From positions 32,001-96,000 of the forward strand of contig JBNRMN010000033.1 of assembly GCA_050309605.1 (NCBI GenBank): 64,000 nt of DNA, given 5' to 3'. How positions within the stretch are numbered: the first letter of the stretch is position 1; each line of letters starts with the position of its first letter. Below are positions 1-64,000 of this stretch, one piece after another. Below the pieces are notes generated by a model. That model saw only the letters and a list, made by a program, of their open reading frames with translations, was not told the origin of the DNA and made no database searches. Origin of the DNA: Anaerohalosphaeraceae bacterium (GTDB lineage: Bacteria; Planctomycetota; Phycisphaerae; Sedimentisphaerales; Anaerohalosphaeraceae). The position numbers and the translations under genes are program-made.

Positions 1-1217
1 TTGAAATAGCAAAAACCGCCAAAGACCCGCCGCTCGGCGTGATGGCCCGGCGGCCGGCACAGCGCGTAGGCCAGGCGGCGTCCGCGCAGCACCTGTTCGG
101 CGGCCGTCAGGGCCACGTCCACCGCCGCCTTGGCCGCATCAAAGGCGTTGCGATCCAGCGGGGTGAAGGTATCGATACAGTAATACCCCGCCCGAACCGC
201 CAGGTCTTTGGGGCGTCGTTCGGGACGTCGAATCGGAAACACATACGGATACACCGGCCGTTTGCCGTGCAGTTTCTGGCAGACTGCTTTGAGATAATTG
301 ACAAAATCCGTATCATGCACAGCGGCGATGTATTCCTGGCCGAAGTGCTTTACGCCGACCGCCTCAAACAGTCCCGTCGCTTCCAGCCCCTGACGAATCA
401 CGCCCACCCGCGCCGGCCGTTCCACATAGCCGCGTTCGTGAACGTGATGAACCTGATGGGCGTCGCAACTGACCATCACAAACGCTTTTTCAAGCCGTTG
501 GCTTTTATGATGGGCCGTCGCCGGCGTTTCGCTTTTGACATATTTCGGCGGTCGCAGCCGCACCGGATCGTCAATGACCGATTCGACGACGCGCTCAATA
601 TAATCCGGCGAGACCAGATGACTGTATTTCTTGGTCAGGATCGTTCGCATGGCCGCTCGACATTGCGATCGGCTCAGCGGCGCATCACGATCCAGCCCGT
701 CGTACAACAGATACGGCGCCGGCGACTCATCGATGGGCGTTTCATATTCGGTGCCGATAATCGGACGGGCGCCGTAACTTTCATAAAAGCGAAGACGCCG
801 CTGATTTTCTTTGAGCAGGACCGGATCGCGGACGACCTTCGGATCATCCGGCAGGGCCTCCAGGTACAACCCGAGCGCCCCGGCCTGCCTGAGATAGTCG
901 CGTGTGGCCTCATACAGTGCACTGCCGGCGCCGCCGCCGCGAATGTCCCGACGGACCGCCATAAAATCGAGCAGTCCGCTTCGAATCGTCGGAAAATACA
1001 GGGCCAGCGAAAATCCCGTTACATGTCCCAGCGAGGTTTCCGAGACCAGAAGTCCCGTTGTGTAACCGTACTGGATGGGATTGTCCAGCAGGCTGGGGAT
1101 TTTCTCGGCATAGTCGGCCACTGCCGCGAAATTCTGACGAAAGATCTCCTGCACCTGTGCGATGCGTTCCTTTTCAATCGGCAGTAAATGGCGATAGATG
1201 CGAACAATGCGAATCAT
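1..1217 (-). CDS. GNAT acetyltransferase / histone-deacetylase-family (acetylpolyamine amidohydrolase-like) fusion protein, 3'-truncated by the window edge
   Basis: Not in the ORF track because it has no stop in the window. Hand translation from ATG 1217 stays open to base 1: MIRIVRIYRH... It has a GNAT acetyl-CoA motif (DFMAVRRDIRGGGAGSALY, RLRFYESYG), then HDAC motifs (ERPARV, AVHDTDFVNYL, IDTFTPL, AYALCRPPGHHAE, FGGFCYF). Confidence 0.88.
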   Translation of the reverse strand, partial: MIRIVRIYRHLLPIEKERIAQVQEIFRQNFAAVADYAEKIPSLLDNPIQYGYTTGLLVSETSLGHVTGFSLALYFPTIRSGLLDFMAVRRDIRGGGAGSALYEATRDYLRQAGALGLYLEALPDDPKVVRDPVLLKENQRRLRFYESYGARPIIGTEYETPIDESPAPYLLYDGLDRDAPLSRSQCRAAMRTILTKKYSHLVSPDYIERVVESVIDDPVRLRPPKYVKSETPATAHHKSQRLEKAFVMVSCDAHQVHHVHERGYVERPARVGVIRQGLEATGLFEAVGVKHFGQEYIAAVHDTDFVNYLKAVCQKLHGKRPVYPYVFPIRRPERRPKDLAVRAGYYCIDTFTPLDRNAFDAAKAAVDVALTAAEQVLRGRRLAYALCRPPGHHAERRVFGGFCYF

Positions 1218-1258
1218 CGTGCCCTCGTTTGGCTTCGGGTGGCCTTCAAAATCGGCAT

Positions 1259-2653
1259 TTATATATCGAACGGTAAACCGGTTCGTCCGCACGCGCCGTT
1301 GCGCGGGGCGATTTTTTCACGGCGTTTGATGCGGCCGTTGCGCGCCGGCAGTATGACGGATGCCTGACCGGCGGCCAATTCCCACACGCCCGGTTCGCCG
1401 GCGGGGGCGGCTGCGGACGGCTCGGCTTCAGCGCCGGGTTCGGGGTAATTGACCAGCAAGCCCTCATAATTGCGCAGCACCGTATGCGTACAACTGGACG
1501 AGACGACATACTGGGGCAATATCGGAATTTTGCCGCCGCCGTGCGGGGCATCGACCACGAACAGCGGAATCGCAATCCCGCTGACCCGACCGCGCAGATA
1601 TTCCATAATCTCCAACCCTTTGCGGATGGAGGTGCGGAAATGTTCCACGCCGCGCACCAGGTCGCATTGATACAGATAATACGGTCGTACGCGCATTTGA
1701 ATCAGGCCGCGGCATAACTGCTCAATGATCGGCGGGCTGTCGTTGACGCCGCGAAGCAATACAGTCTGATTGCCCAGCGGAATGCCCGCATCGGCCAGCG
1801 CGGCGCAGGCGGCTTTGGCCTGTTCGCTTAACTCGTTGGGATGATTAAAGTGCGTATTGATCCACAGCGGATGGTATTTTTTCAGCATGGCCGTCAGTGT
1901 CGGGGTAATCCGCATCGGCAGCACCACCGGCACGCGCGTCCCGATGCGAATGATCTGCACCGTCGGCACCGACCGCAAGGCACTGAGGACGGCCTCGAGA
2001 CCGGCGTCCGACATTGTCAGCGGGTCGCCGCCGGAGACAATCACATCGGAAATTTCCGGATGAGCGGTCAGGTATTCGACCACCTGCTGCAATCGACGCG
2101 ATGAAATCGAGCTTTCGCGTGTGCCGGCGATGCGCTTGCGCGTGCAGTGGCGGCAATACATCGAACACATCGTCGTGGCGATCAGCAGCGCCCGGTCGCG
2201 GTAACGGTGCACCAGCCCCGGCACAGGCATATCGTCGTGTTCTTCCAGCGGGTCGTCGCTCAGCGAGGGCGGATCGAACAACTCCTGCACATTCGGCACA
2301 CTCATCCGAAAGACCGGATCGGACATATCCGCCCGCTGAATCAGCGTCGCATAATACGGGGTAATCGCCATCGGATAGCGGGCGATGACCCTGGCCAATT
2401 CCGCTGAGGCGTTCAGCGACGGCACATAGGCGGCCAATTGCTCCAGCGTGCGGATGCGATGGCGCACCTGCCAGCGCCAATCGTTCCACGGGTGGGTGTG
2501 CAAGGTGTGTTGGTTCTCCCCCGACGGGCCGAATGTGCCCAGACGGCGGGTTGATTTGTCAGAGGGCGCACACGCGGCGACCCTCAACGTACTTGGAGGC
2601 TCGGAGGCCTGTTCTTCGGCGACGCCGTTCTCAACCCGTTCAAATTGCTGCAT
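1259..2653 (-). CDS. kamA: KamA-family radical SAM aminomutase (lysine 2,3-aminomutase-like)
   Basis: Motifs WNDWRWQ, GLVHRYRDR, CSMYCRHC (CxxxCxxC), SGGDPL, YQCD and the PLP-lysine loop DAPHGGGKIP. Start placed at ATG 2653 after an AAAGGA RBS; the ORF-track start at 2878 overlaps tetR. Confidence 0.9.
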   Translation of the reverse strand: MQQFERVENGVAEEQASEPPSTLRVAACAPSDKSTRRLGTFGPSGENQHTLHTHPWNDWRWQVRHRIRTLEQLAAYVPSLNASAELARVIARYPMAITPYYATLIQRADMSDPVFRMSVPNVQELFDPPSLSDDPLEEHDDMPVPGLVHRYRDRALLIATTMCSMYCRHCTRKRIAGTRESSISSRRLQQVVEYLTAHPEISDVIVSGGDPLTMSDAGLEAVLSALRSVPTVQIIRIGTRVPVVLPMRITPTLTAMLKKYHPLWINTHFNHPNELSEQAKAACAALADAGIPLGNQTVLLRGVNDSPPIIEQLCRGLIQMRVRPYYLYQCDLVRGVEHFRTSIRKGLEIMEYLRGRVSGIAIPLFVVDAPHGGGKIPILPQYVVSSSCTHTVLRNYEGLLVNYPEPGAEAEPSAAAPAGEPGVWELAAGQASVILPARNGRIKRREKIAPRNGACGRTGLPFDI

Positions 2654-2718
2654 GGTCAGCATTCCTTTCAAAATGAAAAGAGGGTGTCCTTTCGTATCGT
2701 TTATTATTTTGGTCTGTC

Positions 2719-3396
2719 TTACTGCATTAAAAACATCGTCAGGCTTTTGACAAAACTCTGTCGCAGCGGCTTGATACTGTCGGCGATATCCTGCGGCTCC
2801 ATTCCGATCATGGCGAAGGAAAAGAATCCAAACACAAATCCGGCCACCGCACACGCCAGCCGGCGAATTCGCAGCCAATCCAGCTTCTTTTCGCCCAGAA
2901 ACGGCGTCAACTGACGTTCAATCTCTTCCAGATACCGCGAGAACGGCGCCTCGATCCGGTCGGTGGCCTGACGTTCGAGCTTGAGCAGCAAACGCCCCTG
3001 AAACAGCAGGATAAATTCATCCTGATGATGTCGAAAAAACGCATAATGGGCATTCAAAAAATGCTCCAGCACCTCTTGCAGCGTCGTGGTCGGCTGCGGG
3101 TCACATTCGCGCAGCGTCCCGATTAAATGGTCAATGGCCTGCTCAACCAGTACACCGGCAATATCGTATTTGTCGGTAAAATGCCGATAAAACGTCCCTT
3201 TTCCAAGATCCGCCCGTTCGGTAATCATATCAATTGTGGACGCATCGACGCCGCATTCGCTGAAGATCTCCAGTGCGGCGGTCAGCAGCTTCTTTCGGGT
3301 CTTTGCGGCCCGCTTTTCAGTACGACTGGGCGGGATTGCCGGATTATTGACCGGCACATCGGGACGTTCAATTCGCTTTTGGCCAGTGGTTTCCAT
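2719..3396 (-). CDS. TetR/AcrR family transcriptional regulator
   Basis: N-terminal HTH: TRKKLLTAALEIFSECGVDASTIDMITERADLGKGTFYRHF. Confidence 0.92.
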   Translation of the reverse strand: METTGQKRIERPDVPVNNPAIPPSRTEKRAAKTRKKLLTAALEIFSECGVDASTIDMITERADLGKGTFYRHFTDKYDIAGVLVEQAIDHLIGTLRECDPQPTTTLQEVLEHFLNAHYAFFRHHQDEFILLFQGRLLLKLERQATDRIEAPFSRYLEEIERQLTPFLGEKKLDWLRIRRLACAVAGFVFGFFSFAMIGMEPQDIADSIKPLRQSFVKSLTMFLMQ

Positions 3397-3399
3397 AAC

Positions 3400-3432
3400 T
3401 GACTATTTAGTCATTTATGACCAATTAGTCAA
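3400..3432 (-). promoter_or_regulatory. Tandem palindromic operators overlapping the tetR promoter
   Basis: TGACTATTTAGTCA (3400-3413) and TGACCAATTAGTCA (3418-3431). The minus strand reads TTGACT-N17-TAAATA just before the tetR ATG. Confidence 0.7.
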
Positions 3433-3515
3433 TATATTTTCGGCAAATTTTTTCAAAAGTTCACAATAATTTTCAATTTTTGACGAATTTGTTGTGTTTT
3501 CGAGAAAATCCCGGC

Positions 3516-4514
3516 CTACCACTGTCCGGGCGAGAGGCTGTCTGACAGCGGGGCGTTCCACCAGTCCGGATCGCGGAGATAGTGTTTCATCCACATCGCC
3601 GCGTTGACGCCGTCGGCTACTGCGGTAACCAGCTGCATCGCCGCACCGATGCGGCAGTCGCCGGCTACGAACACGCCGGGCACGTTGGTACGCAAATAGG
3701 CCGTGTCGCACTTGATGAAGCCGGCCTCCGTTAAGTCGATAAACCCCTTCAGGAAATCGGTGTTGGGGACCATCCCCACAAAGATGAACACCCCGTCGCA
3801 GGAGATCGTTTCGGTTTGGTCGGCTTTGACGTTTTTGATGACGGCTCGTTCGACGTGGTCTTTGCCCTCGATGGCGGTCAGCGTCGCGTCCAGACGCAGC
3901 TCGATGTTGGAGCCTTCGGCGTTGACCTTTTGCATCAATTCTTCGACCAGGACCTGTGTGGCGCGAAATTGCTGACGCCGATGCACCATAATGACCTTTT
4001 TGGCGTATTTAGCCAGGTGCAGGGTGTCCTCGACGGCTGTATTGCCGCCGCCGACTGAGACGACCGTTTTGTCCTTGAAAAACGGCGCATCGCAGGTGCC
4101 GCAGTAGCTCACGCCCGCGCCGGCCTGGCGAAACTCTTGCTCTCCGGGCACACCCAAATGGCGGTATGAGCTGCCGGGGGCCAGGATCACCACCCGTCCG
4201 AGATAGATTTCATCGTCCGTGCGGACTTCGATGCGTCCGTCGTCGCGCCGCGTCAGGCCGGAAACCTCGGCGCTGGTTTTGACCTCGCCGCCGAAGGCCT
4301 GGACCTGTTCGAGCATCTTCATCACCAAATCCGGCCCGCCGATCTTGGCATAGCCGGGGTAATTCTCGATGCGGTCGGTGGTGTTGATTTGTCCGCCGGG
4401 GTAAAACTTTTCCAGCAGAATGGTTTTGGCTCGGTCGCGTGCGGCGTACAATCCGCCGCCCAGCCCGGCCGGGCCGGCCCCGACGATGATGCAGTCATAT
4501 TCTTTGTGTGCCAT
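3516..4514 (-). CDS. trxB: Thioredoxin-disulfide reductase
   Basis: GAGPAG, IENYPG, GVSYCGTCD (CxxC), VGGGNTAVED, TNVPGVFVAGD. Start MAHKEYD at 4514. Confidence 0.92.
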   Translation of the reverse strand: MAHKEYDCIIVGAGPAGLGGGLYAARDRAKTILLEKFYPGGQINTTDRIENYPGYAKIGGPDLVMKMLEQVQAFGGEVKTSAEVSGLTRRDDGRIEVRTDDEIYLGRVVILAPGSSYRHLGVPGEQEFRQAGAGVSYCGTCDAPFFKDKTVVSVGGGNTAVEDTLHLAKYAKKVIMVHRRQQFRATQVLVEELMQKVNAEGSNIELRLDATLTAIEGKDHVERAVIKNVKADQTETISCDGVFIFVGMVPNTDFLKGFIDLTEAGFIKCDTAYLRTNVPGVFVAGDCRIGAAMQLVTAVADGVNAAMWMKHYLRDPDWWNAPLSDSLSPGQW

Positions 4515-4561
4515 TGGTGTCCCTTTCGGTTCATTCGCAAAGGCGTTGCGCCCGTGGTCGA

Positions 4562-5890
4562 TTATTGGAAATTTCGTCGCGATGACTGTTCGTAACGTTC
4601 CCCGAAAGTGTTTTTCAACTGTTCGGCCTCGGCCTGTTCCCACAGCCGGGCGGGCTGCTGGGGCACTTGTTCGAAGCGGCCGATATACCGGCCCTGCCGG
4701 TCAAAAATCAATTCATCAAACGACCCGTCCATATGCAGATAGTCAGCCCGGACGACCGTAATTTGATTCGAGGCGCGGACATGACTTTGTTCCGTATCGA
4801 TAACCGCCAGCCGTGTCGGCACGACAAATCCACTGCCGGTCAATACATCAATGATGATTTCAGCGGTGTCGGTGTGCACCACACCGGCGACAAAGGCCGG
4901 CAGCAGCGGCTCAGGCAGCATCATGGCAGTGCGCTGAAGCGCGCGCTCGCGCTCGGTGTTGGTCGTCAGCGTAATCCGCTGTCGGGTACTGGCTCGCAGT
5001 TCAGCCAGCCTCGGCCGTCGGGAACGCGGCGGCCAAGTCTGTGTCGTCCAGGTGAATGTATCCTCTTCGGCGTCCAGCCACAAATCCGACTCGCTGTATG
5101 CGCCGCCAGGCTCCAGATACCGCGTGGTGATGCGATAGTGTCCGTCGGTCTGCTCGTCGTCGTGGTGCGAAAAGAAGCGGTGCTCGATAAAACCCAGCGG
5201 CCTGTCGGCGGTGTCTTTGATCATCAGCCGCATTTCCTGCGGGGCGCTGGCATCGAACAGGTCGGCGGTGTGCCGGTCAAAGGCCTCGTTAAATCGTCCA
5301 ACGGCCTGGGCGCCCGCCTGCAAAGCTGCCGCGCGTTCATACTGCACGCCGGCTGCCAGAGTCCGAAAGACGTTTTCGGCGAACCATCCGTCGCTGCGAT
5401 AGGAGATCAGCAGTTCCAGTTGCCGTCCGAAGTCCAGCGGGGCCACCCCGACCAGATAATCCTGGCCTGTCGGGTCCGGCGTATAGATGCGTCCTGCGAC
5501 CATCGCAATCGGCCCTTCGATCCGGCCGAGCGGAATCAGTCTGCCGCCGGCGCTGTCGGCGCGCGACTGGAGAAGCTGCTCCGGATCGGTCGGTTCATCG
5601 CACAGGGCATAGCGCCAGCGGATATGCATGACCGGACGACCGCCGATGCGCATCAGACTCAACAGGACGAAGGCGTTGTCGCTTTCGAAGCGCCAGCCGC
5701 CGGCCGATTGCCATTGGTCGCCCTGCGGAATCGCCGCCGCCAGGCCGGCGCCCGGCAGCGAGACCGGGTCGCTCAGCGCCACTCGACCCCGCGCCTGAAC
5801 CACCAGCAGCGACAGCCCCAGCCCCAGCGCAAAAATCGCCAGCAGTACCACCTCCACCGCCGAATATCGTTTTAAGACGTCTGTGTCCAT
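4562..5890 (-). CDS. Hypothetical protein with N-terminal membrane anchor
   Basis: Long ORF with host-like composition and one hydrophobic segment (VVLLAIFALGLGLSLLVV). Co-oriented with trxB. Confidence 0.7.
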   Translation of the reverse strand: MDTDVLKRYSAVEVVLLAIFALGLGLSLLVVQARGRVALSDPVSLPGAGLAAAIPQGDQWQSAGGWRFESDNAFVLLSLMRIGGRPVMHIRWRYALCDEPTDPEQLLQSRADSAGGRLIPLGRIEGPIAMVAGRIYTPDPTGQDYLVGVAPLDFGRQLELLISYRSDGWFAENVFRTLAAGVQYERAAALQAGAQAVGRFNEAFDRHTADLFDASAPQEMRLMIKDTADRPLGFIEHRFFSHHDDEQTDGHYRITTRYLEPGGAYSESDLWLDAEEDTFTWTTQTWPPRSRRPRLAELRASTRQRITLTTNTERERALQRTAMMLPEPLLPAFVAGVVHTDTAEIIIDVLTGSGFVVPTRLAVIDTEQSHVRASNQITVVRADYLHMDGSFDELIFDRQGRYIGRFEQVPQQPARLWEQAEAEQLKNTFGERYEQSSRRNFQ

Positions 5891-6154
5891 TCTCTCACCT
5901 TGGCCGCACAAAACCGACGGCCGGTCAATTTGTCAGAAAAATCCATACTCATACCTGTGAAACAATCAACTCATATAAGCCGACTGAATCAATGGCATCT
6001 ACTGTTTCGAAATAAGTTCAACGCTCAAAAGGTTGGTCAATCCAATAAAGGTATATTGTTTAAGAAACGACATCGACCCACTTTATTTGAATAATATCTG
6101 TTTTTTCAATTCACTGGCAACATTGTCACCTTATAATAAATATTTGATTTCTGG

Positions 6155-6889
6155 TCATAGCAAGGCTTTGACTTTAACATAGCTCAGCAATTTTTGATAG
6201 TAATCACGAATAGACTCAAAAGATTTAAATTCACAGCGAGAAGCAATGTTTTCAAAAGTCCTCTTCCGAATTTCTCTTTCGTACTGTTGTTGTTTAATCT
6301 GTGGAGCTACTACAATAAATTTAGCATGAAAATCTTGTAATTCAGAAAATTTAATAAAGGCATTTCTAAAATTTGTTGAACTCTCAACTTCAAATAATCT
6401 CGCAGGGAAAGCCCTTTGATTGAACCAAATCACATCAATATATCTTGCTGTTTCATTAATGATGTGCTTGTATGTAAAGGCAGGGCAGATCTTTATGCTT
6501 GATATAGAACCAAGAGGCTTTCCATTGAATGTTTTCGTTTTGTCAGGGGTGTAAGTACCATACTCTTTGGCTTCTCCAATCTCCAATAAAATACTTTGTA
6601 TTTCGGTATGTACGTATTCTTTGGTTTCTTTTTGGGGTTCTCTTTGGCTGGCCCTGTCAATTTTGTCTAAATAGGTGGTTAAGGCGTATAAACCTAACCC
6701 TATTCTTGAAAATGTCGGGTCTCTTTGTACCCTTTCCTGTATGGTCTTGAAAGGTGTTTTGCCGGTTAATTTGCGATATTTTGATATTTCTTTGTATATA
6801 TATTGCAGCGAAGCCATATAGTTATTATTCAACATGACTTTCTCGATCGCTTTACTGTATGTAATCTTTTTATCTTTGCTGGATGTCAT
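6155..6889 (-). CDS. Winged-HTH (HARE-HTH-like) plus PD-(D/E)XK-type restriction-endonuclease-like protein
   Basis: AT-rich ORF. N-terminal segment TYSKAIEKVM...ASLQYIY...GKTPFKTI...FSRIGLGLYAL; C-terminal IDVIWF...LFEVESST nuclease-like motif. Alternative start at 6910. Confidence 0.6.
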   Translation of the reverse strand: MTSSKDKKITYSKAIEKVMLNNNYMASLQYIYKEISKYRKLTGKTPFKTIQERVQRDPTFSRIGLGLYALTTYLDKIDRASQREPQKETKEYVHTEIQSILLEIGEAKEYGTYTPDKTKTFNGKPLGSISSIKICPAFTYKHIINETARYIDVIWFNQRAFPARLFEVESSTNFRNAFIKFSELQDFHAKFIVVAPQIKQQQYEREIRKRTFENIASRCEFKSFESIRDYYQKLLSYVKVKALL

Positions 6890-7064
6890 TTGATCTCGCT
6901 TCTGTAACATGGTAATCTATAACTTCTAAATAAGGAGATTGCCCATCAGTAATTGCAATCTCGTTTTCCATATCAAACAAAGAAATTACCAATCTTTTTT
7001 CCAGCTCGGTTTCTGATAAAGCAGATCGAACTTCTGCAAATATTGTAACTTGATATTCAGCCAT
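6870..7064 (-). CDS. Small acidic hypothetical protein (64 aa)
   Basis: AT-rich ORF between the guaB stop and the nuclease-like gene, same strand, overlapping the nuclease start. Confidence 0.45.
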   Translation of the reverse strand: MAEYQVTIFAEVRSALSETELEKRLVISLFDMENEIAITDGQSPYLEVIDYHVTEARSNDIQQR

Positions 7065-7110
7065 ATATACTGCCCTGCGTCATCATCAACTATACTAATA
7101 AACTCATATT

Positions 7111-8583
7111 TTACTCAATCGTTTCGGGTCCGGTGTAGTTTGGCGATTCTTTTGTGATGAGGATGTCGTGTGGGTGGGATTCGCTGACGCCTGCGGGGCT
7201 GACGCGGACGAATCGCGCATTTTTTCGCAGTTCGTCGATGGTGCGTGTGCCGCAGTATCCCATTCCCGCTCGGAGGCCGCCGACCAGTTGATAGACGTAC
7301 TGGCTAAGTGTGCCGCGATAGGGCACTCGGCCTTCGACGCCTTCGGGCACGAGTTTGTCGCGCTGGGCGGCGGAGTCCTGTCCGTAGCGGTCGGCCGATC
7401 CCTGGATCATCGCGCCGATGGATCCCATGCCGCGGTATTCCTTGAACTGCCGTCCGCGGTAGATGACAAGCTGTCCGGGACTTTCGGCCAGTCCGGCAAA
7501 CAATGAACCGAGCATGACCGAGGACGCCCCGGCGGCAATCGCCTTGGTCATATCGCCGCTCATCCGCACGCCTCCGTCGGCGATGACCGGTACGCCGTGC
7601 TTGTCGCCGACGGCGGCACACTCCATAATCGCGGAAATCTGCGGCACGCCCACGCCCGAAATGACGCGGGTCGTGCAGATGGCGCCCGGGCCGATGCCGA
7701 TCTTGATTGCATCGGCGCCGGCGGCGATGAGGTCTTCGGCCGCGTCGGCGGTGGCGATATTGCCTGCGATAACGTCAATGTCAAAATTCTCTTTGATCCA
7801 CGCGGCCATCTCCAGCACGTTTTTCGAGTGGCCGTGGGCGGTATCGACGACGATCACATCCACTTCCGCGTCGATCAGTGCCCTGACGCGGTCGCGGTCT
7901 TTGACGCCGACGGCCGCACCGACCCGCAATCGTCCGCGATGATCGCGCACCGCATAGGGAAACTGCTGCACGCGGTCGATGTCCCGCATCGTGATCAGCC
8001 CGGCCAGTTCGCCTTTGTCGTTGACCAGCAGCAGTTTTTCGACGCGGTGTTTTTGCAGGATGTCCTTGGCCTGTTCGAGTGTCGTGCCGGCCGGGCCGGT
8101 AACGAGATTGGTTTGGGTCATTACCTCTCGGATTTGAACGGATTCATCGGTCAGAAACTTCAGATCCCGCCGGGTCAGAATGCCGACCAATTGGGAGCCT
8201 TCGACGATGGGGATGCCGGAGACGTTCTGCTCGTTCATTAACTGAAGGGCGGCTGAGACCGGCAATTCCGGATGTAGTGTGACCGGATCCAGGATCACCC
8301 CGTTCTCGGAGCGTTTGACCTTGGTTACCTCTCGCTGTTGGGCCTCGATGGTCAGGTTCTTGTGGATGATGCCGATGCCGCCTTCCTGAGCGAGGGCGAT
8401 CGCCAGGGCCGCTTCGGTAACGGTATCCATCGCCGCCGAGACCAGCGGGATGTTAATCGTTACGTTGCGGGTCAGTCGGGTTCGGGTATCGGCCTGAGCC
8501 GGCACAAAATCGCTTCGCGCCGGCAGCAGCAGCACATCATCAAAGGTGATTCCTTCGCCGATTATTTTGAGGCTATTGAGCAT
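7111..8583 (-). CDS. guaB: IMP dehydrogenase
   Basis: [18 protein letters not shown] pair, [11 protein letters not shown] catalytic Cys motif, YRGMGS. Start MLNSLK at 8583. Confidence 0.97.
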
Positions 8584-8705
8584 AGGGTTTCTCCAACAAA
8601 CGGTCGTCAAATCCAGTAAAACTCGAAGTATATTGAGCCACCGCCGCTGCGTCAAAGAAAATCCGCATCCGCAGCCGTCACTGAAGCCGCGGCGCAACAA
8701 TTGAC

Positions 8706-8734
8706 TTGACAGATGCGAGTATCTGCCTTTTAAT
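8706..8734 (+). promoter_or_regulatory. Sigma70-type promoter upstream of the heptosyltransferase gene
   Basis: TTGACA (8706-8711), 17-nt spacer, TTTAAT (8729-8734). Confidence 0.5.
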
Positions 8735-8829
8735 GGGGCAAACGGATGTGCAATGTTGAATTATCGGAAACCCATGTTTAGGATCTGTGTTTTGTCTTTT
8801 TGTTCCAAACGTAACAATCGACCCTTGCT

Positions 8830-9882
8830 ATGGGCTATCAGAATATTTTGATCATCAAACCGTCGTCGCTGGGCGATGTGGTGCACGCGCTGCCGGTGTT
8901 GGGGGTGTTGCGTAAGCGCTTTCCGGACGCCGAAATAACGTGGATGATCCGTCGTGAATTGGCGCCGCTGCTGTCTTGTGTTCAGGGGCTGGATGCGACG
9001 CTTTTGTTTGAGCGTCAACTGCTGGGACAGTGGTACAAGCCGTCCGGTTGTGCCGCGCTGCGCGAGCTGATTGGTCGGCTTCGCCGCGGGCACTTCGATT
9101 TGGTGCTGGACTTACAGGGGCTGTTGCGAACGGCGCTGCTGGGCTGGTTGTCGGGCTGTCCGGTGCGTGTCGGGTCGGCTTCGGCTCGCGAGGGGGCGCC
9201 GCTGTTTTACACCCACCGGGTGCGTCGTCCGGATGATTCACTGCATATGGTGGATGTGTATCGGGCGATGCTGCAGGCGGTGGGGGTGGACGACTTTGAG
9301 CCGTATATTCGACTTGAACCGCCCGCGGGCGCAACCGATGCGGTGCGTGCGCTGATGGAGGATTCGGGGCTTGAGCCGGGGCGTTTTGCCGTGCTGATTG
9401 CCGGGGCCGCTCATGAGACCAAACGCTGGCCGATTGACCGATTTGCCGCGGTGGCCGAGCATATCGTCAATCAATACGGCCTGGCGGTGGCCGCGGTCGG
9501 TTCGCCCGGTGAGAAGAAGATCGTTGCGGCGTTGCAGCAGGCCGGAGTCGTCCCGATTGCCGACTTATGCGGTCGGACAACGATTCCGCAGTTGGTCGCG
9601 CTGCTGGCTCAGGCGGCGCTGGTCGTGTCCAATGATACCGGCCCGGGGCATATCGCCGCGGCCTTGCGTCGTCCGACGGTGCTGATCTTCGGGCCGACAA
9701 ACCCGGCCTGGGTCGGGCCGTATCAGCAGCCCGAAGCGGTCGTGGCCGTCGAACCGCAGCAGCGCGGCTCGGCCATCCGCAGCCGCCATCCGGCTCATCG
9801 GATTGATCAGGTTGGTCTCCGGATGGTACTTGGCGCCGTTGACCGTCAAATGACAGCTCACCGCGGAGAACCGCATCGATGA
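8830..9882 (+). CDS. LPS heptosyltransferase (glycosyltransferase family 9, WaaC/WaaF-like)
   Basis: ILIIKPSSLGDVVH, DLVLDLQGL, TKRWP, VSNDTGPGHIAAA, FGPT. Confidence 0.9.
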   Translation: MGYQNILIIKPSSLGDVVHALPVLGVLRKRFPDAEITWMIRRELAPLLSCVQGLDATLLFERQLLGQWYKPSGCAALRELIGRLRRGHFDLVLDLQGLLRTALLGWLSGCPVRVGSASAREGAPLFYTHRVRRPDDSLHMVDVYRAMLQAVGVDDFEPYIRLEPPAGATDAVRALMEDSGLEPGRFAVLIAGAAHETKRWPIDRFAAVAEHIVNQYGLAVAAVGSPGEKKIVAALQQAGVVPIADLCGRTTIPQLVALLAQAALVVSNDTGPGHIAAALRRPTVLIFGPTNPAWVGPYQQPEAVVAVEPQQRGSAIRSRHPAHRIDQVGLRMVLGAVDRQMTAHRGEPHR

Positions 9883-10457
9883 AGGTTTCGCGGGGGCTGA
9901 AAATACTGCTGCGGCTGCGTCCGGTGCTGCGCTTTATCAAGTACCGTATTCTGCACATTGATGATTCGCCCGAACGCATCGCACGGGGCCTGGCGGCGGG
10001 GGTGTTTATCGCCTATCTGCCGCTGATGGGACTTCAGATGGCAACTGCGTGGCTTGCGGCAACGGTCCTCAAGGCCAACAGGGTGATGGCGGTGCTGGGT
10101 GTGTGGGTGAGCAATCCGGCCACGGCGGTGTTTGTGTATTATCCGTCGTATCGGCTGGGTCGATGGCTGCTGGGGATTCGGGCGCAAAAACCGGAGATTG
10201 ATCCGGAGCAGTTAGAGGATTTATTTGAAGGAACGCTGTCGCTTTATCGCCTGTTGACCGAGTTTCACACCTCGTCCTTTTGGAAAGAAGTCTCTGCGGC
10301 AGCGATGAACATCGGGCTTGAAATCCTGATCGGGGGCATTATTATCGGCGCTGTTATGTCCCGTCTGACCTACTGGGGAGCTTTTCGATTAGTCCTCTAT
10401 TATCGCCGACGCAAACACGCCAAAAAACAAAGACGCCTTGGCCGGTGTTCAACCTGA
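9879..10457 (+). CDS. DUF2062-family membrane protein
   Basis: DSPERIARGLAAGVFIAYLP and WVSNP motifs; ATGA overlap with the upstream gene. Confidence 0.8.
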   Translation: MKVSRGLKILLRLRPVLRFIKYRILHIDDSPERIARGLAAGVFIAYLPLMGLQMATAWLAATVLKANRVMAVLGVWVSNPATAVFVYYPSYRLGRWLLGIRAQKPEIDPEQLEDLFEGTLSLYRLLTEFHTSSFWKEVSAAAMNIGLEILIGGIIIGAVMSRLTYWGAFRLVLYYRRRKHAKKQRRLGRCST

Positions 10458-10488
10458 CCAAAGCGTCTGTTCTGTGTTGTATGGGCGT

Positions 10489-11817
10489 TTAGTTGTCTTC
10501 GGCGATGGAGTAGAGGAAGTTCTTTCCTTTCAAATACAGGGTATCGCCGATGACGACCGGCGAGGCGTCGATATTGTCGTCCAGTGGATTGACAGCCAGC
10601 GTCTTAAAGCTGTCTTCGGTATTGTCCAGGACATACGTTACGCCGTTGCGTCCGACGAAATAGACGCGCCCGGCCGCCCCGACCGGCGAGGCATAGACGC
10701 CGCGAATTTGATCCATATTCTGGCGGGTATAGTAGGCATTTCCGGTATGGGCATTGTAACAGGACACCACGCCGTTATTGCCGGACAGGACATACACCTT
10801 TTCGTCATACAGCAGCGGCGAGGGCACATAGGGCGTGTGTTCATTGACTTCCCAGACGACCGCGTCCGTGCCGGTCAGTTCGCCGCTGCGTCCGAGTTGG
10901 ATCGCCGAGAGTTTGGCCCCGCGAAAGCCGCTGGTGCAATAGACCCTGCCGTGGCCGAGGACGGGGGTGGGGACGACATTTTCGGTCTGTCCGCCGCACT
11001 GCCAGATGACCTGTCCCGTTTCGAGGTCGTAGCTGCGAATGCGGTTGCGTCCGTTGACGATGATTTGGGTTTTGCCGTCCACCTCGGCGGCAATGGGTGA
11101 AGTCCAGGCGGACGCCTCGTCGCGCTCGTGGTGCCAGCGGATGTCGCCGGTGTCTTTGTCAAAGGCGATGATGTAGGACTGGTCTTCCTGATCGCCGACG
11201 ACCAGGAGCGTATCGCCGACCAGCAGCGGGGAATTGCCCTCGCCGAAGGTGCCGCGCATTCGCATCCTCGGCAGGTCTTTTTGCCATTTGATGTCCCCGT
11301 CCAGTGTCAGACAATAAACGCCGCGCGATCCGAAATTGGCCCAGACTCCGGTGCCGTCGGTGACAGGCGAATAAGAGGCAAAGCCGTGGTCGCCGTGATG
11401 GCCTTCGTGGGGCAGCGCCTCGCGGACCTGCGTGGTCCAGAGGGTTTTTCCGGTGTGTCGATCCAGACAGACGACCTTGAATTGATACAGTGTGTCGGGG
11501 GCGCGTCCGCGTCCGCGTCGCGCGGCCGGTGCGGCCTGCGGGGTCTCGGCGGGCTGCTTTTCGGTGTCCACGGCGATCTGGAAAATCAGCTTGTCGCCCC
11601 AGACGACCGGCGTCGAATTGGAGCCGTCGCCTTCGAGCGGCACTTTCCACCGGATATTTTGTTCTTCGCTCCAGGTCAGCGGAGGATTGCCCTCGGCAAT
11701 TCCCATCATATTCGGCCCGCGCCACGTCGGCCAATTCGGCGTCGCGACAGCGGAAACGCCAAAAAGAAATAAAAAGATGACAGTGCACATCGGCTTCAAG
11801 GGGCTTGTTGTCTTCAT
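10489..11817 (-). CDS. Secreted PQQ-like beta-propeller repeat protein (BamB-like)
   Basis: Signal peptide, NWPTWRGP, and repeated SP/TP...TG...W propeller motifs. Confidence 0.85.
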   Translation of the reverse strand: MKTTSPLKPMCTVIFLFLFGVSAVATPNWPTWRGPNMMGIAEGNPPLTWSEEQNIRWKVPLEGDGSNSTPVVWGDKLIFQIAVDTEKQPAETPQAAPAARRGRGRAPDTLYQFKVVCLDRHTGKTLWTTQVREALPHEGHHGDHGFASYSPVTDGTGVWANFGSRGVYCLTLDGDIKWQKDLPRMRMRGTFGEGNSPLLVGDTLLVVGDQEDQSYIIAFDKDTGDIRWHHERDEASAWTSPIAAEVDGKTQIIVNGRNRIRSYDLETGQVIWQCGGQTENVVPTPVLGHGRVYCTSGFRGAKLSAIQLGRSGELTGTDAVVWEVNEHTPYVPSPLLYDEKVYVLSGNNGVVSCYNAHTGNAYYTRQNMDQIRGVYASPVGAAGRVYFVGRNGVTYVLDNTEDSFKTLAVNPLDDNIDASPVVIGDTLYLKGKNFLYSIAEDN

Positions 11818-11991
11818 TGTGATTCCTTTAGCAATTTGAGTTTACATCCCAATTTCAAGTTCAGTGGATAAAGACCACCGCGAACAATCAATTTGACGAC
11901 AACGGTTCTCCAGATAAGACGCAGCGCGGACAAAAAACTTTCAAAAAAATCTAAAAAACTGTTACCTGAAATTCGCAAAATCAAAAAACGT

Positions 11992-12022
11992 TTGACAGTT
12001 TGCTCCGTTTACCTTTTATAAT
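11992..12022 (+). promoter_or_regulatory. Candidate sigma70 promoter for the GH127 gene (consensus boxes, 19-nt spacer)
   Basis: TTGACA at 11992-11997 and TATAAT at 12017-12022; the spacer is longer than optimal. Confidence 0.35.
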
Positions 12023-12064
12023 CAGAGGCGCATCCTACCCGAACAAAATGAAAGGAAACGAATC

Positions 12065-14512
12065 ATGTACAGAAACGACAAATCAGCATTGACGGTTTTG
12101 ATTTTTTTTCTGGTGGGTTTTTTCGCCGTGTGTGCCGCGGTCGATTCGGCTTTTCAGGATTACCCCTACCAGCCCGCGGCGTTTACACAGGTGCATTTCG
12201 AGGACGCTTTTTGGGCGCCGCGGATTGAGACCAACCGCACGGCGACGATTCCGTTCGCGTTTAAGCAGTCAGAGGATACGGGGCGTATTGAAAACTTCAA
12301 GGTTGCCGCCAAACTGTCGGACAAGCCTTGGCAGGGCGATTTCGGTTTCAATGACAGCGATGTGTTCAAGATTATCGAGGGGGCCTCGTACAGCCTGATG
12401 GTGCATCCGGATCCGGAACTGGACGCCTATCTGGATCAACTGATCGCATGGATCGGGGCCGCCCAGGAGCCGGACGGCTATCTTTATACTGCCTGGACGG
12501 CGCAGGCCCGCAAGGACGGTCGCGCCATTGCCTGCTGCTACGAAAAAGAGCGCTGGGATAACATCCGCGACGCTCACGAACTGTATAATGTCGGGCATAT
12601 GTACGAAGCGGCCGTGGCGCACTATCTGGCGACGGGCAAACGCAGTTTTTTGGATATTGCCGTCAAAAACGCGGATTTGGTCTGTTCGGTATTTAATCCG
12701 GGCGGTCGGCTCGATCCGCCGGGCCATCAGGAAATCGAGATTGGCCTGGTTAAGCTGTATCGCGTTACCGGGGATGAGAAATACCTCAATCAGGCCAAAT
12801 TTTTCCTGGATATGCGCGGGCGCAACGCCGACAAACGGCGTCTGTACGGGCCTTACAGTCAGGATCACAAGCCGGTGGTCGAGCAGACCGAGGCGGTCGG
12901 GCACGCGGTGCGGGCGGCGTATATGTACGCGGCGATGGCGGATGTGGCGTCGCTGACCGGCGATGCGTCGTATTTGAAGGCCATTGACACGATTTGGGAC
13001 AATGTCGTCTCGAAAAAGCTTTATCTTACCGGCGGCATCGGCGCTCGCCACGCCGGCGAGGCGTTCGGGGACAATTATGAACTGCCCAACCGCACGGCGT
13101 ATTGCGAAACCTGTGCGGCGATTGCCAATGTGTTCTGGAATCATCGGATGTTTTTGCTGCATGGCAAGGCTGATTACATCGATGTGATGGAATTGGCGCT
13201 GTATAACAATGTGCTCAGCGGGGTGTCGCTGGACGGGATGCTGTTTTTCTATCCGAATCCGCTGGAAAGTGCGGCCGGACACGACCGTCAGCCGTGGTTC
13301 GGCTGCGCGTGCTGTCCGAGCAATATCTGCCGTTTTATGGCCTCGGTGCCCGGGTATGTCTATGCGGTGCGTAACGGGGCGGTTTATGTCAATCTTTACG
13401 TCAGCGGAAAAAGCGAGCTGGCCGCAGGCGACGGAACCGTCACATTGACTCAATCGACCGATTATCCCCATCACGGCAAGGTGGTGCTGACGATGGAGTC
13501 GGATACGCCGGGGCCGCTGGCGCTGCATCTGCGGATTCCCGGCTGGGCGCGGAACAAACCCGTCCCGAGCACGCTGTATTCAGTGCTCAAGCCGTCCGAA
13601 CAGGCGGTCGGACTGACCGTCAATGGTCAAGCCGTTCCGGTCGATCTTCACAACGGCTTTGCGGTCATTGATCGCACGTGGAAGGCCGGCGATACCGTTT
13701 TGCTGGAGCTGCCGATGACGGTGCGGCGGGTGGTCTGTGATGAGCGTGTGCGGGACAATGTCGGCAAGGTTGCCCTGCAGCGCGGGCCGCTGGTGTATTG
13801 TCTGGAAGGCGTCGATGTGGACCAGGGCCGAGTATTGAATCTGATGCTGCCCGATGAGACGGAGTTCAAGACCGAATACAAACCCGATTTGCTGGGCGGG
13901 GTTACTGTCATTCAGGGCGCGGCGGTGGAACTGAGCCGCACCCTGGAAGGCGGACTGGAACGCAGCGAACGCGCGTTTTCGGCTATTCCTTATTATGCCT
14001 GGGCACATCGCGGACGAACGCCGATGGCTGTGTGGCTGCCGCGGACCGAACAGGCCGCCGTGCCGCTGCCGGCGCCGACGATTGCATCCCAAAGCAAGGT
14101 CAGCGCCTCGTACCAAACGACGGTCGGCAATGCGCGGCTTGAGTTTGTGCAGGATCAGCTTGTGCCGAAATCTTCGGGCGATCAGGAACAGGGCTTTTAT
14201 CACTGGTGGCCGCGAAAAGGCACGACCGAATGGATTCAGTATGATTTTAAGGCGCCGACGACGGTGTCTTCGGTCGCGGTCTATTGGTTTGACGATACGG
14301 GTCGGGGCGAGTGCCGCATTCCCAAGTCCTGGCGGGTGCTTTATCGGGACGCAGAGGCATGGAAACCCGTCGAGCCTGCCGGCGAGTACACCACCACACG
14401 CGACGCCTTTGACCGCGTTCGTTTCAAACCGGTCACCACCGACGCGCTGCGTCTGGAGATGATCTTTCAAGACAATTATTCATCAGGCATTCAGGAATGG
14501 GTTGTTGAGTAA
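12065..14512 (+). CDS. Secreted GH127 beta-L-arabinofuranosidase-like protein with C-terminal carbohydrate-binding-like domain
   Basis: FNDSDVFK, HELYNVGH, GHAVRA, YCETCA, FFYPNPL, WFGCACCP, LRIPGW, RGPLVYC. Confidence 0.92.
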   Translation: MYRNDKSALTVLIFFLVGFFAVCAAVDSAFQDYPYQPAAFTQVHFEDAFWAPRIETNRTATIPFAFKQSEDTGRIENFKVAAKLSDKPWQGDFGFNDSDVFKIIEGASYSLMVHPDPELDAYLDQLIAWIGAAQEPDGYLYTAWTAQARKDGRAIACCYEKERWDNIRDAHELYNVGHMYEAAVAHYLATGKRSFLDIAVKNADLVCSVFNPGGRLDPPGHQEIEIGLVKLYRVTGDEKYLNQAKFFLDMRGRNADKRRLYGPYSQDHKPVVEQTEAVGHAVRAAYMYAAMADVASLTGDASYLKAIDTIWDNVVSKKLYLTGGIGARHAGEAFGDNYELPNRTAYCETCAAIANVFWNHRMFLLHGKADYIDVMELALYNNVLSGVSLDGMLFFYPNPLESAAGHDRQPWFGCACCPSNICRFMASVPGYVYAVRNGAVYVNLYVSGKSELAAGDGTVTLTQSTDYPHHGKVVLTMESDTPGPLALHLRIPGWARNKPVPSTLYSVLKPSEQAVGLTVNGQAVPVDLHNGFAVIDRTWKAGDTVLLELPMTVRRVVCDERVRDNVGKVALQRGPLVYCLEGVDVDQGRVLNLMLPDETEFKTEYKPDLLGGVTVIQGAAVELSRTLEGGLERSERAFSAIPYYAWAHRGRTPMAVWLPRTEQAAVPLPAPTIASQSKVSASYQTTVGNARLEFVQDQLVPKSSGDQEQGFYHWWPRKGTTEWIQYDFKAPTTVSSVAVYWFDDTGRGECRIPKSWRVLYRDAEAWKPVEPAGEYTTTRDAFDRVRFKPVTTDALRLEMIFQDNYSSGIQEWVVE

Positions 14513-14555
14513 GCGTAATTTTCTTTGACCTGCCGGCAACGAAACGGTATCCTAA

Positions 14556-14731
14556 CTCAAACTGATCGATGGCCAGTTTGAGAGATCAAAAATCAAAAAT
14601 CATAAATTAAAGAGAAAAATTGGGGATTCGCCCTTTTGGGCGAGCCATTTCATTGCCTTTTTTAGAACACTGTAACATGTTTTATGGACTGTGTTTATGT
14701 CAAAATAGATCCGGTTTTCGTTTAGTTTGAG
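14556..14731. repeat. ~170-bp dispersed intergenic element, copy 1 (terminal inverted repeats, 7-nt units)
   Basis: Colinear with 28394-28562: CTCAAA..GATGGCCAGTTTGAGAGATCAAAAATCAAA...GGATTCGCCCTTT...CACTGTAACAT...TTATGTCAAAA.AGATCCG.TTTTCG. Confidence 0.85.
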
Positions 14732-14803
14732 ATACTCAATAGTTTATGGTATCTTTTTTTTGGGTAATCAATAGCAGGTTTTGGATTTGCGTCTGTCTCC
14801 AAA

Positions 14804-16687
14804 ATGGCTGAGAAAACAACGTCAAGCGCCACCAAGTCGTCCTCGACGCCGCTGAAGTCGTTTATGGCCGTCGGCCCGACGCTTCATTACAGCCATCCGT
14901 TTGTCCATCGGTTCTGGGGGCTGACGGTGGTGGTGTATATTCTGGCGTGCTTTTTTTGGAATCGAATCGTCATTGGCGGGTTGATTTCGCTGGTGGCCAC
15001 CGATGTTATTGATCCGGGGCTGTGGAGTTTGGGGCGATTCGCGGCGTTTCCCCTGAGCATTTATGAATATCCGTGGCAGATTGTGGTACTGGGGACGGTG
15101 ATGGGGATTCTGGCGGCTGTGCCGGTGCTTGTGTCGCAATTGTACAGTTTTCGGTACAGCATTCCCTTGATTTTGTCGGTGATGTTTATCGCCAAGCTGT
15201 ACTTTTTCGGTCTATTTGTGGGTCTTAGCTGTATTGCGGCGGCGTGTCGGCCTCTGCGGTTTCGGTCGCGGTTTATCGCCATTGCGTTGTGTATGGCCCC
15301 GCAGGTGATTTATTGGGCAATCTGGGGCGGCTATACGACCGCCGATCCGCTGCGCTGGGGGTTTTCGTATGCACCGTGGATTTACGCCTGGTTGACGGGG
15401 CTGTTTCTGGCGGGGGTCGTGTTGGGTGTGGGGCACTATACGCGGTATCGGCCGGGGTTGATTTTTGCGCTGTCGCTGGTGTTGCTGGTCTCGGCCTACG
15501 GCGTCTTCCAGACACGTATCGGTTTTGCAGAGCTGGATTATCAGCTTTATGTCGCCGGCAACAACCCCGAAGAGGTGGTGGAGTTTCACAGTTATTCGCT
15601 TTCTGAGGTGATTGATGCGGTGATTGCCGATGACGCGATGCGCAGCTATTTGTTCGGACGTTATTATCCAACCGAGCCGACGGTCCTTCGAGAACGGCTC
15701 AAAGAAGAAATTGAACAGTCGATGATGACGATGCAGTGGCCGCACTGGTTTGAAAAGAAAATGCCCGATCGTCTGTATTACCGAGGCCGACGGACCGAGC
15801 TGCGCAATGATTATCGCCTGTTTATGGAGCGCTGGCCGCAGAGCAAACGGATGCCGACAGCGCTGTATTTCAGCGCACTGCTGAATGAATATCATCCCGA
15901 TATTCGTCATTTCCGTCATACCGAGACACTGCGTTTTTACAACGATTATCCGTTCAAAAGTAACATTTTGATCTGGCAGGAGTTGTTTAATCGCTTTTCG
16001 CAGAGTCCCGAATCGCTGGAGGCGCGCTGGCGTCTGGCCTGGCATGATGCTTCCGAGGGGCGATTTGAGCGGGCGATGGAACTTTGCCAGGTGGCTCGTT
16101 CCATGATTCGCGAACAGCTCCAGAAGGCCCAGCAGCGGGCCGAACGTCAGATCAGCGAATCGATATTTTCGGCCTTTGAGCCGCCTTTGCCGACAGTGAT
16201 GACACCGCGCAAACTGCGCGATCTGGATCTGCGGCTGCGTAAACTTATGCGTCTGATCGACCGTGAAAACCAGGGACCGGATGAGGCGTCGCGCCGCCGG
16301 CTGGCGACTTTTGTGGGGCTGAATCCGTATGCGCTCGATTATGAGTCGCGTCTGAACGCCCTGCTTTCGGAGATGCCGGATGACGATCCGCTGCGCGATA
16401 ATATTCTGCTGGCCAGGGCGCTGCTCACTGTCGATGCGCGTGAGCGTGCGGCGGTATTGAGAGAACTGGCGCAAACCTACGAGGGCACGGAGGCGGGGAT
16501 TCGTGCCCTATACGAACAGGCGATGTCGCTGCTGACGGTATGGAAGGATTCCCGGCTCGATGCACAGGCCCGGCGCATGCTGCAGGAGGATATTCGCAGC
16601 ATACTGACCGGTTTTCTTGAATCCTATCCTGACAGCATTTACGCCGATCCGGCGCGGTCGCTTTTACAATCGCTGCCGTCGTCCTGA
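14804..16687 (+). CDS. Multi-pass membrane protein with C-terminal helical (TPR-like) domain
   Basis: Several hydrophobic helices in the first ~240 aa, then TPR-like segments (LFMERWPQSKRMPTALY, FLESYPDSIYADPAR). Confidence 0.7.
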   Translation: MAEKTTSSATKSSSTPLKSFMAVGPTLHYSHPFVHRFWGLTVVVYILACFFWNRIVIGGLISLVATDVIDPGLWSLGRFAAFPLSIYEYPWQIVVLGTVMGILAAVPVLVSQLYSFRYSIPLILSVMFIAKLYFFGLFVGLSCIAAACRPLRFRSRFIAIALCMAPQVIYWAIWGGYTTADPLRWGFSYAPWIYAWLTGLFLAGVVLGVGHYTRYRPGLIFALSLVLLVSAYGVFQTRIGFAELDYQLYVAGNNPEEVVEFHSYSLSEVIDAVIADDAMRSYLFGRYYPTEPTVLRERLKEEIEQSMMTMQWPHWFEKKMPDRLYYRGRRTELRNDYRLFMERWPQSKRMPTALYFSALLNEYHPDIRHFRHTETLRFYNDYPFKSNILIWQELFNRFSQSPESLEARWRLAWHDASEGRFERAMELCQVARSMIREQLQKAQQRAERQISESIFSAFEPPLPTVMTPRKLRDLDLRLRKLMRLIDRENQGPDEASRRRLATFVGLNPYALDYESRLNALLSEMPDDDPLRDNILLARALLTVDARERAAVLRELAQTYEGTEAGIRALYEQAMSLLTVWKDSRLDAQARRMLQEDIRSILTGFLESYPDSIYADPARSLLQSLPSS

Positions 16688-16709
16688 AAAAGGCGATGTT
16701 TTTTACTTT

Positions 16710-18620
16710 TCACTTTGGGCTTTTTGGCCACGCCGAGAGCGGTTTTAAGGGGAGGATGTCGTGTTTCTTGTCCGTGCTGCCGGGCGTCAGCGTTACCGCC
16801 AGGCGGATTGTTTCGTGCGGCTTAAGCTCTACTTCAAACCCGATTAAACAGGTGTTGGGGTTGGGTTCATCCCATTCTTCGGGCGGGTCGGTGGGTAAGC
16901 GTTTCAACTGTATCGGTTTGGGGCAATGCACGTCAAACAACAGCGTCTTGCCTTTTTCAGTCAGCCGAGCGCGGGCAGACGAGAGCATCTCGACCTTGCC
17001 GGGGGCGACCATCGCCCAGCGCACCACAGCAGCTTTATCGCCGGCGGTCCATTCGTCCTGAATCAGTGCCTGACGGTCGGGCAGCAGGGCCGCGCCGCGG
17101 TGAGCCTTGACAAGCTGGTCGTCAAAGATCTCACTCATATCAATTACGGCGTGCGGCATCGGCTCGGCATCGGAAAAGTCGGTCAGGTGCGCCACGCCGC
17201 GCACGTTGTGCAGCCGGTTGTTGACGGTCAGTGTATTGTGGGCAAAGTTGGTGTAGCGGAAAATCTTCCAGCGGTCGGAGTTTTGGCTGCGATTCCAGAT
17301 ATTCAGCCCGCGGCTTTCCATGCGGTGGTAATTTTGCATTCCCAAATCCAGCGCCCAGCGGACGCCGTCGGCCTCAAAGATGAACGAGCCGGCGTCCATA
17401 TGGGCGTGATTGGACGAGGCGGTACCGGCTTTGACGGCCAGATAGGCGGCGTCCGGATCCGTCCAGCTGCTGCGAAAAACGGCAACCGGTGTTCGGCCGC
17501 GTGCGTGCCAGTGCCGCTGCGGCGGTGTTTGCGCCTCAGGGCGTCCCCACAGCAGCAGCATTGGATACAGCCACGTCGGGCGAGCGGTGATTGTATCCGC
17601 CCCGTCCGGCCAAAGCCGGGCCAGTTGACGATACAGCAGATACGGCTTGTTGTATCGATGGGCAAACCAGAATACCGTCGGGTCAACGCCGCCGCCGCGT
17701 CCGCAGTCGGCGTAATTGAAGTACAATCCGCTGGGTCCGCTGATGTGTAAATAGTAATCGCCGCTGTCGGCAAAGCCGCGCCGTTCGGCCAGGCCGAAGT
17801 CCGTGCCCAGCACCGACTCCAGCGCTGCGATCATTGCGACATTGTACGAGGTTCCATACGCCCAGTAGCCCGGCCCTTCCGGATAGGCGCCGTCCGGCTC
17901 GTATTCTTCCATGGCTCGCGGAATATGGGTCACGGCGCGATGGATCACGCGCGCCGCCAGGTCGGGCGCATCCCGGCGTATCGCCAACGCGCCGATGGTC
18001 AGGCCGCCATGGCAGACCTGATTCCAGTTGTTTTCCGTCGTAACCCACCAGTGGTTCGACTCAAAGGAGGGCTTGATGCCTTTTTCGATGATGGCAGTGC
18101 GGATGCGCGAGCGGCTGTCTTCGGACAGAACCTCATAGAGCCGATCATAGCCAATGCCCAACGCTGCGGTCATCTCGGCGGTGTCGAGAAAGTGGCTGGG
18201 GTTCCAGTCGGTAAAATCCGCCGCCGCGAGCATCTCGGCCTGCGCCTGATCGCGGAAGCGCCAATCGCCGGTCAGTTCAAACGCCGCCGCCAGCAGGCTG
18301 ACGCGATTCAGACACTCGCGTGAGACGCTCAGCAGGCGCCGGCCTGTCAGTATCCGCTGGACGGGTTGGCCGCCGAGATAACGCCGGGCTTGCCGGGTGA
18401 TTGCCTCGGCCAGCGCTTCAAAGAAAGGATCGGATTCAAGGTTCGCCTGAACGATTCGTGCCTGGTGGTTGTTGATCAACAGGTTTGATCGTGAAGGAGG
18501 CGCGTTTTTCAGGGCATCGGCAATCTGCTCAGGGGAAACCTCCGAAGCGGCGCCATTGCCTGAACAGAGCAGGCCGATGAGGATACTGCTGAGTGTGATG
18601 AGGATTTTTTGTAAGTTCAT
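16710..18620 (-). CDS. Heparinase II/III-family polysaccharide lyase-like secreted protein
   Basis: HFLDTAEM, NNWNQVC, PDGAYPEGPGYWAY, FNYAD, HAHMDAGSF, HNTLTVN. Confidence 0.85.
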   Translation of the reverse strand: MNLQKILITLSSILIGLLCSGNGAASEVSPEQIADALKNAPPSRSNLLINNHQARIVQANLESDPFFEALAEAITRQARRYLGGQPVQRILTGRRLLSVSRECLNRVSLLAAAFELTGDWRFRDQAQAEMLAAADFTDWNPSHFLDTAEMTAALGIGYDRLYEVLSEDSRSRIRTAIIEKGIKPSFESNHWWVTTENNWNQVCHGGLTIGALAIRRDAPDLAARVIHRAVTHIPRAMEEYEPDGAYPEGPGYWAYGTSYNVAMIAALESVLGTDFGLAERRGFADSGDYYLHISGPSGLYFNYADCGRGGGVDPTVFWFAHRYNKPYLLYRQLARLWPDGADTITARPTWLYPMLLLWGRPEAQTPPQRHWHARGRTPVAVFRSSWTDPDAAYLAVKAGTASSNHAHMDAGSFIFEADGVRWALDLGMQNYHRMESRGLNIWNRSQNSDRWKIFRYTNFAHNTLTVNNRLHNVRGVAHLTDFSDAEPMPHAVIDMSEIFDDQLVKAHRGAALLPDRQALIQDEWTAGDKAAVVRWAMVAPGKVEMLSSARARLTEKGKTLLFDVHCPKPIQLKRLPTDPPEEWDEPNPNTCLIGFEVELKPHETIRLAVTLTPGSTDKKHDILPLKPLSAWPKSPK

Positions 18621-18644
18621 TGCGATCCCCTTAGTTGAACTGGA

Positions 18645-20579
18645 TTATCGTACATAGACTTGTCCGGCGTCGGTTACGAGCGTTTGGCCGGTGATGCGTC
18701 GGGCCTGGTCAGAGGCCAGAAAGACCACCGAGTCGGCGATGTCCTGCCCTTTGATTTCACGATTCAGCGCGGTCTTGCTGACATAATAGGGAATCACCTC
18801 GTCGGGCTTGATGCCGTATTTTTTGGCGCAGACTTTGATGTAGTCGGGGTTCCAGATTTTTGAGCCTTCAAAGACGTTGCCGGGACAGACGCTGTTGACG
18901 CGGATGTTGTGCGGTCCCAGCTCCAGCGCCCAGCCGCGGGCCATGTGGATTTCGCCGGCCTTGGTGGCGTTGTAGGGGGTGTTGTTTTTGCTTGGTTCCA
19001 GGCCGGATTTGGAACTGATGTTGATGATGGCTCCGCCGATGTTCTGGATGATCATCAGTCGGGCCGCCGCCTGTGCCATCAAGAAGTAACCGGTCAGATT
19101 GACCTCGAGGGCAAACCGCCATTTGTCCACGGGCAGATCCACCATGGAAAAGGCCGGCGCAACCCCGGCGGCGTTAACCAGAATATCCAGTCCGCCCCAG
19201 GCGTCCATCAGGGTTTGAAATGTTGTCTGGACGGCTTGCTCATCGGTGACGTTGCACGGCAGCGGGAGGGTCGAGATGTCGGGACGTTCGGCGGCGATGA
19301 GCTGAGCCGTTTGGCCGATGGCCTCGGCGTCAATATCAGCCAGACCGACGCTGGCCCCGGCACGAGCCAGGCCGATGGCGATGCTGCGTCCCAGTCCGCT
19401 GCCGGCGCCGGTGACCACCGCCAGGCGACCGCTCAGGACGCCGTCGGGCGCGGGGATCGCTTTGGATTCGGCATAACAAGCCGCCAGGGCGGCGGGGACG
19501 CTTCGCAATCCGCCCCCGCGCAGGGCGTTGCGGCGAACCTGTATATACGAGCGGGCGCATCGGCCGATGAAGGGCATTTGATTGGCCGGCGCGGCCGTAA
19601 ACAACCCCAGCCCCTTGACGGCAAAAGCGACCGGCAGGGGTTTGTCGGCCTGCTTGATTTTTGCCAGCTTTCGGGTCAGTGCCGCCGCATCGAGTGTTTC
19701 AAGCCAGATCGGGCCGCCGTGGAGTACCGCCGCTTCATCGGGTGTGATGGCGCCGCCGCGACAGAGGGATTTGGCGTTGGGGCCGGACAGTAACGCGCGA
19801 GTCTTGCCGTCCAGCCAGCCGCGAACGGCGACATATCCGCCGCCGGCATAGAAGACGGCCTGACGAATGGCCGCGCGAACGGCATTGAGTGAATCGGTAT
19901 CAATGGAGGCGGGCTTAAGCGGTTTGAGCACGGTTTGCCGCTCGGCGAAAACGGCGACGGTTTTTTTGACCCGCCGCAGCGCCGCGGCCGGTGTGGCGGC
20001 ACTGACCAACAGGCCGTGATTCTGCATGATCATCACCTCAGGCCGGCGACCGTGTTCGGCTTCGTAGCGAGCCGCAAGCGTTTGTATCGTTCGAGCACAA
20101 GGGCGGCCCAAATCCTTGTACGGAATCCATAGGGGAGGATATTTGTCTTTGGCAAACAGTTTGTCAACGATGCGTTGGCCGTCTTTGGCACAGGCCGCGG
20201 CCAGCACCGCCTCCGGATGCAGATGAATGACCGCCTTATCGAGCAGGGCATGGAAGAATGTTTCCACCGACGGCTTGATGTGGGCGGGCTGATCGTCGTC
20301 GCAGGCCAGCAGCAGGGCCGCGTTAATCCGGGCGGCGCGCTGAGCAGGATCCAATTGGTTCAGGTGTTTGTCGTTGAGCAGTGTCAGGACATCGGCCACG
20401 CGCACCCGACGCCAGCCGTTTTTGTCGCTGACTTCAGACAGCGGCATACCGCTGGCTTTAATGATCATCCACTGTCCATCCTCAGTCTTGACGGATGTAT
20501 TGCCGAAATTGCCCAGCACCAGCGATGGGTCGCTGCCGACGGCGGTGGACATTCGAATCAGTTCATTCAGTGCGTCCAT
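18645..20579 (-). CDS. Bifunctional class II aldolase / short-chain dehydrogenase
   Basis: Aldolase part: GNTSVK, PSVETFFH, HLHP, MQNHG. SDR part: VTGAGSGLG, NAAG, YNATK. Start MDALNEL at 20579 after a GAGAGG RBS. Confidence 0.85.
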   Translation of the reverse strand: MDALNELIRMSTAVGSDPSLVLGNFGNTSVKTEDGQWMIIKASGMPLSEVSDKNGWRRVRVADVLTLLNDKHLNQLDPAQRAARINAALLLACDDDQPAHIKPSVETFFHALLDKAVIHLHPEAVLAAACAKDGQRIVDKLFAKDKYPPLWIPYKDLGRPCARTIQTLAARYEAEHGRRPEVMIMQNHGLLVSAATPAAALRRVKKTVAVFAERQTVLKPLKPASIDTDSLNAVRAAIRQAVFYAGGGYVAVRGWLDGKTRALLSGPNAKSLCRGGAITPDEAAVLHGGPIWLETLDAAALTRKLAKIKQADKPLPVAFAVKGLGLFTAAPANQMPFIGRCARSYIQVRRNALRGGGLRSVPAALAACYAESKAIPAPDGVLSGRLAVVTGAGSGLGRSIAIGLARAGASVGLADIDAEAIGQTAQLIAAERPDISTLPLPCNVTDEQAVQTTFQTLMDAWGGLDILVNAAGVAPAFSMVDLPVDKWRFALEVNLTGYFLMAQAAARLMIIQNIGGAIINISSKSGLEPSKNNTPYNATKAGEIHMARGWALELGPHNIRVNSVCPGNVFEGSKIWNPDYIKVCAKKYGIKPDEVIPYYVSKTALNREIKGQDIADSVVFLASDQARRITGQTLVTDAGQVYVR

Positions 20580-20789
20580 AGTGCCTCTCATAAATAAAGA
20601 ATTCATACAAACACGCAGTATAACAGATCGATGCGAAAAGAAAAGATCGCTCCGGTCGAACTTCGTCGATAAAATCGTGCCCAACTGCGTCTGGACAGTC
20701 GGCGGCTGCGGGGTATAATAACATCATAAGCATGACGCGAAGCGAACCAAAATATTCTGAAATCTCCCCTCAAGGGATGGGCCGGGTTT

Positions 20790-21851
20790 ATGGATGAACA
20801 ACATCTGACTGTCGCGGCCGTCGGTTTGACGGGCTGTGCGGAAGTTCTGTTGGAAATTGCGTGGGAACTGCCGAGCCTGAAGATTGTTGCCGTCGGCGAT
20901 ACCGATCCGACCTGCGCCGAGGCGGCGGGGCGGAAATACGAGTGCGACAGTTATACCGACTATCGACAATTGATTGTCCGAAATAATGCCGACCTGCTGT
21001 TTATCGGCGCCCCGCCCCATCAAAGCACTGATCCTATCCGACAGGCCCTCCAGAAAAAGATGAATGTGCTGGCGGCCTGGCCGTGGGCGCTGAATTTTGA
21101 GCAAGGTGCTGAATTTATCAATCTGGCCAAACGGGAAGGGGTTTTGTTCACGGTGGCACAAAATGGTCGGTTTGGCCGGCCATTTGACCACATTATGAAG
21201 TTTTTACATACCAGTGTGGAACAATCCAATACGATTCACTTGGTTTCTGCGGTCTGTCATCTGCCGACAGGGCCGTTGGAGCCGTCGCAGCGCTGGCGGC
21301 TGGATCCGCAGTTGTCCGGCGGCGGAGTGCTTATGCAAAATTGCTATAACCTAATTGATGAGCTTGTGTTATGTTTCGGCCTGCCGCAGCGGGTCTATGC
21401 CCTGACGCAAAGCCAGGCACCCGACCGGCAGCAGCGGCTGAGCCTGACCGAGGATACGGCGGTGATGTCGATGCAGTTTTCTGATACGCTGATCGCTCAG
21501 CTTTGTGCCAGCCGCACGCTCGGCCCGGCCCGTCAGCATCTGCGAATTCACGGCAAAGATCAGCACTTAACCGCGACAGTGGACGAGGTCGTTATCTGCG
21601 ACAATGCCGGTCAGGAGCTGGATCGTGCGACCTATGCAAACGACCGACGCCCTTCCCTTGAACGGCTGCTGAACAACCTGGCCTCGCATATCGCCGACCC
21701 AAAAGAGAACTTGCTCTATCCTGAACATGGGATGGATTTGAATACGATAGCGGTCGTTGAATCGGCGTATCTGTCGGCACGCACCGGCATGGCCGAGGAG
21801 CCGGCGCGGATTTTGCGTTTGGCCGGGGCCGAAACGTCTGCTTTGCTGTGA
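20790..21851 (+). CDS. Gfo/Idh/MocA-family oxidoreductase-like protein (degenerate motifs)
   Basis: Family-like architecture (IVAVGD, YTDYRQL, SGGGVL, EDTAV), but the GxGxxG and EKP motifs are altered. Confidence 0.7.
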   Translation: MDEQHLTVAAVGLTGCAEVLLEIAWELPSLKIVAVGDTDPTCAEAAGRKYECDSYTDYRQLIVRNNADLLFIGAPPHQSTDPIRQALQKKMNVLAAWPWALNFEQGAEFINLAKREGVLFTVAQNGRFGRPFDHIMKFLHTSVEQSNTIHLVSAVCHLPTGPLEPSQRWRLDPQLSGGGVLMQNCYNLIDELVLCFGLPQRVYALTQSQAPDRQQRLSLTEDTAVMSMQFSDTLIAQLCASRTLGPARQHLRIHGKDQHLTATVDEVVICDNAGQELDRATYANDRRPSLERLLNNLASHIADPKENLLYPEHGMDLNTIAVVESAYLSARTGMAEEPARILRLAGAETSALL

Positions 21852-21931
21852 TGGCGAAACCGGCAATCAAACGGGATTTTTACTTGAAAACCCTGTTTTT
21901 GTTGACTATAAGAAATACTTTTAATGCATTG

Positions 21932-22264
21932 ATGGGAATAAAAAGCAGCGATTATTGTTCTCAATGCCCGCAAAAAGACGGCTGCAAAGAGGTTTACCAG
22001 CGACTGGGCCAAAGCGATGCGCCGCCGGTAACGGGCAAGGTGTTTTGGGCGTTTGTGGCGCCGATCGGGCTTTTTACGGGCTTGCTGGTCGGGTTTGATC
22101 GATGGCTGCCTCGCGCATGGGCTGACCCGCTTCGTGTTTTGGTGGTGTTTGGATTCAGTGCGGTATTCACCGTTGCGGCGGTGTGGCTGGGCAAGGTCTT
22201 GCGCAATCGTCGGACAAAGACCGCGCCCCGCCGGCCGCGGCGTCGCGATTGGCCGTCTCATTAA
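21932..22264 (+). CDS. Small Cys-containing two-TM protein, RseC/MucC-like
   Basis: CSQCPQKDGC followed by two hydrophobic helices (AFVAPIGLF...); lies directly upstream of rnfC. Start set at ATG 21932. Confidence 0.55.
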   Translation: MGIKSSDYCSQCPQKDGCKEVYQRLGQSDAPPVTGKVFWAFVAPIGLFTGLLVGFDRWLPRAWADPLRVLVVFGFSAVFTVAAVWLGKVLRNRRTKTAPRRPRRRDWPSH

Positions 22265-22329
22265 CAGAATGATTCAGTTCGGCAGCGCGTGCTGTTGGGC
22301 TGTGAGCACATAATAAAACGGGATTATCT

Positions 22330-23703
22330 ATGGCGATACAAAGCAGCAAGGCGACTTTTCCGGGTGGTGTGCATCCGCCTGAAAACAAACAACTCAGCGA
22401 ACACTGCGCGATAGAGCCGGTTTCGCCGCCCAAACAAGCGGCTATCCTGCTCAGCCAGCATCTGGGCGCACCGTGTCAGCCTGTGGTGGCCAAGCGCGAC
22501 ACCGTCCAGGCCGGGCAGATGATCGGCAAAAGCGACGCCTTTGTCTCAGCGCCGGTGCATTCGCCGGTCAGCGGCACGGTCAAGGACATCGCGCTGCAGT
22601 CGCATCCGGTCGTCGGGCGAACGACGGCGATCTTGATTGAAACCGATCCGGACAGCGTTGCCGAGTCAAAGCCGCCGTTTGACCGGTTCGATTCAGGCTT
22701 CAGCACCGAGCCGTATTCGGTCGAGCAGATCTGCAAGGCAGTCCATGACGGCGGTTTGGTCGGTATGGGCGGGGCGGGCTTTCCGACGCGGGTCAAGATC
22801 GAGCCGAATCCGGCGATGCCCAAGGAGATTTTGCTGATCAACGGCTGTGAGTGTGAGCCGTTTATTACGTGCGATTATCGGCTGATGCTGGAGGGAACGT
22901 GGCACGTGCTGGCGGGGATTCGTCTGGCGGCCAAGGCCTGCGGCGTCGAAAAGGTGCGGATTGGTATCGAGGACAACAAGCCGCAGGCTGTCGGTGTGAT
23001 GACCGAGGCGGCTGCGTCGGTCAAAGATTTGGATATTCAGGTTGTCGCCATCAAGACCAAGTACCCGCAGGGCGGGGAACGGCAGTTGATTCGATCCCTG
23101 CTGAGCAAGACCGTTCCGACCGGCAAGATTCCGCCGACCATCGGCGTGTGCGTGCTGAATGTTGCCACCTGCGCGGCCATTGCCGAGGCGGTCGTACTGA
23201 ACACGCCGCTGACCCATCGCGTTACGACTGTTACGGGTCAGGCGATTGCCAAACCCGGCAATTATTATGTGCCCGTCGGAATGACGGTGGGCGATCTGAT
23301 TGAACAGTGCGGCGGACTGACCGAACAGGCGGCCAAAGTCGTGTTGGGCGGGCCGATGATGGGCTTTGCCGTTGCGGATTTGACGACGCCGCTGACCAAG
23401 ACCAGCGGGGCGGTCACGGTACTGACGCAGGAGGATGTCACTCGGGCCAAACACTACAAACAGCAAACGCCGTGCATTCGCTGCGGCCGCTGTCTGACGG
23501 CCTGTCCGGAAGGGCTGAACCCGACCAAGATTGCCCATGCGGTCAAACATAATCGGATGGACCTTGCCGAGCGGTATTATATGTCCGCCTGTATTGAGTG
23601 CGGCTGCTGCAGCTATGTCTGTCCGGCCAATATCGAGATCACCGGTTATATCAAGACCGGCAAAATTCTGGTCGCACGGGCCAAGAAGAGGATGCAGGCG
23701 TAA
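22330..23703 (+). CDS. rnfC: Rnf electron transport complex subunit C
   Basis: TFPGGVHPP, SAPVHSPVSG, GMGGAGFPT, NGCECEP, KYPQGGE, and two 4Fe-4S motifs (CIRCGRC, CIECGCC). Confidence 0.96.
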   Translation: MAIQSSKATFPGGVHPPENKQLSEHCAIEPVSPPKQAAILLSQHLGAPCQPVVAKRDTVQAGQMIGKSDAFVSAPVHSPVSGTVKDIALQSHPVVGRTTAILIETDPDSVAESKPPFDRFDSGFSTEPYSVEQICKAVHDGGLVGMGGAGFPTRVKIEPNPAMPKEILLINGCECEPFITCDYRLMLEGTWHVLAGIRLAAKACGVEKVRIGIEDNKPQAVGVMTEAAASVKDLDIQVVAIKTKYPQGGERQLIRSLLSKTVPTGKIPPTIGVCVLNVATCAAIAEAVVLNTPLTHRVTTVTGQAIAKPGNYYVPVGMTVGDLIEQCGGLTEQAAKVVLGGPMMGFAVADLTTPLTKTSGAVTVLTQEDVTRAKHYKQQTPCIRCGRCLTACPEGLNPTKIAHAVKHNRMDLAERYYMSACIECGCCSYVCPANIEITGYIKTGKILVARAKKRMQA

Positions 23704-23715
23704 TAAAACTATAAG

Positions 23716-23818
23716 TCAAAAAGAAAAAATCAAAATGACAATGCAGAAAGTTAAGTAAAAAAGCACGCGATGCTCTGCGGTTTGACCTTTTTGAATTTTG
23801 AATTGTCATTTTGTATTT
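23716..23818. repeat. Gene-less inverted-repeat element between rnfC and rnfD
   Basis: CAAAATGACAAT (23731-23742) and ATTGTCATTTTG (23802-23813) form a perfect 12-bp IR within longer imperfect A-rich and T-rich arms. Confidence 0.75.
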
Positions 23819-23882
23819 AACAGTGTGCTTTTTGGTATCGTCGAGTTGTCATTGGTTTTACAGTTGAAGATAGGGATGATTG

Positions 23883-24893
23883 ATGCTTAGCAAAATAACC
23901 GTATCGCCGGCGCCGCATATCAGTCAGAAGCTTTCGACGCGTCGTGTGATGGCTGATGTGTTGATCGGGCTGCTGCCGGCGGTGATCGCTGCCGGGGTGT
24001 TCTTTCGGCTGCGGGCGCTGCTGGTCATTGCCGTCTGTGTGATTGCGTGTGTGGTCAGTGAGTGGCTGTGCAATGTCATTCGCAAACGATCCGCATCTAT
24101 TGGCGATTTGAGTGCGGTGGTGACCGGCGTGATTTTGGCGCTGTCGCTGCCGCCGCGCGTGCCGTATTCGGCGGTGATTGTCGGCAGTGTGTTTGCGATT
24201 GTGATTGCCAAGATGGTTTTCGGGGGGCTGGGGTCCAATGTGTTCAATCCGGCTATGGCGGCGCGGGCGTTTATGGCCGCTTCGTTCGGCGCGGCGATGA
24301 CCACCTGGACGGTTCCGGCTACGGTGGATGCGTCGCTGCCGACCATTGCCGCGGCCAACACCAGCGCTACGACCCAGGCGACCCCGCTGGCCTGGAGCAA
24401 GGCCGTTCAGAAAGGCCAGGTCAAAGCCAACTATATCAATGAGCAAACCACGTGGGCGTTCTGGGGTGAAGTGGGCGGCTGTCTGGGCGAGACCAGCGGG
24501 CTGGCGCTGCTGATCGGCGGGGCGTATCTGCTGATTCGCCGGACGATTACGTGGCATATTCCCGCAGCGGTGCTGCTGTCGGCCGGGGCGATTGCGCTGG
24601 CGGCTTGGCTGATCAAACCGGAGGCCTATGTCAATCCGCTGCTGCATCTGTTTGGCGGCGGGCTGCTGATTTGTGCGTTTTTCATCGCCACGGATCCGGT
24701 TACCGCGCCGCTGAGCGTCAAGGGGATGTGGATTTTCGGCATCGGCGTCGGAGCGCTGATTATGCTGATTCGCGTCGTCGGCGAATATCCGGAGGGCGTG
24801 ATGTATGCGGTGCTGATTATGAACGCTTTTACGCCGCTGATAGATCGATTCTGCAAGTTGACTCCCGCAGGAGGTGTGCCTGATGTTAGCTAA
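23883..24893 (+). CDS. rnfD: Rnf electron transport complex subunit D
   Basis: SPAPH, DLSAVVTG, FGGLGSNVFNPA, ATPL FMN site, GETS, FFIATDPVT. Confidence 0.96.
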   Translation: MLSKITVSPAPHISQKLSTRRVMADVLIGLLPAVIAAGVFFRLRALLVIAVCVIACVVSEWLCNVIRKRSASIGDLSAVVTGVILALSLPPRVPYSAVIVGSVFAIVIAKMVFGGLGSNVFNPAMAARAFMAASFGAAMTTWTVPATVDASLPTIAAANTSATTQATPLAWSKAVQKGQVKANYINEQTTWAFWGEVGGCLGETSGLALLIGGAYLLIRRTITWHIPAAVLLSAGAIALAAWLIKPEAYVNPLLHLFGGGLLICAFFIATDPVTAPLSVKGMWIFGIGVGALIMLIRVVGEYPEGVMYAVLIMNAFTPLIDRFCKLTPAGGVPDVS

Positions 24894-25512
24894 AATCAAA
24901 TACTATGTTGAACAAAGCTGGGTGCTGATGATCGCGGCGATCGTCTTTGGCACACTGCTGGCCATCACGGACGCGGCCTGGAAGCCGCGCATCGAACAGA
25001 ATGCCGTCAACCGGTTTACTGAATTGGCCGGCCGGCTGCTGTCCGATGCGATCCGGTTTGAATCGGCAACTCCTGAACCGCTGACAATCGACATCGACGG
25101 CAAGTCCGTGTCGGTGGATGTCAAACGCGGGCTGAACGCGGCCGGTCAAACCGTTGGCTGGGCGTTTGTCTGTACCGGCTCGGGCTTTGCCGACAAGATT
25201 CAGTTGGTCGCGGCCGTGGATGCGGCGTTTGAAACCCTTGCCGGTTTTCGGGTGCTCAGCAGCAATGAGACGCCGGGCTTTGGCGATAAAATCAATATCA
25301 CGCCCGATGAAGGCGGCTTTTTTCAGCCGCAGTTTGTCGGCGCTCCGGTCGGTTCGCTGACACTGGTCAAGACCGGCGATCCGCAAGAAATAAACGACCA
25401 GATCATCGCCATCAGCGGCGCGACCGTTTCCAGTCAGGCCGTGGTGGATACGTTCAATGCCTATTTAGTTCCGCTCAGGGAAACGCTGGCTGCCGAAGGG
25501 CTGCTGCCGTGA
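24883..25512 (+). CDS. rnfG: Rnf electron transport complex subunit G
   Basis: N-terminal TM, ETPGFG, ISGATVSS FMN-binding motif; GGAGG RBS. Confidence 0.92.
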   Translation: MLAKIKYYVEQSWVLMIAAIVFGTLLAITDAAWKPRIEQNAVNRFTELAGRLLSDAIRFESATPEPLTIDIDGKSVSVDVKRGLNAAGQTVGWAFVCTGSGFADKIQLVAAVDAAFETLAGFRVLSSNETPGFGDKINITPDEGGFFQPQFVGAPVGSLTLVKTGDPQEINDQIIAISGATVSSQAVVDTFNAYLVPLRETLAAEGLLP

Positions 25513-25578
25513 ATCAAAATGTATGGTTTTCGATGGGCTGTAAAATGACCGTCGCTGACAAGAGAGGAATCGCTTAGA

Positions 25579-26178
25579 ATGGCCGAGCAACGTTTGCAAA
25601 AGACCTTTACCGCGGGGTTGTGGCACAATAATCCGGTGCTGCGGCTGCTGCTGGGGATGTGTCCGGTGCTGGCGGTGACCGCTGCGCTGAAGCCGGCACT
25701 GACGATGGGATTGAGTGTGATTTTCGTGCTGACCTGTTCGAATGTTGTTGTCAGTCTGATGAAGCATCTGCTCAAGCCGCATCTGCGGATTTTGATGTTT
25801 ACGCTGACCATTTCGACGTTTGTTACGATTGCGGACTTGTACCTCAGGGCGTTTCAGCCGGAAATGAGCGCGGCGCTGGGGCCGTATATCCCGCTGATCA
25901 TCGTCAACTGCATCATCATCGGGCGGGCCGAGGCCTGCGCCAGTAAAAGTCCGCTGACAGTCAGTCTGGTCGATGCGCTGGGGATGGGTGCGGGCTTCAC
26001 GTTGACGCTGTGCGCACTGGCGGCGGTACGGGAGCTGCTGTCCACCGGCAAGCTGTTTGAAATCACCATCATGCCGTCGTGGTTTATGCCGTGGGCGGCG
26101 ATGGGTATGCCCGTCGGGGCGTTCGTAACGCTTGGGCTGATGCTGGCGGGCGTGAATTTGATGACGCGAAAAACGTAA
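25579..26178 (+). CDS. rnfE: Rnf electron transport complex subunit E
   Basis: NPVLRLLLGMCPVLAVT, YIPLIIVNCIIIGRAE. Confidence 0.95.
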   Translation: MAEQRLQKTFTAGLWHNNPVLRLLLGMCPVLAVTAALKPALTMGLSVIFVLTCSNVVVSLMKHLLKPHLRILMFTLTISTFVTIADLYLRAFQPEMSAALGPYIPLIIVNCIIIGRAEACASKSPLTVSLVDALGMGAGFTLTLCALAAVRELLSTGKLFEITIMPSWFMPWAAMGMPVGAFVTLGLMLAGVNLMTRKT

Positions 26179-26189
26179 ATGTCTTATCA

Positions 26190-26332
26190 GAAAATAGAAA
26201 TCCGAAACCATGTCAAATGACTGAAATCCACATGTTCAAAACAAGATATTCGTTCGTGGACGGAGTGCTTTTGTTGTTTGTATTTTGTTTTTTTGTGTTT
26301 GTTTCGGATTTTGACATTCGTACTTCGAATTT
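26190..26332. repeat. Gene-less inverted-repeat element between rnfE and rnfA
   Basis: AAATCCGAAAC (26198-26208) pairs with GTTTCGGATTT (26301-26311). The right arm matches the arm at 42627-42661 in 30/35 positions. Confidence 0.8.
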
Positions 26333-26349
26333 AAACGGGACGATGTAAT

Positions 26350-26937
26350 ATGGATACTTTACAAACCCTGCTGCTGGCGTTTATCGGCATTGTGATTGTC
26401 AACAATCTGGTGCTGACGAAGTTTTTGGGCATCTGTCCCTATCTGGGCGTGTCGGGTCGTATCGATATGGCCTTCGGGATGGGCTGTGCGGTAACGTTTG
26501 TCGTGACGCTGGCCGGGACGCTGACGTGGATCATCGACCATACGTTTCTGATTCCGTATTCGCTGGAGGTGATGCGGTATCTGTGCTTTATTATGGTCAT
26601 CGCCGGCGCGGTGCAGCTTGTGGAAATGTACGTGCGCAAGTTTTTCCCGCCGCTGTATGAGAGCTTCGGCATCTTTCTGCCGCTGATTACGACCAACTGT
26701 GCGATCCTTGGGCTGTGTCTGTTTTTGAATTTGTGGGAGATTGACAGCCTGATCCATGCGGTGGTGCTCAGCATCGGGGCGGGCGCGGGCTTTACGCTGG
26801 CGATCTGCATCATGGCCGGCATCCGTGAAAATCTGGAACTGGCCGATGTGCCTGAGGTGATGCAGGGCGCGCCGATCACACTGGTGACGGCCGGTCTGCT
26901 GACGCTGGCGTTTATGGGGTTTGCGGGGATGATCTGA
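26350..26937 (+). CDS. rnfA: Rnf electron transport complex subunit A
   Basis: NNLVLTKFLGICPYLGVS, FLPLITTNCAILG, AGIRE. Confidence 0.96.
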   Translation: MDTLQTLLLAFIGIVIVNNLVLTKFLGICPYLGVSGRIDMAFGMGCAVTFVVTLAGTLTWIIDHTFLIPYSLEVMRYLCFIMVIAGAVQLVEMYVRKFFPPLYESFGIFLPLITTNCAILGLCLFLNLWEIDSLIHAVVLSIGAGAGFTLAICIMAGIRENLELADVPEVMQGAPITLVTAGLLTLAFMGFAGMI

Positions 26938-27011
26938 TGGCGTCTGCGGTTTTCAATTTCAACATGTCAAATTTTTGGGTGAGATCGACAGCCGAAAACA
27001 GGATATAGAAA

Positions 27012-27875
27012 ATGATGGATTTGATTCAAAACGTCTGGCCGGCGGCGCTGCTGGCGGTGGGATTGGCGTCGTTGTTTGCGTTGATATTACTGATCGCCAG
27101 TATCAAGCTGCGGGTCGAGGTGGATCCGAAAGTCGAAGAAGTTCACAAAGCCCTGCCCGGCATTGATTGCGGAGCGTGCGGTTTTGCCGGGTGTGCGGCC
27201 TACGCCAAGGCGGTCGCGGCTGATCCGGAGCTGATCGGACGCTGTGCGCCGGGCGGAGCGGAGGTGTGCGACGCGATCGGGCGCATCCTCAATCTTCAGA
27301 TCTCCGGCGGCGGCGCGCCGATGCGGCCGATTGTGCATTGCCGCGCCCATCGCGAGGACAAGCTGTTTTACGCCGAGTACCGCGGCATCGAAAGCTGCAC
27401 CAGCGCCAACGCCCAGCCGGACGTGCAGGCGTGCCATTTCGGGTGTCTGGGGTTTGGCGATTGCGTGCGGGCGTGCAAGTTCGACGCCCTGCACATTGTG
27501 GACGGGCTGTCCACGGTCAATTATCACAACTGCACCGGCTGCGGCGCCTGCGCCAAGGCCTGTCCGCGAAATCTCATCCGGATGGTTCCGTTTACGCAGG
27601 ATAATATGATGACTGTGGCGTGCAGCAGCCGCGAGAACGGCAAGACCACGCGCACGTTCTGCACGGTCGGCTGCATTGGCTGCGGCATCTGCGCCAAACA
27701 GAGCGATCTGTTTTCCGTGGCCGACAATCTGGCGACGCTGAACTACGCCGAATACGCCCCGTCCGAGGCGACGCAAAAGGCGATGGACAAATGCCCCACC
27801 GGCGTGATCGTCTATCGCGGCAAGACGGCCCCCGCGCCGCGCCAGCCAAAGCAAAAGACCGCCGCGGCGAGATAA
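27012..27875 (+). CDS. rnfB: Rnf electron transport complex subunit B
   Basis: LPGIDCGACGFAGC, CAPGG, GCLGFGDC, CTGCGAC, CIGCGIC. Confidence 0.95.
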   Translation: MMDLIQNVWPAALLAVGLASLFALILLIASIKLRVEVDPKVEEVHKALPGIDCGACGFAGCAAYAKAVAADPELIGRCAPGGAEVCDAIGRILNLQISGGGAPMRPIVHCRAHREDKLFYAEYRGIESCTSANAQPDVQACHFGCLGFGDCVRACKFDALHIVDGLSTVNYHNCTGCGACAKACPRNLIRMVPFTQDNMMTVACSSRENGKTTRTFCTVGCIGCGICAKQSDLFSVADNLATLNYAEYAPSEATQKAMDKCPTGVIVYRGKTAPAPRQPKQKTAAAR

Positions 27876-27882
27876 CGGATCT

Positions 27883-28173
27883 CTAACTTGCCTGCGCGGA
27901 AGTTTCGGTGCGGCTTTTGCGTTGACAGGCGTCGGTCAGGGCGTTATAGACCCACGCGAAGATCAATCCGCCGATCCAGCCGTCGATTGCGCCCCAGACC
28001 AGCCCAACCAGACTGCCGACCGGTGTGATGGTGTAGCCGCGATAGACGCGCGACAGAAACGTCGCGCTCGAATCGCTGCCTTCAAACGCGATGATCCACC
28101 ACGTCAGAAAAAACAGCCCCAGCCCCCACACGATCCCGCAGGCTAACCCGAACGCTTTGATATTCAGCTTCAT
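27883..28173 (-). CDS. Small two-TM membrane protein (family sometimes auto-labelled holin-like)
   Basis: KAFGLACGIVWG...YRGY...GLVWGAIDG...FAWVYN. Confidence 0.7.
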   Translation of the reverse strand: MKLNIKAFGLACGIVWGLGLFFLTWWIIAFEGSDSSATFLSRVYRGYTITPVGSLVGLVWGAIDGWIGGLIFAWVYNALTDACQRKSRTETSAQAS

Positions 28174-28393
28174 CGCAGACCCCTTTCAAAAAAAGCCAAA
28201 GGTCAAAAAGCATAAATCAATAACCGAAATCGCCGGTTTGACTGCACCAATGCTTAAATTCCCATCAGGTTAATCAGAAGCGAGGTCGTTTCTCATTTGG
28301 TCATTGCGTCTTTTTTCCGATTTTAACCCTTCGATTGCCTGTAAACCGAGTGTATTCTATCTGAAACATCAGGACGGGGCAACGGTTTTGTTA

Positions 28394-28562
28394 CTCAAAT
28401 TGACCGATGGCCAGTTTGAGAGATCAAAAATCAAAGATTAAAGAGCAAAATTGAGGATTCGCCCTTTCGGGCAAGCTTTTTTACGGCCTTTTTGTGGTCA
28501 CTGTAACATCTTTTATAGAATGTACTTATGTCAAAACAGATCCGCTTTTCGGTCAGCTTGAG
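28394..28562. repeat. ~170-bp dispersed intergenic element, copy 2
   Basis: Colinear with 14556-14731 and exactly one 7-nt unit shorter. Ends ACTCAAATTGACCGA and TCGGTCAGCTTGAGT are inverted. Confidence 0.85.
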
Positions 28563-28565
28563 TTG

Positions 28566-29318
28566 TTATTGGTTTTTTGGGGTCAGTCGTTTTTGGCGCT
28601 GGTCGAGAAGGTGGTTCAGGTGCGTGATGCGCTGCCGGGCTTCGGGGTGGGTGGCGAAGTATTTCAGCGTGCCGTTGGGGCGTTCCAGGGCGGCCAGTTT
28701 TTCAAAGACGCCAATGGCGGCCTGTCCGCTGAAGCCCGCGGCCATGGCCAAACGCAAACCGAGGGCGTCGGCGGCGCGTTCCTGCTCTCGAGAGTAAGCT
28801 TTGTTGAGAAACTCGATGCCCAGTGTCCGCATTGTGCCGGTCGCGGCGGCATACTTGACCGCACCGACGCGCCCGACGGCGCGAAGGACGGCGCCGCCGA
28901 TCATCCGCTGCATTGCGTGACCTTCAAGGATGTGGGCGATCTCGTGGCTCAGCACAAAGGCCAGCGCATCGGCGCTGCGGTCGCACAGGTCAATCATCGA
29001 CCGACTGACGAAGACAAACCCGCCCGGCAGACAAAACGCCTCCGGCTCATCACCGGCCAGACAGATAAACTCAAACGTCCGCCGTTTGTCCCGCACGCGC
29101 TCGGTCAGGGCGGCGCCGGTGGAGTTGAGCAGTTCGACGATCTCGGTATCGGCGCACAAACGCCGCTGCTGCCGCACCACCTGCGCCAAATCGGCGCCGG
29201 CGGCCTGCTCAGCGGCGATGGATTCCGCTTCCGGTGCGGTGGCGGCCGAGAAGACCCATTTGGCCCGGCGCAGCTTGGGGCCGACTGTTTTGCCGAGTTG
29301 ATAAAAGAAACCTGCCAT
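28566..29318 (-). CDS. M48-family zinc metalloprotease
   Basis: AFCLPGG, LSHEIAH, YSREQERAAD, ATHP. Confidence 0.88.
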   Translation of the reverse strand: MAGFFYQLGKTVGPKLRRAKWVFSAATAPEAESIAAEQAAGADLAQVVRQQRRLCADTEIVELLNSTGAALTERVRDKRRTFEFICLAGDEPEAFCLPGGFVFVSRSMIDLCDRSADALAFVLSHEIAHILEGHAMQRMIGGAVLRAVGRVGAVKYAAATGTMRTLGIEFLNKAYSREQERAADALGLRLAMAAGFSGQAAIGVFEKLAALERPNGTLKYFATHPEARQRITHLNHLLDQRQKRLTPKNQ

Positions 29319-29374
29319 TGTTTGCTTGTTTTCACCGATTGCCGAATCGAAACATTACCATTCGAAGCCGGTGT

Positions 29375-30130
29375 TTACTCCGACGGTGGTCTTCGATGGC
29401 TCAGCAGCCAATCGTAGATGTCGGGATTGTTATAGGTCTCGGTCCAGGCGTCATGGCCGGCGTCGGGATAAACGGTCAGCTTGACGCGTGAGTTTCCGGC
29501 CTGCCTCAGGGCGTTGACCATCTCTTCGGATTTACGCAGCGGAACAATCGGATCTTTGGCGCCGTGAAAGGCCCAGACGGGCATCGACCCCAGCCGGAAT
29601 CGCGCCAGCACATCGTCGCCCCCGCCGCAGATAGGCACGGCCGCGGCAAACTTGTCGGGGTACTGCGTAATCAGGCTCCACGTGCCGTAGCCGCCCATGC
29701 TCAGGCCGGTGACATACACCCGCGCCGTATCGACCCGATGGGTTTGAATCAGATGATCGACCAGCGCTGCCAGGTCGTCTGTATGGGTTGTCCACCAACT
29801 GTCCTGCGGGCACTGCGGCGCAACCAGAATGAACGGAAACGGCTTGCCCTCGACAATCCGCTTTGGCGGGCCGTGGAGTTTGAGTTTTTCCAGGTCGCTG
29901 CCGCGTTCGCCGGCGCCGTGCAAAAACAGCACCAGCGGCCAGGTTTGCTCGCGGTCGTGATACGCCGCGGGACGATAGAGCAGATAATCCAGGTTCACCT
30001 CGCGGCACAGCGTGGTCTCATAAGTACGGGGTAGAAGTTCGGCCGGTTCATTGGTCTGCATGGCGGCACATCCTGTCAATCCAATCATGATTCCTGCAAT
30101 CGTTCGGGTACAAATTTGCTGCATTTTCAT
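29375..30130 (-). CDS. Alpha/beta-hydrolase (predicted peptidase/phospholipase-carboxylesterase), likely lipoprotein
   Basis: LFLHGAGERG, GLSMGG nucleophile elbow, FHGAKD, AGHDAW; LTGC lipobox-like. The ORF-track 5' extension overlaps the nitroreductase. Confidence 0.85.
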   Translation of the reverse strand: MKMQQICTRTIAGIMIGLTGCAAMQTNEPAELLPRTYETTLCREVNLDYLLYRPAAYHDREQTWPLVLFLHGAGERGSDLEKLKLHGPPKRIVEGKPFPFILVAPQCPQDSWWTTHTDDLAALVDHLIQTHRVDTARVYVTGLSMGGYGTWSLITQYPDKFAAAVPICGGGDDVLARFRLGSMPVWAFHGAKDPIVPLRKSEEMVNALRQAGNSRVKLTVYPDAGHDAWTETYNNPDIYDWLLSHRRPPSE

Positions 30131-30714
30131 TCTCCTTTCGCCGTATCGTTTCCCCATTGATCGCAGCAGATGCGGTCGTCTTTGAGTTGGCTGCGCGGTA
30201 TGGGTTCGGGCTGCCGGGCCGGATAGCCGACGGCGATGATCGATTCGACGTGCAGGTGCGACGGCAGTTGGAGTACGGTGCGGATGTAGTCTTCGGCAGG
30301 CGTGCCGTCGGGGCGCTGCCGCCGGCGGATTTGAATCCAGCAGCTTCCCAGACCAAGAGACTGAGCGGCAAGCTGTGTCAGAATAGACGCAATAGAGCAA
30401 TCTTCAATCCAGACATCCGAGACCGATTCATCGCCGCAGATGACCACGCCCAGCGCGGCGTCTTTCAAGAACGCCGCACCGTGCGGCTTGGCCTCGGACA
30501 ACGCCTTGAGCAATGCCTTGTCCTGCACGAACACAAACGCCCACGGGTCCAGATTTCGAGAGGACGGACTGCGCAGTACGGCTTCTTTCAACAAGTCCAC
30601 CTTGTCCGGCTCAATCGGCCGCGGCTCGAATTGCCGCACACTGCGGCGCTGCCGAAGCAGTTCCATAAACGCCTTGGGTTCACTGAAAAGGATCTTTTTC
30701 CTATCTTCGGACAC
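30127..30714 (-). CDS. Nitroreductase family protein
   Basis: RRSVRQF, SPSSRN..PWAF, LGLGSCW. The true start may be ATG 30666. Confidence 0.9.
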   Translation of the reverse strand: MSEDRKKILFSEPKAFMELLRQRRSVRQFEPRPIEPDKVDLLKEAVLRSPSSRNLDPWAFVFVQDKALLKALSEAKPHGAAFLKDAALGVVICGDESVSDVWIEDCSIASILTQLAAQSLGLGSCWIQIRRRQRPDGTPAEDYIRTVLQLPSHLHVESIIAVGYPARQPEPIPRSQLKDDRICCDQWGNDTAKGE

Positions 30715-30717
30715 GGG

Positions 30718-31692
30718 TCAGCCTCCCAGATAGTCCTCTTTCATCAGGTAGTTTTGGACATAATCGGCCACGGCCTCTTCCAGCGTCATCGTCGGGGCGG
30801 TATAGCCGACCGCGCGGAGCTTTCGCATATCGGCCTGCGTAAAGTACTGATAGGTGTCGCGCAGCGATTCGGGCATATCGATGTAATCGATGGCCGGTTC
30901 TTTGCCCATTGCGGCAAAGACCGCACCGGCCAGGTCATTCCACGACCGCGCAGCGCCGGTGCCGATATTATACAGTCCGCCCAGTTCGGGATGATCGAGG
31001 AAAAACAGCGTCATCTCCACGGCGTCTTTGACGTAGATAAAATCGCGCACCTGCTGGCCGTGTTCGTAATCGGGTCGATGCGATTTGAACAGGCGCACTC
31101 GTCCGTCGGCGTTGATCTGTTCGTATGCCTTCAGGACAAAACTTCGCATGGCGCCTTTGTGGTACTCGTTCGGGCCGAAGACATTGAAGTATTTCAGCCC
31201 GGCAAACCGCTCCAGCAGTCCCTTGCGCAGGCACCACAAATCAAACATCTGCTTGCTGTAGCCGTACATATTCAGCGGCAAAAGGGTATGGATTTGCGAT
31301 TCGTCGTCGGCAAATCCCTGCGCCCCGTCGCCGTAGGTCGCGGCGCTGGAGGCATAGACAAACCGCGCGCCCAATTCCAGCGCCCAGCCGGCCAGCAGTT
31401 TGGAAAACTCAAAATTGTTTTTCACCAGATAGGTGCAGTCCGTCTCGGTGGTGTCCGAGCATGCCCCCAGATGCACGATGGCCTCGATGTCCCAGTCGAG
31501 TGAGGCGTCGGCGACCATTTCCGAAAAATCGTCGGCCTCCATATAATCGGCGAACCGCAGGCGCCGCAGGTTTTTCCATCGCCGGTCGCTGCCGAGGATG
31601 TCCACGATAAAAATCTCATCGATGCCGCGCGCATTCAGGGCCGCCACAAGTGCCGAGCCGATAAAGCCCGCTCCGCCGGTTACCACAATCAT
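30718..31692 (-). CDS. hldD: ADP-L-glycero-D-manno-heptose 6-epimerase
   Basis: MIVVTGGAGFIGS, HLGACSDTT, YASSAATYG, YGYSK, YFNVFGPNEYHKG, RDFIYVKD. Confidence 0.95.
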   Translation of the reverse strand: MIVVTGGAGFIGSALVAALNARGIDEIFIVDILGSDRRWKNLRRLRFADYMEADDFSEMVADASLDWDIEAIVHLGACSDTTETDCTYLVKNNFEFSKLLAGWALELGARFVYASSAATYGDGAQGFADDESQIHTLLPLNMYGYSKQMFDLWCLRKGLLERFAGLKYFNVFGPNEYHKGAMRSFVLKAYEQINADGRVRLFKSHRPDYEHGQQVRDFIYVKDAVEMTLFFLDHPELGGLYNIGTGAARSWNDLAGAVFAAMGKEPAIDYIDMPESLRDTYQYFTQADMRKLRAVGYTAPTMTLEEAVADYVQNYLMKEDYLGG

Positions 31693-31996
31693 CTGTATTC
31701 TCCGGATTTATGGCTGTCTTGTTGTTTTAACGTGATTGGGTCTGTATTGGGTATCACTGGTGACAACGTAGCCGATAGGGCGGATTTTGTCAAAAATAAT
31801 TTATCGCCGCATCCGCATATAACGTCCCAAGTCGATTTTTATAGGACGTTTATTTGGGGCGGGTCGTCTGTGGGGAAATATATCGTATCTTTTCTTATAG
31901 CGACGGCCTCAAACGCCGATATGGAGTTTGCAGAGAAGGCAGAGGAGTATTGCGTTGATTAAAACAGCCAAGGAGGTATCCGAAACAGGGCTTTTT

Positions 31997-32983
31997 ATGA
32001 CGAACCAGGGCAAACGGTACGAACCGACCGAAAGTCGGATTCAAATCAGGCGACGAATCAATCGCCGGTGGCTTTTGGGGTTACTGGCACTGACGGCGGC
32101 CATGCAACTGATCACGGCGGGGCTGACGGGGCATTTTTTATCGGCGTGTGTCAATGTCTTTGTCATCTCGCTGCTGGCGGTGCTGCTTATCCGAGAGATG
32201 ACCCTTTTGAGCCGCGTTTGTGCGCAAGTCGAGCAGGCCTGCCGTACGCGCACGGATTTTCTGGCGAATATCAGCCATGAAATTCGCACACCGCTGAACG
32301 CCATTATCGGCTTTGGCGAACTGCTCTCGGAAACCGATCTCGATGATGAACAGGCCGATTATCTTGATACGGTTCTTTTTAACAGTCAGAATCTGCTGAT
32401 TATGGTCAACGACATTCTCGACTTTGCCAATCTCAAAAGAGGGAGTCTTCGCTCCCATTGCGTGCCGGCATCGATACCGGCGCTGCTTGAACGGATTGAA
32501 AAAACCTATTATCCGATGGCCGAGCGCAGAGGCCTTACCTTTTCAGTCCGCGCCGACCGGGATATTCCGTCGGTTGTCGTGATGGATACGATGCGGCTGA
32601 TGCAATGCCTGTCGAACCTGATCAATAATGCGCTGAAATTCACTTGTGAAGGGCACGTTTGCCTGCGGCTGCGAACGCTTGAAGAAGGGGATCGACCTTG
32701 GCTGCAATGTGACGTTGAAGATACCGGCATCGGCATTGCGCCGGACCAGCAAACACACATCTTTGAGGCCTTCACGCAGGGCGACGGCAGCGCGTCGCGC
32801 CGCTACGGCGGGATCGGATTGGGCCTGACGCTTGCACGGCGACTGGCAGATCTGCTCGGCGGTCGGCTCACGTTCAAAAGCACACCGGGCGGGGGATCCG
32901 TCTTTTCGCTGATTGTGCCGTATCAGATATATGAGGGCACATCGGCCGACTGTTTGGAGTCCACTCTTCAGCACGCCGTTTGA
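31997..32983 (+). CDS. Membrane sensor histidine kinase (no receiver domain)
   Basis: Two TMs, FLANISHEIRTPL, NLINNALKFT, DTGIG, GIGLGL, GSVF. Confidence 0.9.
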   Translation: MTNQGKRYEPTESRIQIRRRINRRWLLGLLALTAAMQLITAGLTGHFLSACVNVFVISLLAVLLIREMTLLSRVCAQVEQACRTRTDFLANISHEIRTPLNAIIGFGELLSETDLDDEQADYLDTVLFNSQNLLIMVNDILDFANLKRGSLRSHCVPASIPALLERIEKTYYPMAERRGLTFSVRADRDIPSVVVMDTMRLMQCLSNLINNALKFTCEGHVCLRLRTLEEGDRPWLQCDVEDTGIGIAPDQQTHIFEAFTQGDGSASRRYGGIGLGLTLARRLADLLGGRLTFKSTPGGGSVFSLIVPYQIYEGTSADCLESTLQHAV

Positions 32984-33021
32984 CGCGCCGAAGTGTGAAC
33001 CCCAAACAACGGCGTATTACG

Positions 33022-35430
33022 TTATCTCAGCGACACCTTATAGACGGTGATACTGAGGGGTTTGATGGACACGGTGTCGGTCAGGTCCGTCGGTTCCAGC
33101 GATTCAATCTGAATGATCGGTTCCTGCCCCGGGTCATTGTGTGCCATGGGATTATCATGCTGAACCACCCAGCCGGACGCTTTGCCGTTCAGCCTCAAGC
33201 CGCCCAAGTTCAGCGTGACATTGTAGGTGTCCCATGTGGCATTGACGAATCCGACGGTCAGCGTCTTGCCGTCCTCGCTCAGCGCCGCGGCGACATCCAG
33301 CTTTTCGTCCCAGCCGCTTACGGTCAGCGGCTGCGTGCCGAACTCGCGACGATACAGAACCAATGGATAGGCGGTGGCGTCGAACTCGGCGTCCGTTTTG
33401 GTGGTCTTGATACAGCCAATGACGTTGACCGTCTGGGCGTAAAACGCGCTGTGGAACAGATCGGATTGCCGGAAGTATTCGTGCAGGCCGGCGGCAATGC
33501 CCAGTGCATCTTTCATAAAGTACCGTGTGCCCAGCTCACCGAAGACGTGCGGGCCATACCAGTAGTTCCATTCGGTCATGGCAATCCGAATATCCTTGCC
33601 CTGCAGCATCGGCAGTTGTTCACGGTACCGACGGTGTGCATCGGCCTTTTCTTTGATACGGTTGGGCACCTGCCGCACATGTGCCGTCAAGTCCGGTCGC
33701 GTCTGGCAGTAAAAGTGCTCGGCGATATGGTCCATATGGTCATGGCAATGGCGAAGCATTCCCTCCGACCAGCCGCCGCCCAAGTCGCCGGAGGCAATGG
33801 TCACGATATCCGGATCCACTTTTCGCATCATCTCTTCGACCCAGTTGTGCTTGAGCACATAATGCTCCAGCCGCATATAGCCCAATTGCCAATTGCCCCA
33901 CATCTCGTTACCGACGCACCAGTATTTGACATTGAACGGCTGACGGTGTCCGTTATCGGCGCGTTGTTTGCCCATCGGCGTATTCGGTGCACCGTTGGCG
34001 TATTCCACCTGGGCGGCGGCCGAGTAGGCGTCGCCGAAACCGGTATTGACCGTAATCAGCGGCTCGGCGTCCAGCAGCCGGCACAGCTCGACAAATTCAT
34101 GCATCCCCACATCGTTGGTCTCGATGCCCGTCCAGGCCGGATTGGTGCGGGTGGGTCGTCGGTCGCGCTCGCCCAGTCCGTCGCGCCAATCGTAGCCGCT
34201 GACGAAATTGCCGCCGGGCCAGCGGTAAAGGGGGCTGTTCAGTTCTTTCATCAGGGCCAGCGTGTCGCGCCGGAACCCGTTGATGTTGTCAGCCGGCATC
34301 AGTGAGACGGCGCCGATGATGAAAGACCCGTTGCCGCTGCCGACGATTTCGAGCCGTGCATTATCGGAATCGGCGCCGGCGGTGTACGTCAGATTATAGG
34401 TTCTGAAATTGCGTCCGAAACGACGAATCGTAACGGTTTGGCGGTCTGCTTGGCCGTCGCCCCAAACCAGACTGACGCGAATCGGGCCTGCCGAGCTGTC
34501 GCCGCGCAGCACAATCCGTCCTACGTAGTCTTTGCCGGCCAGGACTCCCAGCTCGTCCTGATAGATGCCCGCCGGCTGTCCGGAAACGGTAATCCTCGGC
34601 TCATGGTCGCCGGATAACGGGTCCTCGGTGTTCATCTGTATTGCATCGGTCGATCCAATGACCTTCCAGGGCGAATCTCGCAGTACGCGAGCGCCGGCGC
34701 CGGTGCGTCCCCAGATTTGCCCTGAAGCGGGCACGGCATAATAAAACTTGCGGTCTTCGAGCATCTCGGCCCAGATGCCGCCGTAAATGCAGCGTCCCAA
34801 ATGTTCGATAAACTGTCCGTAAATCAGTTCGGAGATCGGTTCATGTTCAGGCGTCGGATCAAGGGTGATGGTCTTGGCGACGGTCCTGCTTTCGGGGCGG
34901 ATTTCTTCGAGCACTTCCAGCACAATGTCATCAAACCACGCCGTGCCGGCGGCCTGTCCCCATCCGCCGAACAGGCAGTTGATCTGGACGCTGTCCTGAC
35001 CGGCGACTTGAAACTCGGTTTCGAGTTTGATCCAGTCATTGGACCCGACCGTCAGGGCTGAGGTGACGGCCTCGTCAATGCCATGCACATTGAGCTGAAC
35101 GCCGCGACCGCTGGTGGTCCGCAGATTCTCAGTTTTGACCCAGCCGCTCAGGCGCAGCCGGGCAAACGGCGGGATACTCACGGTCTGCGACCAAGCGGCG
35201 TCGGCGCCGTTTTCCGAGCTGATTTTGACGCAGCGTCCGGTGCGTCCGCTGTCATCCACGGCAAACTCCGCCTGTCCGGTCCACGTGGTGTTCGTCCAGC
35301 CGAGCGGTCGGTCGTTGCGCGCCCGCTCAAACGACGGATTTCGCAACAGATTTTCACCCTGCACTATGGCCGTGCAGGTCAAAAGGGTGAAAATCAAAAT
35401 GCAGATGGCCGATGTTCGTCCTGTTCTCAT
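33022..35430 (-). CDS. Secreted GH51 alpha-L-arabinofuranosidase with N-terminal carbohydrate-binding domain
   Basis: NLLRNPSFE, IYGQFIEHLGRCIYGG, RWPGGNF, VGNE, TEWN, AQTVNV. Start MRTGR at 35430 after a GGAG RBS. Confidence 0.92.
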   Translation of the reverse strand: MRTGRTSAICILIFTLLTCTAIVQGENLLRNPSFERARNDRPLGWTNTTWTGQAEFAVDDSGRTGRCVKISSENGADAAWSQTVSIPPFARLRLSGWVKTENLRTTSGRGVQLNVHGIDEAVTSALTVGSNDWIKLETEFQVAGQDSVQINCLFGGWGQAAGTAWFDDIVLEVLEEIRPESRTVAKTITLDPTPEHEPISELIYGQFIEHLGRCIYGGIWAEMLEDRKFYYAVPASGQIWGRTGAGARVLRDSPWKVIGSTDAIQMNTEDPLSGDHEPRITVSGQPAGIYQDELGVLAGKDYVGRIVLRGDSSAGPIRVSLVWGDGQADRQTVTIRRFGRNFRTYNLTYTAGADSDNARLEIVGSGNGSFIIGAVSLMPADNINGFRRDTLALMKELNSPLYRWPGGNFVSGYDWRDGLGERDRRPTRTNPAWTGIETNDVGMHEFVELCRLLDAEPLITVNTGFGDAYSAAAQVEYANGAPNTPMGKQRADNGHRQPFNVKYWCVGNEMWGNWQLGYMRLEHYVLKHNWVEEMMRKVDPDIVTIASGDLGGGWSEGMLRHCHDHMDHIAEHFYCQTRPDLTAHVRQVPNRIKEKADAHRRYREQLPMLQGKDIRIAMTEWNYWYGPHVFGELGTRYFMKDALGIAAGLHEYFRQSDLFHSAFYAQTVNVIGCIKTTKTDAEFDATAYPLVLYRREFGTQPLTVSGWDEKLDVAAALSEDGKTLTVGFVNATWDTYNVTLNLGGLRLNGKASGWVVQHDNPMAHNDPGQEPIIQIESLEPTDLTDTVSIKPLSITVYKVSLR

Positions 35431-35672
35431 GGCTTTCTCCTGTTCAAAAGAGTTCTCATTTTCCTTTACAGAACGGAATATGGTAAACAATTTATCAAAT
35501 TGCCCCATGCTTGACAAGGGGAATATCTCAAAAAATCGATCTTTTACCGTGCGTGTCGAGATTTTGTATCTCGTATTTGTTCGGTCGGCCCGGTATAATC
35601 ATTGAAAGAACAATCTGCGGTTTTTCAGATGTAATATATCTCAATCGCTGAAACGTTCGGGAGGCCGAGAAA

Positions 35673-37499
35673 ATGCGACACGGTGCAATGTATTTGGGTA
35701 TGGGTCGATGTCGGTTTACGGTTTGGGCCCCGTTTGCCGAAGGGGTGCAGGTGCGTTTTGTCGATCAAAACGACCGCACGGAAGCCCTGCGGCCTGTCGA
35801 TTTGGGGTATTGGCAGGCTGAACTGGACGATGTGCCGCCGGGTGCACGCTATGTGTACCGTCTGGGGCAGGGCAAGGAACGCCCTGACCCGGCTTCTCAT
35901 GCCCAGCCCGACGGCGTTCACGGCCCCAGCCGGATCGTTGATCATGGGGCATTTGACTGGACGGATCGCTGGTTTGAGCCGACGGCTCTGCACGATTATA
36001 TCATTTATGAGCTGCATATCGGGACTTTCACGCCGGATGGGACTTTTGACGCGGCCATTGACAAGCTGGATTATTTGTGCGAGCTGGGCGTAACCGCGGT
36101 TGAAGTCATGCCGGTCGCTCAGTTTACGCAAGATCGCAACTGGGGTTATGACGGGGTGTATCCATACGCCGTGCAGCAGTCTTACGGCGGCCCCGACGGG
36201 TTCAAGCGGTTCATTGATGCGGCGCATCGACGGGGGTTGTCGGTTATTTTGGATGTGGTTTATAACCATCTGGGGCCTGAGGGCAACTACCTGCCGGATT
36301 TTGGTCCGTATTTTTCCGACCGGTACCAAACGCCGTGGGGAAAATCGCTGAATTTCGATTGTGAATACAGCGATGCGGTGCGCGACTATTTCATCGAAAA
36401 CGCGCTGTTCTGGTTTGAGGTGTACCATATTGACGCCCTGCGACTGGATGCACTGCATGCGATCTTTGATATGAGCGCGACGCATTTTATCGAGGCGCTC
36501 AAGCGGCGCACGCAGGCACTTGAAAAAAAACTCAACCGGCCGTTGTATCTCATCGGCGAAAGCGATCTGAATGACGTGCGGCTGATTCGTCCCCGCAAGG
36601 CCGGCGGCTACGAACTGGACGCCCAATGGTCGGATGACTTTCATCACAGTCTGCACGCTCTGGCCACCGGTGAATCGATGGGGTATTACAGTGATTTTGG
36701 TTCGATTGATCATCTGGCCAAAGCCTATCGTGAAGGATTTGTTTATTCCGGCCAGTACTCTGCGTTTCGCAAGCGGCATTACGGTAATTCCTCGCGGCAT
36801 CGTCCGGCGCATCAGTTTGTCGTCTGCATCCAGAACCACGATCAGGTGGGCAACCGGATGCGTGGTGAACGGCTCTCGGCGCTGACGGATTTTGAGACGC
36901 TGAAACTGGCCGCCGGTGCGGTGCTGTTGTCGCCGTATGTTCCGATGCTGTGGATGGGCGAGGAATACGGGGAAACGGCGCCGTTTCTGTACTTTATCAG
37001 CCACAACGACCCCAAGCTGGTCAGGGCGGTGCGCCACGGGCGAGGCGAGGAGTTCAGCGATTTTCACGATGACGGCGATTGTCCCGACCCGCAGGCCGAG
37101 CAGACTTTTCTTCGCTCGGGCCTGCAATGGGAATTGCTTGACCGGCAGCCGCACAAGGTTTTGCTTGCCTATTACCACTATCTGATTGCCTTGCGAAAAG
37201 AGAGGCCGAATTATGCCGATCGCTCGCAGATGACCGTTCATACCGTTGAGGCGATGTCGCTGCTGGTCTGGCAGCGGCCATTCGCGGATTGCTGCTGGTG
37301 CTGTGTGATGAATTTTGGACGAACGCCCGGCCGCTATTCACTGCCGGACGCCTCCTCACGCTGGAAGACGCGGCTTGATTCCGCCGACCCGCGCTGGCAC
37401 GGTCCCGGCGGCGTTATCCCGTCACACATCCCCGGTGGTGATTCGATTGAGTTGTCCGCTCGCAGCATCGTCCTGCTGCAAAGTACAGACTCTCATTAA
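35673..37499 (+). CDS. treZ: Malto-oligosyltrehalose trehalohydrolase
   Basis: FTVWAP, YELHIGTF, RNWGYDGV, DVVYNHLGPEGNY, LRLDA, QNHDQVGNR. Confidence 0.95.
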   Translation: MRHGAMYLGMGRCRFTVWAPFAEGVQVRFVDQNDRTEALRPVDLGYWQAELDDVPPGARYVYRLGQGKERPDPASHAQPDGVHGPSRIVDHGAFDWTDRWFEPTALHDYIIYELHIGTFTPDGTFDAAIDKLDYLCELGVTAVEVMPVAQFTQDRNWGYDGVYPYAVQQSYGGPDGFKRFIDAAHRRGLSVILDVVYNHLGPEGNYLPDFGPYFSDRYQTPWGKSLNFDCEYSDAVRDYFIENALFWFEVYHIDALRLDALHAIFDMSATHFIEALKRRTQALEKKLNRPLYLIGESDLNDVRLIRPRKAGGYELDAQWSDDFHHSLHALATGESMGYYSDFGSIDHLAKAYREGFVYSGQYSAFRKRHYGNSSRHRPAHQFVVCIQNHDQVGNRMRGERLSALTDFETLKLAAGAVLLSPYVPMLWMGEEYGETAPFLYFISHNDPKLVRAVRHGRGEEFSDFHDDGDCPDPQAEQTFLRSGLQWELLDRQPHKVLLAYYHYLIALRKERPNYADRSQMTVHTVEAMSLLVWQRPFADCCWCCVMNFGRTPGRYSLPDASSRWKTRLDSADPRWHGPGGVIPSHIPGGDSIELSARSIVLLQSTDSH

Positions 37500-37511
37500 C
37501 AGGAACCGTTT

Positions 37512-40082
37512 ATGAAAATCCCGACTGCAACCTACCGGCTTCAGTTTCACGCAGAGTTTACCTTTCGCGATGCGCGGGCGATCCTGGATTATCTGCATCG
37601 GCTGGGGATCAGTGATATGTACGCCTCGCCGATATTCCAGGCGGTCCAGGGCAGTACGCACGGGTATGATGTCGCCGATCCGAATCGGTTCAATCCCGAA
37701 CTGGGCGGTCGGGACGATTTTGACGCCCTCAGCCGCGAAAGACAGCGGTTCGGCCTGGGCTGGCTGCAGGACATCGTGCCCAACCATACGGCTTTTTCTC
37801 CGGAAAACGCCATGCTGATGGATGTCCTGGAGAAACGCGAAGACAGCGTCTTTTATCGTTTTTTTGATATTGACTGGGACGATCCCGATCCCTCATTGAA
37901 GGGCAAGGTCTTGATTCCGATTCTCGGCTCGCCTCTGGACGAGGTACTTGATGCCGGTGAGCTGACGCTGACGACTCAAGACGGCAGGCCGATGCTGTGT
38001 TACTATGATCATTGCTTTCCTTTGAACGCCGCCTCGGCTCGGCAATTTGACTCGATGAGCGATGCCGATCTGGCCCAGTACCCACAGGGCGCCGAGGGCA
38101 AGGCGCGGATGAAAGCGCTGCTGGATAAACAATATTATGTGATGGACTTTTGGAAAAACGCCAATGAACGCATCAACTATCGCCGTTTTTTTTACATTAA
38201 CGACTTGATTTCCATGCGCGTTGAGGATGAGGCGGTGATGGACGCGACGCATCGGCTCATCATCGAGCAGGTACGCCGCGGGCATTTTACCGGCCTGCGG
38301 ATAGATCATATCGACGGCCTGTACGATCCCGGCCACTATCTGGAGCGTCTTCGAGAGGCGTGTCCGGAGGCGTACATCGTTGCCGAAAAGATTCTCGAAC
38401 ACGATGAGCCGCTGTGCGAAAAATGGCCGATTGAGGGAACGACCGGCTATGACTTTGGGGCGCAGGTCAATGCGCTGTTCTGTAACCGGGACAATCGGTC
38501 GGCATTTTTGGAAGGTTACCAAACGTTTATCGGCCAAGACATCGACTACGAGCGGCTGCTGTATGACAATAAACGCCTGATTCTGAAAAAATATATGGCC
38601 GCCGACCTGCGCCGGCTGATGCGCTGTGTACGGCGGCTGCTGGATACAACGGCCGATGATGACCGGCTTGAAGCGGCGATGAGCGCTTTTGTCGCGTCCT
38701 TTCCGGTCTATCGCAGTTATTTTGACGGCAGGGAATTTGGCGCATTTGATCGGCGGTGCATCCGTCAGGCCATCCAAACGGCTGTGCGTTTTGAACCGAA
38801 ACTGACCCGACAAATCCAAACCCTGACGACGCTGCTGCCGCTGTCCGGCGAGGCATCGAAGCCCATCGACGCGGCGACGGCGGCTTTTGTCGGACGATTG
38901 CAGCAGTTGACCGGCCCGGTCATGGCCAAAGGCTTTGAAGATACGCTGCTGTACATTTTTTACCCGTTGGCCTCGCTGAATGAAGTCGGCGGCGCGCCGG
39001 TTATGTTCGGACTGAGCGAAGCGGAGTTTTACGGTTTTATTCAGAACCGTCAAACGCGCTGGCCGCATGCGATGAACGCCACCGCCACCCACGACACCAA
39101 ACGCGGCGAGGATGTTCGCGCCCGGCTGAACGTGCTGTCCGAAATGCCGGATGCGTGGTTTGAGAAGGTCAATCAGTGGAGCCGAATCAATGAACACTGC
39201 AAAACCAGACACGAAGGACAGCTTATCCCCGACCGCAACGATGAATATCTGATCTATCAAACGCTGCTGGGCGCAAAGCCGTTTGAGGAGGGGCTTTCAG
39301 CGGCATTTCTGGAGCGTGTCAAGGCCTATACGGTCAAGGCACTGCGTGAAAGCCAGCGGCATACGACCTGGGTCGAGCCGAACGAGGCGTACGAACAGGC
39401 TGCGACCGCGTTTATCGACCGAATTGCTGCCGAGAATACGGATTTTATCGCATCGTTTGAGCCGTTCTGTAAGCGGATTGCCGAGTATGGCATCATCAAT
39501 TCTCTTTCGCAGACGCTGCTGAAGATGACCGCGCCGGGCGTGTGCGACTTTTATCAGGGCAGCGAATTATGGGAACTGAGTCTGGTCGATCCGGACAATC
39601 GCCGACCGGTCGATTATGCGCAGCGCAGTGCAATGCTCGATACCCTCATCCGCGACAGCCGACACAGCCGCACGGCACTGCTCAACAACCTGATTGAGAC
39701 GCGCACCCGGGGCGGGATTAAAATGTTTTTAATCCATACGATTCTTCAACAGCGAAAAGCATTTCCGGAATTGTTTTTGCAGGGCGCGTTTGTGCCGCTG
39801 CAAATTCAGGGGCGCCGCCGTCAGCACATACTGGCGTTTGCCCGCTGTTTTGCGGATCGCTGCGCTGTGACCGTTGTGCCGCGGTTTGTCAGCACACTGG
39901 CCGAGCCGGACGTACTACCTTTGGGGGACGCCGTCTGGGGCGATACGCGCATTTGTCTGCCGAACGATTTCCCGACCCGATGGAACAACCCCGTGACCGA
40001 CGAATCGGTTGCCGCCAAAGACAGCCTTTCGGTCGGACAAATCCTGAATACGTTTCCGGTGGCGTTTTTAACAGCGTCATAA
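37512..40082 (+). CDS. treY: Malto-oligosyltrehalose synthase
   Basis: PTATYRLQ, GSTHGYDV, DIVPNH, INYRRFF, GLRIDHIDGL, THDTKRGED, SLVDPDNRRPVD. Confidence 0.95.
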   Translation: MKIPTATYRLQFHAEFTFRDARAILDYLHRLGISDMYASPIFQAVQGSTHGYDVADPNRFNPELGGRDDFDALSRERQRFGLGWLQDIVPNHTAFSPENAMLMDVLEKREDSVFYRFFDIDWDDPDPSLKGKVLIPILGSPLDEVLDAGELTLTTQDGRPMLCYYDHCFPLNAASARQFDSMSDADLAQYPQGAEGKARMKALLDKQYYVMDFWKNANERINYRRFFYINDLISMRVEDEAVMDATHRLIIEQVRRGHFTGLRIDHIDGLYDPGHYLERLREACPEAYIVAEKILEHDEPLCEKWPIEGTTGYDFGAQVNALFCNRDNRSAFLEGYQTFIGQDIDYERLLYDNKRLILKKYMAADLRRLMRCVRRLLDTTADDDRLEAAMSAFVASFPVYRSYFDGREFGAFDRRCIRQAIQTAVRFEPKLTRQIQTLTTLLPLSGEASKPIDAATAAFVGRLQQLTGPVMAKGFEDTLLYIFYPLASLNEVGGAPVMFGLSEAEFYGFIQNRQTRWPHAMNATATHDTKRGEDVRARLNVLSEMPDAWFEKVNQWSRINEHCKTRHEGQLIPDRNDEYLIYQTLLGAKPFEEGLSAAFLERVKAYTVKALRESQRHTTWVEPNEAYEQAATAFIDRIAAENTDFIASFEPFCKRIAEYGIINSLSQTLLKMTAPGVCDFYQGSELWELSLVDPDNRRPVDYAQRSAMLDTLIRDSRHSRTALLNNLIETRTRGGIKMFLIHTILQQRKAFPELFLQGAFVPLQIQGRRRQHILAFARCFADRCAVTVVPRFVSTLAEPDVLPLGDAVWGDTRICLPNDFPTRWNNPVTDESVAAKDSLSVGQILNTFPVAFLTAS

Positions 40083-40083
40083 G

Positions 40084-40116
40084 AAAAATGGGACAGGTCG
40101 ATTCAACCTGTCCCAT
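40084..40116. terminator. Intrinsic terminator between convergent treY and leuB
   Basis: 11-bp stem ATGGGACAGGT / ACCTGTCCCAT, with an A-run on the left giving a U-tail for the minus strand. Confidence 0.7.
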
Positions 40117-40155
40117 GATTTGAAGAGTTGTTTTTCTGACTTCCGGTTGGTGTTG

Positions 40156-41241
40156 TTATTCGGCAACTTTTTGGGCGACCAGATCGCCGACTTCGCTGGT
40201 GGTGTAGCCCATTTTTCCGGCGGCCAGGGATTTGAGTTTGTTGCCGGTGACCCAGCGGACGGCCTGTTCGACCGCATCGGCCGCGGCGTCTTGGCCGAGT
40301 GTCTGGAGCATCATCGCCATCGCGCAGACGGCCGCCAGCGGATTGATCACGCCCATGCCGGTGTACTTGGGGGCGCTGCCGCCGATGGGTTCAAACATCG
40401 AGACGCCTTCCGGATTGATGTTGCCGCCGGCGGCGATGCCCATGCCGCCCTGGGTGATCGCGCCCAGGTCGGTGATGATGTCGCCGAACATATTGCCGGT
40501 GACCAGCACGTCGAACCATTCCGGGCTTTTGACCATCCACATACACGTCGCATCGACGTGGTAATAATCGCGTCGGATGTCGGGGTAATCTTTTTCGCCC
40601 ATCTCGTGAAAGGCGCGCTCCCACAGGTCATAGATATAGGTCAGCACGTTGGTTTTGCCGACCAGGCCGAGGGTGTTTTCTTTGCCCACGCCGCGGGCCT
40701 TCTTGCCGTATTTTCGGGTGTATTCGAAGGCGTACTTCAGACAGCGATCCACCTGGAAGCGGTTATAGACGGCGCTTTGCACCGCCACTTCCTGCGGCGT
40801 GCCCTTCATCGTAAAGCCGCCCGCCCCGCAGTAGGCGTCGCCGGTGTTTTCACGCACCACGACATAATCAATCTCGGCCGGGCCTTTGTCCTTCAGCGGC
40901 GTTTCCACGCCGGGAAACAGCCGCACCGGACGCAGGTTGATGTATTGATCCATCTCAAACCGCATCCGCAGCAACAGCCCTTTTTCGAGGATGCCGGGTT
41001 TGACGTCGGGATGGCCGATCGCGCCGAGCAAAATCGCGTCGTGCTGTTTGAGATCCTCGACCGCACCGTCCGGCAAAATCTCGCCGGTGCGTTTGTACCG
41101 CTCGCCGCCAAAGTCAAAGTCGGTCTTTTCGACCTTAAACCCGAACTTGGCCGCCACCGCATCCATTACTTTTACTGCTTCAACAGTTACTTCCGGCCCC
41201 GTGCCGTCGCCGCCGATAATCGCAATCTTATACGTCTTCAT
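40156..41241 (-). CDS. leuB: 3-isopropylmalate dehydrogenase
   Basis: GDGTGPEV, NLRP, VRENT, NMFGDIITD, EPIGGSAP; lies in an operon with leuA, leuC and leuD. Confidence 0.93.
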   Translation of the reverse strand: MKTYKIAIIGGDGTGPEVTVEAVKVMDAVAAKFGFKVEKTDFDFGGERYKRTGEILPDGAVEDLKQHDAILLGAIGHPDVKPGILEKGLLLRMRFEMDQYINLRPVRLFPGVETPLKDKGPAEIDYVVVRENTGDAYCGAGGFTMKGTPQEVAVQSAVYNRFQVDRCLKYAFEYTRKYGKKARGVGKENTLGLVGKTNVLTYIYDLWERAFHEMGEKDYPDIRRDYYHVDATCMWMVKSPEWFDVLVTGNMFGDIITDLGAITQGGMGIAAGGNINPEGVSMFEPIGGSAPKYTGMGVINPLAAVCAMAMMLQTLGQDAAADAVEQAVRWVTGNKLKSLAAGKMGYTTSEVGDLVAQKVAE

Positions 41242-41284
41242 TACTTTGCTATCCTTTCATAAGTGGTTGTTTCAATATTTTCTT

Positions 41285-41304
41285 AAGTAAAAAGGTAAAA
41301 TTAC
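41285..41304. repeat. Downstream IR arm of four-helix-bundle cassette 1
   Basis: AAGTAAAAAGGTAAAATTAC versus upstream arm AGGGAAAAGGGCAAAATGAC (minus strand, 41668-41687): 15/20. Confidence 0.55.
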
Positions 41305-41672
41305 CGCTTTCCTTTGCATCTCAGGTTACTCGAAGCCAGTATTTTTGAAATTTCATCCAATTCGCTCAAAAACCATGCGGTTTTTTGCGGCGTTGAGCGC
41401 TTACTGTCGCGCAGCAGAGCCATCCACATTTTGCTTTCGTTGGCGGATTTGAGCGAAATTGACGAAAAATTTGTAAATTCTTTTTTGCTGCTTGCAGACT
41501 GCCCTTCGACATAATTGGCCAGAATGCTGCTGCCGCTTCGAAAAAGCTGGTCGCTGATGCGTCTGGAAATACTGTCATCGGGAAGCCCATCAAGAAACTC
41601 AATCAATTTCAAAATAAAACGGTAAAGTCGTTTCTTGAGGGCAGCAACAAACTTTTCCTTTTCACCTGTCAT
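41301..41672 (-). CDS. Four-helix-bundle protein (TIGR02436; 23S rRNA IVP/Avd-like), copy 1
   Basis: QLFRSGSSILANYVEG...SSKKEF...SLKSANESKMW..LL...E..EI.KIL. Start MTGEKEK at 41672; AT-rich. Confidence 0.9.
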   Translation of the reverse strand: MTGEKEKFVAALKKRLYRFILKLIEFLDGLPDDSISRRISDQLFRSGSSILANYVEGQSASSKKEFTNFSSISLKSANESKMWMALLRDSKRSTPQKTAWFLSELDEISKILASSNLRCKGKR

Positions 41673-41688
41673 TTTGCCCTTTTCCCTT

Positions 41689-42171
41689 TTACTTTTGCCT
41701 TTTGATATGTTCCAGCAGTCCGTCGTCGTTGACGATTTCGAGGGCAAAGTCCGGCAGCGGGGTAAAGGCGATGGTCGTCCCCTGCGTCTTGTTGGCAATC
41801 GTGCCGCCTTTGTAGTCGATTTCCAGCTCGTCACCGTCGTTGATCTTGTCCAGTGCCCCGTGCAGCTCGATGGGGTAAAAGCCGCAGTTGATGCAGTTGC
41901 GGTAAAAGATGCGGGCAAACGACTGGGCGATGACGGCGCCGACCTGTGCGCCCTGAATCGCCCAGACGGCGTGCTCGCGGCTGGAGCCGCAGCCGAAATC
42001 ATCCCCGCAGACAATCACATCGCCGGGCTGAACCTTCTTGACAAACCCGGTATCCAGGTCTTCCATACAGTGCTTTGCCAGCTCGGCCGCATCGTCCGAA
42101 TTCAAATACCGCGCCGGGATGATCTCGTCCGTATTGACGTGATCCCGCTTGTACACATGTGCTTTTGCCAT
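41689..42171 (-). CDS. leuD: 3-isopropylmalate dehydratase small subunit
   Basis: VNTDEIIPARYL, FGCGSSREHA, SFARIFYRN. Confidence 0.95.
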   Translation of the reverse strand: MAKAHVYKRDHVNTDEIIPARYLNSDDAAELAKHCMEDLDTGFVKKVQPGDVIVCGDDFGCGSSREHAVWAIQGAQVGAVIAQSFARIFYRNCINCGFYPIELHGALDKINDGDELEIDYKGGTIANKTQGTTIAFTPLPDFALEIVNDDGLLEHIKRQK

Positions 42172-42191
42172 AAAATCTCCGATTTTTTATG

Positions 42192-42236
42192 AAATTCGAA
42201 TCTCGAATTTCGAAATACGAAACAAATTCAAATTTC
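42192..42236. repeat. Downstream IR arm of four-helix-bundle cassette 2
   Basis: AAATTCGAATCTCGAATTTCGAAATACGAAACAAATTC; 37/45 identical to the reverse complement of 42617-42661. Confidence 0.85.
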
Positions 42237-42258
42237 AAAGTATTCCAATTTTCGAAAC

Positions 42259-42621
42259 TTATTCACTCTTTCGAAGGATTGCTCCGAAAATATTCATCAG
42301 CTCCGTTGCCTCTGTTATCAATAAACTACATTCGTGAATCGCCGCATCATCAACAATATGTAACAATCTGAGCCAGTACCTGGACTCCTTGGCCTCTTTC
42401 CGGCAGATTTTAATTCGCATCAGAAAATCTTTCTTGCTCAACGCCTCATTGGCCTCAATGTAATTGGCTCCGACCGAACCTGAAGCTCGGACCAACTGCT
42501 TAATGTCTTCGATATTTGCGATATCTTTGGCAATAGTCCTGACAAAATCTCGAACTCTTTTGGCAAACTGATAAGTCCGTTCTTCCAAGTCATAGTGTTT
42601 TGTTTTTTTGTATTCGGACAT
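42259..42621 (-). CDS. Four-helix-bundle protein (TIGR02436), copy 2
   Basis: YDLEERT..FAK, QLVRASGSVGANYIEA, SKKDF, CRKEAKESRYWL, EATELMNIF. Confidence 0.93.
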   Translation of the reverse strand: MSEYKKTKHYDLEERTYQFAKRVRDFVRTIAKDIANIEDIKQLVRASGSVGANYIEANEALSKKDFLMRIKICRKEAKESRYWLRLLHIVDDAAIHECSLLITEATELMNIFGAILRKSE

Positions 42622-42661
42622 TAGAATTTGTTTCGGATTTCGAGATTCGGATTTCGAGTTT
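42617..42661. repeat. Upstream IR arm of four-helix-bundle cassette 2 (7-nt units)
   Basis: Minus strand reads AAACTCG AAATCCG AATCTCG AAATCCG AAACAAATTCTAATG, which includes the start codon. Confidence 0.85.
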
Positions 42662-42663
42662 AT

Positions 42664-43926
42664 CTATAGGTAGTTTCTGCAGTCGGCCAGTTTGCCTTCG
42701 ACGGCTGACGCCGCGGCTGTGGCGGGGTTGGCCAGATAGACTTCCGATTTCGGGCTTCCCATGCGTCCGACGAAGTTGCGGTTGGTCGTGCTGATGCACT
42801 TTTCGCCGGCGGCCAGGATGCCCATAAAACCGCCCAGGCACGCCCCGCAGGTCGGCGCACTGATGACGCAGCCGGCGTCATAGAAAATCTCGGCCAGCCC
42901 TTCATCGACCATCTGTTTCCAGACAACCGGTGTGGCCGGCACAACAATCGTGCGAATCGCGACCTGTTTGCCCTTCAAAATCGATGCGGCCACCCGCAGA
43001 TCCTCGATTCGTCCGTTGGTGCAGCTTCCGATATAGCACTGATCCATCGCCAATCCCGCACACAGACTGATCGGCTGGCCGTTGCTGGGCAGATGCGGCA
43101 GCGCGACCATCGGTTCCAGCGCCGAACAGTCAATCGTGTCTTTGTGTACATACTCGGCGTCGGTGTCGGACTCAAAGACGGTATATTCGCTTTTGTCCTT
43201 GAGCCGTCCGTCCAGATAGGCCCGGGTCGTGTCATCGACGCCGATGATGCCGTTTTTGCCGCCGGCCTCAATGGCCATATTCGTGATGGTCATCCGCGCT
43301 TCCATCGACATTTCCTTCAGCGCCGGACCGACGAACTCCATCGCCTTGTACAGCGCCCCGTCGGTGCCGATTCGCCGAATAACCTCCAGCATCACATCCT
43401 TGCTGTACACGCCCGTCGGCAGCGAGCCGGTCAGTGTAAACTTCATCGAGGCCGGGACCTTGAACCACAAAATCCCCGTCGCAATCGCCGCGGCCAGATC
43501 CGTCGAGCCGATGCCCGTCGAGAACGCCCCGAACGCCCCATACGTACAGGTGTGGCTGTCGCCGCCGACGATGACCTCGCCGGGGCGGATGTGTCCCTGT
43601 TCGGGCAGCAGGGCGTGGCAGACGCCGGCGCGGCCGAGCTTGTAATAATGGGTGATCTTTTTTTCTTTGGCCCAGGTATCCAGCCGCTTGTGCAGCTCGG
43701 CGCTTTTGATGTCCTTGGGCGGCTGAAAATGATCCGGAGTGACGACAATTTTGTCCCGGTCGAACACCCTGTCGATGCCGTGCGCTTTGAGCATCGAAAT
43801 CGCCGGCGGCGTCGTTACGTCGTGGCACATCACCAGATCAATCTTTGCATTGACCAGATCGCCTGCCTGAACCGACGGCTTGCCCGCCGCCCGGGCGAAA
43901 ATCTTTTCCGTTATTGTCATTGCCAT
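42664..43926 (-). CDS. leuC: 3-isopropylmalate dehydratase large subunit (short, homoaconitase-like type)
   Basis: [42 protein letters not shown]. Confidence 0.95.
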
Positions 43927-43930
43927 AAGA

Positions 43931-43980
43931 AAATCCTAAATTCTAAGCACTAAATATTAAACAAATTCAAAAAACAAAAA
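43931..43980. repeat. Downstream IR arm of four-helix-bundle cassette 3
   Basis: AAATCCT AAATTCT AAGCACT AAATATT AAACAAATTC; 39/50 identical to the reverse complement of 44360-44409. Confidence 0.85.
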
Positions 43981-43998
43981 TTCAAAACATAAAAACAA

Positions 43999-44358
43999 TT
44001 ATTGACTGTTGCGGAGCATGGCCGCAAAAATATAGACCAATTCTTCCGATTCTTTTTTCAACGCCGCTTGCCTTTGTTCCAACGACTCATTTGAAGTCTC
44101 CAAAAGCTCCAGCCAATACGCACTTTCTTTAGCTTCTTTTTTACATATCTTAACACGCATCATAAAATCTTTTTTGCTCAACGCATTGTTAGCCTCAATA
44201 TAATTGGCGCCCACCGACCCGCTGGAACGAACAAGCTGTTTGATATCATCATAAGCCGCAAAATCTTTCGGAAACCCGTGTACAAACTCCCGAACAGCCT
44301 TTGCAAATTTCAAAGTCCGCTCTTCAAGGTCATACGTTTTCGAGTTTTCTGCTTTCAA
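43999..44358 (-). CDS. Four-helix-bundle protein (TIGR02436), copy 3
   Basis: YDLEERT..FAK, QLVRSSGSVGANYIEA, SKKDF, CKKEAKESAYWL; TTG start. Confidence 0.92.
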   Translation of the reverse strand: MKAENSKTYDLEERTLKFAKAVREFVHGFPKDFAAYDDIKQLVRSSGSVGANYIEANNALSKKDFMMRVKICKKEAKESAYWLELLETSNESLEQRQAALKKESEELVYIFAAMLRNSQ

Positions 44359-44359
44359 C

Positions 44360-44409
44360 TTTTTCTTTTCTAAATTTGTTTAGAATTTAATGCTTATGAT
44401 TTAGTGCTT
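44360..44409. repeat. Upstream IR arm of four-helix-bundle cassette 3
   Basis: Minus strand reads AAGCACT AAATCAT AAGCATT AAATTCT AAACAAATTT. Confidence 0.85.
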
Positions 44410-44415
44410 CCTCCG

Positions 44416-45969
44416 CTACAGCGGCGCTTTTTCGCTGTGATTGGTCCCGACACACGCCGCGATGCGGTTGATGGCATCCAGGTAGGCCTTTGCGCTGGCT
44501 TCGACGATGTCGGTCGAAGCGCCGCGTCCGATATAGGTGCGTCCGTTGGCGTCTTTAATCCGCACGGTCGCTTCGCCCATGGCCTCTTTGCCGCCGGTGA
44601 TTGCGCGCATGGAGTAGTTCTCCAGTTCCGGTTTTTGGCCTGTCGCCAGACGAATCGCCTCATAAGCCGCATCCACCGGGCCGTCGCCGCAGGCCGCGGC
44701 CTGATGCACTTTACCGTCTTCGGTACGAATGCGCACTGTGCCGGTCGGAATCGTTCCCGTGCCGCTGGTGACGTTCAGATACTCCAGCACATATGTCTGC
44801 TCCACGGTGCGCACTTCGTCGTTGATGATCGCGGCGATGTCCTCGTCGAAAATCTCTTTCTTCTTGTCGGCGATCTCAAGAAATTTTTCGTAGGCCGTCT
44901 GGATTTCCGCTTCGCTGAGGTTGTACCCCAACTGTCGGCAGCGGTCGATAAAGCCGTGCCGCCCGGAATGCCGCCCCAGCACCATCCGTGAGCCGCTCAG
45001 GCCGATCATCTCCGGCGTCATAATTTCATACGTCTCGCGGTGTTTGAGGATGCCGTCCACGTGAATGCCCGATTCATGGGCAAAGGCGTTCTTGCCGACG
45101 ATGGCTTTGTTCGGCTGAATCACAAAGCCGGTCAACTGCGAGACGAGCTGACTGGTGCGGAAGATTTCCTGTGTCTTGATATTGGTCGTTACGTTGCCCT
45201 CAAAGAAATCATGGCGCGTATGAATCGCCATAACGACCTCTTCCATTGCCGCGTTGCCGGCCCGTTCACCGATACCGTTGATGGTGCACTCAATTTGACG
45301 GGCGCCGTTTCGCACGCCGGCCAGCGAGTTGGCGGTTGCCACCCCCAAATCATTATGACAATGCGTGCTGAGGACAGCCTTTTCGATGCCTTTGACGTTT
45401 TTTCTGAGATTGGCGATGATCTGCCCGTACTCATACGGCATAATATAGCCGACCGTGTCGGGAATATTCAGCGTTGTGGCCCCGGCCTCGATGACCGCCG
45501 ACAGGATTTCATACAAAAAGCTCATCTCACTGCGGCAGGCGTCCTCGGGCGAAAATTCCACATCATCGGTGTATTGCCGTGCCATCTGAATCGCCTCAAC
45601 CGCCATCTTCAGCACTTGGTCGGGGGCCTTTCGGAGCTTGTGCTTCATGTGGATGGGGCTTGTCGCAATAAATGTATGGATGCGTCGTTTGGCCGCCGAG
45701 GCCAGGGCCTTGCCCGCTGCGTCGATGTCTTTCTGGTTGGCTCGCGCCAGTCCGCAGATCACCGGTCCGTCCACCTGTTCGGCGCACAGCCGCGTCGCCT
45801 CAAACTGGGCCGGCGAGGAGACGGGAAATCCCGCCTCAATCACATCTACGCCCATTTTTGCCAATTGATGGGCGATTTCAATTTTTTCGCTGATTGACAA
45901 GGCCGCACCGGGCGACTGCTCGCCGTCCCGAAGCGTCGTATCAAAAATAATCACCTTTTCCGCTGACAT
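44416..45969 (-). CDS. leuA: 2-isopropylmalate synthase
   Basis: IFDTTLRDGEQSPG, IEAGFP, PDTVG, HCHNDLG, GIGERAGNA, HESGIH, and regulatory domain GPVDA. Alternative start at 45975. Confidence 0.96.
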   Translation of the reverse strand: MSAEKVIIFDTTLRDGEQSPGAALSISEKIEIAHQLAKMGVDVIEAGFPVSSPAQFEATRLCAEQVDGPVICGLARANQKDIDAAGKALASAAKRRIHTFIATSPIHMKHKLRKAPDQVLKMAVEAIQMARQYTDDVEFSPEDACRSEMSFLYEILSAVIEAGATTLNIPDTVGYIMPYEYGQIIANLRKNVKGIEKAVLSTHCHNDLGVATANSLAGVRNGARQIECTINGIGERAGNAAMEEVVMAIHTRHDFFEGNVTTNIKTQEIFRTSQLVSQLTGFVIQPNKAIVGKNAFAHESGIHVDGILKHRETYEIMTPEMIGLSGSRMVLGRHSGRHGFIDRCRQLGYNLSEAEIQTAYEKFLEIADKKKEIFDEDIAAIINDEVRTVEQTYVLEYLNVTSGTGTIPTGTVRIRTEDGKVHQAAACGDGPVDAAYEAIRLATGQKPELENYSMRAITGGKEAMGEATVRIKDANGRTYIGRGASTDIVEASAKAYLDAINRIAACVGTNHSEKAPL

Positions 45970-46711
45970 AGTCATTCTCCGATCATTTCAAAAGAAGCGG
46001 CTATTATGCACCAAATAGGCGCATATTTCCACTGGAAACTGAAAAAACGAGGGGGTCTGTGAGGTTATTTTGGGGAATTTATGCGCCGCAGGGGCGCAGA
46101 ATAATCCGACCGACCAAGTCGGTTTTTAGAGATGCACAAACTGTACGACCCTGCTTCATACCTCATAATCTATCGATAACTCCCCTCCATTGCAAGCAAA
46201 AAACGTTTTTTTTACGGCCGAGGTATGATACAACAGCTCGAATTGAGGCCTTGAAATGCCCTGCAAAAAAGCCATAATATCGGCATACTGCATTGTCATT
46301 CAATCTGCCTCTGTTCTTCTAAAAACAGGTAAACGGATTTCCCGACACACCGCCGAACACTTCCTGATGGGATACTTTCTTATCATTCGAAAACCGGGTT
46401 CGCCCAAGATGATTTCCAAAAGGGGTAAACCGGGTGAATTAGGCATTGGGGAGAATTTCAAAATTTTTTCGTAAATTTTGAAAATTTTAATTTTTCTCTT
46501 TGGCTGTATGGCGGGGTTTTTATTGGACGTAAGTCTGGTTTGCCGCGACGACTTCCTTTATGTAGTGTTTAAGCTTGTTGTGATTCATACATCTTGTAGC
46601 AAGCTCCGATTTTGCCGATAAAATCCGCGATTCAAGATTTTTGCGTCGGCTATCCGATATGCTTAGCGTTAACAAGGATGTGAAACGAACGCCGACAGGA
46701 GTTATCGTGGT

Positions 46712-46861
46712 ATGAGCAAGCAGGAAATAATCGAGTGCATTATCGAGATTAACCGAACCGCCAAGCCGGAGTTTTTGGATCAGTTCACGATTGAGGATCT
46801 TGATCTGTATCTTGAACATCTGATGGAAGTGGACCTCGAAGAGGTCTGCGTTTGTGCCTGA
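46712..46861 (+). CDS. Small acidic hypothetical protein (49 aa)
   Basis: Below the ORF-track cutoff: MSKQEIIECIIEINRTAKPEFLDQFTIEDLDLYLEHLMEVDLEEVCVCA. CAGGAG RBS and amphipathic helical pattern. Confidence 0.65.
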   Translation: MSKQEIIECIIEINRTAKPEFLDQFTIEDLDLYLEHLMEVDLEEVCVCA

Positions 46862-47136
46862 TACGCCGGTCGCGGAGTCTGGCTCAGGCCGCCTGCGATG
46901 TCCTTTGTCTGTATGTCATCCCCCCTCTACGTGCAATCGCGCATCCAAGCCGTTTTGAGTACCCTGTCAACGCTTGTCGTTTGGGGATGTGCTGCCTGGC
47001 AAAACCCCATCTCCAAGGCTTTTGACAGGTTTTTTCGTTGATTCGGCGGGGCATTTTGGCTTGACAGGTCGGAGGAAGTTGGTATTGTAGCACATAAAAG
47101 ACGAGAATTTCGACTTTCTTTCGAAAGGAGTTTCGT

Positions 47137-47922
47137 ATGGCCAGGATGACTTTGATTGCCGTTGTTGCCGCGTTGCTGTTGGCGGCCGGCTGCCGGGATC
47201 CGCGGCGCGATCACGCCCATTTGCTGGTGGAACCGGCCCCGATGGAAGCGGTTCGTGAGGGCTTTTTGATCCCCGGTGCGGGTGAAGCGGACTATGTGGA
47301 GCAGGTTGCCGCGACCCGTCAGGCCTATCGCGAGGCACTGGAATCGCTGATCGCTTATTATCGGTCGGTCGGCAATTACACCAAGGGACAATGGGCGCAG
47401 ACCGAGCTGCGAACGTTTAACCAGATGGTCAAATACACGTATCTGGCGCCGGCCGAGACGGCGCCGGCCAATCTTCAGGCGCGCGATGTGATTGACCAGG
47501 CCGAGCAGCTTTACGCCGACGGGATGAAGCTGTTTCGCGAGGCCGGCGGCGGGCTGCTGATTGTTGATGAGCCGAAACTCCGCGAGTCGCTTCAGTATTT
47601 CAACCAATTGATTGCCGAGTATCCGACCAGTACGCGGATCGACGATGCCGCCTATCGCGCCGGGCAAATCTATGAGCACTTGAAGAACTATGAACTGGCG
47701 GCGGTCTATTATCAGCGCGCGTTCCAGTGGAATGACAATACCCCCTATCCGGCGCGCTATCGGGCGGCGATGATTCTGGATCATCGGCTCAAGATGCGGT
47801 CCGAGGCGCTGGCATTGTACCAGCTGGCGGTCGAGCGGGAGGCCCGCTATTCAGATAATGTGGAAACCGCCAAACGTCGGATTGCCGAGCTGACCGGCGC
47901 CGGACAGCAGCCGATGGAGTAG
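47137..47922 (+). CDS. TPR-containing lipoprotein (BamD/YfiO-like)
   Basis: LAAGC lipobox; TPR segments ([25 protein letters not shown]); AAAGGAG RBS. Confidence 0.75.
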
Positions 47923-47972
47923 CTGACAATCGTCATGCGCCGCAGAGGCGGCTTTGCGGAGGGCATGCACTG

Positions 47973-48248
47973 ATGGAACAGACGGCCAGAAAAGTCATTT
48001 TTCGCGGACGAGTGCAGGGTGTTGGCTTTCGCTACACGACCCATGGAATTGCCGGTAAATATAATCTGACCGGATTTGTGCGGAATCGCCCCGACGGCTC
48101 GGTCGAGGCACTGATGCAAGGGTCGGCCCACGCGATCGAGTTGTGTCTGAAAGAAATCACGGATCACTTCGGCGGTTATGTGCGCGATATGACGGTAAAT
48201 GAAGTTCCTGTCAATCCGCGCTATGCAAGTTTCCAGATTGCCTATTGA
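47973..48248 (+). CDS. acyP: Acylphosphatase
   Basis: [21 protein letters not shown]. Confidence 0.93.
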
Positions 48249-48754
48249 CGACGGGTGTTTTGTTCGGTTTGCCTGGCCTGACGGGGCGAGCCGAAGAAGA
48301 TAAAGGTCAGCATCGCCAACGCCGCCCCGGCCAGGAACAACGCGCGGCGGATGTTGGGCTGGATGCACCGCTGGAGCCAGGCCGGCAGGGGCGTGGAGGT
48401 GTTGTTTTTCGCTTCGAGCATATCAAACAAAGCTTGCGTTTTTTGACGCAATCGCTGATTGTCGCCGCGCGGAAAAACGGTATCCTCGCGTTTGAGCGGC
48501 TGATTAAACGCCAGAACCCGAATCCGTTCCAGCACCGCCGGTTCCTGTTCAATGAGCTGGATGCGGGCGATGTACTGGTCGGTCAGTTCTTTGATTTGCT
48601 CGTTCTGCGCGTACACCTCCTGCAGGGCGCGTCGGCTCATGTAATAATTCATCAGCTCCGGCTCGGCCAGAATGGCCAGCGTCATCGCCCCGGCTCCGAC
48701 GGTAAAGAACAGGCAAAACCACAGAAAACGGATTGTCAAGGCCAAACGAGTCAA
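48242..48754 (-). CDS. Membrane protein with coiled coil, FtsB/DivIC (septum formation initiator)-like
   Basis: TM followed by a heptad-like stretch ending EPAVLERI; second TM at the C-terminus; lies downstream of eno. Confidence 0.55.
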
Positions 48755-48759
48755 TGGAA

Positions 48760-48850
48760 AACTAAAGATTCAATATCAAAAAGCACAAGCAAGGAAGCAC
48801 AGCCTGCAGGACTGTCCACATTTTTTATCTTTGATGTTTGATATTATATG
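48760..48850. repeat. Degenerate gene-less heptamer inverted-repeat element
   Basis: AATATCAAA (48772-48780) pairs with TTTGATATT (48837-48845). Right arm TTTTTAT CTTTGAT GTTTGAT ATTATAT; small central hairpin. Confidence 0.5.
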
Positions 48851-48855
48851 TTACG

Positions 48856-48892
48856 AAAAAAGGCACAGACGCAACGATTGCGCCTGCGCCTT
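48856..48892 (-). terminator. Intrinsic terminator downstream of eno
   Basis: Minus strand AGGCGCAGGCGCAA-TCG-TTGCGTCTGTGCCT followed by a T-run; the stem mismatches are G-U on this strand. Confidence 0.8.
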
Positions 48893-48911
48893 ATGTCAAG
48901 TATCGGGCAAA

Positions 48912-50228
<1,317 letters not shown>

Positions 50229-50495
50229 TCATCGTCCGCGGCTCAGCCGCAGCGGCCGCGCACAGTCTCCCTTGATTCAACACTACAAACAGTCGCATAA
50301 GCCTACCGTATGCAGCCGATTCCGTCAAGAACGGTTTTTGTGAAATTTCCACCCTCTCCAATCGCCCGTTTAATCGATGGGTCGCCGGTTCAGAGCGTTT
50401 TTGCAGCATTGCAAGACCGGCGGTAAACACTATAATCTCAACGCGTATGTCTGTGCGGACGGCGACGGGGGTTTTTCATTTGATGGACAGAAGAA

Positions 50496-51740
50496 ATGTA
50501 TGATATTGGGATTGTCGGCGGCGGAGCGGCCGGGCTGATGGCGGCCATAGCCGCAGGACAGGCCGGCGCCCGAGTTTGCGTCATTGAGCGAAACAGCGCC
50601 TTGGGACGGAAGCTGCGGATGACCGGCGGCGGGCGGTGCAACCTGACGCATTACGGCGCCATCGACGAACTGGTGCGGGCCTATGGCCGTTGCGGCCGTT
50701 TCCTGAGACACGCGCTGCATACCTTCGGGCCGATTGCGGTCATCCGATTCTTTGCCGAGTATGATCTGGCCTGTGCCGTCGAAAAGGACGGCTGCGTCTT
50801 TCCCGCCGTCCATCGCGCGTCGGATATTTGCCGTATCCTGCACGAGGCCGGCTGTCGGGTCGGCGTGCGGTATCAGTTCAGCAGACGGGTCGAGAGCGTA
50901 TCCCGCATCGATGGGGGATATGATCTGCACAGCGCCCGTGGAAGCATTGCCGCGCGCACCGTGATCATTGCCGCCGGCGGGGTCTCCTGGCCGCAGACCG
51001 GCAGCGACGGCGACGGCTATCGCCTGGCTCGCGAGCTTGGCCATACCATTGAACCGCCGCGCGCGTCGGTCTGTCCGGTCGTGGCCGCCGAGCCGTGGCT
51101 GGGCGATTGGCAGGGCGTGACGCTGAAAAATGTCGTTCTGAGGGCCAAAATCGACGGCAGGAAAATCGTCGCACACGGCGCGACGGTCTTTACCGCCAAC
51201 GGACTGGGCGGGCCGGCGGCCTTTGATCTGAGCCGTGAGATTACCGATATTCTGTATGCCGGCCGGGGACCGGTGGCGGTCACAATGGATATGGTTCCGG
51301 AGGCGTCTGCTGCTGAATTGGATGCCGAGTTGACAGATCAGTGTCGCGTGAACGCCAAACGCCGGGCGTTTACGATCCTGACGCCGCGGCTGCCGCGCGC
51401 GATAGCGATTCGATTGACAGCACTGATAGAGCCGTCGCCCTCGCTTTTGGCCGGGCAGTTAAAAAAACAGCAGCGCCGACAACTTCTCGGGCGGATCAAG
51501 TCCCTGCCGTTGACCCTCATCGCCGTCGCCCCGCTGACCCAGGCGACCGTGACCCGCGGCGGTGTGGCATTGGACGAGATCGACCCCAAAACCATGCAGT
51601 CGCGCACGTGTCCGGGGCTGTTCTTTGCCGGCGAGACGCTGGACGCCGACGGCCCCTGCGGCGGGTACAATCTTCAAATTGCCTGGTGTACCGCGGTTCT
51701 GGCGGCTCGATCTGCTGCACAGGTCGCCGTTTTGCATTGA
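50496..51740 (+). CDS. HI0933/BaiN-family FAD-dependent oxidoreductase
   Basis: GGGAAG, GRKLRMTGGGRCNLT, TGSDGDGY, VTRGGV, GGYNLQIA. Confidence 0.92.
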   Translation: MYDIGIVGGGAAGLMAAIAAGQAGARVCVIERNSALGRKLRMTGGGRCNLTHYGAIDELVRAYGRCGRFLRHALHTFGPIAVIRFFAEYDLACAVEKDGCVFPAVHRASDICRILHEAGCRVGVRYQFSRRVESVSRIDGGYDLHSARGSIAARTVIIAAGGVSWPQTGSDGDGYRLARELGHTIEPPRASVCPVVAAEPWLGDWQGVTLKNVVLRAKIDGRKIVAHGATVFTANGLGGPAAFDLSREITDILYAGRGPVAVTMDMVPEASAAELDAELTDQCRVNAKRRAFTILTPRLPRAIAIRLTALIEPSPSLLAGQLKKQQRRQLLGRIKSLPLTLIAVAPLTQATVTRGGVALDEIDPKTMQSRTCPGLFFAGETLDADGPCGGYNLQIAWCTAVLAARSAAQVAVLH

Positions 51741-51892
51741 ATCGGGCAACTTGACAGGAGAGGCATTTAACTATGCGGTTCGGCCATGCCGGCCGCCGTG
51801 TTGGCGTCAAGGTTCACGAACTGCCGCGCCCGTGCTGCAAATCGTGCTATGGGCTTGAGATTGCCGGTCGGGTTTGCTATGATACCTGCCGG

Positions 51893-52585
51893 ATGACCAA
51901 AAAGACGACACAATCGATTGTGATTACCATTGACGGCCCGGCCGGGGTGGGCAAGAGCACCGCTGCGCGGGGCCTGGCGCGTCGGCTGGGGGCGACGTTT
52001 CTGGATACGGGCGCGATGTATCGGGCCGTTACGCTGGCGGCCGTCGAACGCGGGATTGCCCCGGCTGAGACTGTTCGGGTAGAGGCGATGATGGACATCT
52101 GCCGGTTTGAATTCATTCCGGAAGGCGACAGGATGCGCGTTCTGATCGACGGCACGGACAAAACCGTCGATATTCGCATGCCCGACCTTACTGAACAGGT
52201 GCGGCCTATCGCCTCGGCGCCGGTTCTGCGCGATCGACTGGTGGCGATGCAGCGGGCTTTTGCCAAAGGGCGGGCAATGGTCGTTACCGAAGGCCGCGAT
52301 CAGGGGACCGTGGCCTTTCCCGATGCGTCGGTCAAATTCTTTCTGACGGCCGATTCAACCGAACGCGCCCGCCGTCGCCACGCGGAATTGGCTGCTGCAG
52401 GAAACGAACTGCCCCTCGAAGCCGTTCTGGCCCGACAGCAGCAGCGCGACGCAAGCGATCAGGGACGTGTCGCCGGCCCGCTGAAATCCGCCGATGACGC
52501 CATTGTGGTCGATACCACCGCAATGACCGCCGAGCAGGTCGTCGATCAACTGGAAACCATTGTACGTGAGAGGATTCATGACTGA
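51893..52585 (+). CDS. cmk: Cytidylate kinase
   Basis: IDGPAGVGKST, LDTGAMYR, EGRDQGT, RARRR. Confidence 0.95.
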   Translation: MTKKTTQSIVITIDGPAGVGKSTAARGLARRLGATFLDTGAMYRAVTLAAVERGIAPAETVRVEAMMDICRFEFIPEGDRMRVLIDGTDKTVDIRMPDLTEQVRPIASAPVLRDRLVAMQRAFAKGRAMVVTEGRDQGTVAFPDASVKFFLTADSTERARRRHAELAAAGNELPLEAVLARQQQRDASDQGRVAGPLKSADDAIVVDTTAMTAEQVVDQLETIVRERIHD

Positions 52586-53252
52586 CGATCATCCACAAGA
52601 AAATTGGTTGTGCCTGCTCTGGCAGCGAATAGGTCATATCGTTTCAGTCGGCATCTTGTCCATCCTGTACCGGGTACACATTTTCGGCAAAGAAAACGTG
52701 CCCCAAGACGGCCCCTTGCTGGTCGTCTGCAACCACCAGAGTTTTTTTGATCCGATGTTTTCACAGACATGGGTCTGGCGGCCGTTTTATTTTGTCCCGC
52801 GTCATACGCTGCTGCAAATCCCGTTCTGGGGACGCCTGATCCGATCATTTTTCGTCATTCCGATTCGACCGGGACAGGCGGACGTGGCGGCGATGAAAAC
52901 GATTATTAACTATCTCAAACAAGGCAAGGCGGTGTGTCTGTATCCCGAAGGTACGCGCACCTATGATGGACGCATTGGACAGGTCAAACCGGGTTTCGGA
53001 CTGATGAGCCGCCGCAGCGGGGCGTGTGTGCTGCCGGTGGTCATTGACGGGATGTTTGAAGCCTGGCCGCGCACACAAAAATACCCCCGACTCGGACGGG
53101 TGGGCGTGATGTACGGCAAGCCCTTCTCCGCCGAACAGATCAAAGCTCTCGGCGATGAGGCCTTTGCTGAAGAACTGACCATGACGCTCCGCCAAATGCA
53201 GGCCGAGCTTCGCGGCAAAATGGGTCGCGAACCGTTTGATTACGCCGAATAA
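52578..53252 (+). CDS. plsC: 1-acyl-sn-glycerol-3-phosphate acyltransferase
   Basis: NHQSFFD, YPEGTR. Confidence 0.88.
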   Translation: MTDDHPQENWLCLLWQRIGHIVSVGILSILYRVHIFGKENVPQDGPLLVVCNHQSFFDPMFSQTWVWRPFYFVPRHTLLQIPFWGRLIRSFFVIPIRPGQADVAAMKTIINYLKQGKAVCLYPEGTRTYDGRIGQVKPGFGLMSRRSGACVLPVVIDGMFEAWPRTQKYPRLGRVGVMYGKPFSAEQIKALGDEAFAEELTMTLRQMQAELRGKMGREPFDYAE

Positions 53253-53254
53253 TC

Positions 53255-54286
53255 ATGCCATGTATCCTACAAGACAATGTGTATAACGCGCGTCAGCCGC
53301 GGAGTACTCGCAAATTGAAGGTTTGGCGTTACGCGGGGCTGATGCTGACTTATCGCTGCAACGCGGCCTGTCGGTTTTGCTATTACTATTGCGGCCCGCA
53401 GGCCGGGGGGGTGCTGCCGACCGAGACCGCGATGCAGGCCTGGGCGGCCCTGCGGCGGCTGGCCGGCCCGTCGGCCAAACTACATCTGACCGGCGGCGAG
53501 CCGTTCCTCGTGTTTGATCGCTTATTGGACATTTGTGAACAAGCTCAGCGCTGCGGGCTGGGCGGGGCCGATTACGTCGAGACCAATGCCGGCTGGGTCG
53601 GCGACGAAACCGAAACGCGCCGTCGTTTGCGGGCACTGGATGCAGCGGGGCTGAAACGACTGAAAATAAGCTGGGACATCTTTCATGCCGAATTCGTGCC
53701 GGCTGACAAGGTGCGTCTGCTGGTTCGGCTGGCTCAAGAGGAACTGGGTCCCGACCGGGTGCTCGTCCGGTGGCAGCACTGGTTGAATGCGCTTGACGAT
53801 ACGGCCGCCATGGGTGAATCTGAACGCCTGGCCGTGATGCGACAGGCCATGGCCGAAGAGGGGGGGCGATTCACCGGACGGGCCGCCGAGACGCTCGGGA
53901 CGCTCTGTGCCGATCAATCCCCTGATGAACTAATCGGACGACACTGCCAAAGGTCCATTCTCGGGGCCAAGGGCGTGCATATCGACCCGTACGGCAACGT
54001 CTTCAGCGGCCAGTGCAGCGGTATGGCCGTTGGCAACCTCCATACGACGGGGCTGGATGCCCTCTGGAAGGGGTTTGATCCGGAAGCCTCGGATTTCTGG
54101 AAAACCCTCTGCCAGGCAGGTCCCGGCGGATTTCTCGAACCGGCTGCGGTTCTCGGCTATACGCCGCAAGCTCGGTACGCCTCAAAATGTCACCTTTGTA
54201 CCGATATTCGCAGGTTTTTTTTTGACAAAGGCCGATATTTGTCGATAATCTGTCCAAATGAATGTTACGGAAAGCAAGGCGTCTGA
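53255..54286 (+). CDS. Radical SAM protein with SPASM/twitch-like C-terminus
   Basis: CNAACRFC, TGGEP, ETNA, IDPYGNV, CHLC. Confidence 0.85.
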   Translation: MPCILQDNVYNARQPRSTRKLKVWRYAGLMLTYRCNAACRFCYYYCGPQAGGVLPTETAMQAWAALRRLAGPSAKLHLTGGEPFLVFDRLLDICEQAQRCGLGGADYVETNAGWVGDETETRRRLRALDAAGLKRLKISWDIFHAEFVPADKVRLLVRLAQEELGPDRVLVRWQHWLNALDDTAAMGESERLAVMRQAMAEEGGRFTGRAAETLGTLCADQSPDELIGRHCQRSILGAKGVHIDPYGNVFSGQCSGMAVGNLHTTGLDALWKGFDPEASDFWKTLCQAGPGGFLEPAAVLGYTPQARYASKCHLCTDIRRFFFDKGRYLSIICPNECYGKQGV

Positions 54287-54341
54287 ACCTGTCGGTTTGT
54301 TGGAGTCGGGATTCAGTCGTCCAAGGTGATATCCATAGTGA

Positions 54342-55598
54342 ATGATAAGGCGGCACATTTTGGCCAATAGTGACACAACCAGCTTTGATACGCTCTTGGG
54401 GCGGATGGCAATCGACCAGCGGCTTTGTACCGAAGAGGAACTGCGTCATTGTGTCGAAGAAACCAAACAAAAAGCCGGTGATAGTCCCGTCACTCTGGAG
54501 CAGGTTCTGCTGCAAAAGCGCTATATTACTCCGAACCAACTGAATCGACTGAAGGCGAATATCAAGGAAAGCCGCGACACGGCGGGCCAGATTCCCGGCT
54601 ATAAGATCCTGGGCAAACTCGGCTCCGGCGCGATGGCGGTGGTCTATAAGGCCAAACAGCTATCGCTGGATCGCACGGTGGCGATCAAGGTGCTGCCCAA
54701 GAAATTCGTCCAGAAATCCGACTATGTCGAGCGGTTTTACAAAGAAGGCCGTCTGGCGGCCAAGATGAATCACAACAACATCGTCCAGGCCATCGATGTC
54801 GGCGAAGTGGGGGGGTTGTATTATTTTGTGATGGAGTATGTCGAGGGGCGAACGCTGTATGACGATTTGTCCCAGGGCAAAATTTTTGACGAACGCGAGG
54901 CGATTGACATCGTGATTCAGGTGGCCAGGGCACTGGGCCATGCCCATGCCCAGGGGCTGATTCACCGTGATGTCAAGCCCAAGAACATTATGATTAACAA
55001 AGACGGCGTGGTTAAACTGGCCGATATGGGGCTGGCCCGCGAGACCTCCGACATCAAGGCGGCCAAACACGAAAAGGGCAAGGCCTTCGGCACGCCGTAT
55101 TATATCGCCCCCGAACAGATTCGCGGCGAGGTGGATATCGACGGGCGGGCGGACATTTATTCGCTGGGCGGCACGTTGTTTCATATGGTCACCGGTCGGG
55201 TGCCGTTTGAGGCCGGCACGCCTTCGGAAGTGATGCGAAAACACCTCAAAGAGCCGCTCGTCCCGCCGGATCATATCAACACCGTCCTGTCAACGGGGAT
55301 TTCCGAGGTCATCGAGGTGATGATGGCCAAAGACCGAAACGAACGCTACAGCACCATGGACGAGGTCATCACCGACCTGGAAGCGGTCCGCGACGGCAAG
55401 CCCCCCCTGCGGGCACGCCAGAAATTCAACTTCGAGGCCCTGCGCGAACTGGAAGAGGGCGCCGCCATTCAAGTCTCCGAAGACGGCGTCAAGATGTACC
55501 CTGAAGAAATCGTCGCCAAATACCGCATTGCCGTGATCATCCTCGGCGCTGTCATTGGTGTGCTGCTGTTGATTATTCTCTTTATGGTGATGTCCTGA
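54342..55598 (+). CDS. Serine/threonine protein kinase with C-terminal TM
   Basis: LGSGAMAVV, VAIK, HRDVKPKN, DMG, GTPYYIAPE. Confidence 0.93.
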   Translation: MIRRHILANSDTTSFDTLLGRMAIDQRLCTEEELRHCVEETKQKAGDSPVTLEQVLLQKRYITPNQLNRLKANIKESRDTAGQIPGYKILGKLGSGAMAVVYKAKQLSLDRTVAIKVLPKKFVQKSDYVERFYKEGRLAAKMNHNNIVQAIDVGEVGGLYYFVMEYVEGRTLYDDLSQGKIFDEREAIDIVIQVARALGHAHAQGLIHRDVKPKNIMINKDGVVKLADMGLARETSDIKAAKHEKGKAFGTPYYIAPEQIRGEVDIDGRADIYSLGGTLFHMVTGRVPFEAGTPSEVMRKHLKEPLVPPDHINTVLSTGISEVIEVMMAKDRNERYSTMDEVITDLEAVRDGKPPLRARQKFNFEALRELEEGAAIQVSEDGVKMYPEEIVAKYRIAVIILGAVIGVLLLIILFMVMS

Positions 55599-55619
55599 CC
55601 GACCGCCGCCGGCCCGTTC

Positions 55620-56477
55620 TTATTGGGCATTGTCTTGGGTCTTTGTTTGGCGGTCGATGTATCGCGTATAGCGCCAGTCCATCGGCCCCAGTGTCCGGTC
55701 GATCAAGTCATAGAGTTCGGGGTCGTATTCTCTCAGTTTCTCACGGGTGTTGACGTGGTTGTGGACGCCGTCGGGGCCTTGTCGTCTGCTCTTTTGGTTG
55801 CAGTCAAAATAGCTCTGTACGCCCTCGGCCCAGTACTCGGCCGCATTCGTGCCGGCGTAAGTTCTTTCCCACAGTCCTTTGGCTCTGGCCTGGCGGTACA
55901 GGCGATCCAGCGTCTGCTGAAAGTCAGGCTCAAGTCGTCGCACGTTCGAATGGATACTGTGTGCAAACTCATGGATAAAAATGTTTTCGCCCCGGTATCG
56001 GTCGCCGCTGAGGTTGAGCAGATTTTCCTGGCCACAACTGACCAGACGGCGTCCGCCGTAGCCGCGCACACGACGATTTTGCCGAGCCGCTTCCTGCGGA
56101 TCGGCTTTGTAATACTCCGGAATTTCGGAGACTTCTTCATCGGCGCCGATGACGATCATGCGCGTGTTGCTGCGGCTCATCAGTTCCAGAAGATCCGGTC
56201 GGTTTTGCAATACATGGCCGATCAGATAGGCCGTTTCGTACAGGGCCTCATCGGCAACGTTTTCGGAACTGGTTACAGCGATGCCGTCGGCGTCCAGATA
56301 TTTTTTGTAAAATGGATTGAGGCGATACCGTTGAACGATTGATTCCGGAGGAGAGGTCACCGCTTTTTTGGGGGTCTCGGAGTTCTCAGGTTTGCTGCCG
56401 GTCGCCCCAAGTGGAACCTGAAACAAAGAAATCGACACCCATAACCCAAAAATCCACAGCGTTGTGCCTTTGATCAT
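55620..56477 (-). CDS. Secreted zinc metallopeptidase-like protein
   Basis: Signal peptide, ENIFIHEFAH, YAGTNAAEYWAE, LREYDPELY. Confidence 0.78.
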   Translation of the reverse strand: MIKGTTLWIFGLWVSISLFQVPLGATGSKPENSETPKKAVTSPPESIVQRYRLNPFYKKYLDADGIAVTSSENVADEALYETAYLIGHVLQNRPDLLELMSRSNTRMIVIGADEEVSEIPEYYKADPQEAARQNRRVRGYGGRRLVSCGQENLLNLSGDRYRGENIFIHEFAHSIHSNVRRLEPDFQQTLDRLYRQARAKGLWERTYAGTNAAEYWAEGVQSYFDCNQKSRRQGPDGVHNHVNTREKLREYDPELYDLIDRTLGPMDWRYTRYIDRQTKTQDNAQ

Positions 56478-56756
56478 AGCCGCCCTTTCCGTTGAGATTG
56501 TTCGATGCGGTCGTCCGCAGTGGTACTTTGATCTCCAATTGAACTTCTGATGGACCGTTACGTCAATTACTTTTCTGAAAAACTGTTCTGAATAGATCGC
56601 AACTTCTTATATTTTATCCATTTATCGAAATTCAAGCGCCGGGGTTTTCGGGCTGATGTTAAGCCATTGAGCCGGTTTTTCCTCCTCGAAACGACAAAAA
56701 CTGTTTACAGATTCACCCCGGCCGGATACCTTTGAGCATATAGACTCGATACTCGA

Positions 56757-57419
56757 ATGACCTCAGAGAAATACAGGACAATGCAAGACGACAATGCGCC
56801 CAGGCTGGATTGGTTTGCGATTGCCAGAGAACTCAAGACGATTTCGCAGGCGGGCAAGTTTTTTGCCAAGGATGATTACGAACGCAAACGGCACGAGGAC
56901 ATTGAGGCGATTTGTGCGCGAATCGTCGCCGGCTACACTGAATCTTCGGTCGGTGATGCGCTGCGGCTGCTGCAGCAGGACAGCGGCTATCCGACGCCGA
57001 AGGTCGATTGCCGCGGCGTGGCCTTTCGCGACGACAAGGTACTGCTCGTGCTTGAACGCGAAGACGGCGGCTGGACGCTGCCGGGCGGGTGGTGCGATCA
57101 GGGGCTGACCCCCGCCCAGAACGTTGCACGTGAGTTTTGGGAAGAAAGCGGCTACGAGGTGCGCGTCATCCGTCCGCTGGCGGTTTACGACCGCGATAAT
57201 CAGGGCCACACGCCGCCGTATTTGTTCAGCATCTACAAGCTGTTCTTTTTGTGCGAGATCACCGGCGGGTCGCCCCAATCCAGCAGCGAAACCAGCGATG
57301 TGCGATTCTTCGGGATGGACGACATTCCGCCGCTGTCCAAGGGCCGCACCCTTGAACGACAGCTCCATCGCTTTTATGAACAATACAAAACCGGCGATCT
57401 GACCGTCGATTTTGATTAG
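56757..57419 (+). CDS. NUDIX hydrolase with N-terminal helical domain
   Basis: GYPTPKVD, WTLPGG...REFWEESG Nudix box. Confidence 0.9.
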   Translation: MTSEKYRTMQDDNAPRLDWFAIARELKTISQAGKFFAKDDYERKRHEDIEAICARIVAGYTESSVGDALRLLQQDSGYPTPKVDCRGVAFRDDKVLLVLEREDGGWTLPGGWCDQGLTPAQNVAREFWEESGYEVRVIRPLAVYDRDNQGHTPPYLFSIYKLFFLCEITGGSPQSSSETSDVRFFGMDDIPPLSKGRTLERQLHRFYEQYKTGDLTVDFD

Positions 57420-57451
57420 TCCGCAACGGGTGTTTAATCCGGAGTTGCCCT

Positions 57452-58678
57452 ATGTTTTATCGCCGTTCGATTCTATGGAAAGTCGCGGCCCTGCTGGTTG
57501 TCGGCATCGGCGCAAGTTGGACCGCCGCTGAAACCGATTTGCCCGAAACCATTGGTCCCTATCTGCAGCATCCCGGTACGGATCGAATGACCGTGTGTTT
57601 TCTGACGCGCCATGCCGAATACGTCGAGGCACATTATCAGCCGACAGCCGGCGGGCAGAGACGACAGGTTCAACCGACGGCTCAGGCGATTGACGGGACG
57701 CCCTGGACCGTCTGGAAGGCCGCACTGACGAATCTTGAGCCGGAGACCGTTTATGCGTATGAGCTGGTCTATCGTACCAGCGACCGGCAAGGGCGGACGC
57801 CGTCTTTGCGTTTCAGGACGCTGTCTGAACAATCCGAGACGATTAAAGCCGCCTTCTTCAACGACCTGCACAGCCGGCCGGATACGCTCAAGGCCCTGAT
57901 GGAGCACGTCGGGCCGGAGGATTTTGAATTTTCGGTGTTGATGGGCGACTGCTGGCAGGACCCCTCGTCGGCCAATGGGGCCGAGGCGGTATTTGCTGTA
58001 TTGAATGACTATGTCCGCCTGCTGCAAGCCGGTGAAAAGCCAATGCTTTATATTCGCGGCAACCACGAGGTCCGCGGGACGTTTGCCGCCTCAATGGCGT
58101 ATTTGTTCGATCTGCCGATGCTGGATCCGACGGCCGCACTGGGTGAACAGGCGCATCAGTTTGCATTGACGGCCGGGCCGATACGGCTGATCGCGCTGGA
58201 TACGGGGGAGGATTTTGATAAACGGGCTGACCTCTTTGAGCCGATGCGCCGTCGGCAGGTCGGCTGGCTGAAGCGGATTCTGAACACCGATCATGCCGCG
58301 ACCTGGCAGATTCTGGCAACACATCAGCCGCTTTACAACACGACCATCTGGTATTCTGAAGCGTCCCGGGCACTGTGGGAACCGATGTTGGCCGAAGCGG
58401 AGATTGATATCGCACTGGCCGGGCATGACCATCGCTGGAAACATCTCTCTGCCGGCGAGCGTTTTGAGGTTAGCCTGAGCCAAGAGGACGCCAAACGGCA
58501 TATCGGCACTGCCGGTGTCTTTTCTCTGCACGTGCCCTGGCCGATCCTTATCGGCGGCGGCCCGGCGGTTAATCAGGCGACTGTGATGCTGCTCAACGCC
58601 GACAAGCAAACGCTGCAAATCCGTCTGCTGGCCGCGGCTGACGGAAAGACGCTGACCGAAATCACCCTGGACAAATAA
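57452..58678 (+). CDS. Secreted FN3-domain metallophosphoesterase (purple acid phosphatase-like)
   Basis: GPYLQ, LEPETVYAY, NDLH, GD, GNHE, GHDH. Confidence 0.85.
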   Translation: MFYRRSILWKVAALLVVGIGASWTAAETDLPETIGPYLQHPGTDRMTVCFLTRHAEYVEAHYQPTAGGQRRQVQPTAQAIDGTPWTVWKAALTNLEPETVYAYELVYRTSDRQGRTPSLRFRTLSEQSETIKAAFFNDLHSRPDTLKALMEHVGPEDFEFSVLMGDCWQDPSSANGAEAVFAVLNDYVRLLQAGEKPMLYIRGNHEVRGTFAASMAYLFDLPMLDPTAALGEQAHQFALTAGPIRLIALDTGEDFDKRADLFEPMRRRQVGWLKRILNTDHAATWQILATHQPLYNTTIWYSEASRALWEPMLAEAEIDIALAGHDHRWKHLSAGERFEVSLSQEDAKRHIGTAGVFSLHVPWPILIGGGPAVNQATVMLLNADKQTLQIRLLAAADGKTLTEITLDK

Positions 58679-58758
58679 CACAGCACCGCCGTTTTGTGCG
58701 ATGGAGGGTTCACAAAATCAGAGCACAAAACGTTGCCTGAACAGCAGGAGAGCGGTTC

Positions 58759-60351
58759 TTATTCTTCATGTTCCGGCTCCAGTATATCTATCGGCCAGAA
58801 GACGATATCATCGCACTTGTTTTGCGGATCATAGCGTCCGGCGTCATCGACGGCATTGGCGCCGATACTGTACAGTATAAATCCTTTGTCGGTTGGACGA
58901 TAGGCAAAATCAGCCTCGCTGACCGGATCGAGCAATGTCGCCGGTGCAAGTTTGCCTTGCACTTGCGACAGATGCGCCGGCCAGCGGTTATGTTGCAGAA
59001 AAAATCGCCGCAGCTCGGCGCTGAGGGCGGTGACTCGGCTCAGTGCGATATGCCGTTTATACTGGCCGTCCAGTGCGATGTAATAACTCATCTGCTGTCG
59101 CGCCAGCCAATCGACCGCTCCGCCGGGGTTCAGCCCGAATCGCCAGGCGTATTGAACCGGCAGTACCGGCGCCGGTGTGCCGCGACGGGCCAGGTCAGAA
59201 AATCGGTCAAAACGCCGTTCAATCAGTCGGGCCGCACTGTCCGGCGAAAAGGGGATACTCAGCCACAGCATCAGGGCCGTGGTGCGTCCCACGATGTCCT
59301 GATGCAGCCCGGCCGGTATCGGATAACCCAGCCCCTGTCCGAGCGACACAATCGCGCTGCGATGAATTCGCGTTCGTCCGTTTTCGTCGATTTCATACAG
59401 CAGGGCAGCGATGTTTTTGGCGATGAGCTTTTCATGCTCGACCACACCTTCCCAAATGTCAGGCCAGTTCGGCTCAAGTTGCTCCATGGCCGCAAGCACT
59501 GTATTCAGATCGTTCGGGTCTTTGGCATAGTCGAGGATATACCGCCGCAGCGCGCGAGCGGCGCCGACCTCAACGGAAAACGCCGCGGCCTGATCAAACA
59601 GCGTCTGCTGCTGGTACAAGTGCCGAGCTATCCCGACAACCGTCAGCATTTTCTCCAGGGCGTCCTCGTGTCTGTCAGCCTGAAGGTCTCGGTTGGCCGA
59701 GCGAATCAACAGATTCCGCCAGCCTTTGAGCTGATTGAGTCGCCGCAATTGCGTTCGCACATCCAGCACATCCGAGGCCACCGGAAACCGGCACTGATCC
59801 ATTGCCGCTGCCTCGGCCAGCACCTCAAAGGCCGGCTCAAACACGCTGAGCCACTCGGCGACATAAGGAAATGCTTCTGCGCACCACGGCTCGGCAAGTG
59901 TTTGCCCCGCCACCTCATCGCTGAAGGGGCGAGGCTCGAAAATATCGTCATCGTATTCGGATAAAACCCGGCTGTATAAAATTGCCGCGTTGGGCGCTCC
60001 TTCGATGCGGCGCTGTTGCAGCAGGCGGGCAAAATCCGTATCAAACCGATAGGTTCGCCATCGCGCCGTATCCTGCTGCGGCAGATGCACCCACACGGCC
60101 AATCCGATGACGACGGCCGTCATCGCCGCCCAGCACCACGGCTGAACGCGGCGGGGAGCGAAGATGCCCACGACCGGAACCACCGCCAAACACGCCAGAA
60201 TCTTCCACGGCAGCGAAAAAAACAGTCCCGCCAAAAACAAAATAGAAAAGACCGCCACCGCCAGCCACCGCAGCCCCCACAACAGCCATTTCCAGGCATG
60301 ATAGACTGACTTGAGGAATTGTTTGGCTGTTTGCATGGTCATAGGAAACAC
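58759..60351 (-). CDS. Hypothetical membrane protein with GspG-like C-terminal motif
   Basis: N-terminal TMs; C-terminal WPAHL...DPVS...Y...FILYSIGANAVDD. Confidence 0.7.
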   Translation of the reverse strand: MFPMTMQTAKQFLKSVYHAWKWLLWGLRWLAVAVFSILFLAGLFFSLPWKILACLAVVPVVGIFAPRRVQPWCWAAMTAVVIGLAVWVHLPQQDTARWRTYRFDTDFARLLQQRRIEGAPNAAILYSRVLSEYDDDIFEPRPFSDEVAGQTLAEPWCAEAFPYVAEWLSVFEPAFEVLAEAAAMDQCRFPVASDVLDVRTQLRRLNQLKGWRNLLIRSANRDLQADRHEDALEKMLTVVGIARHLYQQQTLFDQAAAFSVEVGAARALRRYILDYAKDPNDLNTVLAAMEQLEPNWPDIWEGVVEHEKLIAKNIAALLYEIDENGRTRIHRSAIVSLGQGLGYPIPAGLHQDIVGRTTALMLWLSIPFSPDSAARLIERRFDRFSDLARRGTPAPVLPVQYAWRFGLNPGGAVDWLARQQMSYYIALDGQYKRHIALSRVTALSAELRRFFLQHNRWPAHLSQVQGKLAPATLLDPVSEADFAYRPTDKGFILYSIGANAVDDAGRYDPQNKCDDIVFWPIDILEPEHEE

Positions 60352-60373
60352 GGCGCTCCTGTCGATTGGGCTG

Positions 60374-60832
60374 TCATTCCATCCGAATCTTGACGACGAT
60401 TTTTTTGACGCGACAGGGAGTGTCCACTATCCGGCAGGGCATATGCGGCTCATGGGGCCAGAAGATCGCAAACAGCCCCGGCCTGAGCACCAGTCGGCTG
60501 TACTGCGGCGGCGACTGATAAAACGCAATGTCTTTCTGTTCGTCGTAAGGTTGTGCCTCAACCAGCCCGTCCAGCGGGGTATAGCCGATATACTCTGCCC
60601 CGCTGACAAGAGCCTGAATGTCCAGGTATTTGCGATGAATCTCAAGCCGCCCTTCGTTGACGGGTTGGGTCTCGTATTCATCCACCGCAAAAAAGATGTC
60701 ATCCCCCTGCACCGCATACCGCCCCGGCGGCGATTGCAGCACACGCTCTTCATTCAGCAGCGCCAGCCCAATCGCAATCCGCTCGCCCAATCCGCCGTAC
60801 AGCAACGCACTGTCAATTTGATCGAGTATCAT
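60374..60832 (-). CDS. YhcH/YjgK/YiaL family protein
   Basis: MILDQI, EIHRKYLDIQ, YDEQKDI, FAIFWPHEPH, VKKIVVKI. Start set at 60832. Confidence 0.9.
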   Translation of the reverse strand: MILDQIDSALLYGGLGERIAIGLALLNEERVLQSPPGRYAVQGDDIFFAVDEYETQPVNEGRLEIHRKYLDIQALVSGAEYIGYTPLDGLVEAQPYDEQKDIAFYQSPPQYSRLVLRPGLFAIFWPHEPHMPCRIVDTPCRVKKIVVKIRME

Positions 60833-60860
60833 ATGTTTCCCTATAGTGTCATTCCCGTGC

Positions 60861-60942
60861 CAATACTGTGCACGAATGACAGTACTGTGTACCCATAACA
60901 ATACCGTGTACCATAATACTGTGTAACACAATACTGTGTACC
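60861..60942. repeat. Five direct repeats of consensus CAATACTGTGTACC
   Basis: Units start at 60861, 60880, 60899, 60914 and 60929. Confidence 0.85.
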
Positions 60943-60975
60943 GACAACACAACCCAACGGCCATGACACAACGAA

Positions 60976-62556
60976 CTATAAATCCAGCTTGTCCCGCAAA
61001 AAGGATTTGACCTGATCGAGCGCGATACGGGATTGCTGCATACTGTCGCGTTCACGGACGGTCACGGTGTTGTCTTCTTTCGTCTGGCCGTCGATGGTTA
61101 GACAATAGGGCGTGCCGGCCTCGTCCTGACGGCGGTAGCGGCGGCCCACGGCGCCCTTTTCATCGTAGAAGCAATTAAAATGCGCCTTGAGGTCATTATA
61201 CAAATTCTTTGCGATGTCCGGCAGGCCGTCTTTTTTGACCAGCGGGAAGATGGCTGCCTTGATCGGCGCCAGATGCGGATGAAACCGCATCACGTTTCGC
61301 GTCTCGCCGTTGACTTCCTCTTCGTCGTAGGCATCGACCAAAAACGCCAGCGTGCTGCGATCGACACCGGCGGATGGTTCAATGACATACGGCACGTAGC
61401 GATCGCGCGTCTCTTCTTCGAAATACGACAGCGGACCTTTGAGGTAGTCCTCGGCCTCGTCTTTGAGCGTGATCTTGGTCAGGTCGCCTTTCTGTTCGAA
61501 CCAATCGTTCATCGTGCGTATGCCGCGCTGGTGCTGCCGCAGGTCGTAATCGGTGCGGTTGGCAATGCCTTCCAGCTCCTGCCAGTCGCCGGAGCCGAAG
61601 GGAAATTTATACTCCACATCCACGCACGCCTTGGCGTAGTGAGCCAGCTCATCCGGATCGTGGTCGCGGAATCGCAGGTTGTCTTTCTTGATACCCAGAT
61701 TCAGATACCAGTTGAACCGCTGCTGTTTCCAGTGGTCGTACCATTCTTCGTCGCTGCCCGGCTTGCAGAAAAACTCCAGCTCGGCCTGTTCAAACTCGCG
61801 CGTGCGGAAGATAAACGCCTTGGTCGTTACCTCGTTGCGGAAGGATTTGCCGATCTGGGCGATGCCGAATGGAATCTTGACGCGCGACGAATCGAGCACA
61901 TTGCGAAAGTTCACGAAAATGCCCTGCGCCGTTTCCGGCCTGAGAAACAGCGTCATTGTATCATCGACGTTGGCGCCCATCTGCGTCTCGAACATCAGTC
62001 GAAAGGCCATCGGCCTGGAAAACTGTCCCACCGCCCCGCAGGCCGGGCAGACTTTATTGGACAGGTTGTGTTCCTTGGCCGCTTCCACCTCGATATCGAC
62101 GTGTTCGGTGTCCTGTGCCTTTCGGCTGATGTCGTCGATTAATTCTCCTGTATCTATTAACCCTTGGCTCACAGATTGTTCAGGGAGAGGGTTGAGATGT
62201 TGTAGGACTTCTTTTGTGCGTTGTATAGTTACGTCGCTTTCGGCCAGATGATCGACGCGGGTGCGGGTGTTGCACTTTTTGCATACCGTCACCAGGTCGG
62301 CGAACTTGTCGGCGTGGCCGGAGGCCTTCCACACCATCGGGTGCATCAAAATCGCGCAATCCAGTCCCACTACGTCGTCGCGCATCTGCACGACCGCCTT
62401 CCACCACGCGGCTCGGACGTTGCGTTTCAGCTCCACGCCCAGCGGGCCGTAGTCATAACAGGCCGCCAGACCGCCGTAAATCTCGCTCGATTGAAAAATA
62501 AATCCCCGCCGCTTGCACAGCGACACAATATCATCCAGTCGGGTCAATTTCGCCAT
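60976..62556 (-). CDS. glyQS: Glycine--tRNA ligase (alpha2 type)
   Basis: CKRRGF, YDYGPLG, LRPETAQG, SFRNE, FRTREFEQ, ELEGIA, VIEPSAG, GRRYRRQDE. Confidence 0.96.
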   Translation of the reverse strand: MAKLTRLDDIVSLCKRRGFIFQSSEIYGGLAACYDYGPLGVELKRNVRAAWWKAVVQMRDDVVGLDCAILMHPMVWKASGHADKFADLVTVCKKCNTRTRVDHLAESDVTIQRTKEVLQHLNPLPEQSVSQGLIDTGELIDDISRKAQDTEHVDIEVEAAKEHNLSNKVCPACGAVGQFSRPMAFRLMFETQMGANVDDTMTLFLRPETAQGIFVNFRNVLDSSRVKIPFGIAQIGKSFRNEVTTKAFIFRTREFEQAELEFFCKPGSDEEWYDHWKQQRFNWYLNLGIKKDNLRFRDHDPDELAHYAKACVDVEYKFPFGSGDWQELEGIANRTDYDLRQHQRGIRTMNDWFEQKGDLTKITLKDEAEDYLKGPLSYFEEETRDRYVPYVIEPSAGVDRSTLAFLVDAYDEEEVNGETRNVMRFHPHLAPIKAAIFPLVKKDGLPDIAKNLYNDLKAHFNCFYDEKGAVGRRYRRQDEAGTPYCLTIDGQTKEDNTVTVRERDSMQQSRIALDQVKSFLRDKLDL

Positions 62557-62624
62557 AACCAATTTCCTGTGAACAAATAAGCATTAATAAGCGTCTGTTG
62601 TTTTTCACCTCATAAAAATACCAA

Positions 62625-63539
62625 TTAACGACGGCACAGCAGTTTTTTCAACAGGCCGCGCTGGAAGTGCAGTCGATTTTCGGCCTGATCGAAGATCACC
62701 GAGTTGGGCGATTCGGCCACGCCGTCGGAGATTTCATAACCGCGGTAGGCCGGCAAGCAGTGCATCACCCTGGCCTTGGGCGCATGGTGCATCAGGTTTT
62801 CATCGACGGCAAAGCCCGCAAAATCCCGCACCCGCTTTTCCTTTTCGGCTTCCTGTCCCATACTGACCCAGGTATCGGTATAAATCACATCGGCGCCCTT
62901 GACCGCGGCGGCGGGGTCGTGCGTCTGCTCGGCGCAGCCCGGCCAAATTCGATTGGCCGCGTCGATGGTCTCGGCGTCCAGCTCGTATCCGGGCGGCGAG
63001 GCAATGGCATAGGTCATCTTAAACCTGGCGCAGGCAAACGCCAGCGAACGGGCCACATTGTTGCCGTCGCCGACATAGGTCAGCTTCAGCCCTTCCAGTC
63101 GGCCCAGGTGCTCCTGAATCGTCATCATATCGGCCATTGCCTGGCAGGGATGCGACCAGTCGCTCAGGGCGTTGATCACCGGCACATGGGCCCAGCGATC
63201 CAGTTCAACCAGCGTCTCGTGCGAGAACGTGCGAGCCATAATCCCATCGACATAGCGGGCAAAGACCCGCGCCATATCCTTGGCCGGTTCGCGCTGACCA
63301 ATGACGCCGATGTCTTCGGGCTTCATATACATTGCCATGCCGCCCAGATCATACATCGCGACCTGAAAACTGACGCGCGTCCGCAGACTGGTCTTTTCAA
63401 ACAGCATGGCCAGCACCTTGCCGGCCAGACACAAATCGCGTCCGCCGTTTTTATACAGCTTCTTCAGATCGTGGCTGATCGTCAGCAGCTCATTCAATTG
63501 ATCGGTCGTGCAGTCATTGATGGTCAAAAAGCTTTTCAT
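62625..63539 (-). CDS. argF: Ornithine carbamoyltransferase
   Basis: SLRTR, HPCQ, GDGNNV, DTWVSMG, HCLP, AENR. Confidence 0.95.
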   Translation of the reverse strand: MKSFLTINDCTTDQLNELLTISHDLKKLYKNGGRDLCLAGKVLAMLFEKTSLRTRVSFQVAMYDLGGMAMYMKPEDIGVIGQREPAKDMARVFARYVDGIMARTFSHETLVELDRWAHVPVINALSDWSHPCQAMADMMTIQEHLGRLEGLKLTYVGDGNNVARSLAFACARFKMTYAIASPPGYELDAETIDAANRIWPGCAEQTHDPAAAVKGADVIYTDTWVSMGQEAEKEKRVRDFAGFAVDENLMHHAPKARVMHCLPAYRGYEISDGVAESPNSVIFDQAENRLHFQRGLLKKLLCRR

Positions 63540-64000
63540 ATCTGATCTCCTCGGCCGAGCACCTCGTCAAGAATCGCCGTCGCCTGATCAATCTCCTCGG
63601 TCGTTACGATCATCGAGGGCATAAACCGCAGTACGTTTTCCTGTGTGCAATTGATGCGCAGGCCTTTGTCAAGGCAGGCACTGACGATTTCGGCGCCGGG
63701 TGTGGTCAACTGGAGGCCGATCATCAGCCCCTTGCCGCGAATGTGGTCAATGACGGGATATTTGTCTTTGAGCGCCTCGAGTTTGTGCCGGGTGTAATCG
63801 CCCGCCTTGACGGCGTTGTCGAGCAAATTCGCTTCCTCGATGGCTTCGATGACGGCGATGGCCGCTGCGCACGCCAGCGGGTTGCCGCCGAACGTGGAGG
63901 CGTGCGTGCCGGGGGTCAGCGAAGCGGCGATCTGCGGCCGGGCCATCATCGCGCCGATCGCAACCCCGCCGCCGAGGGCTTTGGCCATGGTGATGATGTC
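63536..64000 (-). CDS. argD: Acetylornithine aminotransferase, 5'-truncated by the window edge
   Basis: DIITMAKALGGG, HASTFGGNPL, IRGKGLM, VLRF; overlaps the argF start. Confidence 0.88.
   Translation of the reverse strand, partial: DIITMAKALGGGVAIGAMMARPQIAASLTPGTHASTFGGNPLACAAAIAVIEAIEEANLLDNAVKAGDYTRHKLEALKDKYPVIDHIRGKGLMIGLQLTTPGAEIVSACLDKGLRINCTQENVLRFMPSMIVTTEEIDQATAILDEVLGRGDQI

Follow-up and report, generated by a model that had tools for sequence, protein, structure and literature searches.

Inverted heptamer arrays enclose a four-helix-bundle gene in every junction of a leu operon from an Anaerohalosphaeraceae bacterium

The window, a stretch of 64,000 nucleotides from an Anaerohalosphaeraceae bacterium, carries a leu operon on its minus strand (Table 1). 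ORF calls and HMM matches gave the order leuA-4HB3-leuC-4HB2-leuD-4HB1-leuB, as the original prediction had read it, with a TIGR02436/PF05635 gene (4HB) in all three junctions. The 4HB genes were co-oriented with the leu genes and, as had also been claimed, were AT-rich and encoded about 120 aa (119, 120 and 123 aa); the GC content was 0.33–0.47 in the cassettes and 0.56–0.65 in the leu genes. No terminator-like site was detected in the three cassette-bearing junctions, and one was located after leuB.

Table 1. Positions of the leu genes, cassette genes and cassette arms in the window
Feature	Positions	Strand	Description	Basis
leuA	44416-45975	-	2-isopropylmalate synthase; operon gene 1	ORF; NF002086, E 4e-239
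Cassette 3, 5' arm	44344-44409	-	units ACTAAAT/CATAAGC/ATTAAAT/TCTAAAC	inverted repeats I1 (43936-43996/44344-44404) and I13
4HB3	43999-44358	-	119 aa; TIGR02436/PF05635; h2/h3 lineage; TTG start	ORF and HMM
Cassette 3, 3' arm	43936-43996	-	ends 9 nt ahead of leuC ATG	repeat I1
leuC	42664-43926	-	3-isopropylmalate dehydratase large subunit	ORF; family model NF001614, E 6e-184
Cassette 2, 5' arm	42617-42661	-	units CGAAATC/CGAATCT	inverted repeats I2 (42192-42236/42617-42661) and I3
4HB2	42259-42621	-	120 aa; TIGR02436/PF05635; h2/h3 lineage; ATG start	ORF and HMM
Cassette 2, 3' arm	42192-42236	-	ends 20 nt ahead of leuD ATG	repeat I2
leuD	41689-42171	-	dehydratase small subunit	ORF; LeuD/DmdB-family model TIGR02087, E 8e-54
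Cassette 1, 5' arm	41673-41700	-	units AAAAGTA/AAAGGGA/AAAGGGC; overlaps leuD stop codon	repeat I25 (41285-41299/41680-41694), core 41680-41694
4HB1	41301-41672	-	123 aa; TIGR02436/PF05635; h1 lineage; ATG at 41672	ORF and HMM
Cassette 1, 3' arm	41285-41299	-	short; leuB start 43 nt beyond	repeat I25
leuB	40156-41241	-	3-isopropylmalate dehydrogenase; final operon gene	ORF; NCBIfam match, E 2e-146
Terminator-like hairpin	40088-40116	-	13 pairs, then T run; 3' of leuB	

The three ORFs matched TIGR02436 with E-values of 1e-22, 4e-19 and 2e-20 (80.3, 68.7 and 73.3 bits) and PF05635 with 67.1, 50.3 and 55.2 bits, all exceeding the curated HMM cut-offs of 24 and 33.8 bits, respectively, which bore out the predicted TIGR02436 membership. 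4HB3 was 61% identical to 4HB2, and 4HB1 was 29–37% identical to the other two. The conserved helix-2 motif quoted for TIGR02436/PF05635 in PMC3936711 (G/Q-x2-R-x3-S-x3-N-x2-E) was present in an alignment of 27 members that included the three leu copies, with Q42, E56 and E79 invariant and R45, S49 and N53 conserved in at least 90% of the members. The AlphaFold model of 4HB2 (pLDDT 91.6) had helices at residues 12–27, 34–58, 63–90 and 92–119. Its best fold match was 2RLD (TM 0.80–0.88), followed by 2GSC (TM 0.60–0.66), and the family profile matched these two proteins at 1e-31 and 7e-33, respectively. Both deposited entries contain five chains, and Xcc0516 is a homopentamer according to a citation in PMC4990558.

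A structural relation to Avd had been predicted, and the 4HB2 model shared the four-helix-bundle fold of Avd (4DWL, TM 0.68/0.73; 8UB7, TM 0.72/0.78) at 13% identity. A passage of PMC10053308 places Avd in one structural superfamily with PF05635 proteins and describes its action with a reverse transcriptase in DGRs, and one relative's copy (L061) additionally matched PF22296 (bAvd). A retroelement-like system, in which an Avd-like protein and a reverse transcriptase would move the cassette through an excised RNA, would be in accord with these findings. However, the fold is weak evidence because four-helix bundles are common, and the sequence similarity of Avd to the 4HB family was below profile detection. 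No RVT_1 match was obtained in this 99.7%-complete genome, although control genomes gave matches, and no template/variable repeat pair was seen; 4HB was therefore rejected as a DGR component here. The arm mismatches described below also lacked a sense-strand wobble signature. Thus, the movement through an RNA intermediate that had been proposed was not supported, and the retroelement reading is close to refuted for this genome; we regard it as very improbable.

Each 4HB gene was enclosed by two mutually inverted arrays in which a periodicity of about 7 nt was apparent. The inverted repeat of cassette 2 was 45 nt long with 82% matches, exactly the 37/45 that had been predicted. That of cassette 3, predicted as 39/50, measured 61 nt at 75%, and that of cassette 1, predicted as 15/20, measured 15 nt at 87% and was weak when taken alone. 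The 5' arm of cassette 3 starts 7 nt past the leuA stop codon and spans the TTG start of 4HB3, and the 5' arm of cassette 2 starts 2 nt past the leuC stop codon and extends to the 4HB2 ATG. The arm scores were 58 for cassette 2 and 61–69 for cassette 3. Cassette 1 scored 22, lower than the 99th percentile of the shuffled sequences (26.6), and its repeat ranked 25th in the region. Because the arms of the cassette 1 orthologues in two relatives (G003 and G006) are longer, with scores of 39 and 42, the 3' arm of cassette 1 appears to have been shortened in this genome.

Taken by itself, cassette 1 has arms no better than chance complementarity, which could arise where the spacers flanking ordinary small genes are AT-rich and of low complexity. 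The scores of cassettes 2 and 3 argue against such an origin, as does the family as a whole. Within the order, 70 of the 129 copies had an arm score of more than 30, as did 43 of the 76 copies drawn from many phyla, compared with 18 of 2230 control genes, a crude set in which several of the 18 are themselves other cassettes. The observed median score of 32 fell to 18 after dinucleotide shuffling and to 17 when the arms were matched with swapped partners. Runs of at least three units were found in the 5' flank of 79 of 129 copies (3 of 129 when shuffled), and the period of 7 was specific. Chance complementarity was rejected by these shuffle and control-gene comparisons and is hardly conceivable as the explanation.

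The 5' arm started at a median of 2.5 nt past the upstream stop codon (41 of 58 within −10 to +15), and the 3' arm ended at a median of 12 nt ahead of the next start codon (56 of 65 within −10 to +40). Of 112 cassettes, 81 shared their strand with both neighbors and 6 had both neighbors on the opposite strand; the inverted repeats and the junction bias that the original prediction had led one to look for in the family were thus both found. The 5' arms were strand-asymmetric, with AG occurring 0.84 times per heptamer versus 0.22 times for CT (113 arms), and were purine-rich in 54 of 70 copies. In this genome, each of the seven 4HB copies had inverted heptamer arrays built from a unit of its own, and the four non-leu copies were also located between protein-coding genes. 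The arm-gene-arm design characterizes the TIGR02436/PF05635 gene family, with clear arms missing in about 40% of the members at the thresholds used. The leu cassettes are discrete units of this design, fitted exactly into the gap from one gene's stop codon to the next gene's start codon. No description of the design outside rRNA was found in the literature searched.

For each of the three cassettes, the two arms paired with each other in both the minimum-energy and the centroid RNA fold. The arms are thus predicted to close a stem over each cassette gene, flush with the adjoining stop and start codons, and each ORF would form the loop, in line with the original prediction. The z-scores of the whole-RNA folds (about 460–490 nt) were −5.6, −1.7 and −1.3 for cassettes 3, 2 and 1, respectively. 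G.U mismatches showed no excess over A.C on the sense strand, either in the 70 arm pairs from the order (104 vs 95) or in the 43 from many phyla (64 vs 80), giving pooled counts of 168 and 175, and transversions were the majority of the mismatches (303 and 253 in the two sets). Because G.U was not enriched, there is no visible selection on RNA pairing itself, and the arms may be held complementary at the DNA level or by the sequence conservation of each. Within a lineage, a copy's own arms paired barely better than those of a relative (44.6 vs 38.6 and 35.4 vs 30.6). The arms within a lineage were conserved in sequence rather than covarying, which partly contradicted the original interpretation.

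Among 33 related leu operons, 12 contained a PF05635 ORF, 2 more contained remnants and 19 contained neither; in several cassette-free operons, the junctions were only 32–117 nt long. All three junctions were occupied only in the present genome (G000). Between G000 and G006, leuC was 98% identical (dS 0.12), whereas the leuC/leuD cassettes were 65% identical and had different arms; homology stopped at the stop codon and resumed about 10 nt ahead of the leuD start. Hairpins that lacked an ORF or had an internal deletion were present in G001, G002, G003, G006 and G023. G002 retained gene-less hairpins of the h1 type, and the query used detected no h1-type gene in that genome. Other genes (PDDEXK_3, MNT-HepT and restriction-modification genes) also occupied leu junctions in relatives. 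The leu cassettes have therefore been gained, lost, swapped, moved between junctions and decayed to gene-less hairpins in relatives, which agrees with the predicted spread of discrete cassettes into operon junctions. Whole cassettes were swapped with breakpoints at the arm ends. Close relatives showed no target-site duplication, no direct repeats bordering the cassettes and no clean empty site.

The leu copies formed two clades (SH-aLRT 95 and 99), and the leuA/leuC copies were nested inside the leuC/leuD clade (SH-aLRT 98). In 61 genomes, the leu operon harbored 15 of 19 h2/h3-type copies and 10 of 19 h1-type copies; non-leu copies of both lineages occupied other co-oriented junctions (V-ATPase A/B, kinase/regulator, gltX/pfkB and tmk/holB) and retained the arm type of their own lineage. 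The dN/dS was 0.03–0.10 for cassette genes and 0.03–0.12 for leu genes; it was 0.06–0.10 for 4HB1 against G003 and G006, and 0.10 for 4HB3, which was 85% identical to the G003 copy in the same junction. Arm identity (0.80–0.97) exceeded that of third codon positions (0.49–0.89) in 7 of 7 pairs. Protein and arms are both under purifying selection. Stable residence at fixed positions, which the original prediction had set against its own reading, holds for much of the cassettes' history, with the dS of h1 and h3 copies tracking that of the flanking genes.

These lineages, largely confined to the leu operon across four families of the order, with proteins under the same constraint as the leu genes, dS in step with the flanks and conserved arms, might suggest a host-serving regulatory module. 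Domesticated 4HB proteins and stems, no longer selfish, would then govern how leuA, leuC, leuD and leuB compare in output or stability, for instance with the protein bound to the stems. Such a module is improbable given that 19 of the 33 related operons have no PF05635 ORF or remnant, that the same lineages occur in unrelated operons, that cassettes decay into pseudogenes and hairpins, that unrelated selfish-looking genes share the leu junctions, and that all three junctions are filled in a single genome.

The link between the leu cassettes and the intervening sequences (IVS) of 23S rRNA is real. According to PMC4990558, the Coxiella burnetii IVS is located in 23S rRNA helix 45 and has terminal inverted repeats, an S23p ORF and a 28-bp terminal stem that RNase III cuts in vitro. 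Two to three tandem GACAGAT heptamers, varying in number between strains, directly precede the S23p start, and the IVS is AT-richer than its host and is regarded there as a horizontally spread selfish element; S23p-bearing IVS are also cited for Leptospira. The leu cassettes share with S23p-bearing IVS a PF05635-family ORF, enclosing terminal inverted repeats, a stem (predicted in the leu cassettes), tandem heptamers before the ORF start and AT-richness. They differ in stem size (arms of 61, 45 and 15 nt vs 28 bp in Coxiella), in host RNA (a putative protein-coding operon transcript instead of rRNA), in insertion point (the stop-start codon gap instead of a helix tip) and in having three copies in one operon. 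The leu copies lie between protein-coding genes and not in a 23S rRNA helix.

The cassettes also resemble REPIN/RAYT elements and MITEs, being short inverted-repeat intergenic elements whose gene-less miniatures outnumber the gene-bearing copies and which moved, if at all, in trans. They differ in that the arms are tandem heptamer arrays of lineage-dependent sequence and the encoded four-helix bundle has neither a nuclease nor a transposase fold; the 4HB gene was the only cargo, and no autonomous partner was found. A REP/RAYT origin was rejected by inspection, with the RAYT-like ORF at G000:C90:77567-78139 being flanked by long non-heptamer inverted repeats unlike the cassette arms. Integron cassettes are promoterless, co-oriented behind a host promoter and exchanged whole, and their recombination site is an imperfect inverted repeat conserved more in structure than in sequence. 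The leu cassettes are likewise promoterless, co-oriented, associated with imperfect inverted repeats and exchanged whole; however, in the leu cassettes the gene sits between the two repeat halves, which in integron cassettes lie together at one end, the cassettes have no associated integrase, and 4HB cassettes enter many housekeeping operons rather than one array. GxxExxY/PDDEXK_3 cassettes (PF13366, TIGR04256) occupied the same leu junctions in 5 of the 33 related operons and one locus in G000 (C21). They were also co-oriented and bounded by inverted arrays that repeat one word (e.g., CACAGAT or CGCGGAT), but carried nuclease-fold cargo, and in the G000 copy the word recurred every 10 nt or so, not every 7. 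No printed description of these repeat-armed PDDEXK_3 cassettes was found in the literature searched.

Several of these observations could be explained by a structure-specific mobile element acting at the DNA level, with the arms forming hairpin or cruciform DNA, or serving as terminal repeats, on which an enzyme supplied in trans by the host or by an element would act, as with REPINs and RAYT or integron cassettes and folded attC. The RNA stem would then be a by-product, and co-orientation would reflect only the need of a promoterless gene for host transcription. The absence of a wobble signature on the sense strand, arm conservation beyond synonymous sites, whole-cassette swaps with breakpoints at the arm ends, single lineages found with their arms in unrelated junctions, gene-less miniature hairpins, related arm designs with nuclease-fold cargo (PDDEXK_3 and an HNH-like ORF at G000:C90) and a genome without reverse transcriptase are all consistent with this. 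Nevertheless, no candidate enzyme, target-site duplication or clean empty site was found, arm asymmetry relative to transcription is not expected from a DNA hairpin alone, and the rRNA relatives are demonstrably RNA-processed (shown for the IVS in PMC4990558). We consider a purely DNA-level element possible but unlikely.

The explanation that we favor, with moderate confidence, is that a heptamer-armed four-helix-bundle cassette is present in the operon in three copies belonging to two lineages, and that this cassette resides in mRNA junctions, where its stem acts as RNA, and spreads as DNA; the original prediction, whose observation was confirmed, is thus partly supported in its interpretation. 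Each cassette is a promoterless TIGR02436/PF05635 gene between two mutually inverted arrays of about three to five 7-nt units, and would be read within the leuA-to-leuB transcript. Pairing of the arms would loop out the inserted gene and rejoin the neighboring cistrons, and by analogy with rRNA intervening sequences RNase III may cut the long stem; an essential operon could then tolerate the insert, whose own mRNA would be freed. Spread would be rare, either by copying into another junction of co-oriented genes or by strain-to-strain exchange via the conserved genes on either side. We infer that the 4HB protein, likely a pentamer, may recognize the repeat arrays of its own lineage, and such recognition would account for the joint conservation of protein and arrays. 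Against it stands the finding that the two commonest array families of this genome correspond to broken 4HB copies, one with an in-frame TGA (C96) and one with a truncated match (C67). Cleavage, if it occurs, would split the polycistronic leu mRNA. An RNase III gene was located in the genome at G000:C26:7093-7728.

The three gaps of the leu operon in the window each contained one ORF of 119–123 amino acids, and all three ORFs matched TIGR02436 (E values of 1e-22 to 4e-19) as well as PF05635. The genes are designated 4HB1, 4HB2 and 4HB3, and each gene together with its two arms is designated cassette 1, 2 or 3; the arms are mutually inverted arrays of ~7-nt units, with the 5' arm upstream and the 3' arm downstream of the gene. 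With 27 relatives as input, the structure of 4HB2 was predicted as a confident four-helix bundle (pLDDT 91.6). The top fold matches of this model were the S23-family structures 2RLD (TM 0.80–0.88) and 2GSC, followed by Avd, the DGR accessory protein (TM 0.68–0.78). The inserts had a GC content of 0.33–0.47, compared with 0.56–0.65 for the leu genes.

Coordinates of the leu genes and 4HB genes in the window, and of example period-7 arrays elsewhere in the source genome (G000)
Feature	Position	Strand	Basis
leuA	44416-45975	minus	strong NCBIfam model match
4HB3	43999-44358	minus, co-oriented with leu genes	TIGR02436 and PF05635 match
leuC	42664-43926	minus	strong NCBIfam model match
4HB2	42259-42621	minus, co-oriented with leu genes	TIGR02436 and PF05635 match
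leuD	41689-42171	minus	strong NCBIfam model match
4HB1	41301-41672	minus, co-oriented with leu genes	TIGR02436 and PF05635 match
leuB	40156-41241	minus	strong NCBIfam model match
Period-7 array	C2:23625-23659
Period-7 array	C90:26210-26277
Period-7 array	C63:62460-62511

The inverted repeats that the original prediction had placed around the 4HB genes were present, measuring 61 nt (75%) for 4HB3, 45 nt (82%, 37/45) for 4HB2 and 15 nt (87%) for 4HB1. Taken alone, the 15-nt repeat of 4HB1 was within chance; orthologues in two same-genus genomes had clearly longer arms. When each whole cassette was folded as RNA, the 5' arm paired with the 3' arm in the minimum-energy and centroid structures in all three cases. 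No terminator-like site was found in the three leu junctions, and a strong one was located 3' of leuB. Rfam families gave no match between positions 39500 and 47000 except for one sub-threshold hit after leuB. In two compost runs, labelled TRANSCRIPTOMIC and probably DNA, the shares of the region were 0.11 and 0.07; exact contigs were uninterrupted over two arm borders (42581-42731 and 43858-44069) and are uninformative on RNA ends or processing. The apparent joints in these contigs were not at cassette borders and probably derive from other organisms.

The source genome (3.4 Mb in 97 contigs, 99.7% complete) had seven TIGR02436 matches. By inspection, all seven lay between co-oriented genes, and all seven had tandem ~7-nt units on both sides that were mutually reverse-complementary, with a unit that varied by copy (TTTTTAG, ATTTAGA, GATGGAC and GGTCAGA in addition to the three leu types). 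We scored arms by local alignment of the 5' flank against the reverse complement of the 3' flank in 131 family ORFs of the order (those of the source genome, of 33 related leu operons and of 110 further loci biased to high-scoring canonical family members), 129 of which had full 140-nt flanks. For 77 of the 129, this score was higher than the 99th percentile obtained with dinucleotide shuffles, and it exceeded 30 in 70 of the 129 versus 18 of 2230 crudely called G000 genes. Ten of these controls scored above 36 and were inspected; among them were two leu cassettes and leuC (flanked by two arms), along with one PDDEXK_3 and one HNH-like cassette. Across the order sample, own partners had a median score of 32, compared with 17 for arms of different cassettes, the alignments of arms within low-complexity sequence being uncertain. 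An independent sample of 80 loci was drawn from Bacteroidota, Planctomycetota, Acidobacteriota, Patescibacteria, Clostridia, Chloroflexota, Desulfobacterota, Proteobacteria and others by querying with an alignment of 8 canonical members, and it therefore represents the canonical subfamily and not the h1 (4HB1 type) or h2/h3 (4HB2 and 4HB3 type) lineages. Its 76 usable loci scored above 26 in 54 cases and above 30 in 43 cases. As a family-wide design, the arms held up in 77/129 order copies and 54/76 multi-phylum loci.

Clearly periodic 5' arms were seen in 24 of the 43 multi-phylum loci scoring above 30, with a best period of 7 in 21 and of 8 in 3. At least three similar heptamers in a row occurred in the 5' flank of 79/129 cassettes versus 3/129 shuffled flanks, and run length dropped sharply past five units (five in 21 cassettes, six in 6). 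The arms were strand-asymmetric: in 113 5' arms, AG occurred 0.84 times per heptamer versus 0.22 for CT, and the spacing of successive AGs peaked at 7 (193 cases, with any other spacing at 48 or fewer). The three leu cassettes had TAA, GAA and AGG cores in place of the AG-type core. These observations indicate that such arms go with the gene family and are not peculiar to the leu operon.

A few order-sample cassettes showed strong direct, not inverted, flank similarity (95th percentile 92.8), and one locus (L108, G063:C1:45322-46061) contained two nearly identical 4HB genes in tandem, ~100 nt apart. Among the matches listed, in-frame stops within otherwise full-length 4HB matches were TGA in 9, TAA in 2 and TAG in 1. 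At G000:C33:141360, the TGA took the place of an ordinary amino acid in the conserved helix-2 motif, with no frameshift. Such stops are probably recent nonsense mutations.

Arms were closely fitted to cistron borders. The 5' arm began a median of 2.5 nt past the upstream same-strand stop codon (41/58 within -10 to +15 nt), and the 3' arm ended a median of 12 nt ahead of the next same-strand start (56/65 within -10 to +40), a figure biased downward because the first start codon after the arm was taken and gene calls, made from longest ORFs or a codon model, were crude. In the window, the corresponding distances were 7 and 9 nt for cassette 3 and 2 and 20 nt for cassette 2; in cassette 1, the 5' arm overlapped the upstream stop and the 3' arm ended 43 nt before the next start. 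Because the arms abut these codons, an arm-closed stem would set the neighbouring stop and start codons side by side. Both neighbours were called for 112 cassettes; the two shared the cassette strand in 81 of these and were both opposite to it in 6.

In the 33 related leu operons, at least one PF05635 ORF was located in or beside the operon in 12, and clear remnants were found in 2 more. Five of the 33 had a PDDEXK_3 (GxxExxY) gene enclosed by inverted repeat arms of its own, and one had an MNT-HepT pair; others had restriction-modification or unrelated genes, and several had compact junctions of 32–117 nt. All three junctions were 4HB-filled only in the source genome among the leu operons compared. 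Junction contents differed even within the genus. One genome (G003) had 4HB3 in leuA/leuC, a gene-less (CATGAAG)n hairpin in leuC/leuD and, in leuD/leuB, 4HB1 preceded by a small membrane ORF and a duplicated 5' arm. Another (G006) had a gene-less h1-type hairpin with a relic of the 4HB3 3' arm in leuA/leuC, a different h2-type cassette in leuC/leuD and 4HB1 in leuD/leuB. In G001, leuA/leuC and leuC/leuD each retained an arm relic, and leuD/leuB an internally deleted 4HB1 with both arms kept; G002 had a gene-less h1-type hairpin, a decayed 4HB2 and a 174-nt spacer with no 4HB match, respectively. Between the source genome and G006, leuC was 98% identical (dS 0.12), whereas the leuC/leuD cassettes were 65% identical with saturated dS and different arm units. 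Homology ended at the leuC stop and returned ~10 nt before the leuD start; the cassette had been exchanged as a whole, with its arms.

The membrane ORF of G003 (locus L033, oriented 6115-6408) encodes 97 aa with a weak holin-like PF07332 match (E 2e-5, below the cut-off); upstream of it lay a second copy of the 5' arm and start codon of 4HB1, and downstream an intact 4HB1 cassette. In leuD/leuB of L034 (G005), the MNT-HepT toxin-antitoxin pair preceded a gene-less (CACAGAN)n hairpin. The leu junctions also take larger cargo, namely a DNA methylase with HNH and EcoO109I-like fragments in leuD/leuB of L054 (G039), a 772-aa rhamnosidase-like gene in leuC/leuD of L055 (G030) and, in leuD/leuB of L056 and L057 (G026 and G033), unknown ORFs together with a NIF3-family gene.

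The idea that the cassettes spread into operon junctions was supported by the gain, loss and swap variation among the 33 operons; the 4HB1 and 4HB3 copies compared were inherited along with the operon, and their protein was retained. dN/dS was 0.03–0.10 for 4HB1 (source genome, G003 and G006) and 0.10 for 4HB3 (source genome and G003), and 0.03–0.12 for the flanking leu genes, with similar dS. Arm-bearing flanks were 0.80–0.97 identical versus 0.49–0.89 for third codon positions of the cassette gene, and higher in 7/7 related pairs, although the flank values may be inflated by aligning low-complexity arrays.

A quick maximum-likelihood IQ-TREE of the 131 proteins (few columns, SH-aLRT support alone) placed 17/18 leu copies in two clades, with the 18th (G036, leuD/leuB) grouped with the canonical subfamily. 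Copies of the h1 clade (support 95) occupied leuD/leuB in four genomes, leuC/leuD in two and the position after leuB in one, and the h2/h3 clade (support 99) occupied leuC/leuD in seven genomes, with three leuA/leuC copies nested within (98). This nesting suggests that cassettes were copied between adjacent junctions. We also queried 61 genomes of the order, which are not independent of each other, with 4HB2, 4HB1 and LeuD, and fetched the outlier loci; 15/19 h2/h3-type copies and 10/19 h1-type copies were in the leu operon. The remaining copies were in junctions of co-oriented housekeeping genes, namely V-type ATPase A/B (two genomes), histidine kinase/sigma-54 regulator (two), gltX/pfkB (three), tmk/holB, ligT/recA and ribE/pdxA. 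They kept the arm type of their lineage, indicating that arms and gene travel together. On contig C12 of the source genome, a gene-less h1-type hairpin that retained the first 4HB1-type codons lay downstream of an O-acetylhomoserine sulfhydrylase-like gene (14215-15555); it is a miniature derivative located away from the leu operon.

Co-orientation with the host genes, the fit of the arms to cistron borders, their strand asymmetry, the predicted stems, an RNase III gene in G000 and the published behaviour of relatives in intervening sequences (IVS) of 23S rRNA speak for an RNA role of the arms. According to PMC4990558, RNase III cuts the 28-bp terminal stem of the Coxiella IVS in vitro, and this IVS contains an S23p ORF (PF05635 family) with two or three tandem GACAGAT heptamers, in strain-variable count, right before its start codon. 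Mismatches in 70 arm pairs of the order comprised 303 transversions, 104 sense-strand G.U and 95 A.C; in 43 arm pairs of other phyla, these counts were 253, 64 and 80. Selection for a structure in the sense transcript would be expected to permit G.U and disfavour A.C; the two were equal (168 vs 175) in the 113 pairs, which argues against selection on RNA pairing as such. The sense duplex was more stable than the antisense duplex in 46/70 pairs (-65.2 vs -61.6 kcal/mol, Wilcoxon p 0.004), a difference that we judge too weak and flank-dependent to override the mismatch data. Among members of one lineage, own arms paired only slightly better than relatives' arms, and therefore give no compensatory-change argument.

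Arm complementarity may be maintained at the DNA level by template switching within quasi-palindromes, a mechanism known to have this effect. We propose that the cassette would be expressed from, and probably processed within, the host transcript, that arm complementarity would be upheld by sequence conservation of each arm together with DNA-level processes, and that the unit would move as DNA. The source genome had no RVT_1 match, which argues against movement through an RNA intermediate, as had been suggested.

A census of tandem arrays of at least four units with periods 4–12 in the whole source genome yielded 54 period-7 arrays, compared with 12, 7, 7, 0, 8, 0, 0 and 1 for periods 4, 5, 6, 8, 9, 10, 11 and 12. 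An inverted partner within 1.5 kb was absent for 49/54 period-7 arrays, and many stretched from a stop codon to just short of the next start. Where both flanks were clearly coding on one strand, the sense strand was purine-rich in 25 and pyrimidine-rich in 6; strand was called by the codon model, as stop-to-stop ORF orientation was too noisy (21 vs 13, 20 unclear). The unit families GGTCAGA, GAATTNA, AAAGGNA, TTTTGAG, GATGGAC and TGAAATY matched arm families of 4HB cassettes in the same genome, and the 4HB copies matching the two commonest array families were broken. These data suggest that the solo arrays belong with the gene-less hairpins and the gene-bearing cassettes. By eye, two prepilin-like genes also had heptamer arrays within their 5' coding leaders (C2:17424-17461 and C2:17983-18017), immediately before a G-F-T-L-T-E-L-type motif, so heptamer arrays are not limited to non-coding spacers.

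A more speculative idea, which we consider rather unlikely, is that heptamer arrays serve the 4HB proteins as a binding code, with a pentamer reading about five 7-nt units that have a strand-specific AG core. Cassettes, gene-less hairpins and solo junction arrays would then be one system, propagating itself as folded-hairpin cassettes inside housekeeping operons (exchanged by structure, not sequence; cf. integrons) and acting on host mRNAs at cistron borders. If true, this would account at once for the long-noted heptamer-repeat excess in bacterial spacers, for rRNA IVS and for how Avd arose.

The pentameric four-helix-bundle structure of the family, its presence in rRNA IVS and its kinship with Avd are in print (PMC4990558 and PMC10053308). 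Members wedged between cas genes, e.g. cmr3/cmr2, were interpreted as CRISPR-associated in PMC3936711; in hindsight, this placement fits junction insertion. In the open-access and bioRxiv literature, we found no description of the arm-gene-arm cassette outside rRNA, of heptamer arms as a family trait or of the operon turnover. If our reading holds, a much wider class of small cassettes would occupy gaps between co-transcribed genes in many bacterial phyla, with the rRNA IVS as only the most familiar of its landing sites. PF05635/TIGR02436, relatives of Avd and among the commoner uncharacterised families, would gain a concrete nucleic-acid partner to test, and a reason would be offered for the dominance of period-7 repeats in the spacers of some genomes. 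The tolerance of three foreign inserts in an essential biosynthetic operon bears on polarity, mRNA processing and translational coupling. With full, swapped, decayed and empty junctions among close relatives, the leu operon of the order is a natural experiment that makes these questions directly testable.

Other genes were also found within arms or repeats. GxxExxY/PDDEXK_3 cassettes occurred in leu junctions of G034, G027, G035, G015 and G026, and the source genome had two such genes (C21:11760-12140 and C59:18089-18436), of which the C21 gene was bounded by inverted arrays with a CACAGAT/CACTGAT word every ~10 nt. A 183-aa ORF at C90:7649-8200 of the same genome, with HNH-like cysteine/histidine motifs by eye, was enclosed by inverted heptamer arrays of (CACAGAG)n, and such arms may thus have a third type of cargo. 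On the same contig, a RAYT/IS200-like ORF identified by eye (C90:77567-78139) had long flanking inverted repeats that were not heptamer arrays, and a second copy of its repeat lay past the next small membrane ORF.
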